A stretch of DNA of 64,000 nucleotides, from positions 65,412 to 129,411 of the forward strand of contig JAWSVA010000010.1 of NCBI GenBank assembly GCA_033852155.1, read 5' to 3'. This DNA comes from Gammaproteobacteria bacterium (GTDB taxonomy: Bacteria; Pseudomonadota; Gammaproteobacteria; QZLD01). A program made the translations under genes and the position numbers. Below the pieces are notes generated by a model. That model did no database searches and was not told where the DNA came from. It saw only the letters and a list, made by a program, of their open reading frames with translations. Position 1 is the stretch's first letter. Every line of letters begins with the position of its first letter. Positions 1 through 64,000 of this stretch are shown here, in pieces.

Positions 1-14
1 ATGTAATAGTGATT

Positions 15-638
15 CTAATCTATCTTTCGATTTCTAGCCACATAATATACCTCACGACTTCTTGGTCTTGAGGCTTTTGGTTTACGCGTGTACACCTTTG
101 TAAACGCTTGATTTAGTTCTTTCATTGTTTCCTGAAACCCTTCACCTTGAAAGACCTTGGCTACGAAGTCCCCTCCTGGCTTAAGGGTTTCTTTGGCAAA
201 TTCCACTGCCAATTCAACCAGATACATTGCTCTAGGCTGATCTACTTCATTATGACCACTCATATTTGGTGCCATATCTGAGACAACAGCATCTACTTTT
301 CTATCCCCTATTATCTCTAAAAGTTTTTGAAATACTTCATCTTCACGGAAATCACCTTGAATTGAAACAACTCCTGGAATTGTGTCCATTGGCAAAATAT
401 CGAGTCCGATAACTTCACCACTATCACCAACCTCTTCCGCTATATACTGCGACCAAGCGCCTGGGGCGGCACCTAAATCAATAATTAACATTCCCGGTTT
501 AAAGAGTCGATCTTTTTGCTGAATCTCTTTCAGTTTATATACAGCGCGGGAGCGATACCCATCTTTTTGCGCCATTGCGACATATTCATCGTCAAAATGT
601 TCTTTTAACCAACTGCCACTAGATTTACTTCTTGCCAT
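15..638 (-). CDS. rlmE: 23S rRNA (uridine2552-2'-O)-methyltransferase RlmE/FtsJ
   Basis: 207-aa translation has the SAM-binding motif region ([11 protein letters not shown]) and overall FtsJ/RrmJ architecture (KLKEI..., DMAPNMSG). It is divergent from yhbY, as in E. coli. Confidence 0.9.
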
Positions 639-774
639 TAAAAACCTTTGTTTATTCTAAAATTTATAGCTTTTTCATTTCACTTATATCAGCGCAATGA
701 TAGAATTCGCTGCTATTTTATACTATTCGATCTAATTTGTTCGATAGTTTGTTAATTCTCTATAGGAAAACTTC

Positions 775-1095
775 ATGGATTCATTATCAACAATTCAAAA
801 AAAGCATCTTAAAAAACTTGGGCATGACCTTAGCCCTGTTGTAAGACTTGGCAATGCTGGTCTTACAGAGGCTGTGATGAATGAACTCAACATTGCAATC
901 GAACACCATGAATTGATTAAAGTTAAAATTCCTGCAGAGCGTGAATCTAGAAAAGAGATTGCTGCAAAAATATGTGAAGATTGTGGCGCTATTTTAGTTA
1001 ACAGCATTGGCCACATCATCCTTATATTTAAACGTAATCACCCTGCACCAAAGATTGAGTTTCCGAAGAAGGAAAAGAAGTCGAAGAAGAATTAA
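775..1095 (+). CDS. yhbY: CRM-domain RNA-binding protein YhbY
   Basis: 106 aa with KKHLKKLGHDL...VRLGNAGLTEAV...HELIKVKI, typical of the YhbY/CRS1 family. Divergent from rlmE with conserved synteny. Confidence 0.8.
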   Translation: MDSLSTIQKKHLKKLGHDLSPVVRLGNAGLTEAVMNELNIAIEHHELIKVKIPAERESRKEIAAKICEDCGAILVNSIGHIILIFKRNHPAPKIEFPKKEKKSKKN

Positions 1096-1182
1096 TATTC
1101 TTTTTAAAAGAGATGCTGACTCATGTCGTGCTCACAACAGAGCTCAGCATCCTTAATTATTATTCCAATCTAGCTCTAAATA

Positions 1183-2526
1183 TCACCATATCTGATTTTG
1201 TTTGGCATCAAATTCCAGCTGTTCCCTGAAGTCAGGGTGAGCAATTGCAATTAAGCGTTTGACTCGTTCACGAATCGATTGGCCTCGTAACCAAGCAACA
1301 CCATGTTCCGTTACAACATAGTCAACATCGTTACGAGATAAGGTTACTGTTGTTCCCACCTTTAACATCGGTACTATGCAAGATACTGTCTTTACATTGC
1401 CATCATCATCTTTGATATCTGCTGTTGAATATAGAGCAATGAAAGATTTACCCTCTGGACATATTTGCGCACCCACTGCAGTATCAGCTTGCCCACCCGT
1501 TCCGGAATACTGTCTGGAACCAATAGATTCAGAAGCGCACTGCCCGGTAAGATCAACCTCAATAGAGGTATTAATGGAGACCATTTTATAGTTTTGTCCA
1601 ACAATATATGGATCGTTGGTCCAGCTACCTGTTTTAAATAACACTCCTGGATTGTCATCTACAAAATTATAGAGTCGTTTACTTCCAAGTACGAAGGTTG
1701 CAACAGCCTGGCCACGGTAAAGAGTTTTTCTTGAATGGTCTACTGCACCACATTCAACAAGATCGGCCATTCCATCTGTAAACATTTCAGTGTGGATACC
1801 TAGGTGTTTCTTTACCTTTAGTGCTTCTGCCACGGCATTGGGAATCGCGCCAATTCCAAGCTGAAATGTGGATCCATCATCAACTCTTTCTGCAATAAGC
1901 TCGCCTATCTTTTTATCTTTCTCATTGAGCGGAATTTCTGGTAATGCTGGCACTTCATAATTCACATCAACCAGTGCATCAATTTCAGAAATATGAATTC
2001 GTGTATCACCTAAAGAACGTGGAACATTTGGGTTCACTTCAACAATGACCAGAGCGCCATGATCGACTAGATCCCTTTCATAAGTGCACCCCATGCCCAT
2101 GCTTAAATAACCATGTTTATCCATTGGAGAGCAACTGCAGAATAATACTTTGCGCCTATCAGACATGGCGCATAGCCGTTTTTTCAAAGCTAAATGAAGG
2201 TGTTTGGGTACATGACTTATATTGCCAGCAGCATGTGCATTACGCACACCCGCTGAAAAAAACCAACAACCAACGAATATCGCATCAGCATACTCAGGAT
2301 TCTTAATGAACTCGTAATTTGCCATCGGAAGAGTGTTTGAAAGTTCACAATTCCGTACACCGTTATTTTTAACTGTATGTAGCAGGTGCAAAAGTTGTAT
2401 AGGCTCTCCACCACCAAGAGCAGTTACGATATAATCATCAGATTGTATCAGAGCCAGAGCATCTTCATTACACATGGCCTTTTGCTGATAAAGCGCATTA
2501 TAAACTGTCACATCGTCTCCTATCAA
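1183..2526 (-). CDS. acetyl-CoA hydrolase/transferase family protein (4-hydroxybutyrate/succinyl-CoA:CoA transferase-like)
   Basis: 447 aa with the N- and C-terminal halves typical of the acetyl-CoA hydrolase/transferase family (GIGAIPNAVAEAL, EMFTDG, GGQADT). Sits 20 nt downstream of the FabH-like gene on the same strand. Confidence 0.7.
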   Translation of the reverse strand: MIGDDVTVYNALYQQKAMCNEDALALIQSDDYIVTALGGGEPIQLLHLLHTVKNNGVRNCELSNTLPMANYEFIKNPEYADAIFVGCWFFSAGVRNAHAAGNISHVPKHLHLALKKRLCAMSDRRKVLFCSCSPMDKHGYLSMGMGCTYERDLVDHGALVIVEVNPNVPRSLGDTRIHISEIDALVDVNYEVPALPEIPLNEKDKKIGELIAERVDDGSTFQLGIGAIPNAVAEALKVKKHLGIHTEMFTDGMADLVECGAVDHSRKTLYRGQAVATFVLGSKRLYNFVDDNPGVLFKTGSWTNDPYIVGQNYKMVSINTSIEVDLTGQCASESIGSRQYSGTGGQADTAVGAQICPEGKSFIALYSTADIKDDDGNVKTVSCIVPMLKVGTTVTLSRNDVDYVVTEHGVAWLRGQSIRERVKRLIAIAHPDFREQLEFDAKQNQIW

Positions 2527-2545
2527 ATTCTAATTTGAATCCTAT

Positions 2546-3622
2546 TTAGCTCTTTCCCCAACGAATCAGCGCGCTTGAAAACGCATATCCTGTTCCCGCC
2601 CCTAGCAGACAGACCAGAGATCCATCTTTGATTTTGCCAGACTTAATCCCAAGATCTAATGCAATCCAGTTATCACTATGACCACAGTGTCCATAATCAT
2701 AGAGATATTCTGTTTTTTCCTGCTCTATTCCTAGCTCTGCCATTACAGCAAAGTGTGCCCGAGGATTAGTTGTTACCAGCGACATAAAATCAATATCATT
2801 TGTCTCATAATCATTTACATCACAGGCTTTTTTAACGACACCAGTAAAATCTGCAAGAGACCTACTTCCAAGATCTGCTTTCATTCGCTCTGGATCGGGG
2901 ATAGTAAGTTTATTAACCTCATCAAGCAAAGCTGGATTTTCTACAATAGCTTTGGCTTTTTCTAATGTCATATGGTTACGAGAACCGCCATGGGTGCAAA
3001 CCACATCAGTTGCAAACACAGGATCTGTAAGAATACCAGTTCCAACCAGTTGATTTCGATCGTAATCACGTTTGAGTATAGTTGCAAATGCCGATGGTGC
3101 CAGGTTATACATAAAGCTCTGGTTTGGGTCATTATAATTGACCAGATATGCATTAGCATTGCCACCCACTACCATCACGGTTTTAAGATTTGGGTCCGCC
3201 ATCATCATCTCTTGGGCCACTTTTAGCCCCAGAGGAGAACCGGCACACCGAAATGATAGGTCAAATGCATAACAAGATTCGGCTGAAGCCCCAATCTGCT
3301 GCTGAATATAGATACCAACAGTCCAGCAAGTAAATTCGGCGTAGGACTCACCAGCATAAACAATCATGTCGATTTCATCTGCACCAATATCTGTTTTTTT
3401 AAGTACGTCCTTCGCAGCCTTTACTGCCATGATCCCTGGGTGATCATCCGGCCCGCCAACGTATTTACGGTGAATACCCATTTTATCTCTAAGAACATCT
3501 ACTGGAACATTTATTTCGGCTGATAGCTCATCGGCTGTGATTGTTTTATCTGGAAGGTAAATTGAATAATCAACTACGCCGACTTTACAAGAATTCATAC
3601 TGCAATCTCCAAGTTTCTTCAA
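2546..3622 (-). CDS. FabH-like 3-oxoacyl-ACP synthase III family condensing enzyme
   Basis: 358-aa thiolase-fold KAS III-like protein with a candidate active-site Cys in FRCAGSPLGL and a C-terminal GHCGHSDNW...LLGAGTGYAFSSALIRW region. The true start is probably the internal Met (MNSCKVGVVDYSIYLP, about 3598). Confidence 0.65.
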   Translation of the reverse strand: MKKLGDCSMNSCKVGVVDYSIYLPDKTITADELSAEINVPVDVLRDKMGIHRKYVGGPDDHPGIMAVKAAKDVLKKTDIGADEIDMIVYAGESYAEFTCWTVGIYIQQQIGASAESCYAFDLSFRCAGSPLGLKVAQEMMMADPNLKTVMVVGGNANAYLVNYNDPNQSFMYNLAPSAFATILKRDYDRNQLVGTGILTDPVFATDVVCTHGGSRNHMTLEKAKAIVENPALLDEVNKLTIPDPERMKADLGSRSLADFTGVVKKACDVNDYETNDIDFMSLVTTNPRAHFAVMAELGIEQEKTEYLYDYGHCGHSDNWIALDLGIKSGKIKDGSLVCLLGAGTGYAFSSALIRWGKS

Positions 3623-4032
3623 TTTTCTGGCTTATCTTCTACCATTTTTTAATGGTATATAATCACATTATAATGCTGTTAACTATAAGTAAATCCATTG
3701 TATTTTATACGCATCATTCACATTCACTATAGTACGCCAGATTTAATTTGGAGTAGATTTGATATTTCATACTTAATATATTTAAAAACAGATAGATAAA
3801 ACAGATACTCACAGCACCAGCAAAACCAATATTCAGAAGCATCAAGATATTCATGCTGCAAACAATATTCATAAAACATGATCTAGTTAACATTTAAATT
3901 TTTGGTAACTGCGAGAAAAATGATGCAGTTGCAAATATATCTCGTTCCAATGCGCCGTCGTTGCAACGCATACATAATTTTATGCCTGTATCAATACAAT
4001 GAATACGCATTCCAACGAGGAATTTTTATTAT

Positions 4033-4060
4033 AAAAAAAGGGCGCTTATCTAAGCACCCT
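4033..4060 (-). terminator. rho-independent terminator downstream of greA
   Basis: Minus-strand transcript forms GGGUGC-uuagauaa-GCGCCC followed by a U7 run, immediately after the greA stop. Confidence 0.6.
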
Positions 4061-4095
4061 TTAATCAAATATATGAAATTTTTGATACTTTTAAA

Positions 4096-4575
4096 TTAGA
4101 TATAAAGAACCTCTAAAATCTCAAATTCACGCATCCCATCAGGTACTGATATTGATATCTCATCGCCCTCTTCTTTCCCAACAAGCCCTCTGGCAATTGG
4201 TGAAGAAAAAGAGATACGGCCTTGTTTAATACTAGCCTCATCCTCGCCAACTATCTGATATTTTTCTTCTTTCTCGGTATCTATATCCAGAAGTATCACA
4301 GTTGAACCAAAGATCACTTTACCACCCGCGTCCATCTCAGTAACATCAATAATCTGCGAGTTACTAAGTTTACCATCGATATCTTTGATTCTACCTTCAA
4401 TAAAACCTTGTTGTTCACGAGCAGCGTGATATTCGGCATTTTCTTTTAGATCGCCGTGCGCCCTTGCTTCAGCAATGGCTTCAATAACCTTTGGTCTTTC
4501 TTCGTATTTAAGTTTCTTTAACTCTGCACGAAGTTTTTCTGCGCCCTTTAGCGTTAAAGGTACTTTATTCATCAT
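4096..4575 (-). CDS. greA: transcription elongation factor GreA
   Basis: 159 aa with the full-length GreA N-terminal coiled coil ([17 protein letters not shown]...[12 protein letters not shown]) and C-terminal FKBP-like domain. Confidence 0.93.
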
Positions 4576-4584
4576 AATTAATCC

Positions 4585-7500
4585 TTAATGTAACTCTTGT
4601 AGGCAGTAGACTGTTTCATTATCAATATGATCCAGTGCCAATATCGTTGCTCTCGCTCCAGATATAGTTGTAGTATATGGAACCTTTCTATTCAAGGCTT
4701 CACGTCTAATTGAGAATGAATCAGCGATTGCTTGCTTACCCTCTGTTGTATTTACAATCAGGGAAACTTCACCATTTTTCATTGCATCAACGATATGTGG
4801 TCTGCCTTCAAGCACCTTTTTGATGATTTCACACTCTATACCATTTTCTTTCAATACTCTTGCAGTACCGCGAGTTGCAATAACATTAAATCCTTTCAAA
4901 ATTAGCTGTTTTGCAACTTCAACTGCTGATGCTTTATCAGCATCTCTAACGCTGATAAATGCACTGTTTCTTTCAACCGGCAGATGAACGCTAGCACCTT
5001 TTTGCGCTTTTAGGTACGCTTCAGCGAATGTAGTGCCTACCCCCATAACTTCACCAGTTGATTTCATCTCTGGCCCAAGGATTGGATCTGCACCCTTGAA
5101 TTTTGAGAATGGAAATACCGATTCTTTTACCGAGAAGTGAGTCGGTTTAAGCTCAACCAGCATATCCTGGTCTTTCAGGCTGGTTCCAGCCATACATCTT
5201 GCAGCAACTTTGGCCAATGGCCGGCCAATTGCTTTAGAAACAAATGGTACTGTTCTTGAAGCTCTAGGATTAACCTCTAGCAAGAAGATTTTATCACCTT
5301 GAATTGCGAACTGGGTGTTCATTAGACCGATTACACCAATCCCATGCGCCAGCTGCTTCATTTGCACCCTGATTCTGTCTTGGATCTCTGCACTTAGAGT
5401 ATATGGAGGAAGTGAACATGCTGAGTCACCTGAGTGAACTCCTGCCTGCTCGATATGCTCCATGATACCGCCAATCAATACGTCTTCACCATCACAGATT
5501 GCATCAACATCAACTTCAACCGCATCATCCAGGAAGCGATCTAGAAGTACAGGGGACTCATTAGATACCTTTACGGCCTCTGTCATATAGCGCACAAGAT
5601 CTTTTTCATCATGAACGATCTCCATCGCTCTACCACCTAGCACGTAGGATGGTCTTACCACAAGTGGGTACCCAATCTCTTCTGCTAACTTTGGGGCATC
5701 CTCTGCATTCATACAGATACGGTTTGGCGGCTGAATTAACCCTAGTTTATCAACTAATTGCTGGAATCTTTCTCTATCCTCAGCTAGGTCAATTGAATCT
5801 GGTGATGTTCCTATAATTGGAGCACCTGCTTTTTCAAGGTCATTTGCCAGTTTAAGAGGTGTTTGACCACCGTACTGTACAATGATCCCTTTAGGCTTTT
5901 CTTTATGTACGATCTCTAGCACATCTTCTAGCGTAAGAGGCTCGAAGAATAATCTGTCAGATGTGTCATAGTCTGTTGATACAGTCTCTGGATTACAGTT
6001 AACCATAATGGTTTCATAACCATCTTCACGCATCGCAAGAGCAGCGTGAACACAGCAGTAATCAAACTCAATACCTTGACCGATTCTGTTTGGGCCGCCA
6101 CCAAGTACCATTATCTTCTCTTTGTCACTTGGATTGGCTTCACACTCCTCTTCATAGGAGGAGTACATGTAAGCTGTTGCAGCTGAGAATTCTGCCGCAC
6201 AGGAGTCAACGCGCTTATAGACAGGTCTAATATCGAGATCATGCCTTCTGTTACGCACCTGCATCTCTGTCACTTCTAGAAGCTTAGCCAGACGTCTGTC
6301 TGAAAAACCTTTTTGCTTTAACTTGAAGAGTTGCCTTGCTTCTATATCAACTAACTCAACACCTTTGATTGAATCTTCAATATCGATGATCTCTTCGATC
6401 TGAGCCAGGAACCATGGGTCGATTGCGGTGAATTCATTGATATCTTCTAGTGACATTCCTGCTCTGAATGCATCAGCAACATACCACAGCCTATCAACCC
6501 CTGTTGATCTTAGGTTTTGACGAATAATGGTTAACGCATCTGGATCACTAAGATCTACATGCTCGTCTAAACCATCAACACCAATCTCAAGACCTCTTAG
6601 AGCTTTTTGCATAGACTCTTGGAAGGTTCTACCGATTGCCATCACCTCACCCACAGATTTCATCTGGGTGGTCAAGATTGGCTCGGTGCCTGGGAATTTT
6701 TCAAAAGTGAAGCGAGGAACCTTAGTCACAACATAATCAAGTGTAGGCTCAAATGATGCTGGAGTAGCGCCGCCTGTAATCTCATTTTGTAGTTCATCAA
6801 GTGTATAACCAACTGCTAGTTTTGCTGCAACCTTTGCAATTGGGAAACCTGTTGCTTTTGAAGCAAGAGCTGACGAACGCGATACCCTTGGGTTCATCTC
6901 GATGATTATCATCGCGCCATCTTCTGGATTTATCGCAAACTGTACGTTTGAACCACCTGTATCAACACCAATCTCACGCAGTACGTCAATCGATGCGTTA
7001 CGCATGATTTGGTACTCTTTATCAGTAAGTGTTTGTGCTGGTGCTATAGTGATTGAGTCTCCAGTATGGATACCCATTGGATCTAAATTCTCGATTGAAC
7101 ACACGATTATGCAGTTATCTGCTTTATCGCGCACAACTTCCATCTCGTACTCTTTCCAACCTAATACAGACTGCTCGATAAGAACTTCTGTGGTTGGAGA
7201 TAGATCAAGTCCGTGCTCAACGATTTCAATGAATTCTTCACGATTATATGCGATACCACCACCAGATCCACCCATAGTAAATGATGGTCTGATAATTAGA
7301 GGATAACCTAGATTTTTCTGGGACTCTAGGCCATCTTCAATGGTACGTACAACATATGACTTCGGAGTCGACAAGCCAATCTTGTTCATAGCAACGCGGA
7401 AGCGTTCTCTATCTTCTGCCTTATCGATAGCGTCACGTGACGCACCTATCAACTCAACACCATGCTTTTCTAAAACGCCATTATCCGCAAGATCCAATGC

Positions 7501-7794
7501 ACAGTTTAGAGCTGTCTGCCCACCCATTGTTGGCAGCAAAGCATCTGGCTTCTCTTTTTCGATGATCTTTTCAACCACCTTCCATTCAACTGGTTCAATA
7601 TATACAGCATCTGACATCTCTGGGTCTGTCATGATAGTAGCTGGGTTTGAATTGACCAAGATTACGCGGTAACCCTCTTCCTTCAGCGCTCTACAAGCCT
7701 GAGCTCCTGAGTAGTCAAATTCACAAGCCTGACCAATTACGATAGGTCCTGCACCAATAATCAAAATACTTTTAATATCTGTACGTTTTGCCAT
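4585..7794 (-). CDS. carB: carbamoyl-phosphate synthase large subunit
   Basis: 1069 aa with two ATP-grasp halves, an oligomerisation domain and an MGS-like domain. The N-terminus is [23 protein letters not shown]. Confidence 0.96.
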
Positions 7795-7842
7795 GTCTTC
7801 TGTCTTTTCTCTATCGTTGGTGTATTTTATCTTTGCTCAATA

Positions 7843-9000
7843 TTAGGCGTTTGCTTGTTGCATAAGTTCGATAAAGTGATCGAACAAAGGAGCTACATCA
7901 TGCGGACCTGGACTTGCTTCAGGGTGACCCTGAAAACTAAATGCTGGTCTATCAGTTAAATGTATACCCTGCAAAGATTGATCAAATAGTGATTTATGCG
8001 TCATCTCTACATTTTCTGGCAAGGTTGTTTCATCAATAGCAAAACCGTGATTCTGACTGGTAATCATAACCTTTTTGGTTTTAAGATCTTGAACCGGATG
8101 ATTACCACCATGGTGACCAAACTTCATTTTCATTGTTTTTGCGCCGCTAGCTAAACCAAGCAACTGATGACCTAAACAGATACCAAATACAGGAACCTTA
8201 GTTTCAAGCACCTCTTTGATTGCTGAGATAGCATAATCACAAGGCTCTGGATCGCCAGGACCATTTGATAAAAATACGCCATCTGGATTCATTGCCATAA
8301 CTTCGCTTGCAGGTGTCTGCGCAGGCACAACAGTCAATTTACAACCGCGATCTACCAACATACGCAGGATGTTTCTTTTTACACCGTAATCATATGCTAC
8401 AACGTGATATTGAAGATCTGCTGCATCTGTATCTTTTGCATCTTCAGTTCCATCGGTAAGCTTCCATGAACCTTTGGCCCACTGAAATTGCTCTTTAACA
8501 GTGACCTCTTTAGCAAGATCCATCCCTTTCAGGCCTGGAAACTCTTTAGCTGTTTCAACAGCTTTTGCCTCGTCAATCTTATCACCAACCATGATACAAC
8601 CATTCTGCGCACCTTTATCACGTAGGATTCTGGTTAGCCTTCTGGTATCAATATCTGATATCGCGACAATTTTATTACGGGTGAGGTAATCACTAAGGCT
8701 CTCTTCAGATCGCCAGTTACTTAAAACTGGAGGGAGATCGCGAATAATTAATCCGCTTAAATGTAACTTATCTGATTCAGCATCGATTGCGTTTACACCA
8801 ACGTTACCAATATGTGGGTAAGTCAATGTAACGATCTGCTGACTATAGGAGGGGTCTGTTGCTATCTCTTGATAGCCGGTCATTGAGGTATTAAATACAA
8901 CTTCTCCGGTTGTGATACCATTTGCACCAATGGATTCACCGCGGAAAATACTACCATCTTCTAGAGCTAAAATTGCTGGCTTGTTCAAAGCTTTCTCCAA
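7843..9000 (-). CDS. carA: carbamoyl-phosphate synthase small subunit (glutamine amidotransferase)
   Basis: 385 aa with a CPSase small-chain N-domain and a class-I GATase (GICLGHQLL). The ORF track begins at TTG 9000. A second in-frame TTG at 8986-8988 is preceded by GGAG at SD spacing and gives an N-terminus matching E. coli CarA length, so 7843..8988 is the likely CDS. E. coli carA also uses a UUG start. Confidence 0.93.
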
Positions 9001-9520
9001 ATTCAGACGTACAAAAACGGGAGGTTAAGCTTGCCTCCCGTGGATTTATGAATTTTGTGTAAGTAACCCAGTTCATTCACAAGATATGTTGAAATTCAGG
9101 TGAATTTTCTCGGTTGGGCACCAAATCTGGGAGTGAATGATACTTGAAACACAGAGATAATTCTATGGCTAATGTAGATAATATTAAAGTATGCTGGGAT
9201 TTTTTAAGTTGCAGAGGAAATTAACCTGCTTATAGCATTAACTGCAGTGGTTTTTAAACCATTCTACCAGTAGTTTTTATCTAGAATTGCACGATTAATA
9301 TATATTGATAAATTTAATTTCATGTCAACCGATGTGGTTTTGATGCGTTACTTATAAGCAATTGTAGGTGTGCAACGAATCAAATGAACAAATCCTGCAT
9401 AAAAATATGCTATACGACAATAATTTAATCTAGAATAGAAACCAAAACATAGCATTTTTATAGGGCAGTTTTTATAGATATCGACCAGAATTTGTCAAGA
9501 TCTGCTCTTGACCGGAGAAA

Positions 9521-10717
9521 GTGATGAAAGGCCGTTTTTTTACCCATTGGATACTCCCGCTATTGATTGCAGTAGGGGCGATTTTTGTTGCTTATTGGTT
9601 TATTGCCATGGCCCCAAAGGCCAAACCAAAGCCCGCTGCGGAGCGCACAGCAACAATTGTCGAAGTTATTAAACCTGAATATGGTAGTTTCGCAGTTGAA
9701 ATTAACACCATGGGCGAAGTAATTCCATCCAAAAGTCTTTTATTGACCTCTAGAGTATCTGGAGAAGTTACCGCGATCTCTCCGAACCTCGAGGCTGGAG
9801 GAATTATTAGCAAAGGCGAACTATTAGCCAAGATCGATGACCGTGATTACCAACTGATTAAACAACAGCGCGAAGCTAATGTTCAAAATGCTAAAAGCGC
9901 GCTGCTTTTAGAGCATGGAAAACAGATAGTTGCAAAAAATGACCTCAAACTTTTAAACAGGGCTAAAAAGTTCAGTAAAATACAGCTGGATTTGGCATTG
10001 CGCAAGCCGCAGCAGCTACAAGCCCAGGCAGAGCTTGCGAAAGCAAAGGCATCACTGAATGAAGCTAATCTGGCGATAGAGCGTACTCGTATTTATGCTC
10101 CGTGGGATGCAATTGTAATTGAGCGCAACATCAGCGTAGGCTCTAACATTAATACCCAGCAATCTGTGGCTTCGTTAATTGATTACAAGCAATACTATAT
10201 CAAGGCTTCTATCCCTGCAGACAAACTGGTCTATCTAAATAGTGGAACCGATGCCAGTAAAGCCATTATCATATCTAAATCCAGCAATAAACCAATAGCA
10301 GCCACCCTGCTGAACATCCTTCCATCCCTAGATAATAAATCACGCTTGGCCCAAGTATTAATCTCTGTAGATGACCCGTTGGGCATTGATAGCGCTATTG
10401 ATGATAATATAAAAAGAAAAGCAAAAACTGACCTTATCGTTAATGACTTTGTACAGGTAAAAGTTGTTGGCATACCGCTTGAGAATATCTTCCGCATTCA
10501 CAGATCTCATGTACGCGATGGCAATACGGCATGGGTTATGCGCGACAAAGCCCTGGTAATCATATCTGCCAAGCCTGTACATGAAGACCGTGATTACATC
10601 TATTCCTATTCCGATATCAAAGCAGACGACCTTTTGGTTATATCCAATCTGGCTACACCCGTTTCCGGCATGAAATTGGCCACTGCAAAAAACCAAGCTG
10701 ATAAGAAGCAAAAATGA
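9521..10717 (+). CDS. RND efflux periplasmic adaptor (HlyD/AcrA family membrane fusion protein)
   Basis: 398 aa with an N-terminal TM anchor and coiled-coil/lipoyl/beta-barrel adaptor layout. Its stop overlaps the start of the downstream RND permease (ATGA coupling). Confidence 0.75.
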   Translation: MMKGRFFTHWILPLLIAVGAIFVAYWFIAMAPKAKPKPAAERTATIVEVIKPEYGSFAVEINTMGEVIPSKSLLLTSRVSGEVTAISPNLEAGGIISKGELLAKIDDRDYQLIKQQREANVQNAKSALLLEHGKQIVAKNDLKLLNRAKKFSKIQLDLALRKPQQLQAQAELAKAKASLNEANLAIERTRIYAPWDAIVIERNISVGSNINTQQSVASLIDYKQYYIKASIPADKLVYLNSGTDASKAIIISKSSNKPIAATLLNILPSLDNKSRLAQVLISVDDPLGIDSAIDDNIKRKAKTDLIVNDFVQVKVVGIPLENIFRIHRSHVRDGNTAWVMRDKALVIISAKPVHEDRDYIYSYSDIKADDLLVISNLATPVSGMKLATAKNQADKKQK

Positions 10718-13700
10718 GCATCAAAAATAACAATCCATATAATCCAATTAATTGGATGGCGAGCAACAAGGTTGCCTCAAACCTGTTAATGATTCTATGC
10801 CTGGCAGGCGGCCTTTTTGTATTCACGCAAACTACTCAAGAGGTCTTTCCCGACTTTGAGCTTGATACCGTTTCAATAAGCGTGCCCTACCCCGGAGCCA
10901 GTCCAGAAGAGGTTGAAAAAAGTGTGGTGCTTGCTCTGGAAGATGCCATAAATGAGATTGATGGGATTGGAGAGGTATCATCGGTTGCTTCTGAAGGTGG
11001 AGCCCATGTCAGAATAGAGGTTATAAAAAGCGATGAGCGGATGCGTGTGGCGCAAGATGTTAAAAGCGCCGTCGATCGTATCAGCTCATTCCCGGATGAC
11101 ACCGAAGACCCAGTTGTAACTGTTGATAGCAGGAGGCGTGAAGTGATGCGCCTTGTCCTTTACGGTGATGCATCTGAAATTACTCTGCGTGAAGCTGCTG
11201 ACACCGTTAAAGATCATCTTTCACAGAATTCTGAGATTGGCCCTGTCGACTTGGTTGCAGCAAAAAATCTTGAGATCAAAATCAATATTTCACAGTACGA
11301 ATTGCGCCGCCTAGGCCTGTCGTTAAATGATATCTCAAATAAATTAAAGCAGATCGCAGTAGAGATCCCTGGCGGCACCCTGGAAACGAAATCTGGCGAC
11401 CTACTCCTGCGACTCAGCGAGCGCCGCGAAAATGCACAGGATTTTGCCAACATCCCTATCGCCGTAGCAGCTAATGGCTCTCAGTTACTACTCAAGGATA
11501 TTGCCACAATTGAGTTTGGGCTTGAAGACTCGAATAAACAGACTCTTTTTAATGGCAAGCAAGCAATAGCAATTGAGGTATATCGTATCGGAGATCAAAC
11601 TCCGGTAGGTGTTTCTGATGCCGTTAAAGGTGAGATTCCTAAGCTGAACAGCGCACTGCCAGGCAATCTGACTCTTGAAATTAGAAACGATCGTTCACGC
11701 ATATTTAAACAGCGTGCCGACCTACTCCTGAAAAATGGATATTGGGGTCTTGGATTAGTTATCCTGTTCCTGGCTCTGTTTTTGGAACTTAGAATTGCGT
11801 TTTGGGTGAGCATGGGGATACCCATCTCATTTGCCGGCGCATTTTTAATATTCCCAGCAACTGATTTCTCTATAAACGTTGTCTCTATGTTTGCATTTAT
11901 CATATCACTGGGCATCGTCGTTGATGACGCTATAGTGGTGGGGGAAAATATCTATTCGTATCGTGAAAAGGGATATTCCGCCCTTGATGCTGCGATTACG
12001 GGCTCCAGAGAAGTTGCCTGGCCAATAATTTTCAGTGTTTTAACCAATATAGTCGCATTTATTCCGCTCTATTTTATTCCTGGAATCCTAGGTAAGATTT
12101 TTCAGGTTATACCGCTCGTGGTTATCTGTGTATTTAGTATCTCGCTAATCGAATGCCTGTTGATTCTCCCCTCCCACCTGCGCCTGAAAAGTCTGGTCAA
12201 AAAACATGACCATGGCTTGCTTGCTACCCTGATTCGATTCCAAACCTGGTTTAACAAACGCTTTGAGAATTTTGTCGAAAGTCACTACAAAGGGTTCTTA
12301 ACCGGCGTCATCAATAATCGTTATGGTGTGGTAATCATAGCCGTTTCTATATTAATAATGGCCTATGCATACGCATTTAGTGGCCGCATGGGGATGGTGC
12401 CATTCCCTCGAGTAGAATCTGACTATGCCTACTCTAAGGTCACCCTGCCACTAGGATCGCCAGAGGACGATATCCAAAAAATTCAGCAACAGATTTTAGA
12501 TGGCGCACAAAGACTTATCGCCAAATACCCAAAAGATGGCTTATCAACCGGAATTTATTCAGTAATAGATGAGAACTCTATCGAGGCGCGCATGTATCTA
12601 TTACCAGCCGAAGAGAGACTGATAAGTACAACAGAAACCACCAAACTATGGCGCAAACAGACAGGTAAATTATTGGGGGTTGAAACATCCAGTTTTGTTT
12701 CCAACCGTGGTGGACCTGGGTCAGGATCATCACTGACAGTTGAACTTAGTCACCGTGACAATGCGACTCTTACTGCAGCCGGAGAAGCACTAGCGCAAAA
12801 ACTAGCAGAATTCCCCAATGCCAATGATATAGATGATGGAACAGCCAATGGTAAACGCCAGTTCGACTTCAAAGTAAGTCAATATGGCTATGCACTTGGA
12901 TTAAACGCGCAGAGCATTGCATCACAGATACGTGCCTCATTTTATGGATTAGAGGCCTTTAAGCAACAACAAGGAATCAACGAGGTAACTATTCGTCTGC
13001 GATTACCTGAAGGTGAGAGAGAATCAGAACACGATCTGAATAACCTAATTATCAAGACCGCATCAGGGCAGGAAGTTCTACTTAAAGATGTAGTTACCAT
13101 CACCGAAGGTCGTGCTTATACACAAATCAAACGCCGCAATGGCAGACGCACTATTCAGGTACAAGCAGATATTGAACCACCTTCACAAACCAATCGCATT
13201 GTTGAAGCGATAATGGCAGATACCCTGCCGGAATTGCAGCAACGCTATCAGGGACTAAGCTACTCATTTGAGGGAAGACAAGCAGAGATCCGCGATAGCA
13301 TACAATCTTTGATCTATGGTCTAATAACCGTGTTATTAGTTATCTATGCCCTCATCGCTATTTTATTTGGCAGCTACACCCAACCGTTAATGGTGATGAT
13401 TGCGATTCCATTTAGCGCAATTGGCGCCGTGATTGGCCACCTAGTTATGGGCTACTCATTAAGCCTTATGAGTCTGTTTGGATTACTGGCACTTACCGGT
13501 GTTGTTGTTAATGATTCGATAGTTCTAATCGAATTTGCCAACCGCAGCCGCCACAAAGATACAGAGTTATTGGAATCATTATTGATAGCATCTGTACGCC
13601 GTTTCCGCCCCATCATCCTAACCACCATGACCACCTTTGTTGGTTTGGCCCCAATGATCTTCGAGACCTCAAGACAAGCTAGATTTTTGATTCCGATGGC

Positions 13701-13833
13701 TTTATCACTGGGATTTGGAATCCTATTTGCTACGATGATTACCCTGATATTGATCCCAGCGCTTTATATGATAATTGAGGATATTAAGGGGTTGTTTGTT
13801 GGGGGTGAGAGGCAGGAAGTTGTTGGGGAGTAA
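10714..13833 (+). CDS. RND family efflux transporter permease (AcrB/AcrD/AcrF-like)
   Basis: 1039 aa with 12-TM RND topology and two large periplasmic loops. Conserved TM4/TM10 region motifs (GIVVDDAIVVGENI, VVNDSIVLIEF). Confidence 0.88.
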   Translation: MSIKNNNPYNPINWMASNKVASNLLMILCLAGGLFVFTQTTQEVFPDFELDTVSISVPYPGASPEEVEKSVVLALEDAINEIDGIGEVSSVASEGGAHVRIEVIKSDERMRVAQDVKSAVDRISSFPDDTEDPVVTVDSRRREVMRLVLYGDASEITLREAADTVKDHLSQNSEIGPVDLVAAKNLEIKINISQYELRRLGLSLNDISNKLKQIAVEIPGGTLETKSGDLLLRLSERRENAQDFANIPIAVAANGSQLLLKDIATIEFGLEDSNKQTLFNGKQAIAIEVYRIGDQTPVGVSDAVKGEIPKLNSALPGNLTLEIRNDRSRIFKQRADLLLKNGYWGLGLVILFLALFLELRIAFWVSMGIPISFAGAFLIFPATDFSINVVSMFAFIISLGIVVDDAIVVGENIYSYREKGYSALDAAITGSREVAWPIIFSVLTNIVAFIPLYFIPGILGKIFQVIPLVVICVFSISLIECLLILPSHLRLKSLVKKHDHGLLATLIRFQTWFNKRFENFVESHYKGFLTGVINNRYGVVIIAVSILIMAYAYAFSGRMGMVPFPRVESDYAYSKVTLPLGSPEDDIQKIQQQILDGAQRLIAKYPKDGLSTGIYSVIDENSIEARMYLLPAEERLISTTETTKLWRKQTGKLLGVETSSFVSNRGGPGSGSSLTVELSHRDNATLTAAGEALAQKLAEFPNANDIDDGTANGKRQFDFKVSQYGYALGLNAQSIASQIRASFYGLEAFKQQQGINEVTIRLRLPEGERESEHDLNNLIIKTASGQEVLLKDVVTITEGRAYTQIKRRNGRRTIQVQADIEPPSQTNRIVEAIMADTLPELQQRYQGLSYSFEGRQAEIRDSIQSLIYGLITVLLVIYALIAILFGSYTQPLMVMIAIPFSAIGAVIGHLVMGYSLSLMSLFGLLALTGVVVNDSIVLIEFANRSRHKDTELLESLLIASVRRFRPIILTTMTTFVGLAPMIFETSRQARFLIPMALSLGFGILFATMITLILIPALYMIIEDIKGLFVGGERQEVVGE

Positions 13834-13842
13834 ACATTAGTA

Positions 13843-13872
13843 GGGTGCTTCGCTTATTGACAACCTACAAAA
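13843..13872. repeat. partial copy of the intergenic repeat family seen in the eCIS operon (GCTTCGCTTATTGACAaCCTACA module)
   Basis: gggtgcttcgcttattgacaacctacaaaag closely matches ggtgcaatgcgcttcgcttattgacaccctacatttt at 56612-56648. Confidence 0.5.
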
Positions 13873-13938
13873 GCATAATATGACAAAGATGCATCATGGC
13901 AATATTACATCATTGCAAACTCACTAATTCTTGAATGT

Positions 13939-13969
13939 AAAAAAGCCCTGGAAAATTTCCAGGGCTTTT
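13939..13969. terminator. bidirectional rho-independent terminator between the RND permease (+) and the PEP-CTERM gene (-)
   Basis: Perfect palindrome AAAAGCCCTGGAAA/ATTTCCAGGGCTTTT with A/T runs on both sides, sitting between convergent genes. Confidence 0.65.
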
Positions 13970-13997
13970 GAATATAACAAGCTTTTTTACTATGCGA

Positions 13998-14630
13998 TTA
14001 CTTTCTTTTTCTTAAAAAAGACAATCCCAAAAAAGCAAAACCAAATAGTGCAATTACACTTGGCTCAGGAACTGAGTAAGCTGTTACTGACTCAAAAGAG
14101 ATGTCATCCCAAGTTGTGTAATCTGAAACAGAAGTAACATTGATACGTGAAATCTCACCAATACCTGACACACCCAGATCTTCAAAAGAAGAAGTATTTG
14201 CAACTTCAGCTAATACGTTTCCATCAACATCATATGCTAAAAGAGTAGATAGGCCTGGAGCTGAATCACCAATATTAACTGAAAATGCAGTTGTGAAAGC
14301 TTGGTTTAATGAATCATAAGGATCTACAAAGATAAAATCGATAGATGCTGTAGTATCACCACAACCACTAAAAGAGTTACCTTGTCCAATAGCGCCATAC
14401 AAATGGAAAGGACCAGAACCAGGACCACAGTTACCAACACTTGCAGCCATGTTATGCTCTACATCCCAAAACAATATGCCCTGAGAAGCAAATTGGTCAG
14501 TCAAGTTCTGCTGACCAGATGTAGGTACATAATCAGCTTGTGCTGAATCAAAATTGATAGTGATTGGTGTAGCATTTACTATTGTCGATAACAATACAGC
14601 GGATAAACCCATAATTACTTTTCTTAACAT
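13998..14630 (-). CDS. secreted PEP-CTERM sorting-domain protein
   Basis: 210 aa with an N-terminal signal peptide. The C-terminus is VPEPSVIALFGFAFLGLSFLRKRK, i.e. a PEP motif, a hydrophobic helix and a basic tail (exosortase sorting signal). Confidence 0.7.
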   Translation of the reverse strand: MLRKVIMGLSAVLLSTIVNATPITINFDSAQADYVPTSGQQNLTDQFASQGILFWDVEHNMAASVGNCGPGSGPFHLYGAIGQGNSFSGCGDTTASIDFIFVDPYDSLNQAFTTAFSVNIGDSAPGLSTLLAYDVDGNVLAEVANTSSFEDLGVSGIGEISRINVTSVSDYTTWDDISFESVTAYSVPEPSVIALFGFAFLGLSFLRKRK

Positions 14631-14827
14631 TACTGATAACTCCTACTCATTAAATTACAATGAAGCAATATAAGCAAATTGCATACCACTTATCATACAA
14701 CACTGTTTTTATGCGATTTTATTAAATCCTTTAGGTATCAACAAGTAAAAACTGTAAAGAAACATGACACTAACATATGCTACCCATTTTTCACTAACAA
14801 TAAATGCTAACAAATTAGAACAATAGA

Positions 14828-15649
<822 letters not shown>

Positions 15650-15673
15650 TTATATGGTGCACTTAAATCAATG

Positions 15674-15709
15674 GGATCAGAGTCAATTTAAACAACGACT
15701 CTGTTCCCG
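15674..15709. terminator. hairpin between dnaJ and dapB (GGGAtCAGAGTC...GACTCTGtTCCC)
   Basis: 12-bp stem with one mismatch and an 11-nt loop. It shares the CAGAGTCAAT..GACTCTG core with the hairpin at 40390-40420. Confidence 0.4.
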
Positions 15710-15736
15710 CTGATTTTACAATTGATTTTTATAAAC

Positions 15737-16876
15737 TCAATTCTTTACAGTATCAAAAAACTTTTTAACCTTATCCATCCATGAAGATGACTGTGGGTTG
15801 TGCTTACTATTACCTTTAAAGCTATCTTCAAACTTCTTCAACAGATCTTTTTGATCGCGGGTTAACCTTACTGGGGTTTCGATAATTACACGACACATAA
15901 GATCACCTTTAATGCCACCACGAACTGGTTTTACACCTTTGCCTCGAACGCGGAAGATCTTACCGCTTTGAGTTTCTGCGGGGATTGCTAGTTTAACCCT
16001 GCCATCTATGCACGGTACTTCTAGCTCACCACCTAATGCTGCGGTTGTGAATGAAATTGGAACTTCACAGTATAAATTACTATCTTCACGCTCAAAAATT
16101 GAGTGGTCTTTAACTACTACTTGGACGAATAGATCACCAGCTGGTCCACCATGCTTGCCTGGCTCACCTTCACCACCTAGCCTGATTCTATCACCATTAT
16201 CAACACCTTCTGGTACTTTTACAGAAAGAGTTTTAGATTCTTTTACCTGTCCTGTTCCACGGCATGTACGACATGGATCTTTGATTACCTTACCGCTACC
16301 ATGGCATCTTGGGCATGATTGTTGAATTGTGAAGAAACCTTGAGAAACTCTGACTTCACCAGATCCACCACATGTTGGACAGCTCTCTGCATGGGTACCC
16401 TCTTTGGCACCACTTCCATGACAGCTTTTACAGTTAACATTTGCGGTATAGTTTATCTTTTTCTCACATCCGAGAACCGCTTCTTCAAGATTTAGCTCAA
16501 GCACGTAACGTAAATCTGCTCCACGCTGCACATGACTTTGCTGCGATCTTCCGCGACCACCACCGCCACCGCCACCAAAGATATCTCCGAATACGTCACC
16601 GAATATATCATGGAAGTTTCCACCACCTTGTCCGCCTCCGCCCATTGATTGATCTACACCTGCATGTCCAAATTGATCATAGGCTTGACGCTTTTCACCA
16701 CTAGAGAGAATTTCATAGGCTTCTTTCGCCTCTTTAAACTTCTCTTCGGCATTTGCTTCACCAGAATTTCTGTCTGGATGATACTTCATCGCTAGACGAC
16801 GGTAGGCCTTTTTAATTTCAGCCTCGTTTGCATTTTTCTGGACACCTAGTGTTTCGTAAAAATCTCTTTTGGACAT
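15737..16876 (-). CDS. dnaJ: chaperone DnaJ
   Basis: J-domain (HPD motif: KYHPDRN), a Gly/Phe-rich region, four CxxCxGxG zinc-finger repeats and a C-terminal domain. Confidence 0.96.
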
Positions 16877-16961
16877 CAGTTATCGCTCATTTTAAATGTA
16901 TTAAGGACGTAGCTGTTTTTAACAACTACGTCCTGTATTTTTTCAGATATTTTCAGCTAAA

Positions 16962-18890
16962 TTAGTCTTTCTTAACTTCTTCAAATTCAGCATCAACAAT
17001 ATCATCATCAGAAGCGTTAGTACTTTGTGCTTGCTCAGCACCAGCTGCACCTTCTGCTCCAGCCTGTGCCTGCTGTTCAGCATATACACGTTCTGCAAGC
17101 TTGCCTGAAGCTTCAGTCAGCTTTGTGGTTTTCTCTTCAATCTCTTCTTTGTTATCGCCATCTTTAACGGCTTTAAGCTCTTCCATAGCTGCTTCGATGT
17201 TTTTCTTCTCTTCATCTTCAACTTTGTCTTTCATCTCTTCTAGAGCTTTTTCAGTAGCATGAATCATCGCGTCAGCTTGGTTTCTTGCAGATACTAGCTC
17301 TTGGAATGCCTTATCTTCTTCAGCATGAGCTTCAGCATCCTTAACCATTTTTTCTACTTCTTCATCTGACAAACCACTGCTGGCTTTGATGATGATAGAT
17401 TGCTCTTTACCAGTTGCTTTATCTTTAGCAGATACATTCAAGATACCATTTGCATCGATATCAAATGCAACCTCAATTTGAGGAATGCCACGTGGAGCTG
17501 GTGGGATATCTGAAAGATCAAAACGACCAAGTGATTTATTTGCAGCAGCTATTTCACGCTCACCTTGAATCACATGGATTGTTACAGCTGTTTGGTTATT
17601 ATCTGCAGTTGAAAACACCTGCTCTGCTTTACTTGGAATAGTTGTGTTCTTCTCAATCAGTTTGGTCATTACACCGCCCTGAGTTTCAATACCAAGTGAA
17701 AGAGGAGTTACATCTAGAAGCAATACGTCTTTTACGTCACCACCAAGTACGCCACCTTGAATTGAAGCACCAATTGCTACTGCTTCGTCAGGGTTAACAT
17801 CTTTACGAGGATCTTTACCAAAGAAGTCTTTAACAACTTCTTGAACTTTAGGCATACGTGTTTGACCACCAACTAGGATTACATCGTCGATTTCAGTAAT
17901 TTTAAGACCAGCATCTTTAAGAGCGATCTTACATGGCTCCATTGTTCTTTGAACCAGGTCACCAACTAGAGACTCAAGCTTAGCGCGAGTTAGCTTTAAA
18001 TTAAGATGTTTTGGACCACTTGCATCAGCAGTGATGTAAGGAAGGTTTACATCTGTTTGTTGTGTAGATGAAAGTTCAATCTTAGCTTTCTCTGCAGCTT
18101 CTTTTAATCGTTGTAGAGCTAGAGGGTCATTGGTTACATCCATACCGCTGGACTTTTTGAATTCAGATACAAGATAATCAATTACAGCCTTATCAAAATC
18201 CTCACCACCTAGGAATGTATCACCATTTGTAGCTAGTACTTCAAACTGGTGCTCACCATCGATCTCTGCAATCTCAATGATTGATACGTCGAATGTACCA
18301 CCGCCAAGGTCAAATACTGCTACGACCTTATCACCTTTCTCTTTATCCATACCATATGCAAGTGCTGCTGCAGTTGGCTCATTGATAATTCTTTTTACTT
18401 CAAGACCAGCAATCTTACCTGCATCTTTAGTTGCTTGACGCTGTGAGTCATTAAAGTAGGCAGGTACTGTAATTACTGCTTCTGTAACTTCTTCACCAAG
18501 ATACTCTTCAGCTGTTCTTTTCATCTTTTGCAGTACGCGAGCCGATACCTCTGGTGGCGCCATTTTTTCGCCATGAGCTTCAACCCATGCATCACCGTTG
18601 TCAGCTTTTACGATTTTGTATGGAACAAGATCCATATCTTTTTGTACAACTTTCTCATCAAAGCTTCGGCCGATAAGTCTTTTTACCGCAAACAATGTAT
18701 TCTGTGGGTTTGTAACTCCCTGACGCTTAGCTGGCTGACCTACAAGAACCTCTCCATCTTCAGAAAAAGCTACAATTGAAGGGGTTGTACGATCACCTTC
18801 ACTATTCTCAATAACTTTGTAGTTCTTACCGTCCATGATAGCTACACAAGAGTTTGTAGTTCCTAAATCAATTCCAATAATTTTACCCAT
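16962..18890 (-). CDS. dnaK: chaperone DnaK (Hsp70)
   Basis: Canonical Hsp70 ([20 protein letters not shown]). The ORF track starts 4 codons early ([10 protein letters not shown]); the true start is the MGKIIG Met at 18890, preceded by GGAG. Confidence 0.96.
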
Positions 18891-18943
18891 TTTAATCTCC
18901 AAACCTTTAATTCAAAATTCTGTTAATTTTTCAGTTACTTTAG

Positions 18944-18972
18944 ATATGGGGGTCACATTTAACTTTTCAACC
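18944..18972 (-). promoter_or_regulatory. sigma32-type heat-shock promoter candidate for dnaK
   Basis: Minus strand reads gTTGAAA-13 nt-CCCCATATcTA, against the consensus CTTGAAA-N13-15-CCCCATnT. It lies 50-80 nt upstream of the dnaK start. Confidence 0.55.
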
Positions 18973-19006
18973 CCGCAAATCTGTATAATTTGCGCTTATT
19001 TACGTA

Positions 19007-19654
19007 TCAAGCGGTTTCATCTATCGATGGCTGCTCATCTTTTTGCAGACCTGGGCCATTAGACACCACGACCAGTGCTGGCTTAACAACACGCTCGTTG
19101 AGAAGGTAGCCTTTTTGCACAACGGTCATCACCATGTTTGCTTCATATTCTGGTGATGGCAGCATACTTATCGCTTCGTGAAATGTAGGATTGAATTTCT
19201 CACCCACCGGATTAAGCTCTACGATCTTGAACTTATCAAACATTGAACCAAACATTTTCAATGTAAGCTCAGTTCCCTCTTTGATCTTGGCGATATCAGC
19301 ATTTTCTTCATGAGATGCCGCATATCCTAGATCCATACTTTCTTTAATCGGTAAAAGTTCTGCCACAAATTTATCAATTGCATATTTATGCGCAGATTCA
19401 ACATCTCTAGATGCTCTTTTACGCACATTTTCAATATCTGCCTGTGAACGCAAATATAGGTTCCAGTTTTCATCAGCTTTGGCTTTTAGTTCTTCAACCT
19501 GCTGTTTAAGCTGATCTACTTCGTTAAGCTCTTCGGCTGTTTCAGTTGCCTCAGTTGCCTCAGTTGCCTCAGCCTGATCTTGCTCAGTCACATCTTCATT
19601 TGTTTCAGTAAGATCATTCTCTTCTTTTGACATTTGTGTCTCCACTTCTTGCAT
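19007..19654 (-). CDS. grpE: nucleotide exchange factor GrpE
   Basis: 215 aa with an acidic N-terminus plus the GrpE coiled-coil and beta-domain (RKRASRD...YAIDKF). Confidence 0.9.
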   Translation of the reverse strand: MQEVETQMSKEENDLTETNEDVTEQDQAEATEATEATETAEELNEVDQLKQQVEELKAKADENWNLYLRSQADIENVRKRASRDVESAHKYAIDKFVAELLPIKESMDLGYAASHEENADIAKIKEGTELTLKMFGSMFDKFKIVELNPVGEKFNPTFHEAISMLPSPEYEANMVMTVVQKGYLLNERVVKPALVVVSNGPGLQKDEQPSIDETA

Positions 19655-19718
19655 TTCTAATTGGCTAACTTGCAGTAAAAATCTCTGCTTATACCAGTAC
19701 TAAATTTCTGTTATTTAC

Positions 19719-19750
19719 TAGTTGGGGACAGGAAAATAGAATTCAAGGGG
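19719..19750 (-). promoter_or_regulatory. sigma32-type promoter candidate for grpE
   Basis: Minus strand reads cCCCTTGAA-14 nt-CCCCAaCTA upstream of grpE, in the region divergent from nadK. Confidence 0.4.
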
Positions 19751-19904
19751 AAGGTTATAAAAATTTAGCAAAAAACATTTCTATAAAAAACAATTGATGG
19801 GCTGATTAAGATGGAGTTATCATCAACTGTTATCTTTTTAAATTATTATTTGTTAATTACCACCATTGAGACAAAGTCTCTTCTACAAGGTATTTGAATT
19901 ATTT

Positions 19905-20783
19905 ATGTCACATAGATTCAACCGTATTGGAATTGTCGGGAAACCTACTTCAACAAGAGCTGCAAAGACCGTTGATAGAATTGCTGATTTTCTTCAACAA
20001 CGATCTATTGAAGTGATGGTAGATTGTGAATTAAATCTCTGTAAATCATGCGGAGGTAAGACATATGACCTGGAAGATATAGGAAAGAACTGCGATTTAA
20101 TCATAGTAGTTGGTGGTGATGGCACCTTATTAGGAGTTGCTCGCTCTCTGGTTGATTTAGAAAAGCCTATATTAGGTGTTAATCGAGGTCGTCTTGGGTT
20201 TTTGGTTGATGTGTCTCCTGAAGATCTTTTTGAAATTGATGAAATTCTTTCCGGTAATTATGTGTCTGATATGCGCATGTTACTTGACGTTAAGGTGATG
20301 AAGGGTGATGAAGTTATCTCATCCTCTCGCGCCTTAAACGATGCTGTCCTTTATAAGTGGAATACACCTCGCATGATTGAGTTTGATATCCATATTGATG
20401 GAAAACTACTCAATAGCCATAGATCTGATGGGTTAATTATTTCAACCCCAACGGGATCTACCGCTTACGCTCTTTCAGGTGGAGGACCAATTGTCCACCC
20501 TAGCATGGAATCAATGCTTTTAGTCCCTATCTGCCCTCACACACTATCTAATCGCCCGTTTATGATTGGTTCCAACAGTAAGATAGAGATAACTTTAAGG
20601 GGGGGTTCGGTTAATCACTCTCGTATTAGTTGTGATGGGCAATTAGACCTGCTTTTGGAAGATGATGTTAAAATCGTCATCACTAAAGAAGAGAAAAAGT
20701 TACACCTTCTTCATCCAAGTCATCATGACTTTTTTGAAATTCTAAGAGCTAAACTACGTTGGGGTGACCCATCTCTTGGCTAG
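19905..20783 (+). CDS. nadK: NAD(+) kinase
   Basis: GGDGTLL motif, an NGDG-region equivalent and a DGxxxSTPTGSTAYSxSAGGP motif. The ORF track starts at a TTG (19866); the first ATG (MSHRFNRIGIVGK) at 19905 matches the NadK N-terminus. Confidence 0.9.
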   Translation: MSHRFNRIGIVGKPTSTRAAKTVDRIADFLQQRSIEVMVDCELNLCKSCGGKTYDLEDIGKNCDLIIVVGGDGTLLGVARSLVDLEKPILGVNRGRLGFLVDVSPEDLFEIDEILSGNYVSDMRMLLDVKVMKGDEVISSSRALNDAVLYKWNTPRMIEFDIHIDGKLLNSHRSDGLIISTPTGSTAYALSGGGPIVHPSMESMLLVPICPHTLSNRPFMIGSNSKIEITLRGGSVNHSRISCDGQLDLLLEDDVKIVITKEEKKLHLLHPSHHDFFEILRAKLRWGDPSLG

Positions 20784-20813
20784 TTACGTGTTTTTACTCC
20801 ATCAAGGATTACG

Positions 20814-22490
20814 ATGATAACTCAGATTTTTATCCGCAACTTTGCCATTGTTGAACAACTAGAGCTGGACTTTATCCATGGCATGACTGCTTTTACCGGT
20901 GAAACTGGTGCTGGTAAGTCCATTCTACTTGATGCTATCGGCCTGATTTTAGGTGATAGATCTAATTCTGATACTGTTCGACATGGTACGGATAAAGCTG
21001 AAATAGTTTGTAGCTTTGATATATCAAATATAAAGCCTGCTCAAAAATGGCTTAATGAAAATGATCTTTTATTGGATGAAAATGATTGTTCAATAAGGCG
21101 CATCGTAAGTTGCGAAGGACGATCTAAAAGCTACATAAATGGCTCCCCCGCTCCGCTACAATCATTAAAGCAACTTGGGGAGATGTTGGTAGACATTCAT
21201 GGACAACATGAGCATCAATCCCTTACAAAGAAAGATACTCAGCGTGATATCCTCGATGAATATTCAAAAAACAAGCCTCTACTGCAGGAGGTTTCTAAAA
21301 TATTCGCTGAGTATTCAGCGGTTAAGAATGAGCTAGAAGCTCTTAAAAACAATAATAAAACAGCTCTTGAGCGCATTGATTTTCTTTGCTTTCAAACCAA
21401 TGAATTAGAATCTTTGGGGCTGATAGAAAATGAATACAAAAAGCTATCTGAAGAACATAGAATTCTTGCTAATGCAGGCAATATCTCCTCAATTGGCCGG
21501 CAAGTTTCGCAGTTATTGAGTGAAAACGAACAATTTAATGTAAATGATGTATTAGGCCAGTCACTATCTCTAATTGATTCTATGGGGATAAAAGATGAAA
21601 GACTAGGCACTATAACTGAGCTTCTTCGTTCTGCACAAATTCAGATTGACGAAGGCTATAACGAATTAACATCTTATATAGACAATATAGATCTAGACCC
21701 AAGCAGACTTGTTTTTGTTGAAGACCGTATTGCTGCAATAATCGATGTAGCGCGCAAGCACCACTGCGAACCAACCGAATTACTAACTAAATTTGATAGT
21801 TTAAAAAGCGAATTATCATCTTTAGAAAATGCTGAACATATTACAGAAGGCCTAGAAAAACAGCTTGCTACTTTAAAACTAACATACCAAGAAAAAGCCA
21901 ATAAGTTGTCAATTAAACGCTCTAAAGGTGCAAAAGAGTTAAGCAAAAAAATATCGACATCGATGGATGAACTTGGAATGACGGGTGGAATATTCGAGAT
22001 AAGTATCTCCAATAATGCTACGGAAGAACCACTTAAATTCGGTATCGATAAAATTGAATATTTAGTTTCCGCGAACAAAGGTCAGCCGCTTAAGGCTCTA
22101 GCTAAAATCGCATCCGGTGGTGAGCTATCTCGCATCAGCCTTGCCCTTCAAGTTGCAGCAGCAAATAGCATTAAAATTCCAACTATGATTTTTGATGAGG
22201 TTGATACTGGCATTGGTGGTGGGATTGCGCAGGTAGTTGGTAATAAGTTACGCCAACTATCTAGCGGTAGACAGGTGTTTTGCGTTACGCACTTACCACA
22301 AGTAGCTTCTAGTGCACATAATCATCTAAAAGTTGAAAAAAGTGTCAGTGGTGGGGTTACAAAAACCAGCATAAATTCTCTTAAAACTACACTTAGAGTT
22401 GATGAAATTGCACGGATGTTGGGTGGGATAACGATTACAGAAAATACTTTAAATCATGCGAAAGAGATGATTGAACATGCAGGGGTTTAA
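20814..22490 (+). CDS. recN: DNA repair protein RecN
   Basis: 558 aa with an N-terminal Walker A (GETGAGKS), a long coiled coil, and the C-terminal SMC-like signature and Walker B. Confidence 0.92.
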   Translation: MITQIFIRNFAIVEQLELDFIHGMTAFTGETGAGKSILLDAIGLILGDRSNSDTVRHGTDKAEIVCSFDISNIKPAQKWLNENDLLLDENDCSIRRIVSCEGRSKSYINGSPAPLQSLKQLGEMLVDIHGQHEHQSLTKKDTQRDILDEYSKNKPLLQEVSKIFAEYSAVKNELEALKNNNKTALERIDFLCFQTNELESLGLIENEYKKLSEEHRILANAGNISSIGRQVSQLLSENEQFNVNDVLGQSLSLIDSMGIKDERLGTITELLRSAQIQIDEGYNELTSYIDNIDLDPSRLVFVEDRIAAIIDVARKHHCEPTELLTKFDSLKSELSSLENAEHITEGLEKQLATLKLTYQEKANKLSIKRSKGAKELSKKISTSMDELGMTGGIFEISISNNATEEPLKFGIDKIEYLVSANKGQPLKALAKIASGGELSRISLALQVAAANSIKIPTMIFDEVDTGIGGGIAQVVGNKLRQLSSGRQVFCVTHLPQVASSAHNHLKVEKSVSGGVTKTSINSLKTTLRVDEIARMLGGITITENTLNHAKEMIEHAGV

Positions 22491-22550
22491 GCTAGTTATT
22501 TCAAACTAATAAAGCTGAATTTCACTTCACTCAGCAAGTTGTTATATGAC

Positions 22551-24206
22551 TTATTCAGTAAACTTAACTATGCAATTTCTGCCACGCTCTTTGGCTCTAT
22601 AAAGAGCTTTATCTGCCTCTAAGGCCATATCGACAGCATCTTTGCATTCTGGAAAAGTTGCAATTCCAGCACTAAATGATACGGTAAACTCCCCTTTTGA
22701 AGAGTGCTGTTTTATCGCCTCAAAATTTTCTCTTATCTCGTCAAGAACCTGAAAGGCAAATTCCTCATCAGCATCTGGCAGTACAACAGCGAACTCCTCA
22801 CCACCATAGCGCCCAATATAATCAGATTTTCTAAGTCTTTGCTGAAGTACGCGAGCCACGCTTTTAATCACACGGTCACCAACATGATGCCCATATGTAT
22901 CGTTGACAGATTTAAAGTGGTCAATATCTATCATTGCAAAGGTTAGTGAACCATTCTTACGCACTGCTCTGGCAACTTCATGAGTCAACTGGTCTTTAAT
23001 TCTGGTGTGGTTTAATAATCCGGTGAGATTATCTGTAACCATAAAGGTACGTAGGATTCTTGCTCTCTCAGCTCTAATTGCAACAGAGCGGATTAAGTGA
23101 GGTGGATTTATAGGTTTGGTAAGAAAATCATCGCCACCAAGGCTCATCGCATCAAGTTGACGTTCAATCTCTGTTTCTGCAGACAAGAATACTATTGGAA
23201 TACTTGCATAAGCAGGGAACTGTCTAATCACTTTAGCCAATTCCATACCACTACATTTTGGCATATACATATCCATGAGGATCATGTCTGCAGATACATC
23301 TTCCATTACGGCTAAGATATCAAGAGGGTCATTTATTACACTGGTTTCCATCCCTGCACGTTCAAGAATAGATGAGTAATAAAGCGATTGGGTTGCGCTA
23401 TCTTCAACAATAACTATATGTAGAGGGTCTACTTGCTCCTCTCCAGTTAGCTTATCTAGCTGGTCAATCATTTCATGCACATTAAGTGGTTTTACAAAAT
23501 ATGCATCAGCTCCAGATCTTGCAGCTGTTAAACGATGTTCAATATCATCATCATCTGATAGGAATACAATTGGTAAGTCGTCGTGGGTAATCTTACGAAT
23601 CTGGTCTGCCGCTTCTGCAGGGGATATGATCATCCCTGGGATGTTTACCGACATAATAATCACATCAGGAATATTATCAGTACTTAGCTCTTCAAATAGA
23701 TTTATATATGAATCAAACAGAGAGATATTATATCCAAAATGGGTAACTTGATCTGCAACCTCTTCATATAAAGCACGATCATTCTCTAACAGAAATACTT
23801 TGTAATTATTTACACGTAATTTAGAAACATTAAATTCTTGGCTTTTCCAATCAGAGTCGTCAATTTCTTCCAGCTCTACCTCTTTCAAAGCTCCAAGATA
23901 GTCTGCAAATACTTCATTTAACTCTTCACCTATAGATTCACCACCTTCTACCACAGGTAAAAGAGCCACATCTATAATTCTGGCTAATTCACTTACTTGA
24001 TGGAATTTAAGTGCCACACCTGAAGCTGCTAGATCATGTACTAATCTATGCATTGCATGCACAGACTCTCTTGAGCCTGTTTTTCTGACATTTAACCAGC
24101 AGAATTCAATATCAGCCACCTTCGCAGGCAACTCATCACGAAATTTCTTTCTTAGTATTTGTAATTTCTGATTTTGACTTAAATCAGTGTTGTTCATAAC
24201 AACCAT
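22551..24206 (-). CDS. response regulator with pseudo-receiver + receiver + GGDEF diguanylate cyclase (PleD-like)
   Basis: C-terminal GGDEF domain with an intact GGEEF active site (RYGGEEF). The preceding REC has the phospho-Asp context (ILMDMYMP). An upstream REC-like domain has Ser in place of the acceptor Asp (IIMSVNIP). The N-terminal ~130 aa may be HPt-like (HRLVHDLAASG). The start codon is uncertain (Met at 24206 or 24197). Confidence 0.75.
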   Translation of the reverse strand: MVVMNNTDLSQNQKLQILRKKFRDELPAKVADIEFCWLNVRKTGSRESVHAMHRLVHDLAASGVALKFHQVSELARIIDVALLPVVEGGESIGEELNEVFADYLGALKEVELEEIDDSDWKSQEFNVSKLRVNNYKVFLLENDRALYEEVADQVTHFGYNISLFDSYINLFEELSTDNIPDVIIMSVNIPGMIISPAEAADQIRKITHDDLPIVFLSDDDDIEHRLTAARSGADAYFVKPLNVHEMIDQLDKLTGEEQVDPLHIVIVEDSATQSLYYSSILERAGMETSVINDPLDILAVMEDVSADMILMDMYMPKCSGMELAKVIRQFPAYASIPIVFLSAETEIERQLDAMSLGGDDFLTKPINPPHLIRSVAIRAERARILRTFMVTDNLTGLLNHTRIKDQLTHEVARAVRKNGSLTFAMIDIDHFKSVNDTYGHHVGDRVIKSVARVLQQRLRKSDYIGRYGGEEFAVVLPDADEEFAFQVLDEIRENFEAIKQHSSKGEFTVSFSAGIATFPECKDAVDMALEADKALYRAKERGRNCIVKFTE

Positions 24207-24624
24207 TATCCTAATACTTATATAATTGAACTTTAAACAAAATATTACCAAGCATAACCTGTTAGATAGTTTTCAAAAAATCACTAACTTAGCTTTTAAA
24301 GTAAGGATAGCAGACAATAATTTATTTAGGCGATTACATACATCGAATGAATCACACTTTACTTGAATTTAAATTTATTTATATTTTTACGGCCTCAGAA
24401 ATACTGGTAAAATGAACCACTTCACACTTTTGGTGCAAGTATAAAAAAATATTTTTATTATTCTAAGTTATTTGCGATATTGCTTCTATAATTACCATTA
24501 TAAGTAAGCAACAAGGAGTTGTGCCATCAGGTTGTAGAAGCTTTGAATAATTTTTAAAATGATCTAACTATAGGTTTTTTAAACTTTACAATGAGAATAG
24601 CAATGGTGGCAAATAAAGATACCG

Positions 24625-26103
24625 ATGGGAAACTCAGTGATATCTAAACTAACATGCGGAATTATTGCCGGAAAGAAGAAAGATAAGAGCGAAAAATATA
24701 ATTTCGATCCTGATATTGTTATGGCCGCATTACAGAAAACAGCTGGAAGTGTTGGTAGTCTAGGCACTGAAGTTGTTGATATTGCCGGCAGAATTGAAAG
24801 TCTTGATGTGAAAATCAAGCATGAAGGGGAGATGTTTGGAAAGCTATTAGAGATCTCTAGCATCTTGATGGATAGCAATAAACGAGTCGAATCTTCAGTG
24901 CAGAAAGCAAAAAACCTTACCGCTTCTGCTAATCATAATATTGAAGCATCTAAAGGTACAATCGATTCATCCCTCTCGGATATAGTTACCCTTACCGAAT
25001 CCGTTACCAAAAGCTCTGACCAACTTGAAGAATTAAGCGATTCTCTTAAAGAGGTTCGCAAAATTGCAGTTACCATTAGCTCTATTGCCAAACAAACTAA
25101 CCTTCTTGCTCTCAATGCAACTATTGAAGCATCAAGAGCAGGAGAAGCTGGTCGTGGTTTTGCTGTTGTTGCTGAAGAGGTTAAAAACCTAGCTAAAAAA
25201 ACTGCTGATTCTACTATACAAATTAGCTCTACCCTTTCAACCCTAAGTAAAACAATTGAAACCTTGATTGACCAAGGTAACGAAAATAAAACAACCGCTG
25301 AAGATGTACGTCAAGGTACCACTCAGATTCAGAAAGTTATTGAAGAAATTGGTTCTACAGTTGCCCAAATTGATGAAGAAACAATTATGATCGTTGATGC
25401 TGTAGGCGAAATTGACGAGCAATGTGAAAAAACTGTAGACGGGTTAAATGATCTAACTACTGATGTGCAAGATGCGACACAAACTGTAAATAAAGCTCGT
25501 GAGCGAGCCACTACCCTTAGATCATGGACTGAAGAGTTAATCCGTTATACGGTTGTTCCCGGTGTTGTTACCGTTGACACTCCAATGATTGAAATGGTCA
25601 AAATGAAGGGTAAAGAAATAGAAAAGCTACTTGAAGGGGCAATCACAAAAGGGCTGCTGAGTGAGCAAGATATATTTGACCATAACTACGAACCTATACC
25701 ACATACTAATCCGCAGCATTTTATGACTCGCTATACCGATTTCTGCGGGAAAAACTTACCTGGAATTCAGGAGCCTGCACTAGAAAATGAAAGAGTTACC
25801 GCCTGTGTAACAGTTGATATTAATGGATATATGCCAAGACATATGAACTTTAGATCGCACCCACAAAGACCAGATGACCCAGAATGGAATAAAACCAACA
25901 GTCGTTACAGAATGATGTTTAATGACCCAGTTGGCATAGCTGCAGCAAGAAATACCAAACCTTTTCTACTACAAACTTATAGAGCACCGCTTGGAAAAGG
26001 GGAATATGCCTTAGTAAAAGACTGCTCTGTTCCTGTATATGTTAATGGCAAACATTGGGGCGCAATAAGGCTGACTTATGATCTAAAAGTTACTCACGAT
26101 TAG
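24625..26103 (+). CDS. soluble MCP-signalling-domain protein with conserved uncharacterised C-terminal domain (paralog 1)
   Basis: No TM segment. Methyl-accepting signalling-domain tip ([36 protein letters not shown]). C-terminal ~190 aa carries the motifs DTPMI, LFDxNYEPIP, [19 protein letters not shown] and NGKHWG shared with paralogs 2 and 4. Confidence 0.75.
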
Positions 26104-26171
26104 ACCTTAAATTATTCTTAATTTTATACTTTACTGATGTTTGTGTTTTTAATTAAGCACAAAAGGATAAA

Positions 26172-27572
26172 TTGGTAGCACAACTAATGAGTAACCCCGA
26201 ACTATTATCCACCATTCATAAAATTGCAGTAGCATCTGGAAAACTCGGCGTCCAAATTGTAGAGATGGCTGGCAATCTTGATACAACAACCATTCAAATC
26301 TCTGAAAAAGCTAAAAGTTTGCGTGAATTTGAAACCATATCATCCAAACTTTTAAGAAGTAATTCTGATATAGGCAGTGCAGCATCAAGCATTACCGGCG
26401 CTATAAATATTGCCTCCAGCAAAATCATTGTATCTGATGAAACCATCCGTGAATCACTAAATTCATTATCATCACTTACATCTTCCGTTGGTGATTTAGG
26501 CAGTCAAATCACAAGTTTCAAAGATTCTATGGATAAAGTTGGTAGCATTGCCAAAAAAATTGGCTCTATTGCTAAACAAACAAATCTACTTGCTCTTAAT
26601 GCTACCATTGAGGCTGTTCGCGCTGGCGGGAGAGGGAAAGGATTTGCTGTTGTAGCAGATGAGGTAAAAGCTTTATCCAAACAAGCATCAGATGCAGCAG
26701 CTGACATTGATAAAACTCTTGGAGATCTTGATACGATAACTAATAGATTAACTAATAAAGGGGAAATTTGCGCAGACCTTTCAGGTAAATTTGGCTCTAA
26801 AACTTCAGAAATTACAGCCATGTCTTCTCATGTAAAAGACATGATAAATTCTATTGACGGCGTATCGCAAAATATCACTTCATCGGTTAATGAAATCGAT
26901 AACGTCACCTCCTCTGCTGCCACTGAGATGGGCAAGCTTGTTGATAATTCAATTGCTACAAGCGAAGAACTTGAGCAGTCAAAACCTGCACTTGAAAATC
27001 TTTTAATAAACGCTCAAGAACTGGTCGGGCTAACTGCTATTGATGGCATTGAAACCATTGACACACCATATATAAATCTTGCTATTGAGCTTGCACAACG
27101 AGCGCAGAAAACCTTTGAGCAATGCATTAAAAGAAAAGAGGTGGATGAGAGGGTTTTGTTTGATTTTAGCTATGAAACCATTCCAGGCACGAACCCAACA
27201 CAGTATAAAGCCACTTTCCTAGAAACCACTGATGAATATTTTACAGATTTTCAAGAAGAGATAGCAAAGAAACTCCCAAATATCGTCGCTTCAGTTTGTT
27301 GTGATATAAATGGCTATATTGGAACGCATATGAAGGCCGTGTCCCAACCACCGACTGACGACCCAGAGTGGAATGCGCAACATTGCAGAAATAGAAAAGT
27401 TTATAATGATCCTGTTGGAATTAAATCTGCCAGAAACCAGGCAAAATCCCTACTTCAAATATACCGCCGAGACCAAGGAGCGGGAGAGTTTCTAATAGTT
27501 AAAGAAGCGACGGCCCCTATTCATATTTTTGGGCGCCACTGGGGTGCCGCTAGAATTAATTATACATCTTAA
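26172..27572 (+). CDS. soluble MCP-signalling-domain protein with the same C-terminal domain (paralog 2)
   Basis: MCP hairpin tip ([36 protein letters not shown]). C-terminal domain with DTPYI, LFDFSYETIPGTNP, DINGY, PTDDPEWN, NDPVG and GRHWG. Confidence 0.75.
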   Translation: MVAQLMSNPELLSTIHKIAVASGKLGVQIVEMAGNLDTTTIQISEKAKSLREFETISSKLLRSNSDIGSAASSITGAINIASSKIIVSDETIRESLNSLSSLTSSVGDLGSQITSFKDSMDKVGSIAKKIGSIAKQTNLLALNATIEAVRAGGRGKGFAVVADEVKALSKQASDAAADIDKTLGDLDTITNRLTNKGEICADLSGKFGSKTSEITAMSSHVKDMINSIDGVSQNITSSVNEIDNVTSSAATEMGKLVDNSIATSEELEQSKPALENLLINAQELVGLTAIDGIETIDTPYINLAIELAQRAQKTFEQCIKRKEVDERVLFDFSYETIPGTNPTQYKATFLETTDEYFTDFQEEIAKKLPNIVASVCCDINGYIGTHMKAVSQPPTDDPEWNAQHCRNRKVYNDPVGIKSARNQAKSLLQIYRRDQGAGEFLIVKEATAPIHIFGRHWGAARINYTS

Positions 27573-27591
27573 CTTATCAAGGATAGATTAG

Positions 27592-28509
27592 ATGTTTTTT
27601 CAAAAAAAAGCTGCAAAATCAAAGTCTGGCGTCAATGATGACCAATTAAATATCTATACTCGAATTATTAGGAATACGATTTCTCAAAGTGATGTTATCG
27701 AGAAACAGATACGCAATACTGAAACAAGAGTACTTTCAGCGATTGACAAAACAGAACAGGAAAAAATTCTTCTTGATGAGTTAACGCATAACTCTCAACA
27801 GGCAATTGATGCAATCAACTCTATTAAACACCATACAGATGAATCATCCGCTATATCAGAATCCTCTCTGCATGAAATAATGGGAACAAAAACTGACATC
27901 CATAAGTCACTTGATGCAATACAACTTCTAGTTGAAGCATCATTTGAGATTCAAGATGACCTGTTTGCGATATCAACAACTTTAAAGCGAATAGGCAAAG
28001 TTGCAGCAGGAATCAATAATATTGCCAAGCAGACAAACCTATTAGCATTGAATGCCACTATTGAGGCTGCACGAGCAGGAGAATCTGGCATCGGCTTCGC
28101 TAATGTAGCTGAAGAGGTAAAAAACCTCTCTAATGAAACGTCAAAAGCTACTATTGAAATTGATTCCATCTTAAAAATACTTAATGGCCAGATTCAGCGC
28201 CTAATCGATGAAAGTGCTGAGGGTGCAGGTAAGCAAAAAGAGCTAGATATCTGTCGCAAATCTATCGACAATATTTATGATTCTTTAAAAATGACTATAG
28301 AAACTGTCTCCTCTGCTTCCGGAGTAATAGGTAGAAATACCGATGATGTTGCAAGCCAGTGCAACTTTACTATTGAAAAACTTAATGGCCTAAAAGAAGA
28401 GTCAAATAGCTCTCTAGAATCACTTATGGTTGCCAAGAAAAACTCTAATATGCTTGTTCATGAATCCACTCAACTCATTGAACAATCAAAAGCAAAAACT
28501 GAAAACTAA
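27592..28509 (+). CDS. soluble MCP-signalling-domain-only protein (paralog 3, lacks the C-terminal domain)
   Basis: 305 aa, MCP tip ([36 protein letters not shown]), no TM and no C-terminal extension. Confidence 0.7.
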
Positions 28510-28644
28510 CACACAAAAGAAGCATAACATCGACTAGTTCTCGTTTTTCGGTTTTTTATCCAAATTTTATGGCAGTATTATTAGAACTAATTTCTTATAT
28601 GCTAGAATGAATTAAAGTTAAAATTATAAATTAGTTATATATGG

Positions 28645-30261
28645 ATGCACGTTTGGCTACATGGTGCATTAATTAATCAAACAAAAACAAATAAAGTAAT
28701 GGCTATGGTCTGGAATTTTCGTAAAAAAAATAATGACATGATAAAAAAGCGTGATTTCGATGTAGATGAACTACTCGACTCTATGCAAAAGACAGCAGAA
28801 GGTGTTGGAGAGCTTACCCTTGAGATTGTCGGAATATCTGGACGTGTTGACTCTCTGAGCCAGCAGGTTGATAACGAAGCAAAAATGTTTAATGATCTTA
28901 AAGACAATGCTAATTCAATGATTCAAAGCAACCACACTGTGAATGATTCAGTTAATATGACTAAAGGTGTCATAGTTAATGCAATAGATCATATCCAAGA
29001 ATCAAAAGTAACTATTAGTAGCTCTATCCATAATATTAAAGGGTTATCTGAATCTGTTACTGAAAGCAGCACAGAACTTATAAAACTTAGCTCTGCCCTA
29101 CGCCAGGTTAAAAAGATTACATCTACTATCGCTTCCATTTCAAAGCAAACAAATTTACTTGCACTAAATGCAACTATTGAAGCATCAAGAGCTGGTGAAG
29201 CTGGTAGAGGATTTGCTGTAGTAGCTGATGAAGTAAAATCTCTTTCTAAGAAAGCAGGTGAAGCAACATCAGAAATTTCAGTAACAATTAATGCACTTTC
29301 AAACCAGATTGAATCTCTGGTTAAAATGAGTGAGATTAATAATCAAAAAGCTGATTCTGTGAAAGATGACGCTCAAATGATTGATAATGCAATCACCTCA
29401 CTTGAGCACGATATAAATGAAATAGATGAAAATTCATCTAATATTGTTGCTGCAGCCTCAGATATTGAACAGCAATGTAATTTAACCGTTGATGGCCTTA
29501 ATAACCTTACAGAAGATGTCGAACAAGCTAGTGACACCTTTGGAAAGACAAAGGGGCGTATTAATGCTCTACGCAATAAAATTGAAGATATTGTAAGGCA
29601 TACGTTAGTTGATGGCGTTGAAACCATCGATACTCCAATGATTAATACCTGTAAAGGTCTTGCACAAGATGTAACCAACCTATTTGAAGGTGCCATCAAA
29701 AATGGGCAGATAGAAGAGTCTGACCTATTTGACTTTAACTATGTGGAGATACCAGGAACTAACCCGGTTCAATACAACACCAAATTTGTGCAATTTTGTG
29801 ATAGATCGCTTCCAGGGATTCAGCAACCTGTTCTTGAAGGTGATAATAAAAGAATTGCTACCTGTACGGTTACTGACATTAATGGCTTTATCCCCAGACA
29901 TATTAATGCAAGACACAATCCTCAACGCCCTGAGGACCCAGCGTGGAATAACTTAAACTGCCGCAGTATGAGAATATACAACGATCCATCAGGTATGAAT
30001 GCAGCAAAAAACAGAAATAAATTCCTATTACAAACTTATAGAATCCCCTACCTTGGTGGACAATTTGCCGTACTTAAAGACTGCTCATCACCCGTATATA
30101 TCAACGGCAAGCATTGGGGTTGCATGCGCATCACTTATGACATACAAGTTACCGATGAAGAGGGTAATGACATAATGAATACTGAAGCATTTAAACAAGT
30201 GCTAAAACAAGATAATTACCTAAAAGATAATGCGGACAAGGTTAAACTATCAAATAATTAG
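28645..30261 (+). CDS. soluble MCP-signalling-domain protein with the conserved C-terminal domain (paralog 4)
   Basis: MCP tip ([36 protein letters not shown]). C-terminal domain with [41 protein letters not shown] and NGKHWG. Start uncertain (several in-frame Met at 28645-28738). Confidence 0.75.
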
Positions 30262-30354
30262 TCAACCAATAATCGCAGTAAAATTACTTAATTTGCGATA
30301 GTAAACTCATCATGAGAAATATATAATCCCCTTTCAATCTAGGGGATTATATTT

Positions 30355-30687
30355 ATGAAACTTACTAAACTACTTTTAATAACATTTTCTATTTGCTTTC
30401 TTGCTGCTTGTTCTGATGGTCCATCAGAATCAGATATTGAATCAGTAATGCAAAAAAACTTCGACGACTTTAACGAATTAGTCCCTGCAGGTTTGGGCAC
30501 AAACATGAAGTTCGAGATCCATGAAATCATAAGCCATGGTTGTGAAAAGAAGCCTGATAACATATATGTATGTGATATTGAGGTTGATATGAGCGCACCG
30601 ATGATTGGCAGAAGAAAAGACAGGAGCAAAGTCGACTTCATTAAGAAAGATGGCAATTGGCAGACAACAGCTCAGTTTAAACCATAG
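30355..30687 (+). CDS. small lipoprotein, function unknown
   Basis: 110 aa with a signal peptide and lipobox (FLAAC). RBS-like GGGGATT upstream. Confidence 0.5.
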   Translation: MKLTKLLLITFSICFLAACSDGPSESDIESVMQKNFDDFNELVPAGLGTNMKFEIHEIISHGCEKKPDNIYVCDIEVDMSAPMIGRRKDRSKVDFIKKDGNWQTTAQFKP

Positions 30688-30844
30688 CCACACTTACACC
30701 ATTGAATAAATTGGCTCCATAAACAAATTGGCTCCGTGAGCAAATAGCACGACCTGATGATTAATACGTTTGGGCACAGAATATTGTGCTCAAGCTTAAC
30801 AAACCAATATACACCCCTCCCTTACCATACAAGACCATCTAGAT

Positions 30845-31729
30845 TTATTCAGATGCTTCCTGCAATAATTCAAGCATCACATTAGCCGCGTTAGATATAG
30901 TTCTGGACTTATTTAACACCACTCCAAGTTTTCGCTGCATTGGATGTTTTATTGGAATTGCACATACATCAGCCCCTGCTGCATTAGCACCTATCATTGT
31001 GCGCGGTAGAACGCTCCAGCCTAGCCCAATTGATACCATTTTTCTAATGGTCTCAAGATAATTGGTCTCAATATTTATATCGATGCTTAAGCTCTCTTTA
31101 ATGAATAGTTCTTCAACAATTGAGCGGGTGAATGTATTTTTTGCAGGAAGTATGGCCGTAATATCCACAAGATCCTGCAAAACTACCTTTTTCTTAGCTA
31201 GTAAAGGATGATTCTTACTAATCACAAATTCAAGTGGATCTTCCCACAGTTGAATTTGCTGAACATGGTCATTCTCATATGGAGGAAGGGTTACAATGCC
31301 GAGATCTAACTCTCCCCTCTCTACGCTAGAATAAACTTCTTCAGAACCAATAAAGCTTATCTGTGGACGCACGTTCGGGTATGAATCTATATATGATTGC
31401 AAAATCTTAGGAAGGCGATGTAATCCAATATGATGACTTGTTCCCATAGATAGGGTGCCGGCAACATTGTCATTTAAATTGCTTATAGCTTTTTTAGCGT
31501 CTTCAACTTGCTCAAGAATATGTCTTGCACGTTTGTATAGCTCTTCACCCTGAGAAGTTAATAGCGCAGAATGACCTGAACGATCTAGTAGCTTTGCATC
31601 TAAAAAAACTTCTAAGGCCTTAATCCTCTTACTAACGGCAGGCTGAGTTATAAACAACTGCTCAGCAGCCCGTGAAAAAGATTTGGTATCAGCTACTGCT
31701 ACAAACGCTTTAAGACTTATATGGTCCAA
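30845..31729 (-). CDS. LysR-family transcriptional regulator
   Basis: 294 aa with an N-terminal wHTH (LKAFVAVADTKSFSRAAEQLFITQPAVSKRIKALE) and a C-terminal LysR substrate-binding domain. Confidence 0.85.
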   Translation of the reverse strand: MDHISLKAFVAVADTKSFSRAAEQLFITQPAVSKRIKALEVFLDAKLLDRSGHSALLTSQGEELYKRARHILEQVEDAKKAISNLNDNVAGTLSMGTSHHIGLHRLPKILQSYIDSYPNVRPQISFIGSEEVYSSVERGELDLGIVTLPPYENDHVQQIQLWEDPLEFVISKNHPLLAKKKVVLQDLVDITAILPAKNTFTRSIVEELFIKESLSIDINIETNYLETIRKMVSIGLGWSVLPRTMIGANAAGADVCAIPIKHPMQRKLGVVLNKSRTISNAANVMLELLQEASE

Positions 31730-31971
31730 AACCAGCCCCTCTAATTATTACCAATAGCTATTGAATTCAATGAAAACAATAAAACTTAGTTATTAACCAT
31801 CTAGTGTAATAACTTATGAATGCAAAATATATATCTAATGCAACAATGGTAATTAAAGATTTAACTCATCGATTATTTTTCTTGTTATCTCGGCAGCCCT
31901 ACCAACATAATCACCACTAGGTTTTTTGCACAAATCATTGCGCGAACCCAAATAATATATAGTTAAATTGG

Positions 31972-32496
31972 TTAAGCGTCAGTCTTATTCGACCTTGTAT
32001 TTATAATATCAAGAATCTCATCAAAATCACCATCAACACCAATAAGGTTGATATTGAATTGTTGAAAACCTAGTGATTTATTCGTTTTAAGAAGAAACCT
32101 TTTTACCAAGGTTTGATTATTGAGGTATTTCTGCGTATTTAGTTCATCGATATAAAGACAAATAAATGCGTTGTGCCTTATATGCTTAATCTCTGCCCCA
32201 TTAATATCACTCCATAGTATCTTGCCAACACCAATGGTTCGGTCTGTTATGCCATCTTCATCCATAGATATTCTTGGAGTATTATCCAAAATCTCTTTTA
32301 TACAGAATGGGATCCCAATACCAAAAAAACCTGCGGTAATAATACCACCCAATAGTTCAGCAGTATCTAAAATAATAAAGACACCAATTGCCACAAAAAT
32401 CAGTGATAAAAACAAGATGAAGATGTATTTAAGTTTTGAATTATAGTATTCGATTATTTCCATATTTTTGTGCTTTGTAGTTTCACGTGATTTCAA
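31972..32496 (-). CDS. membrane protein (2 TM near N-terminus), function unknown
   Basis: 174 aa with two predicted TM helices (FILFLSLIFVAIGVFIIL, GGIITAGFFGIGIPFCI) and a soluble C-terminal domain. Confidence 0.4.
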   Translation of the reverse strand: MKSRETTKHKNMEIIEYYNSKLKYIFILFLSLIFVAIGVFIILDTAELLGGIITAGFFGIGIPFCIKEILDNTPRISMDEDGITDRTIGVGKILWSDINGAEIKHIRHNAFICLYIDELNTQKYLNNQTLVKRFLLKTNKSLGFQQFNINLIGVDGDFDEILDIINTRSNKTDA

Positions 32497-32532
32497 ATAA
32501 AAGGTGTAGTTTAAACCTAATTGCGCCTTGCG

Positions 32533-32982
32533 CTATATATTCTGCGCCAAAATTCTATCTAAATGATTTGCAAATGCCTGCCTATCACTTTGGGACATCA
32601 CTGCCGGACCACCGCCCATCTCTACACCGCTAGCACGCATCGTATCCATAAAATCACGTATATTTAAGCGTTGCTTAATAGTATCAGCAGTATACATCTC
32701 TCCACGTGAGCTTAGTGCATGTACTCCATTATCCATCACTTCAGCAGCTAAAGGTATATCACTGGTAATCACTAAGTCACCAGCCTTTGCCCTTGCGACA
32801 ATTTCATTATCAGCAACATCAAATCCCTTTGGGACCTGCAGCATTTTAACATTAGGCATTTGTGGAATAGTTAAATATTGATTAGCCACAAGAGTTAAAC
32901 TCACCCCTGTTCTTTTAGCTGCACGAAATAAAATATCTTTGATTACCACGGGACAGGCATCTGCATCTACCCATATATGCAT
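32533..32982 (-). CDS. yaiI: YaiI/YqgV (UPF0178, DUF188) family protein
   Basis: 149 aa starting [22 protein letters not shown], characteristic of the YaiI family. Confidence 0.75.
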
Positions 32983-33277
32983 ATGTAAAACCTTTAATTA
33001 AATTTCATAGATAATCAAAGTTTATCATGAGTAATTACTAATAATAGTTATTTAGTCGGTATTTTAATACATCCATATATATATGGATGTCCACAAAATG
33101 GCAGCACATAACAAATAATTCAACATATTCATATATGCCATAAGTCATGGTTTCAAAGCGTGACTTTTCACACTATTGCGCATCGCAACATTTAACTATT
33201 ATGCAGACTTGGACACTGAACAAACCGGTTGGTTGTTCACTTATTAAATGATTTTAAATTTTAAATGGGAAATTTTA

Positions 33278-35995
33278 ATGGACATTAAATCATTATTAAA
33301 ACGTGCGAAAATCATCGTACCAATATTTTTACTTCTAGTTTCGGCAGTTACTCCAGCTTTAGCAGAGAGTGTTGAACCTACACAAAATACAATCAACTTT
33401 AAACTCCTTGCTGAAAATGGAAGGATTGGCGGCAATCGATTTATAGTTAAATATCGCAACACTCAAACCCCAGGATTTGGCTCTTCAATTTTATCTCAGT
33501 ATAAACTTGATAGTTTTACCCCTCTATTTACAGCAGCAAATAAACTTAACCTAAATTTAAATGTTCATGACTTTGCTAAATGGCACCTGGTTAAATTTAA
33601 AGCCGGACAAAATATTCAGCAAGCATACGAACAGCTAAAAAATGATTCTAATGTAGAATCTATCACTCCTGATTGGATTGTAAGCACAAAAGCTGCTCCT
33701 AATGATCTTGATGAACAGTTATGGGGTTTAGAAAACACTGGGCAACTTGCTCAAAAGTGGAGATATATCGAAGATTCAAATAACCCAGGTAGACTTATTG
33801 CAGATAAATATTTTGAAGCCGGAACTCCTGGTTCAGATATCAATGCAACAGCTGCATGGGATTTAAACACCGATTCTAGCGATGTAATCGTCGCTGTAAT
33901 CGACTCAGGTATTGATTATAACCACGAAGATCTACGCAACAATATGTGGACTAATACTGGAGAAATTGCTGATAACGGTATCGACGATGATGGTAACGGT
34001 TTTATTGATGATATTTATGGTTATAACTTCGTTAGTGGCAACGGAAATCCGATGGATGATTTCTATCACGGTACTCATTGTGCAGGTACCATTGCAGCAG
34101 AAGGTAATAACGGCATCGGCATTACCGGTGTTAGCTGGAACGCTAAATTGATGGCGGTTAAAGTTCTAGATCAATCTGGCATGGGCTATATATCTGACAT
34201 CGCCGCCGGCATCATCTACGCAACCAATATGGGTGCAAAGGTTTCAAATAATAGTTACGGAGCCATTTTCGAACAGGAACTTTTTGGTAGAGCTGTATAC
34301 GGCCCGGTTGCAGATGCTTTTAAAGCAGCAAACGATGCTGGCATGGTTGCTGTAGTATCTGCAGGAAATTCAAATGCAGACTTGGATGATATTACTGATA
34401 CAGATGAAGAGCTAACTGCTGTTTTCCCAGTTAGTGTTGAGGCTCAAAATATTATTTCTGTTGCAGCAACTGATGCAGACGATGCTTTGGCACCATTTAG
34501 TAACTACGGCTTTACTGATGTTGATATCGCAGCTCCTGGCGTTGGAATCTACAGCACTATTCCAAACAATGGATACAAACTTGCAAGCGGCACATCAATG
34601 GCAGGCCCTCATGTTGCTGGTGCTGCCGCACTACTTCTAGCGCAAAACCCTGACCTTAAACCATATGAAGTAAGAGCAATCCTGATGCAGACAGGTGATT
34701 CAGTTGATAGCCTGCAAGACATCACTGTAAGTGGTAAAAGACTTAATGTTTATGCCGCTTTAACTCATTTTTCGGATGAAGTTTTATGTGACAATTTCAC
34801 AGCAACTCTTGCTGAACACGAATCAGCTGGGCGCGCTTACAGCTTGACTAAAACTACCAGCCAAACATGCTGGGGTACTTTCTGCTGGGGCGGAACTACA
34901 ACAACTACCTACTACGCAGAAGGTTCTGCTGAAGAGCTGGGTACAATCAGTACAACCGTTGCAACCCTTACAGAAACTAGTTCTGGCAACTTCTCTACAG
35001 CTGGAGCTTGCGCTGGTGGCAATGACCTTCCTCCAGTAATCACCCTTAACGGTGAAATGAACGACTATATTATTCTTGGCACTCAATACCAAAAACCTGG
35101 TGCTACAGCCACAGACAGTGAAGATGGCGACATCTCATCAAACATAACTATTGCTGGCAGTGTGAATGTAAATATTGTTGGCAACTACCCATTAACTTAT
35201 GAAGTAACTGATTCAGCTGGCAACAACGCCGTCAAAGTTACCCGCTTTGTTAATGTAAGAGAAACAGATGGTACACCTCAGGTTTATATTTCTCCTGTTG
35301 ATGAGAAAATAGCTGGTACCGAGCTTGTTTTCCATGAAAAAGGCACAAGCTGGAATGAGCCTGGATATTTTGCATGGGATCGAATCGATGGTGACCTAAC
35401 CTCACAAGCCACTGTTGATTCATTTGATACCAACATAGAAGGTTTCCACGTAATTACCTATAAAGCGACTGATTCAAAAGGTAATGCCGGAATTGCACAG
35501 CGTACTGTAGCTGTACTTGATGCGAACAAACCATTTATTATGTCTACTGATAATCCTTATGATGTTTCTACTTTTTCAAGTGATGACTTAGTTGAATATT
35601 CAAGAGCAGTTGAAGAGATAAACGAATATGGCAACTGCCCTAAATTCTCTATGTTTTCCATGCCTGTAGATTTAGAAGATAAAACAAGTCTTAGCGTCAC
35701 AAGCTCTGGTGAGGTTAATCTCTGTGAAGCTGGCATCTACGACATCAACCTTAACGTTACTGATAACGATGGCTACACGGACACTCAAATCGTTCGCGTT
35801 ACTGTATCAGATGGTTCATCAAACTGTGTAACAGCTCAAAATACAGACCACGTTACAACTGGCCGCGCTGAATTAAAATATAACGTTCTAGTTTATGCAA
35901 ACGGTTCACAGAACTACCTTGGCATGTCTAGCGATACTTCGTCACTTGAGGAGACTTCAGATGGCACTTGGACAAAAGTTACAACATGTCCATAG
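33278..35995 (+). CDS. secreted subtilisin-like serine protease (peptidase S8) with C-terminal tandem Ig-like (DUF5011-like) domains
   Basis: Signal peptide (MDIKSLLKRAKIIVPIFLLLVSAVTPALA). S8 catalytic triad context (VIDSGIDYNHEDL, HGTHCAGTIAA, GTSMAGPHVAGAAALL). Two repeated ~90-aa Ig-like modules (PPVITLNGEMNDYIILGTQYQKPGATATDSEDGDIS... and GTELVFHEKGTSWNEPGYFAWDRIDGDLTS...). The ORF track starts 10 codons upstream at 33248. Confidence 0.85.
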   Translation: MDIKSLLKRAKIIVPIFLLLVSAVTPALAESVEPTQNTINFKLLAENGRIGGNRFIVKYRNTQTPGFGSSILSQYKLDSFTPLFTAANKLNLNLNVHDFAKWHLVKFKAGQNIQQAYEQLKNDSNVESITPDWIVSTKAAPNDLDEQLWGLENTGQLAQKWRYIEDSNNPGRLIADKYFEAGTPGSDINATAAWDLNTDSSDVIVAVIDSGIDYNHEDLRNNMWTNTGEIADNGIDDDGNGFIDDIYGYNFVSGNGNPMDDFYHGTHCAGTIAAEGNNGIGITGVSWNAKLMAVKVLDQSGMGYISDIAAGIIYATNMGAKVSNNSYGAIFEQELFGRAVYGPVADAFKAANDAGMVAVVSAGNSNADLDDITDTDEELTAVFPVSVEAQNIISVAATDADDALAPFSNYGFTDVDIAAPGVGIYSTIPNNGYKLASGTSMAGPHVAGAAALLLAQNPDLKPYEVRAILMQTGDSVDSLQDITVSGKRLNVYAALTHFSDEVLCDNFTATLAEHESAGRAYSLTKTTSQTCWGTFCWGGTTTTTYYAEGSAEELGTISTTVATLTETSSGNFSTAGACAGGNDLPPVITLNGEMNDYIILGTQYQKPGATATDSEDGDISSNITIAGSVNVNIVGNYPLTYEVTDSAGNNAVKVTRFVNVRETDGTPQVYISPVDEKIAGTELVFHEKGTSWNEPGYFAWDRIDGDLTSQATVDSFDTNIEGFHVITYKATDSKGNAGIAQRTVAVLDANKPFIMSTDNPYDVSTFSSDDLVEYSRAVEEINEYGNCPKFSMFSMPVDLEDKTSLSVTSSGEVNLCEAGIYDINLNVTDNDGYTDTQIVRVTVSDGSSNCVTAQNTDHVTTGRAELKYNVLVYANGSQNYLGMSSDTSSLEETSDGTWTKVTTCP

Positions 35996-36006
35996 CCAAC
36001 TGAACT

Positions 36007-36033
36007 GTGTGTGATTAATAATTAATCACACAC
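36007..36033. promoter_or_regulatory. 27-bp perfect palindrome GTGTGTGATTAAT-A-ATTAATCACACAC between convergent protease and kinase genes
   Basis: Perfect dyad with 13-bp arms, read directly from the sequence. Either a protein-binding site or a bidirectional terminator stem. Confidence 0.4.
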
Positions 36034-36042
36034 CGGAAGGCT

Positions 36043-36075
36043 GGGTGGAAGTCTTTGGCTTTCACCCATTTTTTA
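36043..36075 (+). terminator. rho-independent terminator of the S8 protease gene
   Basis: GGGTGgAAG-tctttgg-CTTTCACCC followed by a TTTTTT run. Confidence 0.6.
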
Positions 36076-36106
36076 TGCAAAAATTAAATATTTACAGATA
36101 TTTTAC

Positions 36107-39100
36107 TTATGGAGCTAATATATTTATATCACCAAGGAACATGGTGAACTCTGTTTCCATAAATGGTAATAAGGTTTCTATTTGTTCTGAGTTTCTTGAA
36201 TGTATAGCCTGCTCTAAATTGAAAGAGGCTTGCTGAAACTTATCTGCAGATATAGTGGCTGCAACACCTTTAAGGCTATGACAAAGTCTATGGGCTAATC
36301 CATAATCTTTCTTTTGAAGGTACTCTTTTAGCTTTTCAATACTATCGCCGTAATCATTTTTAAACAGATAACATATCTCAGTAAAAAGCCCCTCATTTCC
36401 AGCCAGCATATCTAGTGTATTATGCACATCAATTGACTGTAAGTTATTCGGGAAATTAGCACTATCAACCTTTTCCTCAATATCTGCTTCAACCAAAATA
36501 GGCTCTGGAACTATTTGAACTCTTCTATCCCATTTTAGAATAAGCTCATAAAGATCTTTAGATTTAACTGGTTTTGATATGTAATCATCCATTCCATTTG
36601 AGATACAGGATTCTCTATCACCTTGCATGGCATTGGCTGTCATAGCAATTATCACTAAGTCTTTAGTAGCAGGCATAGATCTTAATATCTGTGTAGCCTC
36701 TATCCCACCAATTTCTGGCATATGAATATCCATAAAGACGACGTCGTATCTATTTTGTAGCGTTTTTGCAATTGCTTGCTTGCCATCTTCTGCAATATCT
36801 ACAACCGCACCGACTCTTTCTAGCATCTCACGACCAACTTGCTGATTTATTCTATTATCATCGGTTAGAAGAATTCTTATGCCTCTAATCTTTTCAAGAA
36901 TTTCAACTTCGTCATATGCTTTTTCATCATTTACACTAGATTTATAAATTGGCTTAAAGTCATGATTTGGCAGTAAACTTTTACAAACTGAATTGACAAG
37001 ATCTGATATTTTTATCGGCTTGGTAATGATATTAGATATATCTTTAAGTTGATCTTTGGCAATAGAATTATCGTACCCAAAAACAGATAATAACATAATC
37101 TTTGAATCACAAGAGGATCGTAACTCAGCTAGCCTGCAAGAGAAATCTTGGTCTAGCATATCAGCATCAACAAGTATTAAATCATAACCATTTGCAGATG
37201 ATATTTGCTGTAACAGCGATGCGTAATTATCTGTACTATCAGTATAGATACCATGATTTTTTAACGTTTCTTTTAAATAACTAGCTTCATGCTTATTGGT
37301 AGCAGCTATAAGAATATTCTTTTGCAAGATTTGTTCTGAAATCAGGCTAAGACTGTTATATAACCCAATACTGTTTGAGTCAGAGACTTTCATCTCGGTG
37401 GTAAATGTAAACTTACTTCCCTTACCTACTTCACTAGTTGCACTTATATCTCCATTCATCAGTGCTACTAAATGTTTGCAGATACTTAAACCAAGTCCAG
37501 TACCACCAAATTTTCTTGTGGTAGAGCCATCAGCCTGAGTAAATGGGGTAAATAGTCTTGGCAATACCTCTGGCGCGATACCAATACCAGTATCTGAAAC
37601 CATAAACGAAAGGGTAACTAAACCATTTTCAATCTTGGCTATATCTACAGTTATCTGAATTTCACCTTCATCGGTAAATTTGATTGCATTATTTATAATA
37701 TTTATAAGAACCTGACTCAGACGCAAAGGGTCACCAATAACTTGCCCAGGGAGCTTAGAGCTTGGGTTGATAATCATACTGATGTTCTTATCAACTATTC
37801 TGGTAGAAAAGATATCGGATATATGATCAATAACTTCATATATATTGAACTCTGTCTCTTCAATATTTAGCTTACCAGCCTCGATTTTTGAGAAATCGAG
37901 GATGTCATTTATTATCCCCAGCAGAGTCTGTGAAGAAGTGTTAATTTTACCTAGATAATCACGCAATTTTGTGGACATATCACGCTGAAGGGCCAGCTCA
38001 GTAAGTCCAATAATAGCATTCATCGGGGTTCTGATTTCATGGCTCATATTAGCCAAGAATGAGCTTTTAGCATCTGCAGAAGCTTCAGCAGCCTGCATAG
38101 CAATCATTAGAGCTTCATTTTTCTTTCTTTCAGTATCAACCAATTTGTCCTGAGTAATTTTCAACTCAGACAGAGTATTTTCAATCTCATCTTTTTGCTC
38201 AGCAATAGTTGAGTATAGGCCTGCATTGACAATTGCTGTACCAATAAATGATGATAGAAGTTCAAGAAAATTAATATCTTCTCGAGAAAGGTTAACATAC
38301 GATTTAAAACCGCTTATTGAAATAACACCAATAGATTTACCATCTTTATTGATTGGTAAATGGATAATAGATTTCAACCCTTCCAACCGCTCCAACATCA
38401 CTCTATCGTTGTGGTTCATAGGTAGATTCATTACCTGTGGTACATCAGGAAAATATAAATTTTGATTATTTAGATAACACATAGAGTACGAGCCACCTTC
38501 ATAGCTAATATCGTATGGGTTATCCTCCGTAAATTCAGACCATAATCTAGCTTTTTCCTTATACTCTTCCCCTTTGGTATAGGAAGATACCCCGCGCAAC
38601 AGCCCACCCTTTTCAATCAATATCACAACCATATCAAATGGATAGCGGCTTAAAAACTCATCCGAAATCTTTTCGTATATTTTATCAACTGAATTTAGGT
38701 TATTTACTTCATTTACAAAATTAAGAAACTGCGCGCGTTCAGCGATACCGGTTTCTACAATCTGCTCTTTCTGCTTAAGCTCAGAGTATTTAATTGAATT
38801 ATCAATTGGGTCAAAGAACAGCGAAAGTTTTTTGCCTAAATAATCTATAGATTTCTTACTAATAGCCTCGGAACTATTGAATAACATAATAGCACCCAAT
38901 ACTGGGGCGTTATTATCTTCTATATTGGTTATAGGTATGCTAACCATGTTGTGCATTTTCCAGGCCTTAAACCTAGAGCGAGTTGATTCCGAGAATTTTT
39001 CAATATTATCAGCATTGATTGATACAACTCGTTTATTCTGTATTACTGGTGTGTTTTCATCTGTTGGCCCAAGAGAGTAATTAAAATGATGGAAGGTTTT

Positions 39101-39922
39101 CTCTATAGCTTTAAACTCACCAGGCAAACAAACCCTATTACAAGTAAGATACTTTTTAGCTTTATCTAACAGATTAATCGAATAACCATTTACACTTTCA
39201 AGCTTGCCAATCTCACCACCAAGAATCTCCATGATTTCATCTAGTTTGATTGTTCGGCTTATTCTATGAACTATATCAAGTGTTTCCAGCTGCTCTTGCT
39301 TTATATACTCCTGCTCAAATTTATTTTTTACAATCAGAAAATTTGGAGCCAAACTACCTATAAAAAGATAGATCTCTTCACAAATTTCTTTAGTAAGGTT
39401 TAATTGTTTATCAATAGCACCTAGATGTATTACAGCTATGGTCTTACCACCATCAATAATTGGGAGAATCAAATTTTCTTTAATATTAAGCAGCTCAAGA
39501 CTATTACGGTCAACTTCAGGAATATCACTCAGGGACTCAATTGCTTCAGAATTTGCATAAACCCATCTTTTTGATAGTGCGACTGATGCTGATACAGAAA
39601 GCTTCGGGTCCAAAGGTATATCTACAGATACCTTTTTTCGAATATCATCGCTAACTTCATCTTTGGTATAAAAAGTTAAGAACTTAAGGGCATTTTTCTC
39701 TTCATCAATGATTTGCCCAGCAGACATGTTGAATCCATATCTTTTGTGCAATGCATTGAGAATGACATTTAAAACTTCTTCTAAGGAATCAGAGTGTGCA
39801 ATTTCATGAATTAATGAAATTTCGTTTTGCAAAACATCAATATTACCAGGCCCATGGACCAAAGTTCCACTAAATTGATCTAAGCTTACTTCAGCAAATG
39901 ATTGTTTCTGATTATTTTGCAT
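36107..39922 (-). CDS. hybrid sensor histidine kinase: GAF repeats - HisKA - HATPase_c - pseudo-receiver - receiver - HPt
   Basis: 1271 aa with no obvious TM. HisKA H-box (MSHEIRTPMNAIIGL). ATPase G-boxes (DTGIGI, GGTGLGLSICKHLV). A receiver with phospho-Asp context (VVFMDIHMPEIGG) preceded by a degenerate REC-like module. C-terminal HPt (HRLCHSLKGVAATISA). Confidence 0.85.
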   Translation of the reverse strand: MQNNQKQSFAEVSLDQFSGTLVHGPGNIDVLQNEISLIHEIAHSDSLEEVLNVILNALHKRYGFNMSAGQIIDEEKNALKFLTFYTKDEVSDDIRKKVSVDIPLDPKLSVSASVALSKRWVYANSEAIESLSDIPEVDRNSLELLNIKENLILPIIDGGKTIAVIHLGAIDKQLNLTKEICEEIYLFIGSLAPNFLIVKNKFEQEYIKQEQLETLDIVHRISRTIKLDEIMEILGGEIGKLESVNGYSINLLDKAKKYLTCNRVCLPGEFKAIEKTFHHFNYSLGPTDENTPVIQNKRVVSINADNIEKFSESTRSRFKAWKMHNMVSIPITNIEDNNAPVLGAIMLFNSSEAISKKSIDYLGKKLSLFFDPIDNSIKYSELKQKEQIVETGIAERAQFLNFVNEVNNLNSVDKIYEKISDEFLSRYPFDMVVILIEKGGLLRGVSSYTKGEEYKEKARLWSEFTEDNPYDISYEGGSYSMCYLNNQNLYFPDVPQVMNLPMNHNDRVMLERLEGLKSIIHLPINKDGKSIGVISISGFKSYVNLSREDINFLELLSSFIGTAIVNAGLYSTIAEQKDEIENTLSELKITQDKLVDTERKKNEALMIAMQAAEASADAKSSFLANMSHEIRTPMNAIIGLTELALQRDMSTKLRDYLGKINTSSQTLLGIINDILDFSKIEAGKLNIEETEFNIYEVIDHISDIFSTRIVDKNISMIINPSSKLPGQVIGDPLRLSQVLINIINNAIKFTDEGEIQITVDIAKIENGLVTLSFMVSDTGIGIAPEVLPRLFTPFTQADGSTTRKFGGTGLGLSICKHLVALMNGDISATSEVGKGSKFTFTTEMKVSDSNSIGLYNSLSLISEQILQKNILIAATNKHEASYLKETLKNHGIYTDSTDNYASLLQQISSANGYDLILVDADMLDQDFSCRLAELRSSCDSKIMLLSVFGYDNSIAKDQLKDISNIITKPIKISDLVNSVCKSLLPNHDFKPIYKSSVNDEKAYDEVEILEKIRGIRILLTDDNRINQQVGREMLERVGAVVDIAEDGKQAIAKTLQNRYDVVFMDIHMPEIGGIEATQILRSMPATKDLVIIAMTANAMQGDRESCISNGMDDYISKPVKSKDLYELILKWDRRVQIVPEPILVEADIEEKVDSANFPNNLQSIDVHNTLDMLAGNEGLFTEICYLFKNDYGDSIEKLKEYLQKKDYGLAHRLCHSLKGVAATISADKFQQASFNLEQAIHSRNSEQIETLLPFMETEFTMFLGDINILAP

Positions 39923-40389
39923 TTATCTTATTATTATTCTATGTTCGTTTATTTTTAATCGTTTTTATTATTCTAGCAACAGCTACCTACAGATCTAGAT
40001 TAATTATAGATAGTTTAAGTATATAAATCTATTTTGATTGCTTGTTTTGTGAGTCTTATCAACAAAAATAAGTTCAGACTAATATGCATTGTTATTATCT
40101 ATCGGAATAATTTGCGATTTCTTTATCCTCTTTGAAAATCTTGGCTTTTCTTTTTCTCAAACTGTTTTACGAAATCTTTACTAGCTGCTTTTGCAGTATT
40201 CCCTTTTGCCGTTAATGTGCATTAACGGCACTTTAAAAGGTGTCCAGATTTACTGAACCACTACATTTTCTTTGCGTAGAGAGTGGCTTTCATGCGGCTC
40301 CTCTACAATGTTTGTTGTTTGTACTGTTCTGTTTCAGAACTCTTTTGTTTTAAATCGCCCATTTGATTTTCGTTATTTAAACCAATGGT

Positions 40390-40420
40390 GTCAGAGTCAA
40401 TTAATTATATCGACTCTGAC
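40390..40420. terminator. hairpin GTCAGAGTC-N13-GACTCTGAC downstream of the 40432..41112 gene
   Basis: Perfect 9-bp stem with a T-run on the plus side (ATCATTGATTTTT). Sits 12 nt beyond the stop of the minus-strand gene. Same CAGAGTCAAT core as the hairpin at 15674-15709. Confidence 0.4.
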
Positions 40421-40431
40421 ATCATTGATTT

Positions 40432-41112
40432 TTACAGTCCAAAATTCTTCTTTACACCTGAAGCTGTTTTACTAACATCTGCCAATGACGCGCCTAATTT
40501 CAGATCTGGATAACCCATAGTTTTCTCAAAGAAACGAGCCCTTTCTTCATTCTCAATATCAGTTGCAATTTCAATATTAGTTTTAATTGCTGCTTTGAAT
40601 TCATTTGCAAACTTTTGCTGTTCAACTGCTTCACCCTGAAAACTCGTGATTTTATTACCCCACTCACGTTCAAAACTAAAAAGCTGCTTTTTAAGTTTTG
40701 CCGCAGCCTCATGAAATATCCCTACTCCGCTCCGAACATCCATCCAGGTTCTCATAACATTCTGAAATGCAATAAGACCTGCTAACAAAGCGGTAATTTG
40801 AGTGGCAATTGTTGTTGATGCTGCATTGCCATTTAGTGTTGCCAACAGGAATACGGCAACGGGTAATAAAAGTAAAAGCAAAGCACTAACAAAAAAGAAA
40901 AAACGCCTTTTTGCAGTCTCTTTTGCTATCTTATTTTGATACCAAAAAATATTAAGATGCACTTGAGTAATCAGTTCAATAAGATCTTCATCAAACCTTT
41001 TATCATCAAGTCCGATGCCTAGATTATGTTTCATCACCGGAAGGTCAACCAAAGCTTCTGCTGGATTACGCCTTGATGATTTATTTGCCTTTTCGAAGCT
41101 ATATTGTTTCAT
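40432..41112 (-). CDS. hypothetical membrane protein with a central 2-TM hairpin
   Basis: 226 aa with two adjacent hydrophobic helices (FFFFVSALLLLLLPVAVFLLATL, TQITALLAGLIAFQNVM) flanked by charged helical regions. No recognised family. Confidence 0.4.
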   Translation of the reverse strand: MKQYSFEKANKSSRRNPAEALVDLPVMKHNLGIGLDDKRFDEDLIELITQVHLNIFWYQNKIAKETAKRRFFFFVSALLLLLLPVAVFLLATLNGNAASTTIATQITALLAGLIAFQNVMRTWMDVRSGVGIFHEAAAKLKKQLFSFEREWGNKITSFQGEAVEQQKFANEFKAAIKTNIEIATDIENEERARFFEKTMGYPDLKLGASLADVSKTASGVKKNFGL

Positions 41113-41145
41113 GGGGTTTTCCTAGTCAGAGTCGGTTAATCTTAG

Positions 41146-41430
41146 CTAAACAAACTTATCCAGAAGAGTAACTATAATATCTGCAAACTCTTCTGTATTT
41201 TCGACTATTTTGTTTACCTTGGTATTTTGGTCTTCAGCAGACTTAACAATTTTCATTAACTTTGTTAAACGCTGCAAATCTGCAGGCACCGGAAAAAACT
41301 CAGATATCTCTTCATCTGTCATTCTGGTAACAGAAGATACTTTTGCAGCAAGTTTTGCATCGGTTATGGTTACACTATCATCAATAGCATCATTTAAATC
41401 AGTTTCAAAATTATCCCAATCTATCGGCAT
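41146..41430 (-). CDS. small acidic hypothetical protein
   Basis: 94 aa, Asp/Glu-rich (MPIDWDNFETDLNDAIDDS...). The ORF is co-oriented and closely spaced with the neighbours on both sides. Confidence 0.35.
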   Translation of the reverse strand: MPIDWDNFETDLNDAIDDSVTITDAKLAAKVSSVTRMTDEEISEFFPVPADLQRLTKLMKIVKSAEDQNTKVNKIVENTEEFADIIVTLLDKFV

Positions 41431-41507
41431 GTCCTTTTCCCTTTTTATTTAATTCTTATCGCTTAGTCATTCCCGCGCAGACGTACTACTGTCTGGGACA
41501 TTAGAAA

Positions 41508-42170
41508 TTAAAGAGAGTTTTTAAGCTCCCTAATCTTCCCAACATACTCTTCAGCTATTGCAGACTTTTCATCAACTGTCTTAGCGCCATCCAGAAGCTT
41601 AGTTACAATCTCATCAGTTTTATCGATAACTTTTGAGATTTCCTCTTCAGTTACTCCAGCTTTCGCTAATAGTCGATCCCTATTTTCAGCAACTTTAGAC
41701 GCTGATAACAAGAACGATGTAACAGAGTTGTTAATCGCCTTGGCCTGCGCATATTCATTCTTGAGTGAATGCTCAATCTGCCTTTCAAGCTCATCAAGTG
41801 GTCTAATTAGCTCTAATCTTTTTTGATTTATGGTTTCTTGCAGGCTGGTGCCAACTTTCATAAGAAACTTGGTTCTTTGCTTGTTATCATTTTCGCGTAC
41901 TACTGTATTCCAAGCATTGGCTATCTGCGGTCTACGGAAGAACTCATTGGAAAATGTTGGTAGCCATTCATGCTCAATAAAGGTATCAATGTCTTTGCGC
42001 TTTTGTTCAAAGAATCTATTTAAAAGCCTTATATTAGCTTCTTCTAGGCTTTCAATACGTTTACCCAATTCTGATGAAAGAGTTGGGGCTTCAGATGGGA
42101 TGTTTGCGCAACCAGAGAAGCTAAATACAACTATTCCCAAAGCTACAAATCTAAATAATCCTTTTATCAT
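41508..42170 (-). CDS. coiled-coil lipoprotein, function unknown
   Basis: Signal peptide with lipobox (FRFVALGIVVFSFSGC) then a largely helical, heptad-rich sequence. Start placed at the MIKGL Met. Lies 12 nt downstream of the DUF4157 gene. Confidence 0.5.
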   Translation of the reverse strand: MIKGLFRFVALGIVVFSFSGCANIPSEAPTLSSELGKRIESLEEANIRLLNRFFEQKRKDIDTFIEHEWLPTFSNEFFRRPQIANAWNTVVRENDNKQRTKFLMKVGTSLQETINQKRLELIRPLDELERQIEHSLKNEYAQAKAINNSVTSFLLSASKVAENRDRLLAKAGVTEEEISKVIDKTDEIVTKLLDGAKTVDEKSAIAEEYVGKIRELKNSL

Positions 42171-42215
42171 TCTGTTTTCCTTTTTACTACTCACTAATAA
42201 CAATAACCAATTTAT

Positions 42216-44636
42216 TTAAGACTTCCAGTATTTATGCATCCACGCTGATATGGTATCCCACTGCCCCCAGTCGACACCATCATCCATCTCGTCCTTACTA
42301 ATACCATTTTTTCCGCCTAAGTATTCACCATCTAAATTAAGAATCATTTGGCGTACTATATATACAATTGCATCCTCATCATCGTTATCACAGTTGCCAT
42401 CTAAAAGAACGCGTATTATGGCGACCCATTTTTCTTTGGTTAGGTTGTAATACGGTATCGGTTGTACAAGTAGTCCCCGCCACTGGCCAATTTTTGTTAG
42501 CCATCTAGCTGCAACATCATCATTATCTTTTATAATCCAATTGGCTCCAGCATTATTTGCAGGATCTGACTTCAAGGTATACATATAAAGGAAGAAATCC
42601 CAGTTATCCCCCTGAATAGAGTTATCAAACACATCCATGCCAATATCTTTAATCAGCCTCTGGCATACCTCATCACTCTGGTAATAAAGAATCGCTATTA
42701 CAGCAACCTCTTCATCATCCATACATAAACCGTCAACTGTTTCCTCTTCAAACAGGTCATACCAATTATCAGTTGGCTTATTCAATAATGACATAATTAT
42801 ATGTTTTAACGCGCTATAAGGCAGGTATAGAGCATTTATCCTGCTTACATCTATCTTGCCTTTGTCGTTGGTCAGGAATGTCATAATGTCGTCATCGACA
42901 TCAGTTTTCATAAACCCTGGGTCATGCAGGACCTTTTCATAGAATTTGCATGTTTTCTCATATATTTTCTGTTCTACTGGGTCACTCTTTTTCCCAAGAG
43001 CAAGTGTTTGCTCTGTAGTTAGCTCATTCCCCTTTTCATCTTTATGCGCGGCACGCCAGGCATTCATGATTTCTGCCTGTGTTTTTGTTACTTTGCCAGA
43101 TGACGTACTGACCTCTTCATTTTCCACTTTGCCGCCAGTGAACTTATCCATATCGGTTTCCATTGCATGCCAAATTGGCCCTGCAACTGGATCTTTCATA
43201 ATCTTGGGAATGTTTGGACCGGGGTTTGGCATTGGTTTTTCCGCCTTAATAGCAGATGGCTTGACCCCTGTTGCTATAGAATAGATCTCAGCGATTGAGT
43301 TATATGATTCACCACCAACAATCTCAGCATCCTCATTAGTCCCTGTGCCATCACCATGAAACTTATGCGAAGTATTACGGCTATAACGCATATCTATGCC
43401 GGTTTCTAAATCACAGAGGATGTCATGATAGGTTTTAGATCTAAAATCAGGCCCGTCAAATGCTGAATCAAATGCACGCGGGTATTGATGCCCTGATGCG
43501 AAAGTATCCTGCAGAAAATGGAGTGCAAATGCTTCATGAATTAAAGCGTTATGCATTGAGTCTTTTGCTTTGCCTAATTTATTCTCTTTTAACTCACGAT
43601 TTGCAGCTGCAGCATAACCTTTTGCGGTCTTATGATTAGCCTCCCATTCACACTCTGCTAACGGGAAAAAATGGTTCCAGTTAGTTTTGGCTAAAGCAAT
43701 ATACGGAGATACTATTGCTGTAAGGCCTTCGGCTCCATATTGGTCTTTATCCATATCTTGTGCTGTTCTACTGTGGTCTCCTGCATTTTTAGTTGCCCAG
43801 CCAAGACTTTTTCTTTTAGGTTTTACTTGGGTTTCAGTAGTTTGACCTTCGCCATCATCTACCTCTACTTCTACTTCTTCACGAAACTCAATAGAATATT
43901 CATCTCCAAACCCTAGCCCTGAGTGTTCACCCTTAGCTTTGGAGTTTATCTTTTTAAGCCCTTCAAGCAATGTACTTTTATGTTGCACCAGTTTTTGCCC
44001 AGCGATATCTCCATAGCTTTTATGTTCTTTGGCACCCCATTTGCGCAGTGTATTACCAGAATCCTGCTGCATAGTATGCGCAATTTCATGGGTTAATATT
44101 GCCTGTCCTGATTCAGTATTTGGGGCATATTGTCCCTGGCCAAAATATATATCACGTCCGACACTAAATGCCTTTGCATCTACAGCGTTTGCAGCCTCAG
44201 CCGCACCACTACCAGTGTGTACTCTCACATTAGAAAGCGATTGACCGTAATATGATTCATACCCTTGTCTTTGTGAACCAGAAAGTGATGCGCCACTTTG
44301 CTCAAAGCCAAGGTTAATTCCATTGGATGATGAAACTGGAGATGTCTTGAATGGAGCGTTTTTGCCACCAGACATATAACCTGCAGCTGCAGAATCAGCT
44401 TGCTGTTCACTGGGGTCGCCGCTGGAACCAAACTTAAGTTTTCCCTTAGCAGATGATGCATAGAGGATATCTCTTATTTGCTCTTGCCTATCGGCACTGT
44501 TTGACTCTTTGCAAACGACATCATTGCATTTTGCTGGTGATTCTTGTTTTTCAGCTGCGCGTTGTTTCATTAAGTTCTCTAGCTTTGTATCAATTGGCGA
44601 AAGATTTTTCGCCCCTACACAACTCATCATTCCCAC
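42216..44636 (-). CDS. DUF4157 (zincin-like HExxH) domain protein with large uncharacterised C-terminal region; candidate eCIS cargo/toxin
   Basis: 806 aa. Residues ~115-190 (GASLSGSQRQGYESYYGQSLSNVRVHTGSGAAEAANAVDAKAFSVGRDIYFGQGQYAPNTESGQAILTHEIAHTMQQ) match the DUF4157 signature VRVHT...A.AFT.G.DI.F..G.Y.P.T..G..LLAHELTHVVQQ almost position for position. The N-terminal ~100 aa is low-complexity and disordered. The C-terminal ~600 aa matches no known domain. Sits immediately downstream of the eCIS structural genes on the same strand. Confidence 0.8.
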   Translation of the reverse strand: MGMMSCVGAKNLSPIDTKLENLMKQRAAEKQESPAKCNDVVCKESNSADRQEQIRDILYASSAKGKLKFGSSGDPSEQQADSAAAGYMSGGKNAPFKTSPVSSSNGINLGFEQSGASLSGSQRQGYESYYGQSLSNVRVHTGSGAAEAANAVDAKAFSVGRDIYFGQGQYAPNTESGQAILTHEIAHTMQQDSGNTLRKWGAKEHKSYGDIAGQKLVQHKSTLLEGLKKINSKAKGEHSGLGFGDEYSIEFREEVEVEVDDGEGQTTETQVKPKRKSLGWATKNAGDHSRTAQDMDKDQYGAEGLTAIVSPYIALAKTNWNHFFPLAECEWEANHKTAKGYAAAANRELKENKLGKAKDSMHNALIHEAFALHFLQDTFASGHQYPRAFDSAFDGPDFRSKTYHDILCDLETGIDMRYSRNTSHKFHGDGTGTNEDAEIVGGESYNSIAEIYSIATGVKPSAIKAEKPMPNPGPNIPKIMKDPVAGPIWHAMETDMDKFTGGKVENEEVSTSSGKVTKTQAEIMNAWRAAHKDEKGNELTTEQTLALGKKSDPVEQKIYEKTCKFYEKVLHDPGFMKTDVDDDIMTFLTNDKGKIDVSRINALYLPYSALKHIIMSLLNKPTDNWYDLFEEETVDGLCMDDEEVAVIAILYYQSDEVCQRLIKDIGMDVFDNSIQGDNWDFFLYMYTLKSDPANNAGANWIIKDNDDVAARWLTKIGQWRGLLVQPIPYYNLTKEKWVAIIRVLLDGNCDNDDEDAIVYIVRQMILNLDGEYLGGKNGISKDEMDDGVDWGQWDTISAWMHKYWKS

Positions 44637-44644
44637 GAAAGCAA

Positions 44645-44740
44645 GAATCTATTTTTCCCTTCCAATGCTCTGCGTTGGAACGAGGGTTATGATGGAGTTT
44701 TTGATTTATACTTCGACTACGCTCAGTAGACTTAAATCAA
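44645..44740. repeat. intergenic repeat copy (a): TTCCAATGCTCTGCGTTGGAACGAG palindrome plus CTTCGACTACGCTCAG module
   Basis: Shares modules with copies at 53984, 55012, 56575 and 61330. The palindrome module is present in reverse-complement orientation relative to TTCCCACGCAGAGCGTGGGAACGAG. Confidence 0.6.
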
Positions 44741-44760
44741 AAGCTCTCCACACAGATTTA

Positions 44761-47727
44761 TTACTTAAATACCAAAAAGTTTGCGGCTTCTTTCAGCCCT
44801 TTAATAAACTTTTTACTAATAACAGCATAAGGGCTTTGTGCCATATTTGCGGTAAAGATTCCATTACCAACAAATGGGACCATTGCAATCTCTTCAGCAG
44901 TTCCAGCTGTGCTAAATTTATTACCACTCATGGTCAGGTAACCTGCAAACACAGCATTATCCTCTTCATGAATGATATTATCCGTTAAAGCCAAACAATC
45001 TAATGCAGGTAAGTATTGTTTAATTACACCTGTAGCAGGAACTGATGCTGAAGACACCATCCCTTTAATGGAGATAAATTTGCTGTTGGTAATACTCAAA
45101 TCTGCCCCTAGGCTTAGGAATGACTTCATCGTCTGCCTCGCTGTCATTATCTTCTTACGAGCTAGTATATTTATTGCTCTTGGTGTTCCTGAGTTCAGCC
45201 AGATATCTCCATTGATATCAGTTGATCTAATTGTTCCACCAACATGATTATTAAATAAACCTAAACATGCACCAAATTTTTTGTGCCTAATCGACCTGAT
45301 AGCTCTATCCAATGAGCCGATTAAAACAGCTTCCGATGCGTTGGTATTACCTACGTTAGCTATAAACGAATTAAAACTGGTCTTAGGAGATATTCTGGAG
45401 CGTCTAATACGGAAGTTATTTGCCGATAAGCTACTTTCATTCGCAGCAGCTGCAATGTGACTAACCTCATACCCTTCATATAACTCCGGTAGATTGGTTA
45501 CTGCTGTTCCAGCTGAATACCTGACCCATTTGGCTCTAGTATCTGCTGGCATTGCAGTGATTTTTTTAGCTACACTAAATAGCTCTCTCTTGTATGCTGC
45601 TGCATCATCAACTGAGTCAATTGCTAAAAGTTTTTCTATATCGTCAGAGATTGTGTGAACATTTCTTCCTCTTACACGAACCCCAGCACTAAAAATACCT
45701 AAAGGTGCAATTGCCTCTGTCCAGCTTGAGGTCATCGTATTATTGTCCCATAAGATTTGGGTCTCATTCTTAGCTGTTCCGACAACAACCATTGGTTTTG
45801 CTGCAGCTGAAGAAGCAATTCTGGAGAACAAACATCCTTGCGCGGTAATCTTCATCCCTTGCATAAAGATTTGCGATGCGCCTCTTAATTTGAAGGTGAT
45901 ATTTTCAAATATTAATTCATCAGCTTCAAAGTCATTTTTTTCACCTGACATTTCAACTGTAACTGCAGCTGAAGAACTACCGGATATTCTTAGACTGTTG
46001 AATTTAGTCGCTTTTGGATTTTCAGGTACGCTATGAATACCTGGCTGTAAGCATATCCAGATATCTTTCGCGCTTAAATCTGCTTTTAAAGCATCTTTTA
46101 GAGTTTCGAACTGACCACCTTTGCCGACTGTAATTAGGAAATCACTACCGCCACCTCCAGAAGGTTTTTTATTAAGTGCGATTAAAGCATCTTGAACCGT
46201 CTTGATATTAACTGGTGCCAACACCCCCGTTAAACCATTATCAGGTCTGCGTAGGTCTATATTATCTGCATCAAGAGCATCAATATCCTGCTCTATATCA
46301 ACTACAGTTTCCTGTAGACTTTCAAGTGCATCATGCACATTTTTAGCATTGCCATAAATATCAGAAGATAGGTTATCTATCGCTATATCACGCGCTTGAA
46401 TATTGGTTAAACTTGGGAAGTTCAGCTGGCGTTTTTGCTCATCTGTTAACGCCTGGATTTTTCCATTGCTGGCGATAGTAGCGATTAATAGGTAGTTATG
46501 CTTAATACCTTTTGGTAGTACTCCATCTTCGTCATCATCTGTTGCGCTAAGAATGATTCCGCCATCATAGCCATCTCTGACTACAATTTCCCAGTAATCA
46601 CCAACGATTATGTTTTTGTTCTTCAGCTCAACCTGCATCTCATGGTCTTTCAGATGCAAAGTAGCTGTATTAGCATCAACATTTACACTGCCGTGGCTCT
46701 TATTGCTGTTGACTTTTAGTGGTGCAAATCTGTCTTTTGCTGGATAATCACTAGCTTTAATAGCCCAGCTATGGCCAGCTTTAACAAGTGTGCAGCAACC
46801 ATCCCAACGTCTAACATAGTTAAACTTTTTACCAGAATCAGCTTCAACCTTTGTCTTAAGCTCACCACGTTGCAAAGCTAAACTAGCAGAGCTTTCTAGA
46901 TGCACACCGATATGCTTTTCACATGCATCGTTGTAGTGTTCAAAAATCCAATCACCAGTTTCAAAATCTTGTGGTACCGGAATCTCGTTGTTGTCATCAT
47001 CTAAAATCTGATACGCCTCAGCACCATTCTCACATGACCATTTGATTGTCACTTCTGAAGGGCTGGTTGGACTACCTTTGATATCATGCACTTCAACGCG
47101 AAAGATGTAGTTACCCGATTTTTGTACTGAGCTGCTGGCAAATGTGTCTACGTCAAAAGAATCACCTTCCACATCAACCGTTCTGTTTTTTAGTGTTAGT
47201 CGGCTGTTACCTGATGTTGGGTTTATCTTGGTTGATTGCGGATCTAAACCTAGTTTTGCACACTTTATCTGTACCATTCTTTGGGTTCTGGTACATGTGT
47301 CAGCACCAAAGAGAGCGGGATCGAGAAGGTTTTCATCTTCTAAAGAGGTAACAGATCTGTCCCAGATATCTGCATAGATATGCACGCTCTTACTTGGCAG
47401 TTTACCTAACCCTGGTAGATCTAGCTGTTTTTCAAATGAAAATGGCTGATTATCCACATCTGGAGATATCAACTCTGCAGCAACACCATTTACACTTATC
47501 TTACCTGGCTGAATTTTAAAATCACTTCCTTGCGTAGCGATTTTAAGGCCTGAATCTTTTGGTGTTCCGCTACCAATAACAGCTTGTGCTAATTGGTTTA
47601 ATCTACCGTTAACAATATCAACGAACTCATTCCAATCAGCATCGGTAAGCATTCTTCCCTGCTGCTGATATATGCCGCTGTATTGTTTCTCTTCCTGATA
47701 ACTATCTCTTGAAATTTGTGTCTTCAT
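44761..47727 (-). CDS. large eCIS distal protein (putative tail fibre / Afp13-like)
   Basis: 988 aa, last gene of the structural block and after the gpI-like gene, as fibre genes are in P2/Afp. No enzymatic motifs recognised. The call rests on position and size only. Confidence 0.35.
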   Translation of the reverse strand: MKTQISRDSYQEEKQYSGIYQQQGRMLTDADWNEFVDIVNGRLNQLAQAVIGSGTPKDSGLKIATQGSDFKIQPGKISVNGVAAELISPDVDNQPFSFEKQLDLPGLGKLPSKSVHIYADIWDRSVTSLEDENLLDPALFGADTCTRTQRMVQIKCAKLGLDPQSTKINPTSGNSRLTLKNRTVDVEGDSFDVDTFASSSVQKSGNYIFRVEVHDIKGSPTSPSEVTIKWSCENGAEAYQILDDDNNEIPVPQDFETGDWIFEHYNDACEKHIGVHLESSASLALQRGELKTKVEADSGKKFNYVRRWDGCCTLVKAGHSWAIKASDYPAKDRFAPLKVNSNKSHGSVNVDANTATLHLKDHEMQVELKNKNIIVGDYWEIVVRDGYDGGIILSATDDDEDGVLPKGIKHNYLLIATIASNGKIQALTDEQKRQLNFPSLTNIQARDIAIDNLSSDIYGNAKNVHDALESLQETVVDIEQDIDALDADNIDLRRPDNGLTGVLAPVNIKTVQDALIALNKKPSGGGGSDFLITVGKGGQFETLKDALKADLSAKDIWICLQPGIHSVPENPKATKFNSLRISGSSSAAVTVEMSGEKNDFEADELIFENITFKLRGASQIFMQGMKITAQGCLFSRIASSAAAKPMVVVGTAKNETQILWDNNTMTSSWTEAIAPLGIFSAGVRVRGRNVHTISDDIEKLLAIDSVDDAAAYKRELFSVAKKITAMPADTRAKWVRYSAGTAVTNLPELYEGYEVSHIAAAANESSLSANNFRIRRSRISPKTSFNSFIANVGNTNASEAVLIGSLDRAIRSIRHKKFGACLGLFNNHVGGTIRSTDINGDIWLNSGTPRAINILARKKIMTARQTMKSFLSLGADLSITNSKFISIKGMVSSASVPATGVIKQYLPALDCLALTDNIIHEEDNAVFAGYLTMSGNKFSTAGTAEEIAMVPFVGNGIFTANMAQSPYAVISKKFIKGLKEAANFLVFK

Positions 47728-47739
47728 TTTCGTTTCTCT

Positions 47740-49374
47740 TTAGTTCATCGCTAATGGAGCGCGTGAAAGTGTTTCATCTGGAATCAGCGCGATCTTTAAA
47801 CCGACTGGTAAATTCTCTTTAATCTTTAAAATAACTGCTTCATAACGCAGGCAATATCTTTGTTGATGATATACGCCTATCTCACCACCATTCTCTGCAC
47901 CAAATTTTATTTGCTCAGCTGCTGCAGGGTGAATCACACCGCAACCTTTTTCAGCAAATCTGGTAGTAAAAAACAATGGAGATTCATCAGTACAATTAAA
48001 CAATAAATTTGGCATTCTCAATCGATCTTGAGATGGAAAACAGCTATAACGAATGCAGCCATCTATCTTTCTGTTATAGCGGTTCTTCTCTTTACGTAAC
48101 GTGCCAGCAAAAATACAATCACTAGCTTGAATTTTTGGAGTTATAGCGCTTTTTAATACTGTGCAATATTCAAATTGAGCCATACCTGCTTTGAGATAAA
48201 CCTCTTCAAAAATTGTTCCCACTGCATCCAGAGCTGGTAGCTGCTCTGTATGAATTGAGTTAATAGTTAAGTCCTTAACTGCACAATTTACGAAGCTGAC
48301 ATTGGTTTTTTTGATATCTATATCTTTTTCAAATACTAGATTTTCAAAGTGGTATATCTTGTTTTGCAGCAAGCTGATTTTTGTACTTATTTTGACTGGT
48401 GATTCAGTTACAGCTCGATAGGTAATTTTCTCAACTTTTTCTTCGGAACCAATCCCCTCAATACTAGCACCACCAATATTTACCTCTTCTTTAGATATTT
48501 CAATCTGCTCTGAAGAATTTATTTGTGACCAAGAGATTTCCTGCATATCATCATTGAAGAATCCCTGTGGCACAGGGCAATACAAAAGGACACTGCGTGG
48601 ATTTGCATGACCACTCTTCCAGTCTGGTTCTCTTACATCTACTGTCCTACGCGATAGATCCTGATAACTACCTTGGTGAAGCGGAACCGCAGACCTGTTC
48701 TTTTGAATCCAAAGTACATCCTCTCCACCATTCTCCGCACGATCGGAGCCTGCTCCAAAGCGAGAGATATGAGTTTCTGCTGTTGCCTGTTGAGCCTTAA
48801 CTGCCATAGAGTACTTTCTGACATCTACAGTTGTGGTTAATAACCCTGGATGTTTTGCTGCTGTTAATGGCTTGCTGGCATCTACATCTTTCTCACCATA
48901 GCTACTTTCAGGCATAATCGGGGCATCAATCCGCGGTGTCATTGCAACGCGCTTCCACCCTTCTTGAACCTCAACCTCCATATCGCCAATGTTTTGCGCT
49001 ATCTCTTCGGTTGCTACAACTGTGCCGCGCCTTTGTCTCCACCTAACCGCATTGGCTATCTCTTTTGACTGACCTTTGGCATCTGGTGAAACTAGGTTTA
49101 CATCAAGTAGGTCAGAGAAATAAGGAAGTAACCACGGCTGGCAACTTATATCTTTCTCATCTTCAGATGAAGAGTTAAACGGAAAATTATCTGCATAGAA
49201 CTGGTCGATATTGGATGATATCTCATCTAACAGACCACCAAATACAGATAGTAAGTTTTTGAGGTCACCGTCATCCTCTTTTGAATTATCACGAGCACGA
49301 TAAACCGTTGGCATCAACTTATATAGCATCTCGCTATGGCTTAGTTTATCTTTTTGTTTATTAGTATTAGTCAT
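47740..49374 (-). CDS. phage P2 gpI-like baseplate protein (Afp12-like)
   Basis: The 544-aa N-terminus LYKLMPTVY...QPWLLPYFSDLLDVNLVSP...ANAVRWRQRRGTVVATEEIAQNIGDMEVEVQEGW parallels P2 gpI (LLPWLAWAFSVD...W...KGT...G...EWW). There is a 4-nt overlap with the upstream gene. Confidence 0.55.
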   Translation of the reverse strand: MTNTNKQKDKLSHSEMLYKLMPTVYRARDNSKEDDGDLKNLLSVFGGLLDEISSNIDQFYADNFPFNSSSEDEKDISCQPWLLPYFSDLLDVNLVSPDAKGQSKEIANAVRWRQRRGTVVATEEIAQNIGDMEVEVQEGWKRVAMTPRIDAPIMPESSYGEKDVDASKPLTAAKHPGLLTTTVDVRKYSMAVKAQQATAETHISRFGAGSDRAENGGEDVLWIQKNRSAVPLHQGSYQDLSRRTVDVREPDWKSGHANPRSVLLYCPVPQGFFNDDMQEISWSQINSSEQIEISKEEVNIGGASIEGIGSEEKVEKITYRAVTESPVKISTKISLLQNKIYHFENLVFEKDIDIKKTNVSFVNCAVKDLTINSIHTEQLPALDAVGTIFEEVYLKAGMAQFEYCTVLKSAITPKIQASDCIFAGTLRKEKNRYNRKIDGCIRYSCFPSQDRLRMPNLLFNCTDESPLFFTTRFAEKGCGVIHPAAAEQIKFGAENGGEIGVYHQQRYCLRYEAVILKIKENLPVGLKIALIPDETLSRAPLAMN

Positions 49375-52346
49375 ACAGAATAGTCCTCCACCGTGATGCT
49401 AATCTGTGGAATATTGATATCTAGATGTACCAATTGTTTCGGTGATGGTTGTACCATTCTAACGACGTCATCATCGCCTTTGATAACACGTGGTCGCTGT
49501 GCATTTGCAGGAACTTCAATGCCCCCGTTCTCAAGATCAATGGTGCAATCAGAGTTGGTAACGCCTTCTATATTTTCTACCACCTTATAGATCTCACCAC
49601 GGTGCAACGATTGCCCCAGCTCACGGTTGTTCACCGAGAATTCAGCTGCAATCTTCTGCTTAACTTCGTTATTAATAACTTCAGAACTATAACGATTAAG
49701 GTCTGCTCGAATAGTGATATTTATACTTACAATAACCGGCTGGTAAGCACTGGTTTTTATCATCACACCTGGAATTGCACGTTTTTGCAGAAACTCTTTA
49801 ATCTGGTCACTGACAAATTCGAGCCCTGTTCCACCAACTGGAACAATCACCACGTCGATAAACTCACGACGGCTTTTGCTCATGGTGCTCATAAATGAAC
49901 TTGCCTGCAGCACAGACGAATGGGTGCGAGCCAGTTTAGAAAAATCATCCAACGAAACCGCTCTTTCTAAACTCAGAACAGCGCCCGGTGCATTTTGCCC
50001 CATCTGCTGTGAGTTCTCCATCTGGTGTCCACCATATGTAGCGCTTGGTTGATATACCTCTTGCAGCAATGGATGCATCTTGGCTGGTTTGGTGATTTTT
50101 TGTGCAGGGATATTACCCCCTTCACCAACACCCTGTCTGAAATTCAGGCGTACATTATTCTTACCGGTAGGAACACGTCTGCCATTGTTTCCGTCACCAA
50201 ACTCAATCTTAATATTTCCACTTTCAGTCATTTTGACAACATAGTGCATATCAACTGAATCTGAATCTTTTAGGTTGGCTACCTGAGACCATTTCTGACC
50301 ATCTATTAAAACTTCAATATCAGCTCTAACGCCAGTAGACATTGAGCTGTCTGGTACAAAGCTGACATTTTTGGCGTTTACCTCAAATGCTTGATTTGCG
50401 GTGGTTGCATCACCACTACCAAGCACCATAGCTGGTTTAACTGCACCATGACTAATGGCTATAACATTTGCATAGATGCTTGTGTTACCAATTTCAAATC
50501 CACCAGATAAATTGTCTGCAAGAGTTATAACATCACCACTGATATCTTTAACAGATGTCAGTACAGTATTGCCTTCTGTTTCAATTAGTACTTTGCGCCC
50601 TAACCTAAGAGAGGCCGGAAGCTGCTGTAAAACTATTTTCTTGCCCGCAATAACATTATGATTTTCTGTGGAATCAATCAGATAAGCCTGCTCTTTAAAG
50701 GTTGTATAAACCTTGGTCTGAGAGATAAAGAATGGGCCACCACCATGGTCATTCCACCTGTTTTCAGCAGTTATATAAGCAGCCTCTTCGTCCTGATTAA
50801 TTCGCGCACTTTCCACCTTAGCCCAGGTAATTTGTGCTCCGCGAACTATTGCTGCAAAGTCACCTGTTGCTATCTGTTTTGGCTCTGTTGTACAGATAGT
50901 TTGCACCAATCTTCCGTTATTACTTCTCGAAAGAAATGGGTCAACATCCCATGAGCTATCAGCACGATTTGGAACATTAAGAGTTTGTGGATTTTTTATC
51001 TTTAAATCAGATAGGTTTCCGGTGGTTGCTTTAACCATTGCATGGTCAGGGTTCCAAACAATTGTCAGCACTGTAAACCCAGGTTCTAATGTCGCATCAT
51101 CAACCTCAGCACCTATTGGGGTGTATTTAGCTGCTGTGACATTGTAATGAACTAGTAAGCTTTTTCCTTTATGAACTCTTGTATCGCACACCCACTTATT
51201 GGCTAAATATGACCAATCACCAGCAGCATATACCACCATGATATAGTTGTTATTTTTCTTCACCGGGCGCTTGGCATAACGCACGATTGGTAAAGCAATA
51301 GTATCGATGATTTTGGAATGTTTGTGGTCTATATGTCCAACCGATTCACTGAAGGTAACTCGGTTTTTATTAATCTCTTTAACACGGCGGTAACTGTGAT
51401 TTCTGCCATTGTATATCGCAACAATTTCACCAGATAAAAGATCTTTAGGCTCTTCTTTTAAGTGCAGGGTTTTATCAACCTGTGAACTTAAAGAGATTGG
51501 TCCTTTTGCCTGTAGCTTTTCCTTCGGTAATAGGTGAACAGTGGTATAGCCTTTTCTGAAAGAGTTTGATATCTCACCACCAAGTCCAATTGTGGTTTTA
51601 TCTTTCTCAACTTTGAGCGAAGTGATAAGCAGTGCCTGAATCTTGCCAGCATTGTGCCTCATGGTTGATTCAAGAATTACCGGCTCACCAATCTTGAGTT
51701 TTTTAAACTCACCAGCCAGCATTAACTCATTGCCAGATATTCTTTGTTGATTACTGTTATACCCTTTTGCCCTTAGTAGGTTCAGTTGCGCATCAACTTC
51801 TAGCTTCTCAATAGTTTCATAGGTTTTTGGTTCTGAACCATCTTCTGGAGCGTATTTAAATTGAACCCCTTTATCCACTATTCCCAACTTGGCTTCTTTT
51901 ACAAACAGCGCGATATCAGTTGTAGCAGAAGCAGGAGGAGCAGGATAATAATCAAGCATTGCCACCAAGCGACGCATGCTATCCCACTGCGTTGCTGTTC
52001 CAATATATCTTTCATTAGCATATGCATTGATATGCTCTGTTAGAACATGGCATCCACGAGCAAAGCTACGTGACACTTCAAATAATAGGTCTTTGGTCTT
52101 ACCCTGATTTTGGTCAATGCCAGCGTATTGATTTTCTACTCTGGTTTTTGATTCCGACTCAGTTTCATTACTCGAATCGTGTTGTACTTTTTCCCATTGT
52201 GGAAACTTATCTGCTAACCCTTCCCTTATCTTTTCCAGATATGTAGCTGCATTACCATCTACATATTGAAACTTTTCCAGGCCAGCACGATTCCAACGAG
52301 TCAGGTCATTAGTTAGGCTGTTATTAGTTTGACTATTATCTGTCAT
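49371..52346 (-). CDS. large baseplate-associated protein (gp6/gp7-like wedge component, Afp11/12-like)
   Basis: 991 aa, translationally coupled (TAATG) to the Baseplate_J-like gene upstream and overlapping the gpI-like gene downstream. No specific motif recognised. Confidence 0.35.
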   Translation of the reverse strand: MTDNSQTNNSLTNDLTRWNRAGLEKFQYVDGNAATYLEKIREGLADKFPQWEKVQHDSSNETESESKTRVENQYAGIDQNQGKTKDLLFEVSRSFARGCHVLTEHINAYANERYIGTATQWDSMRRLVAMLDYYPAPPASATTDIALFVKEAKLGIVDKGVQFKYAPEDGSEPKTYETIEKLEVDAQLNLLRAKGYNSNQQRISGNELMLAGEFKKLKIGEPVILESTMRHNAGKIQALLITSLKVEKDKTTIGLGGEISNSFRKGYTTVHLLPKEKLQAKGPISLSSQVDKTLHLKEEPKDLLSGEIVAIYNGRNHSYRRVKEINKNRVTFSESVGHIDHKHSKIIDTIALPIVRYAKRPVKKNNNYIMVVYAAGDWSYLANKWVCDTRVHKGKSLLVHYNVTAAKYTPIGAEVDDATLEPGFTVLTIVWNPDHAMVKATTGNLSDLKIKNPQTLNVPNRADSSWDVDPFLSRSNNGRLVQTICTTEPKQIATGDFAAIVRGAQITWAKVESARINQDEEAAYITAENRWNDHGGGPFFISQTKVYTTFKEQAYLIDSTENHNVIAGKKIVLQQLPASLRLGRKVLIETEGNTVLTSVKDISGDVITLADNLSGGFEIGNTSIYANVIAISHGAVKPAMVLGSGDATTANQAFEVNAKNVSFVPDSSMSTGVRADIEVLIDGQKWSQVANLKDSDSVDMHYVVKMTESGNIKIEFGDGNNGRRVPTGKNNVRLNFRQGVGEGGNIPAQKITKPAKMHPLLQEVYQPSATYGGHQMENSQQMGQNAPGAVLSLERAVSLDDFSKLARTHSSVLQASSFMSTMSKSRREFIDVVIVPVGGTGLEFVSDQIKEFLQKRAIPGVMIKTSAYQPVIVSINITIRADLNRYSSEVINNEVKQKIAAEFSVNNRELGQSLHRGEIYKVVENIEGVTNSDCTIDLENGGIEVPANAQRPRVIKGDDDVVRMVQPSPKQLVHLDINIPQISITVEDYSV

Positions 52347-53548
52347 TATCCTCTACGACCTCCCTGGAACTTCAGGTAGTAATATCCACGAGCAGGGTCT
52401 GTGGAATTATTATCACAAATAGCTATCTCTAAGCCATTAAGGACAACTCTTCCAGACTCAGATTGGTCGGTAAATGTACTACCAGCACGTTTAAAACGTT
52501 CAATATGAATATTTTCAACACCATCTATATTCATTAATACTTCAAAGATATCTCCGGCAAAAAGATCTTCGCCAAATTGAAGTCTGCCAGGCTGGAAGAA
52601 TCCACCATCTGTGGTTGCCAATGCCTGATTTACTGCATATTGCACTTCTGACTGGAAGTAGTTCGAATCTACTGTAACCATTAGTGACATGAAGATTCCA
52701 ACCTCTTCAGCATCACATAACTGCACCTCTTGCCCTATCATGCGATACGATTCTACGAATGGTTTTAGTATGGTGCGAATCGATGGATTACCTGCAAAGT
52801 CAGGTACAAAAATCTCACGAGATTTATGAAAACTTTCTATCTCATCGATTATCTGTTCATTGTATTCGACTTTATCTGCATCAAGCTTGTTACGTTTCCA
52901 CAGAATAACGGCAACCTTGATAATCAACCATGAACCACTCCATTCACTCCATGAATGAGCACGCAATACCAAAGGGTGCTCTTCAATTCGGTTTACATAG
53001 TCATCAACTGTAACCATGCGATGCTGGTCATGAATTGAGCGAATACCCTGCTTTTTTGCCTGCTCCATCTCGGCTGGATTATTCAGCCAATAGTTATCGA
53101 AAACTCTTTTCTCTTCAGCTGCAATCTCTTCAGCAGTTCCATCTAGTGTTGCTGAAGATGTAAATGGCTCTTGTTTTTTCGCCCTAGACAGTGCCAGAGC
53201 ATCGTAACCAATAATCTGCAATAACTTACGCACCGAATCTGGTCTGCGCGCAATCTCTAAGAATGCCTCAACTGTAACTCTATCAAGCTTATCTGAAAGT
53301 AAATCAAGTACAGATGATAAAGCCTCGGTTATAACCACTTCTAAATCAGCTGGGGTCCATCGGCTTCTTTCTGGAAAACGAGCTATTAACTCCTCCATCA
53401 TCGCCAAACGGATACTATCGTAATCACGAGTTTGCCAGTTGAAATCGTCACCTATCTCCGGCAACTTATTTGGTAGCTCCACTATCCTTTTACCACAATC
53501 TGGATAGTGACCTTCAAATACTAATTCTGGTGTTGGACTATGAGCCAT
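52346..53548 (-). CDS. Baseplate_J-like protein (P2 gpJ / T4 gp6 family, Afp11-like)
   Basis: 400 aa directly after the gp25/W gene (1-nt overlap), as in P2 W-J-I order. The N-terminal region (DYDSIRLAMMEELIARFPE...) resembles the gpJ N-terminus. Confidence 0.5.
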   Translation of the reverse strand: MAHSPTPELVFEGHYPDCGKRIVELPNKLPEIGDDFNWQTRDYDSIRLAMMEELIARFPERSRWTPADLEVVITEALSSVLDLLSDKLDRVTVEAFLEIARRPDSVRKLLQIIGYDALALSRAKKQEPFTSSATLDGTAEEIAAEEKRVFDNYWLNNPAEMEQAKKQGIRSIHDQHRMVTVDDYVNRIEEHPLVLRAHSWSEWSGSWLIIKVAVILWKRNKLDADKVEYNEQIIDEIESFHKSREIFVPDFAGNPSIRTILKPFVESYRMIGQEVQLCDAEEVGIFMSLMVTVDSNYFQSEVQYAVNQALATTDGGFFQPGRLQFGEDLFAGDIFEVLMNIDGVENIHIERFKRAGSTFTDQSESGRVVLNGLEIAICDNNSTDPARGYYYLKFQGGRRG

Positions 53549-53946
53549 TACAATGACTCCTTAGACAGTGAAAATGTTTGTCGCTCAGTAAAGCCTATTG
53601 TTGCCAGCGTATAAGCGACATGGATATGTAGCATCTCACCATCACCTGCCACATTAACATCGATAGTCTTCGGATCTACCTCGCCGTGCAGCGCCTGAGC
53701 GAGAGACGAGATAAGCCTTTTGCGCGTTACCTGCCACATTGCTGATGTATTTGGTTCAAAAACCAATGTACGCAACCCTGCACCAAATTCCGGGCGAAAC
53801 ACCCTCTCACCAGGATTGGTGAATAATACCTGCTCAATCTGACCACGCACATGTGCGCTTCTGTTCGCCAGGTTGGCTCCATTTTTGCCAACTCTAAGCG
53901 GGAAACTCAGGTATGGAGGATCTACTAATCTTTTTCCCATGTTCAT
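53548..53946 (-). CDS. GPW/gp25-like baseplate wedge protein (Afp9-like)
   Basis: 132 aa with the gp25 signature region VRGQIEQVLFTNPGERVFRPEFGAGLRTLVFEPN. Confidence 0.8.
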   Translation of the reverse strand: MNMGKRLVDPPYLSFPLRVGKNGANLANRSAHVRGQIEQVLFTNPGERVFRPEFGAGLRTLVFEPNTSAMWQVTRKRLISSLAQALHGEVDPKTIDVNVAGDGEMLHIHVAYTLATIGFTERQTFSLSKESL

Positions 53947-53983
53947 TTTTTGAACCTAAATCCTTAGATAAATCTTTTTCATT

Positions 53984-54175
53984 TGGTGGGCATTGCCCAC
54001 CCTACGTTCTGTTACTTCAATCAAGCACACTTCGACTACGCTCAGTGAACTTGTTTTTGTTGGGCTTCGCAAGCTCAGCGCCAACCTACATTCATTACCT
54101 TATTTCCCTTCACTTCGACCTTGGTTTATCTCGAGCGTAGTCGAGAGGCTCAGCGGGCGGAAAATAATCAGCAAT
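53984..54175. repeat. intergenic repeat copy (b): GGTGGGCATTGCCCACC palindrome, CTTCGACTACGCTCAG, CCTACATT and GAGCGTAGTCGAG modules
   Basis: Read directly from the sequence. Fills the 245-bp gap between the spike and gp25 genes. Confidence 0.65.
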
Positions 54176-54191
54176 CGCAATAGTTTTTCTC

Positions 54192-54992
54192 CTACGCAGA
54201 CGTTACCTTCATCGACAGTGTAGACATCTCACCCTGCGGTATGGGTGGACCCGAAGGCCCCATACTTGTCGGGTGAATATGGGTAGCAAACATGGTGAGA
54301 AAACTCTGACCTTTGATAATCGGCTCTCCACCTGCGCCACCTAGCTGTACTTGCGTTGCATCAAGGTTAATGGTTTGTGCTTGAATCTTTATTCCTGCAG
54401 CACCCATCTCAACCTTATTACCATTACTGTCTTCAACCACGACTCCACTTGAATCCATAGTTGCTGTATTACCATTGGCATCAACAATCTCTATCGAGCC
54501 GCCTTCGGCATCCATAGTAAGTGCGCCATCATCTTGCGCACGTAGTTCAATCGAACCATTATTATCAATTTTAAAAATGGCACCACCTGAGTGGGTAATA
54601 AGGATCTCTTCTTCATCTTCCTTATCTTCTAGCTCAATAGAGTGTCCTGACTGTGTGCGCAAAATCTTTCTGGTTGGTTGTGCACCTTCGCCAGTTGGCA
54701 TTGCCTGTTCTGGCTGCCAAAAAGTTCCTGTCCAGATTGGATGTGATACCATCCCCTCTTCAAACTCAACCCACACTTGGGCATCAACTTCTGGAATAAA
54801 ACTCATACCAACATTATCCATACCGCCATATGGAAGGCATGGCAAAGCCCATCCGGTAACCTCTTCACCAAGTACCGAAGGCACCATAAGTTTAAGCTTA
54901 CCGAGTTTATCTGGGTCTTCTCTGTCCACTACGAAACCACGGTATTTACCGTAGTAGCGTTGTGTTGATGAGTTTTGTGTTTCGTCTGTCAT
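54192..54992 (-). CDS. gpV/gp5-like baseplate spike protein (OB-fold + beta-helix; VgrG C-terminal half equivalent)
   Basis: 266 aa starting YYGKYRGFVVDREDPDKLGKLKLMVPSVLGEEVTGWALPCLPYGGMDNVGMSFIPEVDAQVWVEFEEG...HPIWTG, a textbook Phage_base_V OB-fold. It is followed by Gly/Asn-rich beta-helix repeats. Confidence 0.8.
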   Translation of the reverse strand: MTDETQNSSTQRYYGKYRGFVVDREDPDKLGKLKLMVPSVLGEEVTGWALPCLPYGGMDNVGMSFIPEVDAQVWVEFEEGMVSHPIWTGTFWQPEQAMPTGEGAQPTRKILRTQSGHSIELEDKEDEEEILITHSGGAIFKIDNNGSIELRAQDDGALTMDAEGGSIEIVDANGNTATMDSSGVVVEDSNGNKVEMGAAGIKIQAQTINLDATQVQLGGAGGEPIIKGQSFLTMFATHIHPTSMGPSGPPIPQGEMSTLSMKVTSA

Positions 54993-55011
54993 ATACCTTT
55001 CAATTCTATTT

Positions 55012-55185
55012 GGTGGGCAGTGCCCACCCTACATTCATGTGTTTTACCGTATGCATTCCCACGCAGAGCGTGGGAACGAGAAAAAACAAGTCGGCTGAGC
55101 GTAGTCGAAGCCTCTTGTTTTTCAACAAATTCATCCTTATTTTCCTTCACTTCGACTACGCTCAGCGGGCGGAAAATATATAGCA
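55012..55185. repeat. intergenic repeat copy (c): GGTGGGCAGTGCCCACC, CCTACATT and TTCCCACGCAGAGCGTGGGAA palindromes plus a 16-bp inverted pair CTGAGCGTAGTCGAAG / CTTCGACTACGCTCAG
   Basis: Read directly from the sequence. Lies between the hub and spike genes. Confidence 0.65.
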
Positions 55186-55246
55186 TCGCATCACGGTTAT
55201 TACCCAACTCCTTTCTTTTTAAAGAAACAGAGGGTAATCCATTTTT

Positions 55247-56386
55247 TTAAATCAACGCAGCCAAGCTACCCAGCAGGCCACTTTCAATATTGTCACCAAA
55301 GGCATTACGAATAAGCTTAAAATTCTGCTGATATCCTTCAAAGGAGAAGCTGTGGGTTACTGAATCAACGTAATAAATTCCACCCAACCAATCACCAACT
55401 CCATCTACCGGAACTGGCTCTCCTACTCGTAAAACATGTCCATAGAAGGTGCCATCAAGAATACCTTGCGCCTTTACCTTCATCGATAATTCATTTGCCT
55501 TGGCCTGCGCCAAAGTTAACCTATCCTCTTCACTTACACCTGCTCCCTGATTGCGCATCTTCCAGGTGAAATCCGGTAGGCCAGAACCACTACTATCAGC
55601 CGCTGTTGTTCCCATTAAAGGAAGGTTTGAGGCTATAGTCTGAGTGACTACACCTGCTCCATTTTCCGCTGCCACATCGAAGGCAACCATGTCTGGAGAA
55701 TGGGAATCAACGTTGCTGGAGAAATTGATACAATTGGTATCGTCACCGGCGTAAACCATGATGTTTGCCTGTGGTTCCATCTCTAATCGCATCGGACCGA
55801 AATATATCAACCCTTCGCTGATTATCAGTTCATAGCCGTTTGCTATGGCGCGATCCTGCAGAAATACGATATCAGTAGAGTCCTGGTTTATTACTAATGA
55901 TTGTTTACCGACCTGACTATCGGGATGTACAGCTAAACCATGGTTACCTGCAATCTCGGCAACTATCACAGCATCTGTAGTTGGAGCAGTTGCCCCCCAT
56001 GATTTACCTACATGTAATCTATCTAAGGCAATCGATTCATCCTGACAATTCACAGTAACAACGCAGTTATTGTCACTTGGGTAATCAACCGACATCTCAC
56101 GGATATATCCGCGCATAACCTCTTCAGTGTTATCGCCAAAAACAGCCTCGATAACTATTGGCTCCCATGGAAGAAAGATACCTGCGTCTTGCACATCCCA
56201 AGTGCCATCGGTGTCTCTAACTGTGTTGAAAGTCAAAGTGGCTGTGGTAGCTCCTTCTCTGGATGCGTCTACTTTCACCTGTTGCAGATATTGGTAGAAA
56301 TCGGAGATCTCGCTCTCTTGCGATCCTACCTTTATCTTGCACTCTGCCGGGGCATTGTTTTGGGTGAATAATGAGAGTAGTGACAT
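55247..56386 (-). CDS. phage late control gene D-like baseplate hub (gp27/VgrG N-terminal half equivalent)
   Basis: 379 aa sitting immediately before the gpV-like spike as a separate gene. Size and architecture are consistent with Phage_GPD. Confidence 0.55.
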   Translation of the reverse strand: MSLLSLFTQNNAPAECKIKVGSQESEISDFYQYLQQVKVDASREGATTATLTFNTVRDTDGTWDVQDAGIFLPWEPIVIEAVFGDNTEEVMRGYIREMSVDYPSDNNCVVTVNCQDESIALDRLHVGKSWGATAPTTDAVIVAEIAGNHGLAVHPDSQVGKQSLVINQDSTDIVFLQDRAIANGYELIISEGLIYFGPMRLEMEPQANIMVYAGDDTNCINFSSNVDSHSPDMVAFDVAAENGAGVVTQTIASNLPLMGTTAADSSGSGLPDFTWKMRNQGAGVSEEDRLTLAQAKANELSMKVKAQGILDGTFYGHVLRVGEPVPVDGVGDWLGGIYYVDSVTHSFSFEGYQQNFKLIRNAFGDNIESGLLGSLAALI

Positions 56387-56574
56387 CGTTTTATCTATAG
56401 GCCTCGATTTGTTTTACCACTTTTACATATTCGGATGTAGCTTTATCAGCAATCCCGCGGCACATACCTATGCCTTTGGCTATAAGCTCTATACATAGCT
56501 TTTTTACCAATCTGAAAAGAATTAATTTTTTAACTTTTTTCATGTTCCTTTGCCTTTTTTGATGTTTTTAAAAC

Positions 56575-56695
56575 AAAGTGGTTTCGACTACGCTCAACCG
56601 ACTTGTTTTTTGGTGCAATGCGCTTCGCTTATTGACACCCTACATTTTCCGTCCTTCAATCTATGCATTCCCACGCAGAGCGTGGGAACGAGAAG
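56575..56695. repeat. intergenic repeat copy (d): GTTTCGACTACGCTCAA, GCTTCGCTTATTGACACCCTACATT and TTCCCACGCAGAGCGTGGGAACGAG
   Basis: Read directly from the sequence. Lies between the LysM and hub genes. Confidence 0.65.
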
Positions 56696-56706
56696 GTATT
56701 TTATTA

Positions 56707-57000
56707 TTATTCAGATTCCCGCGGAATCAGAATAATCTCACCAATCATATTGCTATCTAACATCAGGTCGGCTCCGTATGAGATATGGGGATTAGCATCC
56801 AGAATGCGCCACCACATACGGTCGTTGTTGTAGTAGTTTTGTGCTAGATGGTCTAAACGGTCACCCTGCTTTATCTCATACTCAACTACGCCTGTTGCCG
56901 GTTTAATATCTCTGAATCTCAGCCCTTTAAAGCCAGTTCCGCTAGTTTCGGATGGAGTAAATCCCGGTGTGTCTTTGTATCTAGATCTATCGGCTCTCAT
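56707..57000 (-). CDS. LysM-domain protein (Afp7/Pvc7-like baseplate/tube-initiator associated)
   Basis: 97 aa with the LysM signature YEIKQGDRLDHLAQNYYNNDRMWWRILDANP. Start overlaps the stop of the upstream tube-like gene (ATGA). Confidence 0.65.
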   Translation of the reverse strand: MRADRSRYKDTPGFTPSETSGTGFKGLRFRDIKPATGVVEYEIKQGDRLDHLAQNYYNNDRMWWRILDANPHISYGADLMLDSNMIGEIILIPRESE

Positions 57001-57635
57001 CAGAACAGGCCTCCTATCTGATTACCAAGATTCATAGCTGCTCCTATAACCTGGCGAATCTTCTCTGCTTTGTAGAAGATGTTGTTCCCTTCGATTACCT
57101 TCATAGAAAGGCTTACCTTGGCGCGATATGGAACTAGATTTGGGAAATGGTCGAGCTGCTCGACAGTGATTGATGTCAGAAATACTGGCAAAACATGACT
57201 GCCCCAGATAAACAACAATACTGAAGCAGACTTATCACGCTGAAATGCTCTGCTGCCACCGAAACCTAATCCAGCCAACATCTGCATTCCGCCAGGGCCG
57301 CTCTCTTTCGGCTCTACCATTGTTCTTAAAGTATCTAACTCTGGTTCGATACCGAAAGTCTCAGCAATTGTATTACCCTCTTCCAATCTATCAGTTGCAT
57401 CAATCAATACGTCGATGGTGAAGGTTTCTGGTTCTACACTTACACCTTGTGCAACCTTTGGAGTCTCTGTAGGTAAAACAAAATCATAACCACTTCTACC
57501 AGGAACATTGGTTTTTTTAATGGTAATGGTTCTGGTTCTGGTAAGGGTTTTTGGATTGAAATCGAACCCTAATACCAACGGTGGTATTGAGAGTGCATAT
57601 TCAACCAAAACTCCTTTTGTAACATTTAACATCAA
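57000..57635 (-). CDS. second tail-tube-family protein (Afp5/tube-initiator-like), tentative
   Basis: 211 aa. The N-terminal segment LVLGFDFNPKTLTRTRTITIKK and the C-terminal hydrophobic beta pattern resemble gp19/Afp tube proteins. Position directly before the LysM gene mirrors Afp5-Afp7. Confidence 0.4.
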   Translation of the reverse strand: MMLNVTKGVLVEYALSIPPLVLGFDFNPKTLTRTRTITIKKTNVPGRSGYDFVLPTETPKVAQGVSVEPETFTIDVLIDATDRLEEGNTIAETFGIEPELDTLRTMVEPKESGPGGMQMLAGLGFGGSRAFQRDKSASVLLFIWGSHVLPVFLTSITVEQLDHFPNLVPYRAKVSLSMKVIEGNNIFYKAEKIRQVIGAAMNLGNQIGGLF

Positions 57636-57922
57636 GCTATACCTTGCTGCTGCGTAGTTGTATTTTTAGAATGCGTACTTTGAGAATTGACGTTTTGACC
57701 ACCAAGGCTTTGCGAAAGAATAGAGTTAGCTATATTCCCTGCAATCGATTCATCGCTATCATTTACCTTTGCAATCACATCTGAAACCGACATAACATCA
57801 ATAGTTGCCGAATTTGTAATTTTGGCATTTTGTAGATATTCACCAATCAAACGCGCTATGTTCTGTCCTCGCGCATCAAAACCTTCTGGCAGTTGAATCG
57901 ACATTCTATCTATATGAATCAT
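57632..57922 (-). CDS. small hypothetical protein within the eCIS operon
   Basis: 96 aa, translationally coupled (4-nt overlap) to the downstream tube-like gene. Polar Q/N/S-rich C-terminus. No PAAR motifs. Confidence 0.3.
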   Translation of the reverse strand: MIHIDRMSIQLPEGFDARGQNIARLIGEYLQNAKITNSATIDVMSVSDVIAKVNDSDESIAGNIANSILSQSLGGQNVNSQSTHSKNTTTQQQGIA

Positions 57923-57935
57923 TGTTCCCTCTCTT

Positions 57936-59282
57936 TCAATTCAAACCACCCTCTAAATATTCCTTAAGGGGTCCAAGGTCTGAATCAAGTAGCTCTCTGC
58001 CATCTTTTGCCATCTCGCGCCAAACTGCAGTAGCGAGGTGTTTATATTCAATCTGTGTTGCATCAGCGGCTGCAAGATACGCTGCATTTAGTGCTGCATT
58101 CTTGATATTTCCGCCATTAAAATTAGAGATTTTCGCTAAAACTGACAAATCAATTTCACTAGATATCGGAGCCTTTGGTGGCAAGCTTTTGCCCCAAATA
58201 TTCTTACGTGAATTAGCATCAGGGCGCGGAAATTCGACCACAACTTGAAAGCGTCGTAAAAAAGCTGAATCTATATTCTTACGGATATTTGTAGTTAGAA
58301 TGCATGGAGTACTAATTGTCTCCAGGCGTGATAACAGGTGACTTACTTCAAGGTTGGAATAACGATCTTTAGATTCCTTGATATCGCCTCTTTTGCCAAA
58401 CAAACTATCCGCTTCATCAAATAGTAAAACTACATCACGACACTCGGCTGTATCGAAAAGACTATTAAGGTTCTTTTCAGTTTCACCAATATATTTACTC
58501 ACCAAACGCCCTAAATCTACTTTATACAGTGGGCGTCCAATCTCGCTGGCAATGATAGATGCCGCTAGTGTTTTACCTGTTCCAGATGGCCCACTAAAAA
58601 GGGCTATCGGTCCGCCAGATTTTTTACCTTGCCACTGCTCAATTACGGTAGATTTATACTTAATCCAGTTGAGATATTCCTGCAACATCTGAACACGGTC
58701 AGCAGGAAGGATAAGGTCACCCCATGAATACTCTTCATCAACCAGGGTTGCACCAGGAAGTTCGATAGCACTGTTGTCGTTGCCAAGAAACAGCTGTACT
58801 ACACCAGGCATCAAACGTAGAGGAGAATAAAGCTCAAACTCCTCATGCTTTATCAGGTTCTCATTTAGCAAGCTTGAGCCGCGCTCAAACACTTTGTAGA
58901 ACTCACCAAGCACTCTCAAATCGATGCAAAGTAGATCTATCAATAATGCTGCAGATGGAAAGTTAGAATTGGTTGATTGCAATCTTTGATATGCCCAACC
59001 CACAGCTGGGTCAAGCTCTGGGGCCAACATGCACGCTAGAACATCGGCCTCCATTAATGACAGTTCAAGTTTACATATACTTTCCCAAAATGGCTGATTG
59101 TTCCTCAGCGAGAAAATCTTATTCTGAACTGCACTTAGTTTTTCGTATTCACTGTTATCTACCGTACCAGCCTTACGGCTTGTCTCTAGAATCGAGCAAA
59201 GAATACGTACCCTTTCACACTCAAGCTCGAGTGTAGCCAGATCGTTATCTTTAAACTCATCTAAAGCAGTGGCTAACTTCAT
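57936..59282 (-). CDS. AAA+ ATPase (eCIS Afp15/Pvc15-like, single AAA module)
   Basis: 448 aa with Walker A (GPSGTGKTLAASIIA), Walker B (VLLFDEADSLF) and an arginine-finger region. The N-terminal ~200 aa is non-ATPase. Embedded in the tail-like cluster. Confidence 0.8.
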   Translation of the reverse strand: MKLATALDEFKDNDLATLELECERVRILCSILETSRKAGTVDNSEYEKLSAVQNKIFSLRNNQPFWESICKLELSLMEADVLACMLAPELDPAVGWAYQRLQSTNSNFPSAALLIDLLCIDLRVLGEFYKVFERGSSLLNENLIKHEEFELYSPLRLMPGVVQLFLGNDNSAIELPGATLVDEEYSWGDLILPADRVQMLQEYLNWIKYKSTVIEQWQGKKSGGPIALFSGPSGTGKTLAASIIASEIGRPLYKVDLGRLVSKYIGETEKNLNSLFDTAECRDVVLLFDEADSLFGKRGDIKESKDRYSNLEVSHLLSRLETISTPCILTTNIRKNIDSAFLRRFQVVVEFPRPDANSRKNIWGKSLPPKAPISSEIDLSVLAKISNFNGGNIKNAALNAAYLAAADATQIEYKHLATAVWREMAKDGRELLDSDLGPLKEYLEGGLN

Positions 59283-59914
59283 TTATCAGCCTCACAAACA
59301 GTAGTTTTAATACCGTGTTCTTTTACCGTGTCCATATCTGCTTTTTTATATGAGATATCAGACACAGTGATGAGAGAAACTTTTTCCACTGGAGGAGCCG
59401 GAATCTTTTTCTCTTTAGGAATAATCGGTGTTATTGAAATTTCGTATCCAATCGATGGTCTGTAGGTAACATCACGCTGATTGTTCCACACCTGATTAAT
59501 CTCTTCGATGGTCAACCCTTGTTGAATAATCTGTATAAAGAACTCTTCACCATCTTCAATCTTCACCTGTACAAATGGTTTCTCATGCAAGATGCGGATA
59601 ACTTCGCCCAGAAAACGCAGATCGTTTTCTCCAGAGCTGACATTATCTTCAGTAACTGCAAATGGAGTTATCAGGCAATGGGTCTTAGTCATTAAATTCT
59701 CGCCTGATGTGGTATCTGGCGAAAATGCATAAGGCTCAATTCTATAAAAGAAAAGATTAATCTTATGGTCAGAATCCTGCCCTGCTGGTTGAGCATTGGC
59801 TGGATTACCCAGCACTACGCGAACATCAGAACCATCATCAATAATATTATCACTGATATGTCTGGCAACCGCGTTGCAAACCTTTGATAGGGAAGAAGGA
59901 GAAGGAGCTGCCAT
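59279..59914 (-). CDS. putative tail terminator/cap protein (DUF4255/Pvc16_N-like), tentative
   Basis: 211 aa, the typical DUF4255 size. N-terminal pattern VRVVLGNPANAQP...INLFFYRIEP fits the G.P...LFLY.V.EN consensus I recall for this family. Stop-start coupled (TAAATG) with the upstream gene. Confidence 0.4.
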   Translation of the reverse strand: MAAPSPSSLSKVCNAVARHISDNIIDDGSDVRVVLGNPANAQPAGQDSDHKINLFFYRIEPYAFSPDTTSGENLMTKTHCLITPFAVTEDNVSSGENDLRFLGEVIRILHEKPFVQVKIEDGEEFFIQIIQQGLTIEEINQVWNNQRDVTYRPSIGYEISITPIIPKEKKIPAPPVEKVSLITVSDISYKKADMDTVKEHGIKTTVCEADK

Positions 59915-61300
59915 TTATATTCTCCTCGTATAGTATTTACTAGAGCCAGATTTACTAGAGCTAGCGTTACTAGAAAAACTACTATTGCTGGATTGACTGC
60001 TAGATGCAGATGAGAAATGATTAGCGGATTCACTTTTAGGTTCTGGAGCAGCAGTAACGATTACATCAATATGTCCAATGCTAACTTTAGGCTGCAACTG
60101 ATTTGCTTTAGAAGAACGGTTTTCACCTTGTGGTTTATTCTTTAGCTTCTGCGCCCTGTTATTCGAACGTTTTGAACCCAGCTGTTTTCTACCATTCAAC
60201 TCAAATAGGTCTTCAATTTGAGTCTCAGCTTCAGATTTTTCTTTTTGATTAGATGGTCTATATCTGTTTTTAGATTGTTTTGAATCTGATGATAGAGCAC
60301 TTACAGCAGACTCTAACTCGGAGAAGATACTAGTCATATCTATCGACTTTTCACCTTCACCGTTAGCATGTTTTTTAGATAAGCGTTCAGAACTTTTTTC
60401 TAAACGCTCAGGCCCTCTAGTGTAACGCTCAGGCCCGTTTTCTAAACGCCCAGGCTGAGTGCGCTGCCCCTGACTGTCTCTCAGATTTATGCCTTCTTCA
60501 TCAATACTCGTCTTACTTTCACGTTGATTTATCTGACTCTTAGTGAGTTCGACCTTTCGATCATAGAAAGACTTGTCTGAATTATAGCGATTGTGCAAAA
60601 TTTTATCACACTCACGCCCAACAGAACTGCTCTCAAAAAACTCAGAATCCGACATATAATCACGATCATTTTCAGCACCATACTTCAGCTTCCGATCTAT
60701 ACTGGATTTATTCACATTAATTTCATGTAAATGTTCATCAGAACCACCACCTTTTGGGTTAATCATTTGTGACTCTTCAGAACAAGGGACATTATCACGC
60801 ACTCTAGATCGCGTTTTCAGCGACCGTTCTACCTGAACACTGTGTAACTCAGCAGCTAAGTCAATTTGAAGGTCATCTTCAATTGACTGTTCATCTGCAG
60901 AGTTAAATTCTTCTCCCTCAACTTCAGGAGTATTGGTTTGGATCTTTTGACTAGATAATTTCGAGCTCTGTAAATTACCATTTTCTAAATTATGCCCTTC
61001 ACGCATAAGGCTATGCGACACATCTTTATCAACTGATTCTTTACTGAATCGCGGTATATGGATATCAGAATCAATATTGGCATCAGCCAAAGGAAATGCA
61101 TTTGAATTGTCCTGCAGGTGACTACTCTGATGACCAGTTTTTTGTAAGCTAGTTTTTGAAGAGCTCAGGCTCGACAAATCGTGGCTGTGTAATCCTTGGT
61201 CATCCGCGTTATTAGAAGAACTATTTGAGCGCATAAAACCACGCTTGGCAGAAGTATTTCCTGCAGCACAGTCCTGAATTATCTCGCTAAAAAATCCCAC
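59915..61300 (-). CDS. highly disordered Ser/Asn/Lys/Glu-rich 461-aa protein (tape-measure candidate or cargo)
   Basis: Almost no hydrophobic segments and Ser-rich termini. Sits between the sheath/tube genes and the cap/ATPase genes. Confidence 0.4.
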   Translation of the reverse strand: MGFFSEIIQDCAAGNTSAKRGFMRSNSSSNNADDQGLHSHDLSSLSSSKTSLQKTGHQSSHLQDNSNAFPLADANIDSDIHIPRFSKESVDKDVSHSLMREGHNLENGNLQSSKLSSQKIQTNTPEVEGEEFNSADEQSIEDDLQIDLAAELHSVQVERSLKTRSRVRDNVPCSEESQMINPKGGGSDEHLHEINVNKSSIDRKLKYGAENDRDYMSDSEFFESSSVGRECDKILHNRYNSDKSFYDRKVELTKSQINQRESKTSIDEEGINLRDSQGQRTQPGRLENGPERYTRGPERLEKSSERLSKKHANGEGEKSIDMTSIFSELESAVSALSSDSKQSKNRYRPSNQKEKSEAETQIEDLFELNGRKQLGSKRSNNRAQKLKNKPQGENRSSKANQLQPKVSIGHIDVIVTAAPEPKSESANHFSSASSSQSSNSSFSSNASSSKSGSSKYYTRRI

Positions 61301-61329
61301 TATATAACCTCTTCTTTCAACCTTTTGTT

Positions 61330-61436
61330 GGGTTTCGCACTCAGCACCAACCTACATTTTTCTTCAAAGTACCATCATATTTTCCTACCCTTCACTTGTG
61401 CTGAGCGTCGCCGAAGTGCGCTCAGGGGTCGGAAAT
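61330..61436. repeat. intergenic repeat copy (e): CACCAACCTACATTTTTC, CCTTCACTTGTGCTGAGCG and GCGCTCAGGGGTCGGAAATAATC modules
   Basis: Shares the CCTACATT core and the TTCACTTCGAC...GCTCAGCGGGCGGAAAATAAT-type tail with copies b and c. Confidence 0.6.
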
Positions 61437-61438
61437 AA

Positions 61439-62290
61439 TCACTCTTCAGCAAAAGAGTCCTTATCTATCAAACCAAGATAGGTCTCTCTTCTACTTCTGC
61501 TTAGTGCCAAAATCTCCGCCTCACTCCAATTATAATTAAGAGCTATAGTGTGGATCTCATTAAACAGATCTTTTCCGCCTTCCTTTTGCAACAAGTAGTA
61601 CGGATCTAAACGAATTTGATGCTCTGTCCCACACTCTGGGCAACCAGCATTAATACTAGTAATAATTCCCGGAGAAACCTCATCAAGCGCCGCCTCAATC
61701 TTCTCCAGATCTTCAGCGGTAAACTCAAGATTCTCATTAGAACAAAGGCATAATCCGATTAATAAATCTTCGGCGCCTTTCATATCTATTTTACGATTGG
61801 TCTTATCTGTAAGACTTGCTACTGCCTCTTGGTCAACACCAGTTGGGACACGGAATGTTTTAGCCCCATGTGATGTATCAAGAGTAATGAACGGAAAACT
61901 CTTCTGAGCAGGAGTTACTGGAAAATCAGAATTGGTAAGTTGGAAATCAAAATCCGCCTTACAATTTGAGCACTTTTTAGAAAACCAATAAGAATCATAA
62001 CCAAGCATAATTGCCAGTTTGCGCATCAGAAACTGTCTGTCGGCAACCGAAAAATTATGGACGATATCGCGAGTAGGCTTCCTACCCTCAAAGGTCTCTA
62101 GTGCAGCCACCAATACAGACGTAACCAAAGATGGCACAGATGTAACCTGAGCAGAAAGTGAAGCAGGAGCAGATTCAACCCCTACCATCGCTTCAATAAT
62201 ATCCAGCTCCATCTGCCCGGTTAAAGAGCGAAAACTATAGCTCTTTAAACAGGTTCGGCCATCCCAATATCCACCAGGAAGTGTTTCCAC
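61439..62290 (-). CDS. hypothetical eCIS-associated protein with putative Cys4 zinc ribbon
   Basis: 283 aa with CSNCK...(~100 aa)...CPECG cysteine pairs. No family recognised. Located between the tube gene and the disordered protein. Confidence 0.3.
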   Translation of the reverse strand: METLPGGYWDGRTCLKSYSFRSLTGQMELDIIEAMVGVESAPASLSAQVTSVPSLVTSVLVAALETFEGRKPTRDIVHNFSVADRQFLMRKLAIMLGYDSYWFSKKCSNCKADFDFQLTNSDFPVTPAQKSFPFITLDTSHGAKTFRVPTGVDQEAVASLTDKTNRKIDMKGAEDLLIGLCLCSNENLEFTAEDLEKIEAALDEVSPGIITSINAGCPECGTEHQIRLDPYYLLQKEGGKDLFNEIHTIALNYNWSEAEILALSRSRRETYLGLIDKDSFAEE

Positions 62291-62324
62291 TATTCCTTAC
62301 CTCGCCTTTCAGCTAAAGCCACAA

Positions 62325-62834
62325 CTAAGCTTCAGTCGGCTCTGATACGCTAGTATCTCTTTCCCAGCCTTCATGCTGCAAAGTGACAGTTTGAATACCA
62401 ACAGCGTTCATGCTACCAGCATCCAAATCAGGCAATGCCTGAAAATCAGAAACCCAAGCACGATAAAGCTTATAAGAGATAGCAACCTCACCTTGCAGAT
62501 TAAGGACATTGATGATGATATCTTTTCTGAAGTTCTTTAAAGAGATCGCAGAATCGCCATCAATATTGTTCACTGACTTAGCCCAATCCTCAAAAATAGG
62601 ATCGTGAGTCAAACCCATCTCTAAAGTAACAGGCTCGTAGCTTGAACCACCAGGCATTACTCTCTCGTGAGAAGGATCGCCTGCACTACGCCATTTAACC
62701 GCTTCAGTCTTTTTCTTCAGTGCGCCCATCTTGCGTAGACCAGCTACTGACTTACCATCGATAATCACCTGAAACTTAAAAGTTCTGTAAGGATCATGAC
62801 GGTGCGTATTAACATTAAACATTGGTGCTGCCAT
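62325..62834 (-). CDS. contractile tail tube protein (T4 gp19 / Afp1-Pvc1 family)
   Basis: 169 aa. YRTFKFQVIIDGKSVAGLRKMGALKKKTEAVKWRSAGDPSHERVMPGGSSYEPVTLEMGLTHD matches the tube-protein signature F.F.V.I.G..V.G.....GL....EV.EYR.GG...PG...Y..vTL..G.t.D. Confidence 0.85.
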   Translation of the reverse strand: MAAPMFNVNTHRHDPYRTFKFQVIIDGKSVAGLRKMGALKKKTEAVKWRSAGDPSHERVMPGGSSYEPVTLEMGLTHDPIFEDWAKSVNNIDGDSAISLKNFRKDIIINVLNLQGEVAISYKLYRAWVSDFQALPDLDAGSMNAVGIQTVTLQHEGWERDTSVSEPTEA

Positions 62835-62911
62835 TGTTTTATTCCTTTTTCAATTCTTCCCTGAAAAAGCCCTCAAGAGAGCTTTCTCAGATTGATTACT
62901 TATTCGTTAGC

Positions 62912-64000
62912 TTATTGCTGTCCAACTTTTTGTTGGATTCTCAAGATTACAAACTCAGCAGGTTTTAACGGCGCAAAACCAACAACAGCAATAACTTGTC
63001 CTCTGTCGATATCAGCTTGAGTCATTGTGTCACCAAGTCCACAACGCACAAAATAAGCATCAGAAGCCTTAGTACCTTGGAAGGCACCGGCACGGAAAAG
63101 ACCATTCATAAACGATTCAATATTCACACGCAGTGAAGACCAAAGGTCATTATTATTTGGCTCAAACACAGCCCATTGAATGCCGTCAGAAACGCTTTCC
63201 TCAATAAACATAGCTGTTCTTCTGACAGGAACATAACGCCACTCAGGGTCAGCCTTAGTGGCCAGAGTACGCGCACCCCAAACAACAGAACCATAAGATG
63301 GCAATGTTCTAAGAGCATTAACACCAAGAGGATTCAGATAATCCTGCTCGCTATCTTCAACGATATACTCAAGACCATTAAGGCCAAGTACACCAGTTTC
63401 AACACCAGCAGGAGCTTTCCACACACCACGTCTAGCGTCAGTCTTAGCCCATATGCCAGCTGCAAAAGCAGAAGACTGAACCAATACATTCTTAGCAGCT
63501 CCTGGGTTAGTGTCTGCATTATAGAAAGGATTTGAAACTTGCGCCCAAGGATAATAAGTTGCGCAGTAAGTTTTAGTAGGAAGACCAAGATCGGTAACAT
63601 CCTTCTCTTGCTCCAGCTCAGTGCTAGGAGGAAGATCGACGATAACCATACGGCTCTTCATCTGCTCACAGTGAGCCACCGCAGATTCAATCGCAGGCTT
63701 ATGAGCGCTGTTCCACCATTTGCCAGGAAGACAGATAACATTGATATCACGAATCTTCACAAACTTAGCGAATACATAATCATAAGCGCCGTTATCAGCA
63801 GCAGCACCATCTTTGCCACCTTCCAACACAACCTCAACCGCATCACCAGCAGCAAGCTTATTAATAGCAGCAGCTTTAAGGCCAGATAAAGCCTCAGCAG
63901 AGATATAGTTTGAAACACCGTTGATATTACCAACGATATACTCAGCTTTATCAGCAGAGTTTAAGCTGATGTCAGCGAATCTCTCTGCAGCTTCAAAATC
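62912..64000 (-). CDS. contractile tail sheath protein (gp18/Afp2-4 family), 5' end beyond window
   Basis: The reading frame stays open on the minus strand from 63829 to position 64000 (checked codon by codon), so the gene is truncated by the window edge. The C-terminal region (GVNALRTLPSYGSVVWGARTLA...AYFVRCGLGDTMTQ) is typical of the sheath C-domain. Confidence 0.8.
   Translation of the reverse strand, partial: DFEAAERFADISLNSADKAEYIVGNINGVSNYISAEALSGLKAAAINKLAAGDAVEVVLEGGKDGAAADNGAYDYVFAKFVKIRDINVICLPGKWWNSAHKPAIESAVAHCEQMKSRMVIVDLPPSTELEQEKDVTDLGLPTKTYCATYYPWAQVSNPFYNADTNPGAAKNVLVQSSAFAAGIWAKTDARRGVWKAPAGVETGVLGLNGLEYIVEDSEQDYLNPLGVNALRTLPSYGSVVWGARTLATKADPEWRYVPVRRTAMFIEESVSDGIQWAVFEPNNNDLWSSLRVNIESFMNGLFRAGAFQGTKASDAYFVRCGLGDTMTQADIDRGQVIAVVGFAPLKPAEFVILRIQQKVGQQ

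What the first reader, a model, noticed from the sequence alone, without database searches (positions are those of the whole stretch)
59915..61300. 461-aa intrinsically disordered Ser/Lys/Glu/Asn-rich protein embedded between tube and cap genes
The translation has essentially no hydrophobic core, long polar low-complexity stretches and Ser-rich tails. It occupies the slot where Afp/PVC loci carry the tape-measure protein (before the ATPase/cap genes), but tape-measure proteins are normally helical. Alternatives are a lumen-loaded cargo or scaffold protein, or a length-determining ruler of unusual composition.
Basis: partly seen in the sequence, partly recalled or inferred. Interest (0 to 1): 0.55.

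Follow-up and report, generated by a model that had tools for sequence, protein, structure and literature searches.

The report
Disordered candidate ruler of an injection system
This 461-residue, almost structure-free protein sits where phage-tail-like injection machines keep their length-measuring protein. It belongs to an unnamed but widespread family with two conserved end motifs joined by a floppy spacer, and it is the best candidate for the tape measure that published work reports as absent from lineage II and Streptomyces clusters.

Summary
Window 61300..59915 (minus strand) encodes a real 461-aa protein that is extremely hydrophilic (GRAVY -1.13, 18% Ser) and predicted to be mostly unstructured. 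It is under purifying selection.

It lies in a contractile-injection-system operon: sheath, gp19 tube, gp51-like protein, this gene, Pvc16-type cap, AAA+ ATPase, baseplate genes, DUF4157 cargo candidate. This is the position of gpT (tape measure) in phage P2, and it is close to that of Afp14.

By sequence it is not an Afp14-type tape measure: it has no CIS_TMP match and is not helical. It belongs instead to an unnamed family. I recovered 34 further syntenic loci from other bacteria, and all 34 carry a 296-716 aa protein in this slot with three features:
- an N-terminal GFFxxIIxD motif
- a C-terminal PxVxIGxI(D/E)VVV motif
- a terminal SRxYLRxL end

Between these motifs is a spacer whose composition follows genome GC (Spearman 0.88). 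The Ser/Asn/Lys/Glu richness here is therefore just what such a spacer looks like at 42% GC.

My best reading (about 0.55) is an intrinsically disordered "anchor-spacer-anchor" length ruler, a functional analogue of tape measure proteins. Published work says lineage II and Streptomyces clusters lack a tape measure gene although particle length is uniform. Function remains untested.

The parts
59915..61300 (-). Target gene: 461-aa disordered 'slot' protein, a candidate tape-measure analogue. GTG start, TAA stop.
61308..61313 (-). Shine-Dalgarno-like AAGAGG, 7 nt upstream of the GTG start.
   Evidence: read directly from the sequence
61268..61300 (-). N-terminal anchor motif, aa 1-11 (M)GFFSEIIQDC. 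The hydrophobic i, i+1, i+4, i+5 pattern suggests an amphipathic helix. It is conserved as GFFxDIIRDSRR-like in other lineages.
60911..61267 (-). Variable polar spacer I (aa 12-130). It is rich in indels between homologues.
60446..60910 (-). Clade-specific conserved polar block (aa 131-285): DLAAELHxVQVER...NVPCSEESQ...SFYDRKVEL...INLRxSQGQR. Conserved only in the gammaproteobacterial clade, with low-confidence short helices.
60396..60455 (-). In-frame 21-nt (7-aa, GPERYTK/GPERLEK) tandem repeat. There are 2.9 copies here and 5.2 in orthologue L001, so this is a length-variable module.
60287..60346 (-). Conserved short helix (aa 319-338, SIDMTSIFSELESAVSALSS). It is the only segment with high AF2 confidence (pLDDT about 87).
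60095..60286 (-). Basic Lys/Arg/Asn/Gln-rich spacer II (aa 339-402).
60050..60094 (-). C-terminal beta-type anchor motif (aa 403-417, QPKVSIGHIDVIVTA). The invariant I-G and alternating hydrophobic residues are the family signature PxVxIGxI(D/E)VVV.
59945..60049 (-). Ser-rich tail linker (aa 418-452). It is 28-34 aa in this clade and 13-16 aa in other lineages.
59918..59944 (-). Extreme C-terminal motif (aa 453-461, SSKYYTRRI). The family consensus is ASRxYLRxL, always at the very end of the protein.
61439..62290 (-). Upstream 283-aa protein with two CxxC pairs. It matches Pfam T4_baseplate (25.5 bits, cut-off 24.5) and PHROG 150 'baseplate hub' (1.4e-7). It occupies the P2 E/E' (tape-measure chaperone) position.
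62325..62834 (-). gp19-type tail tube protein (169 aa).
62912..64000 (-). Tail sheath gene. It runs off the window end.
59279..59914 (-). Pvc16_N/DUF4255 cap (tail terminator), 211 aa. Its start codon abuts the target's stop.
57936..59282 (-). AAA+ ATPase (Cis15/Afp15 type).
55247..57635 (-). Candidate docking partners at the hub: a CIS_tube-like 211-aa tube initiator (57635..57000), a LysM/tail-X-like 97-aa protein (57000..56707) and a 379-aa hub protein (56386..55247). The Streptomyces gene at the same operon position is annotated as VgrG/Pvc8 family.
54192..54992 (-). Phage_base_V spike (266 aa).
42216..44636 (-). 806-aa eCIS_core (DUF4157) protein with a polar low-complexity N-terminal region (read from the translation) and a HEIAH motif. 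It is the operon's canonical cargo candidate, so the cargo role is already accounted for.

Best explanation
The gene encodes the length ruler (tape-measure analogue) of a lineage-II-type contractile injection system. It is built as anchor, disordered spacer, anchor, rather than as a helical rod.

**Shown**
- It occupies the tape-measure position of a P2-like tail module.
- It belongs to a family defined by three short motifs: N-terminal GFFxxIIxD, C-terminal PxVxIGxI(D/E)VVV, and a terminal SRxYLRxL.
- These motifs are joined by a spacer of roughly 250-650 residues that is poor in hydrophobic residues. The spacer's sequence, composition and length vary freely.
- No other tape-measure candidate exists in the operon.

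**Inferred, by analogy with phage and eCIS tape measures**
1. The C-terminal strand motif and the free C-terminal end dock in the baseplate hub (379-aa hub, 211-aa tube initiator, 266-aa spike). The gp51-like protein encoded upstream helps this step.
2. The unstructured spacer runs up the lumen as gp19 tube rings stack around it.
3. When the tube reaches the span the spacer allows, the N-terminal amphipathic motif is presented to the Pvc16-type cap, encoded immediately downstream. Capping stops tube and sheath growth.
4. On firing, the protein is expelled with the spike.

**Predicted length.** At the empirical eCIS ratio of 0.216-0.229 nm per residue, 461 aa predicts a particle of about 100-106 nm. 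The 7-residue tandem repeats and indel-rich spacers are the parts through which length would evolve.
For: **Position**
- The gene order sheath, tube, gp51-like, target, cap, and further on hub, spike, gp25, J matches P2's FI, FII, E/E', T ('putative tail length determinator'), U, D and V, W, J, I.
- Afp14 likewise neighbours the ATPase and the DUF4255 cap.

**Family architecture**
- Six syntenic loci found through cap homologues and 28 of 28 usable metagenomic loci carry a 296-716 aa slot protein with all three end motifs. Hydrophobic content is 12-25%.
- Five more distant plasmid loci (Streptomyces, Mycobacterium, Paracoccus) show degenerate versions of the motifs.
- Profile-profile comparison aligns only the IG motif (P 5e-5).

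**A spacer that behaves like a linker**
- Its composition tracks genome GC (Spearman 0.88, p 1.6e-12, n=36).
- Slot proteins in other lineages contain 8-29% proline, with values near 20% common in high-GC loci. Such spacers cannot be helical rods.
- In-frame heptad repeat number varies between orthologues.
- It has the highest dN/dS in the operon, yet the value is below 1.

**Exclusion**
- No other operon protein matches a tape-measure family.
- In the syntenic locus L002 only housekeeping genes lie upstream of the sheath gene.
- A DUF4157 cargo candidate is present elsewhere in the operon.

**Literature**
- Streptomyces CIS particles are uniform in length although a tape-measure gene is reported absent (PMC10066040; PMC12237407; PMC10286715).
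- Deleting the coiled-coil tape-measure-like effector Sle1 in S. lividans leaves particles without apparent structural defects (PMC13277306).
- Alg14 acts as a ruler at 0.229 nm per residue (10.64898/2026.05.27.728243).
Against: - There is no experimental evidence for this protein or for any family member.
- There is no sequence or profile similarity to Afp14/CIS_TMP, to any Pfam, NCBIfam or PHROG family, or to any PDB chain.
- Characterised tape measures are helical and sit in the lumen as helix bundles. How a disordered chain would set a precise length is unclear.
- If the chromosomal Streptomyces slot proteins are as short as the plasmid ones (about 300-480 aa), one fully extended chain (up to about 0.38 nm per residue, from general knowledge) could not span the reported 230-300 nm particles. 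I could not retrieve those sequences.
- Which end binds which partner is pure analogy.
- The AF2 disorder call rests on a shallow alignment.
Confidence: 0.55

Rival explanations
1. Assembly scaffold or chaperone. It would nucleate or bridge hub, tube, cap and ATPase during assembly through its two end motifs. It would not measure length and would not be kept in the finished particle.
For: - The conserved end motifs joined by a flexible tether fit a bridging factor.
- It is encoded between the gp51-like assembly protein and the cap and ATPase genes.
- The cap start codon abuts its stop.
- The wide spread of lengths (296-716 aa) would matter little for a tether.
Against: - The position equals that of the tape measure in P2 and Afp.
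- A separate gp51-like protein already fills the chaperone slot.
- Particles in related lineages have a uniform length and no other known ruler.
Confidence: 0.17
2. Lumen-loaded cargo or filler. The unfolded polypeptide would be threaded into the tube by the AAA+ ATPase and injected, either with an effect of its own on the target or as a plug.
For: - eCIS cargos carry disordered N-terminal loading sequences and are thought to be loaded at least partly unfolded by the Cis15-type ATPase (10.64898/2026.05.27.728243).
- This protein is almost entirely disordered.
- The clade-specific conserved 155-residue block could be a functional payload.
Against: - It has no DUF4157 and no folded effector domain.
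- The operon already has an 806-aa DUF4157 cargo candidate at its far end.
- Cargo loading sequences are similar within a system but not between systems. These end motifs are conserved across Proteobacteria, with degenerate versions in Actinobacteria.
- The gene sits in the invariant structural core, not in the variable payload region.
Confidence: 0.13
3. Some other role not covered above. Examples are a disordered regulator or localisation factor for the CIS, such as tethering particles to a cellular structure or controlling the ATPase or cap.
For: - The lineage includes cytoplasmic and membrane- or thylakoid-anchored systems (titles and abstracts listed).
- Disordered tethers with short linear motifs are common in regulation (general knowledge).
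Against: - There are no membrane segments or known interaction domains.
- Strict placement inside the tube-cap module in all 35 loci points to a structural role.
Confidence: 0.12
4. Spurious or decaying ORF, that is, non-functional spacer DNA that happens to be open.
For: - It has the fastest evolution in the operon (dN/dS 0.35-0.49).
- It is low in complexity and has no database family.
- In two Streptomyces plasmid loci the available gene table lists only the last 53-57 codons.
Against: - The open frame is kept at full length in every syntenic locus examined, from several phyla, with the same three motifs at the same ends.
- dN/dS is below 1.
- Indels preserve the frame.
- A ribosome-binding site is present and the gene is tightly packed with the cap gene.
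Confidence: 0.03

Closest known systems
Afp14 / Pvc14 / Alg14 tape measure proteins of extracellular contractile injection systems (Pfam CIS_TMP, PF19268)
   Same: - It is encoded next to the AAA+ ATPase and the DUF4255 cap.
- Its size is similar (Afp14 535 aa, target 461 aa).
- The presumed job is to set particle length from inside the tube. Alg14 has been shown to be a ruler at 0.229 nm per residue.
   Different: - No sequence or profile similarity: Afp14 hits CIS_TMP at 1.9e-49 and the target does not hit it at all; hhalign probability is 0.06%.
- Afp14 is hydrophobic and folded by composition (GRAVY -0.26, 33% ILVFMWY) and eCIS tape measures have a helical centre. The target has GRAVY -1.13, about 14% helix and low AF2 confidence.
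- Gene order differs: cap then ATPase here, ATPase then cap in Afp.
Phage P2 gpT (and, from general knowledge, T4 gp29) myophage tape measure proteins
   Same: - The syntenic slot is identical: sheath, tube, chaperone-slot gene, this gene, terminator.
- Expected topology: C-terminus at the spike or hub, with the rest in the tube lumen.
   Different: - gpT is 815 aa, Ala/Leu-rich and helical, and forms a three-helix bundle near the spike.
- The target family has a disordered spacer, Pro-rich in many members, and a short beta-type C-terminal motif.
- There is no detectable homology.
Type III secretion rulers FliK and YscP (from general knowledge; not tested here)
   Same: They are largely unfolded, extended polypeptides whose length sets the length of a tubular structure. 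They have functional modules at the ends and repeat-mediated length variation.
   Different: - They belong to an unrelated machine. They are secreted through the growing structure and switch export specificity through a T3S4 domain.
- No such domain is detected in the target (no Pfam hit).
Tape-measure-related CIS effectors of Streptomyces (Tme in PMC11126660; Sle1 in PMC13277306)
   Same: They are lumen-associated proteins of lineage-II-type CIS with large disordered fractions (Tme about 70%) and proposed contact with the hub or spike.
   Different: - Those proteins are large coiled-coil or transmembrane proteins with effector domains or DUF4157 partners. They are encoded upstream of the sheath gene or just before the baseplate genes.
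- Sle1 is dispensable for particle structure.
- The target has no coiled coil, transmembrane segment or enzymatic domain, and it sits between the tube and cap genes.
Disordered N-terminal loading sequences of eCIS cargos (Cgo1/2, Pdp1, Pnf; 10.64898/2026.05.27.728243)
   Same: A disordered polypeptide that presumably lies in the tube lumen and may be handled by the Cis15-type ATPase.
   Different: - Loading sequences are N-terminal tags on folded effectors and are system-specific.
- The target is a whole protein without an effector domain, and its end motifs are conserved across phyla.

Membership tests
Pfam CIS_TMP (PF19268; Afp14/Pvc14-type tape measure) | Significant match to the family profile | tested here: not met
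   The target has no Pfam family at E<=0.01. The positive control Afp14 scores 1.9e-49. hhalign of the target family against Afp14 gives probability 0.06%.
Pfam CIS_TMP (PF19268; Afp14/Pvc14-type tape measure) | Predominantly alpha-helical central region | tested here: not met
   AF2 gives about 14% helix and mean pLDDT 43. The composition falls on the disordered side of the Uversky plot, while Afp14 falls on the folded side. Slot proteins in other lineages contain 8-29% Pro.
Pfam CIS_TMP (PF19268; Afp14/Pvc14-type tape measure) | Encoded adjacent to the AAA+ ATPase and DUF4255 cap genes of a CIS operon | tested here: met
   Window order is target, cap, ATPase. Afp order is TMP, ATPase, cap.
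Pfam CIS_TMP (PF19268; Afp14/Pvc14-type tape measure) | Protein length determines particle length | not testable with these tools
   This needs EM of particles from spacer-length mutants. Only a prediction can be given: about 100-106 nm at 0.216-0.229 nm per residue.
Myophage tape measure (P2 gpT type) | Gene position: after sheath, tube and the chaperone gene, before the tail terminator | tested here: met
   P2 F operon is FI, FII, E/E', T, U, D. The window has sheath, tube, gp51-like, target, cap.
Myophage tape measure (P2 gpT type) | Long helical or coiled-coil protein forming a bundle in the lumen | tested here: not met
   P2 TMP three-helix bundle.
Unnamed lineage-II CIS 'slot' family (defined here) | N-terminal GFFxxI(I/V)xD-type motif at residue 1-12 | tested here: met
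   MGFFSEIIQDC in the target. The same motif type occurs in L004-L009 and in most of the 28 metagenomic loci.
Unnamed lineage-II CIS 'slot' family (defined here) | C-terminal PxVxIGxI(D/E)V(V/I)(V/I) motif followed 13-34 residues later by a terminal SRxYLRxL end | tested here: met
   QPKVSIGHIDVIVTA ... SSKYYTRRI in the target. All 28 metagenomic loci and all 6 genomic loci have both motifs. hhalign P is 5e-5 on the IG motif.
Unnamed lineage-II CIS 'slot' family (defined here) | Spacer poor in hydrophobic residues and variable in length, encoded between a gp51-like gene and a Pvc16_N cap gene | tested here: met
eCIS cargo/effector (DUF4157 type) | eCIS_core (DUF4157) domain and/or a folded C-terminal effector domain behind a disordered N-terminal tag | tested here: not met
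   No DUF4157 hit and no confidently folded domain. A separate 806-aa protein in the operon has the domain.
Type III secretion rulers (FliK/YscP) | C-terminal T3S4 substrate-specificity-switch domain | tested here: not met
   No Pfam family of any kind at E<=0.01. The resemblance is functional only.

The most novel reading that the evidence does not exclude
This family is the 'missing' tape measure of lineage II contractile injection systems, including the Streptomyces-type clusters described as lacking a tape-measure gene despite uniform particle length. It would measure length as an intrinsically disordered chain held by two short anchoring motifs. That is a different physical solution from the helical-bundle rulers of phages, pyocins, Afp, PVC and AlgoCIS.
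Probability: 0.4. Interest if true: 0.75.

Novelty: new variant of a known kind. Interest (0 to 1): 0.6.

Why it matters
Papers from 2019 to 2025 state that lineage II and Streptomyces contractile injection systems have no recognisable tape-measure gene, although their particles are uniform in length. This analysis supplies a specific, testable candidate.

- **The candidate.** It is an unannotated family with a simple sequence signature in the tape-measure slot. No Pfam, NCBIfam or PHROG model covers it. In the available gene tables for two Streptomyces plasmid loci, only the last 53-57 codons are listed.
- **Principle.** If it is the ruler, length control in tail-like machines can be achieved by a disordered spacer between two docking motifs.
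- **Engineering.** Repeat insertion or deletion would give an easy handle for tuning particle length and cargo capacity in engineered injection systems.
- **Annotation.** The signature would also improve annotation of these operons.

Tried and rejected
1. **Motif-only profile search.** I searched the 5.8-billion-protein index with alignment A2, made of the N motif, the IG motif and the end motif. The word index gave only 18 candidates and one 56-aa hit.
2. **PDB sequence searches.** The target family, cap, gp51-like protein, J protein and a 31-sequence C-terminal profile found nothing. Only the tube matched, to Anabaena tCIS 7b5h and AlgoCIS 7adz.
3. **Viral contigs.** The C-terminal alignment was too degenerate to make search patterns. 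A back-translated PKVxIGQIDV pattern found nothing in IMG/VR.
4. **A third, mid-spacer motif.** The hydrophobic-x-hydrophobic..(K/E)EGG motif occurs only in a few subclades. I dropped it as a family feature.
5. **Spacer alignment across lineages.** The spacers do not align. Only the termini are homologous.
6. **RNA fold of the 138-nt spacer upstream of the gene.** The z-score of -1.6 is unremarkable.
7. **An apparent stop-riddled sheath gene.** This was my own frame error. In the right frame the sheath gene simply runs off the window.
8. **A link between the short cap of this clade and the clade-specific central block.** Rejected, because L059 has the block together with a full-length 339-aa cap.
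9. **S. coelicolor and S. lividans chromosomal clusters.** Whether their slot gene fits the family and their 230-300 nm particles remains open.
Full report
**1. The observation**

- The ORF at 61300..59915 (minus strand) encodes 461 aa.
- It starts at GTG, with AAGAGG 7 nt upstream. Its TAA stop abuts the ATG of the next gene.
- Composition is Ser 18%, Glu 9%, Lys 8%, Asn 7%. GRAVY is -1.13. Only 20% of residues are ILVFMWY, against 28-37% in the thirteen neighbouring operon proteins.
- It is the most hydrophilic of the 46 open frames of at least 150 codons in the window, about three standard deviations from their mean.
- It lies on the disordered side of the Uversky charge-hydropathy boundary. 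Afp14 and P2 gpT lie on the folded side.
- AlphaFold2 with a 9-sequence alignment gave mean pLDDT 43 and pTM 0.16, with 384 of 461 residues below 50. It predicted five short helices totalling about 14% of the chain. Only residues 322-338 were confident.
- The alignment is shallow, so this is supporting evidence rather than stand-alone evidence.

**2. It is a real gene**

- Nine proteins in the 5.8-billion-protein index match it at 36-100% identity; one is the identical database entry and eight are distinct homologues. Six cluster representatives match in an exhaustive HMMER scan of 1.84 billion proteins.
- The three genome-collection matches are Gammaproteobacteria MAGs; the other homologues come from unnamed NCBI, Logan and ENA assemblies.
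- All homologues keep the same start, the same end and the reading frame. Indels fall in multiples of three.
- Against orthologue L001, dN/dS is 0.35. This is the highest in the operon (others 0.03-0.13) but clearly indicates purifying selection.

Within this clade, conservation is patchy:

| Region (aa) | Conservation |
|---|---|
| 1-11 | high |
| 131-285 | high |
| 319-338 | high |
| 403-417 | high |
| 453-461 | high |
| 12-130 | low |
| 286-318 | low |
| 418-452 (Ser-rich tail) | moderate |

An in-frame 21-nt repeat (GPERYTK/GPERLEK heptads) is present in 2.9 copies here and 5.2 in L001.

**3. Context**

The gene sits in a contractile-injection-system operon on the minus strand. In order, the genes are:

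| Gene | Note |
|---|---|
| Sheath | runs off the window end |
| gp19-type tube | |
| 283-aa protein | matches Pfam T4_baseplate and PHROG 150 'baseplate hub' |
| **Target** | |
| Pvc16_N/DUF4255 cap | |
| AAA+ ATPase | |
| 96-aa protein | |
| CIS_tube-like protein | |
| Tail-X/LysM-like protein | |
| 379-aa hub | |
| Phage_base_V spike | |
| gp25 | |
| 400-aa J-like protein | assigned by position; no Pfam hit |
| 991-aa baseplate protein | assigned by position; no Pfam hit |
| 544-aa Tail_P2_I-like protein | weak hit |
| 988-aa DUF6519 protein | |
| 806-aa eCIS_core (DUF4157) protein | |

- This mirrors phage P2, whose F operon is FI (sheath), FII (tube), E/E', T ('putative tail length determinator'), U, D, and whose V operon is V, W, J, I. 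The target therefore occupies gpT's slot.
- In the Afp locus on pADAP, the annotated tape measure (Afp14) likewise neighbours the ATPase and the DUF4255 cap.

**4. It is not an Afp14-type tape measure by sequence**

- Afp14 hits Pfam CIS_TMP at 1.9e-49. The target hits no Pfam, NCBIfam or PHROG family.
- hhalign of the target family against Afp14 gives 0.06% probability.
- No PDB chain matches the family or its C-terminal profile.

**5. What it is: a member of an unnamed, widespread family**

- *Genomic loci.* Using cap homologues, I fetched syntenic operons from Desulfobacterales, Variovorax, Syntrophus, a betaproteobacterial MAG and metagenomes.
- *Metagenomic loci.* A metagenome scan with a cap alignment gave 41 loci, 28 of which have enough upstream DNA.
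- *Shared features.* Every one carries, between the gp51-like gene and the cap gene, a 296-716 aa protein with only 12-25% hydrophobic residues. All 34 (6 genomic, 28 metagenomic) share with the target an N-terminal GFFxDIIRDSRR-like motif, a C-terminal PxVxIGxI(D/E)VVV motif and a terminal ASRxYLRxL end.
- *Spacers.* The spacers between the motifs do not align across lineages. Profile-profile comparison picks up only the IG motif (P 5e-5).
- *More distant loci.* Loci on Streptomyces, Mycobacterium and Paracoccus plasmids, found through the tube protein, show the same architecture with degenerate motifs. Examples are SGYLRSLVED...VRIGVVEVRI and TGFLQRLAARI...ITIDRIDVRL.
- *Annotation gap.* In two Streptomyces records, the available gene table lists only the last 53-57 codons of this ORF. 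That table is known to be incomplete.

**6. The composition is explained**

- Across 36 slot proteins, Gly+Ala+Arg+Pro content rises with locus GC (Spearman 0.88, p 1.6e-12). Phe+Tyr+Ile+Asn+Lys content falls (Spearman -0.88).
- At 42% GC a compositionally unconstrained spacer comes out Ser/Asn/Lys/Glu-rich. At 65-74% GC it comes out Pro/Ala-rich (up to 29% Pro).
- The Pro-rich versions exclude a helical rod for the family as a whole.

**7. Mechanism**

*Shown:*
- the tape-measure position
- the anchor-spacer-anchor architecture
- free variation of spacer length through indels and repeats
- the absence of any other tape-measure candidate in the operon or upstream of the sheath gene in the syntenic locus L002, where only infC, rplT, pheST, ihfA and a MerR gene are found
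- a separate canonical cargo candidate with DUF4157

*Inferred, by analogy with phage and eCIS tape measures:*
1. The C-terminal strand motif and the free C-terminus dock in the hub, spike or tube-initiator complex, with help from the gp51-like protein.
2. The spacer runs up the lumen as tube rings stack.
3. The N-terminal amphipathic motif engages the cap when the span is reached, ending growth.

At 0.216-0.229 nm per residue, 461 aa predicts about 100-106 nm. A disordered ruler has a precedent in FliK and YscP of type III secretion (general knowledge).

**8. Rivals**

- *Scaffold that is not retained in the particle.* It is consistent with the tether-like build. It is less parsimonious given the slot and the separate gp51-like gene.
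- *Lumen cargo or filler.* It is consistent with disorder and ATPase-mediated loading. The cross-phylum conservation of the end motifs, the position in the core operon and the presence of a DUF4157 cargo argue against it.
- *Spurious ORF.* Conservation refutes it.

**9. Caveats**

- If Streptomyces chromosomal slot proteins are as short as the plasmid-borne ones, a single chain could not span their 230-300 nm particles. I could not obtain those sequences.
- No function has been tested for this protein or for any family member.

**10. Relation to the literature**

- Chen et al. 2019 report that afp14 homologues are generally absent from lineage II. They note conserved subtype-specific genes of unknown function that might compensate.
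- Three Streptomyces papers state that a tape-measure gene is absent although particle length is homogeneous.
- A 2026 paper finds that the tape-measure-like effector Sle1 is dispensable for particle structure.
- I found no paper in the searchable library that assigns the slot gene.

**Verdict**

The protein is a new, disordered variant of a tape-measure-like component and belongs to an unnamed family. Confidence in the ruler function is moderate (about 0.55). Interest is 0.6.

Noticed in passing
window 42216-44636 (-) and 41508-42203 (-): An 806-aa protein has an eCIS_core/DUF4157 domain (2e-25), a HEIAH metallopeptidase-like motif, a polar N-terminal region and a large C-terminal part with no family hit. 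It is the likely cargo of this system. It is followed by a 231-aa helix-rich protein with a lipoprotein-like signal (…FSFSGC).
   Followed up: partly
window 59279-59914 (-): The cap (Pvc16_N) is only 211 aa here and in L002. Nearly all relatives are 288-368 aa, mostly 334-368, and carry an extra C-terminal domain of about 130 aa. The deletion is clean, because the ATPase start overlaps the cap stop. The close relative L059 (cap about 75% identical) still has a 339-aa cap.
   Followed up: partly
window 53981-54173, 55008-55185, 56562-56694, 61340-61365: Short interspersed repeat elements occupy the intergenic spacers inside the CIS operon. They include two identical 33-nt copies containing a palindrome (TATGCATTCCCACGCAGAGCGTGGGAACGAGAA, at 55050 and 56662) and 29-50 nt inverted arms. 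One fragment lies just upstream of the target gene. Spurious ORFs across them translate to strings such as FPRRAWERE and PTQSVGTR.
   Followed up: partly
window 57632-57922 (-); L004:9351-9584, L005:9371-9616, L006:9363-9596, L007:6358-6591, L008:6375-6608, L009:6382-6699, L010:14465-14731: A small protein (77-105 aa) with no database family follows the ATPase in the eight loci aligned; the Logan locus lists a 78-aa gene at the same position. It starts with the conserved motif MxxIxRLxLxLPAGFxxRAxxIARLxAEALA. Only the window copy has a Gln/Ser/Thr-rich tail.
   Followed up: partly
L010:10362-11261 (S. anthocyanicus plasmid NZ_CP109103) and L015:5697-6587 (Streptomyces sp. NBC_01643 plasmid NZ_CP109267): In the gene tables available, only the last 53-57 codons of the slot ORF are listed as a 'hypothetical protein'. 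The rest of the roughly 300-codon Pro/Ala-rich frame is unannotated. This could contribute to reports that a tape-measure gene is absent from such clusters.
   Followed up: partly
window 61439-62290 (-): The 283-aa gp51-like protein has two CxxC pairs (CSNC near residue 107, CPEC near residue 216), which suggests a zinc ribbon. It is conserved at 240-290 aa in every syntenic locus. It sits in the slot that holds the tape-measure chaperone E/E' in P2.
   Followed up: partly
window 36107-39922 (-): A 1271-aa hybrid sensor kinase (GAF, HisKA, HATPase_c, two receiver domains, Hpt) is encoded on the same strand, about 1.6 kb beyond the last CIS-associated ORF (41508) with one small 226-aa ORF in between. 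It may be a regulator of the system. I did not examine it.
   Followed up: no
L011:5156-6799 (-) and L011:14872-17979 (-): In the S. europaeiscabiei plasmid locus, a DUF4157 protein lies divergently upstream of the sheath gene. A DUF6519 protein follows the ATPase on the opposite strand. The accessory genes are therefore arranged differently from the window.
   Followed up: no
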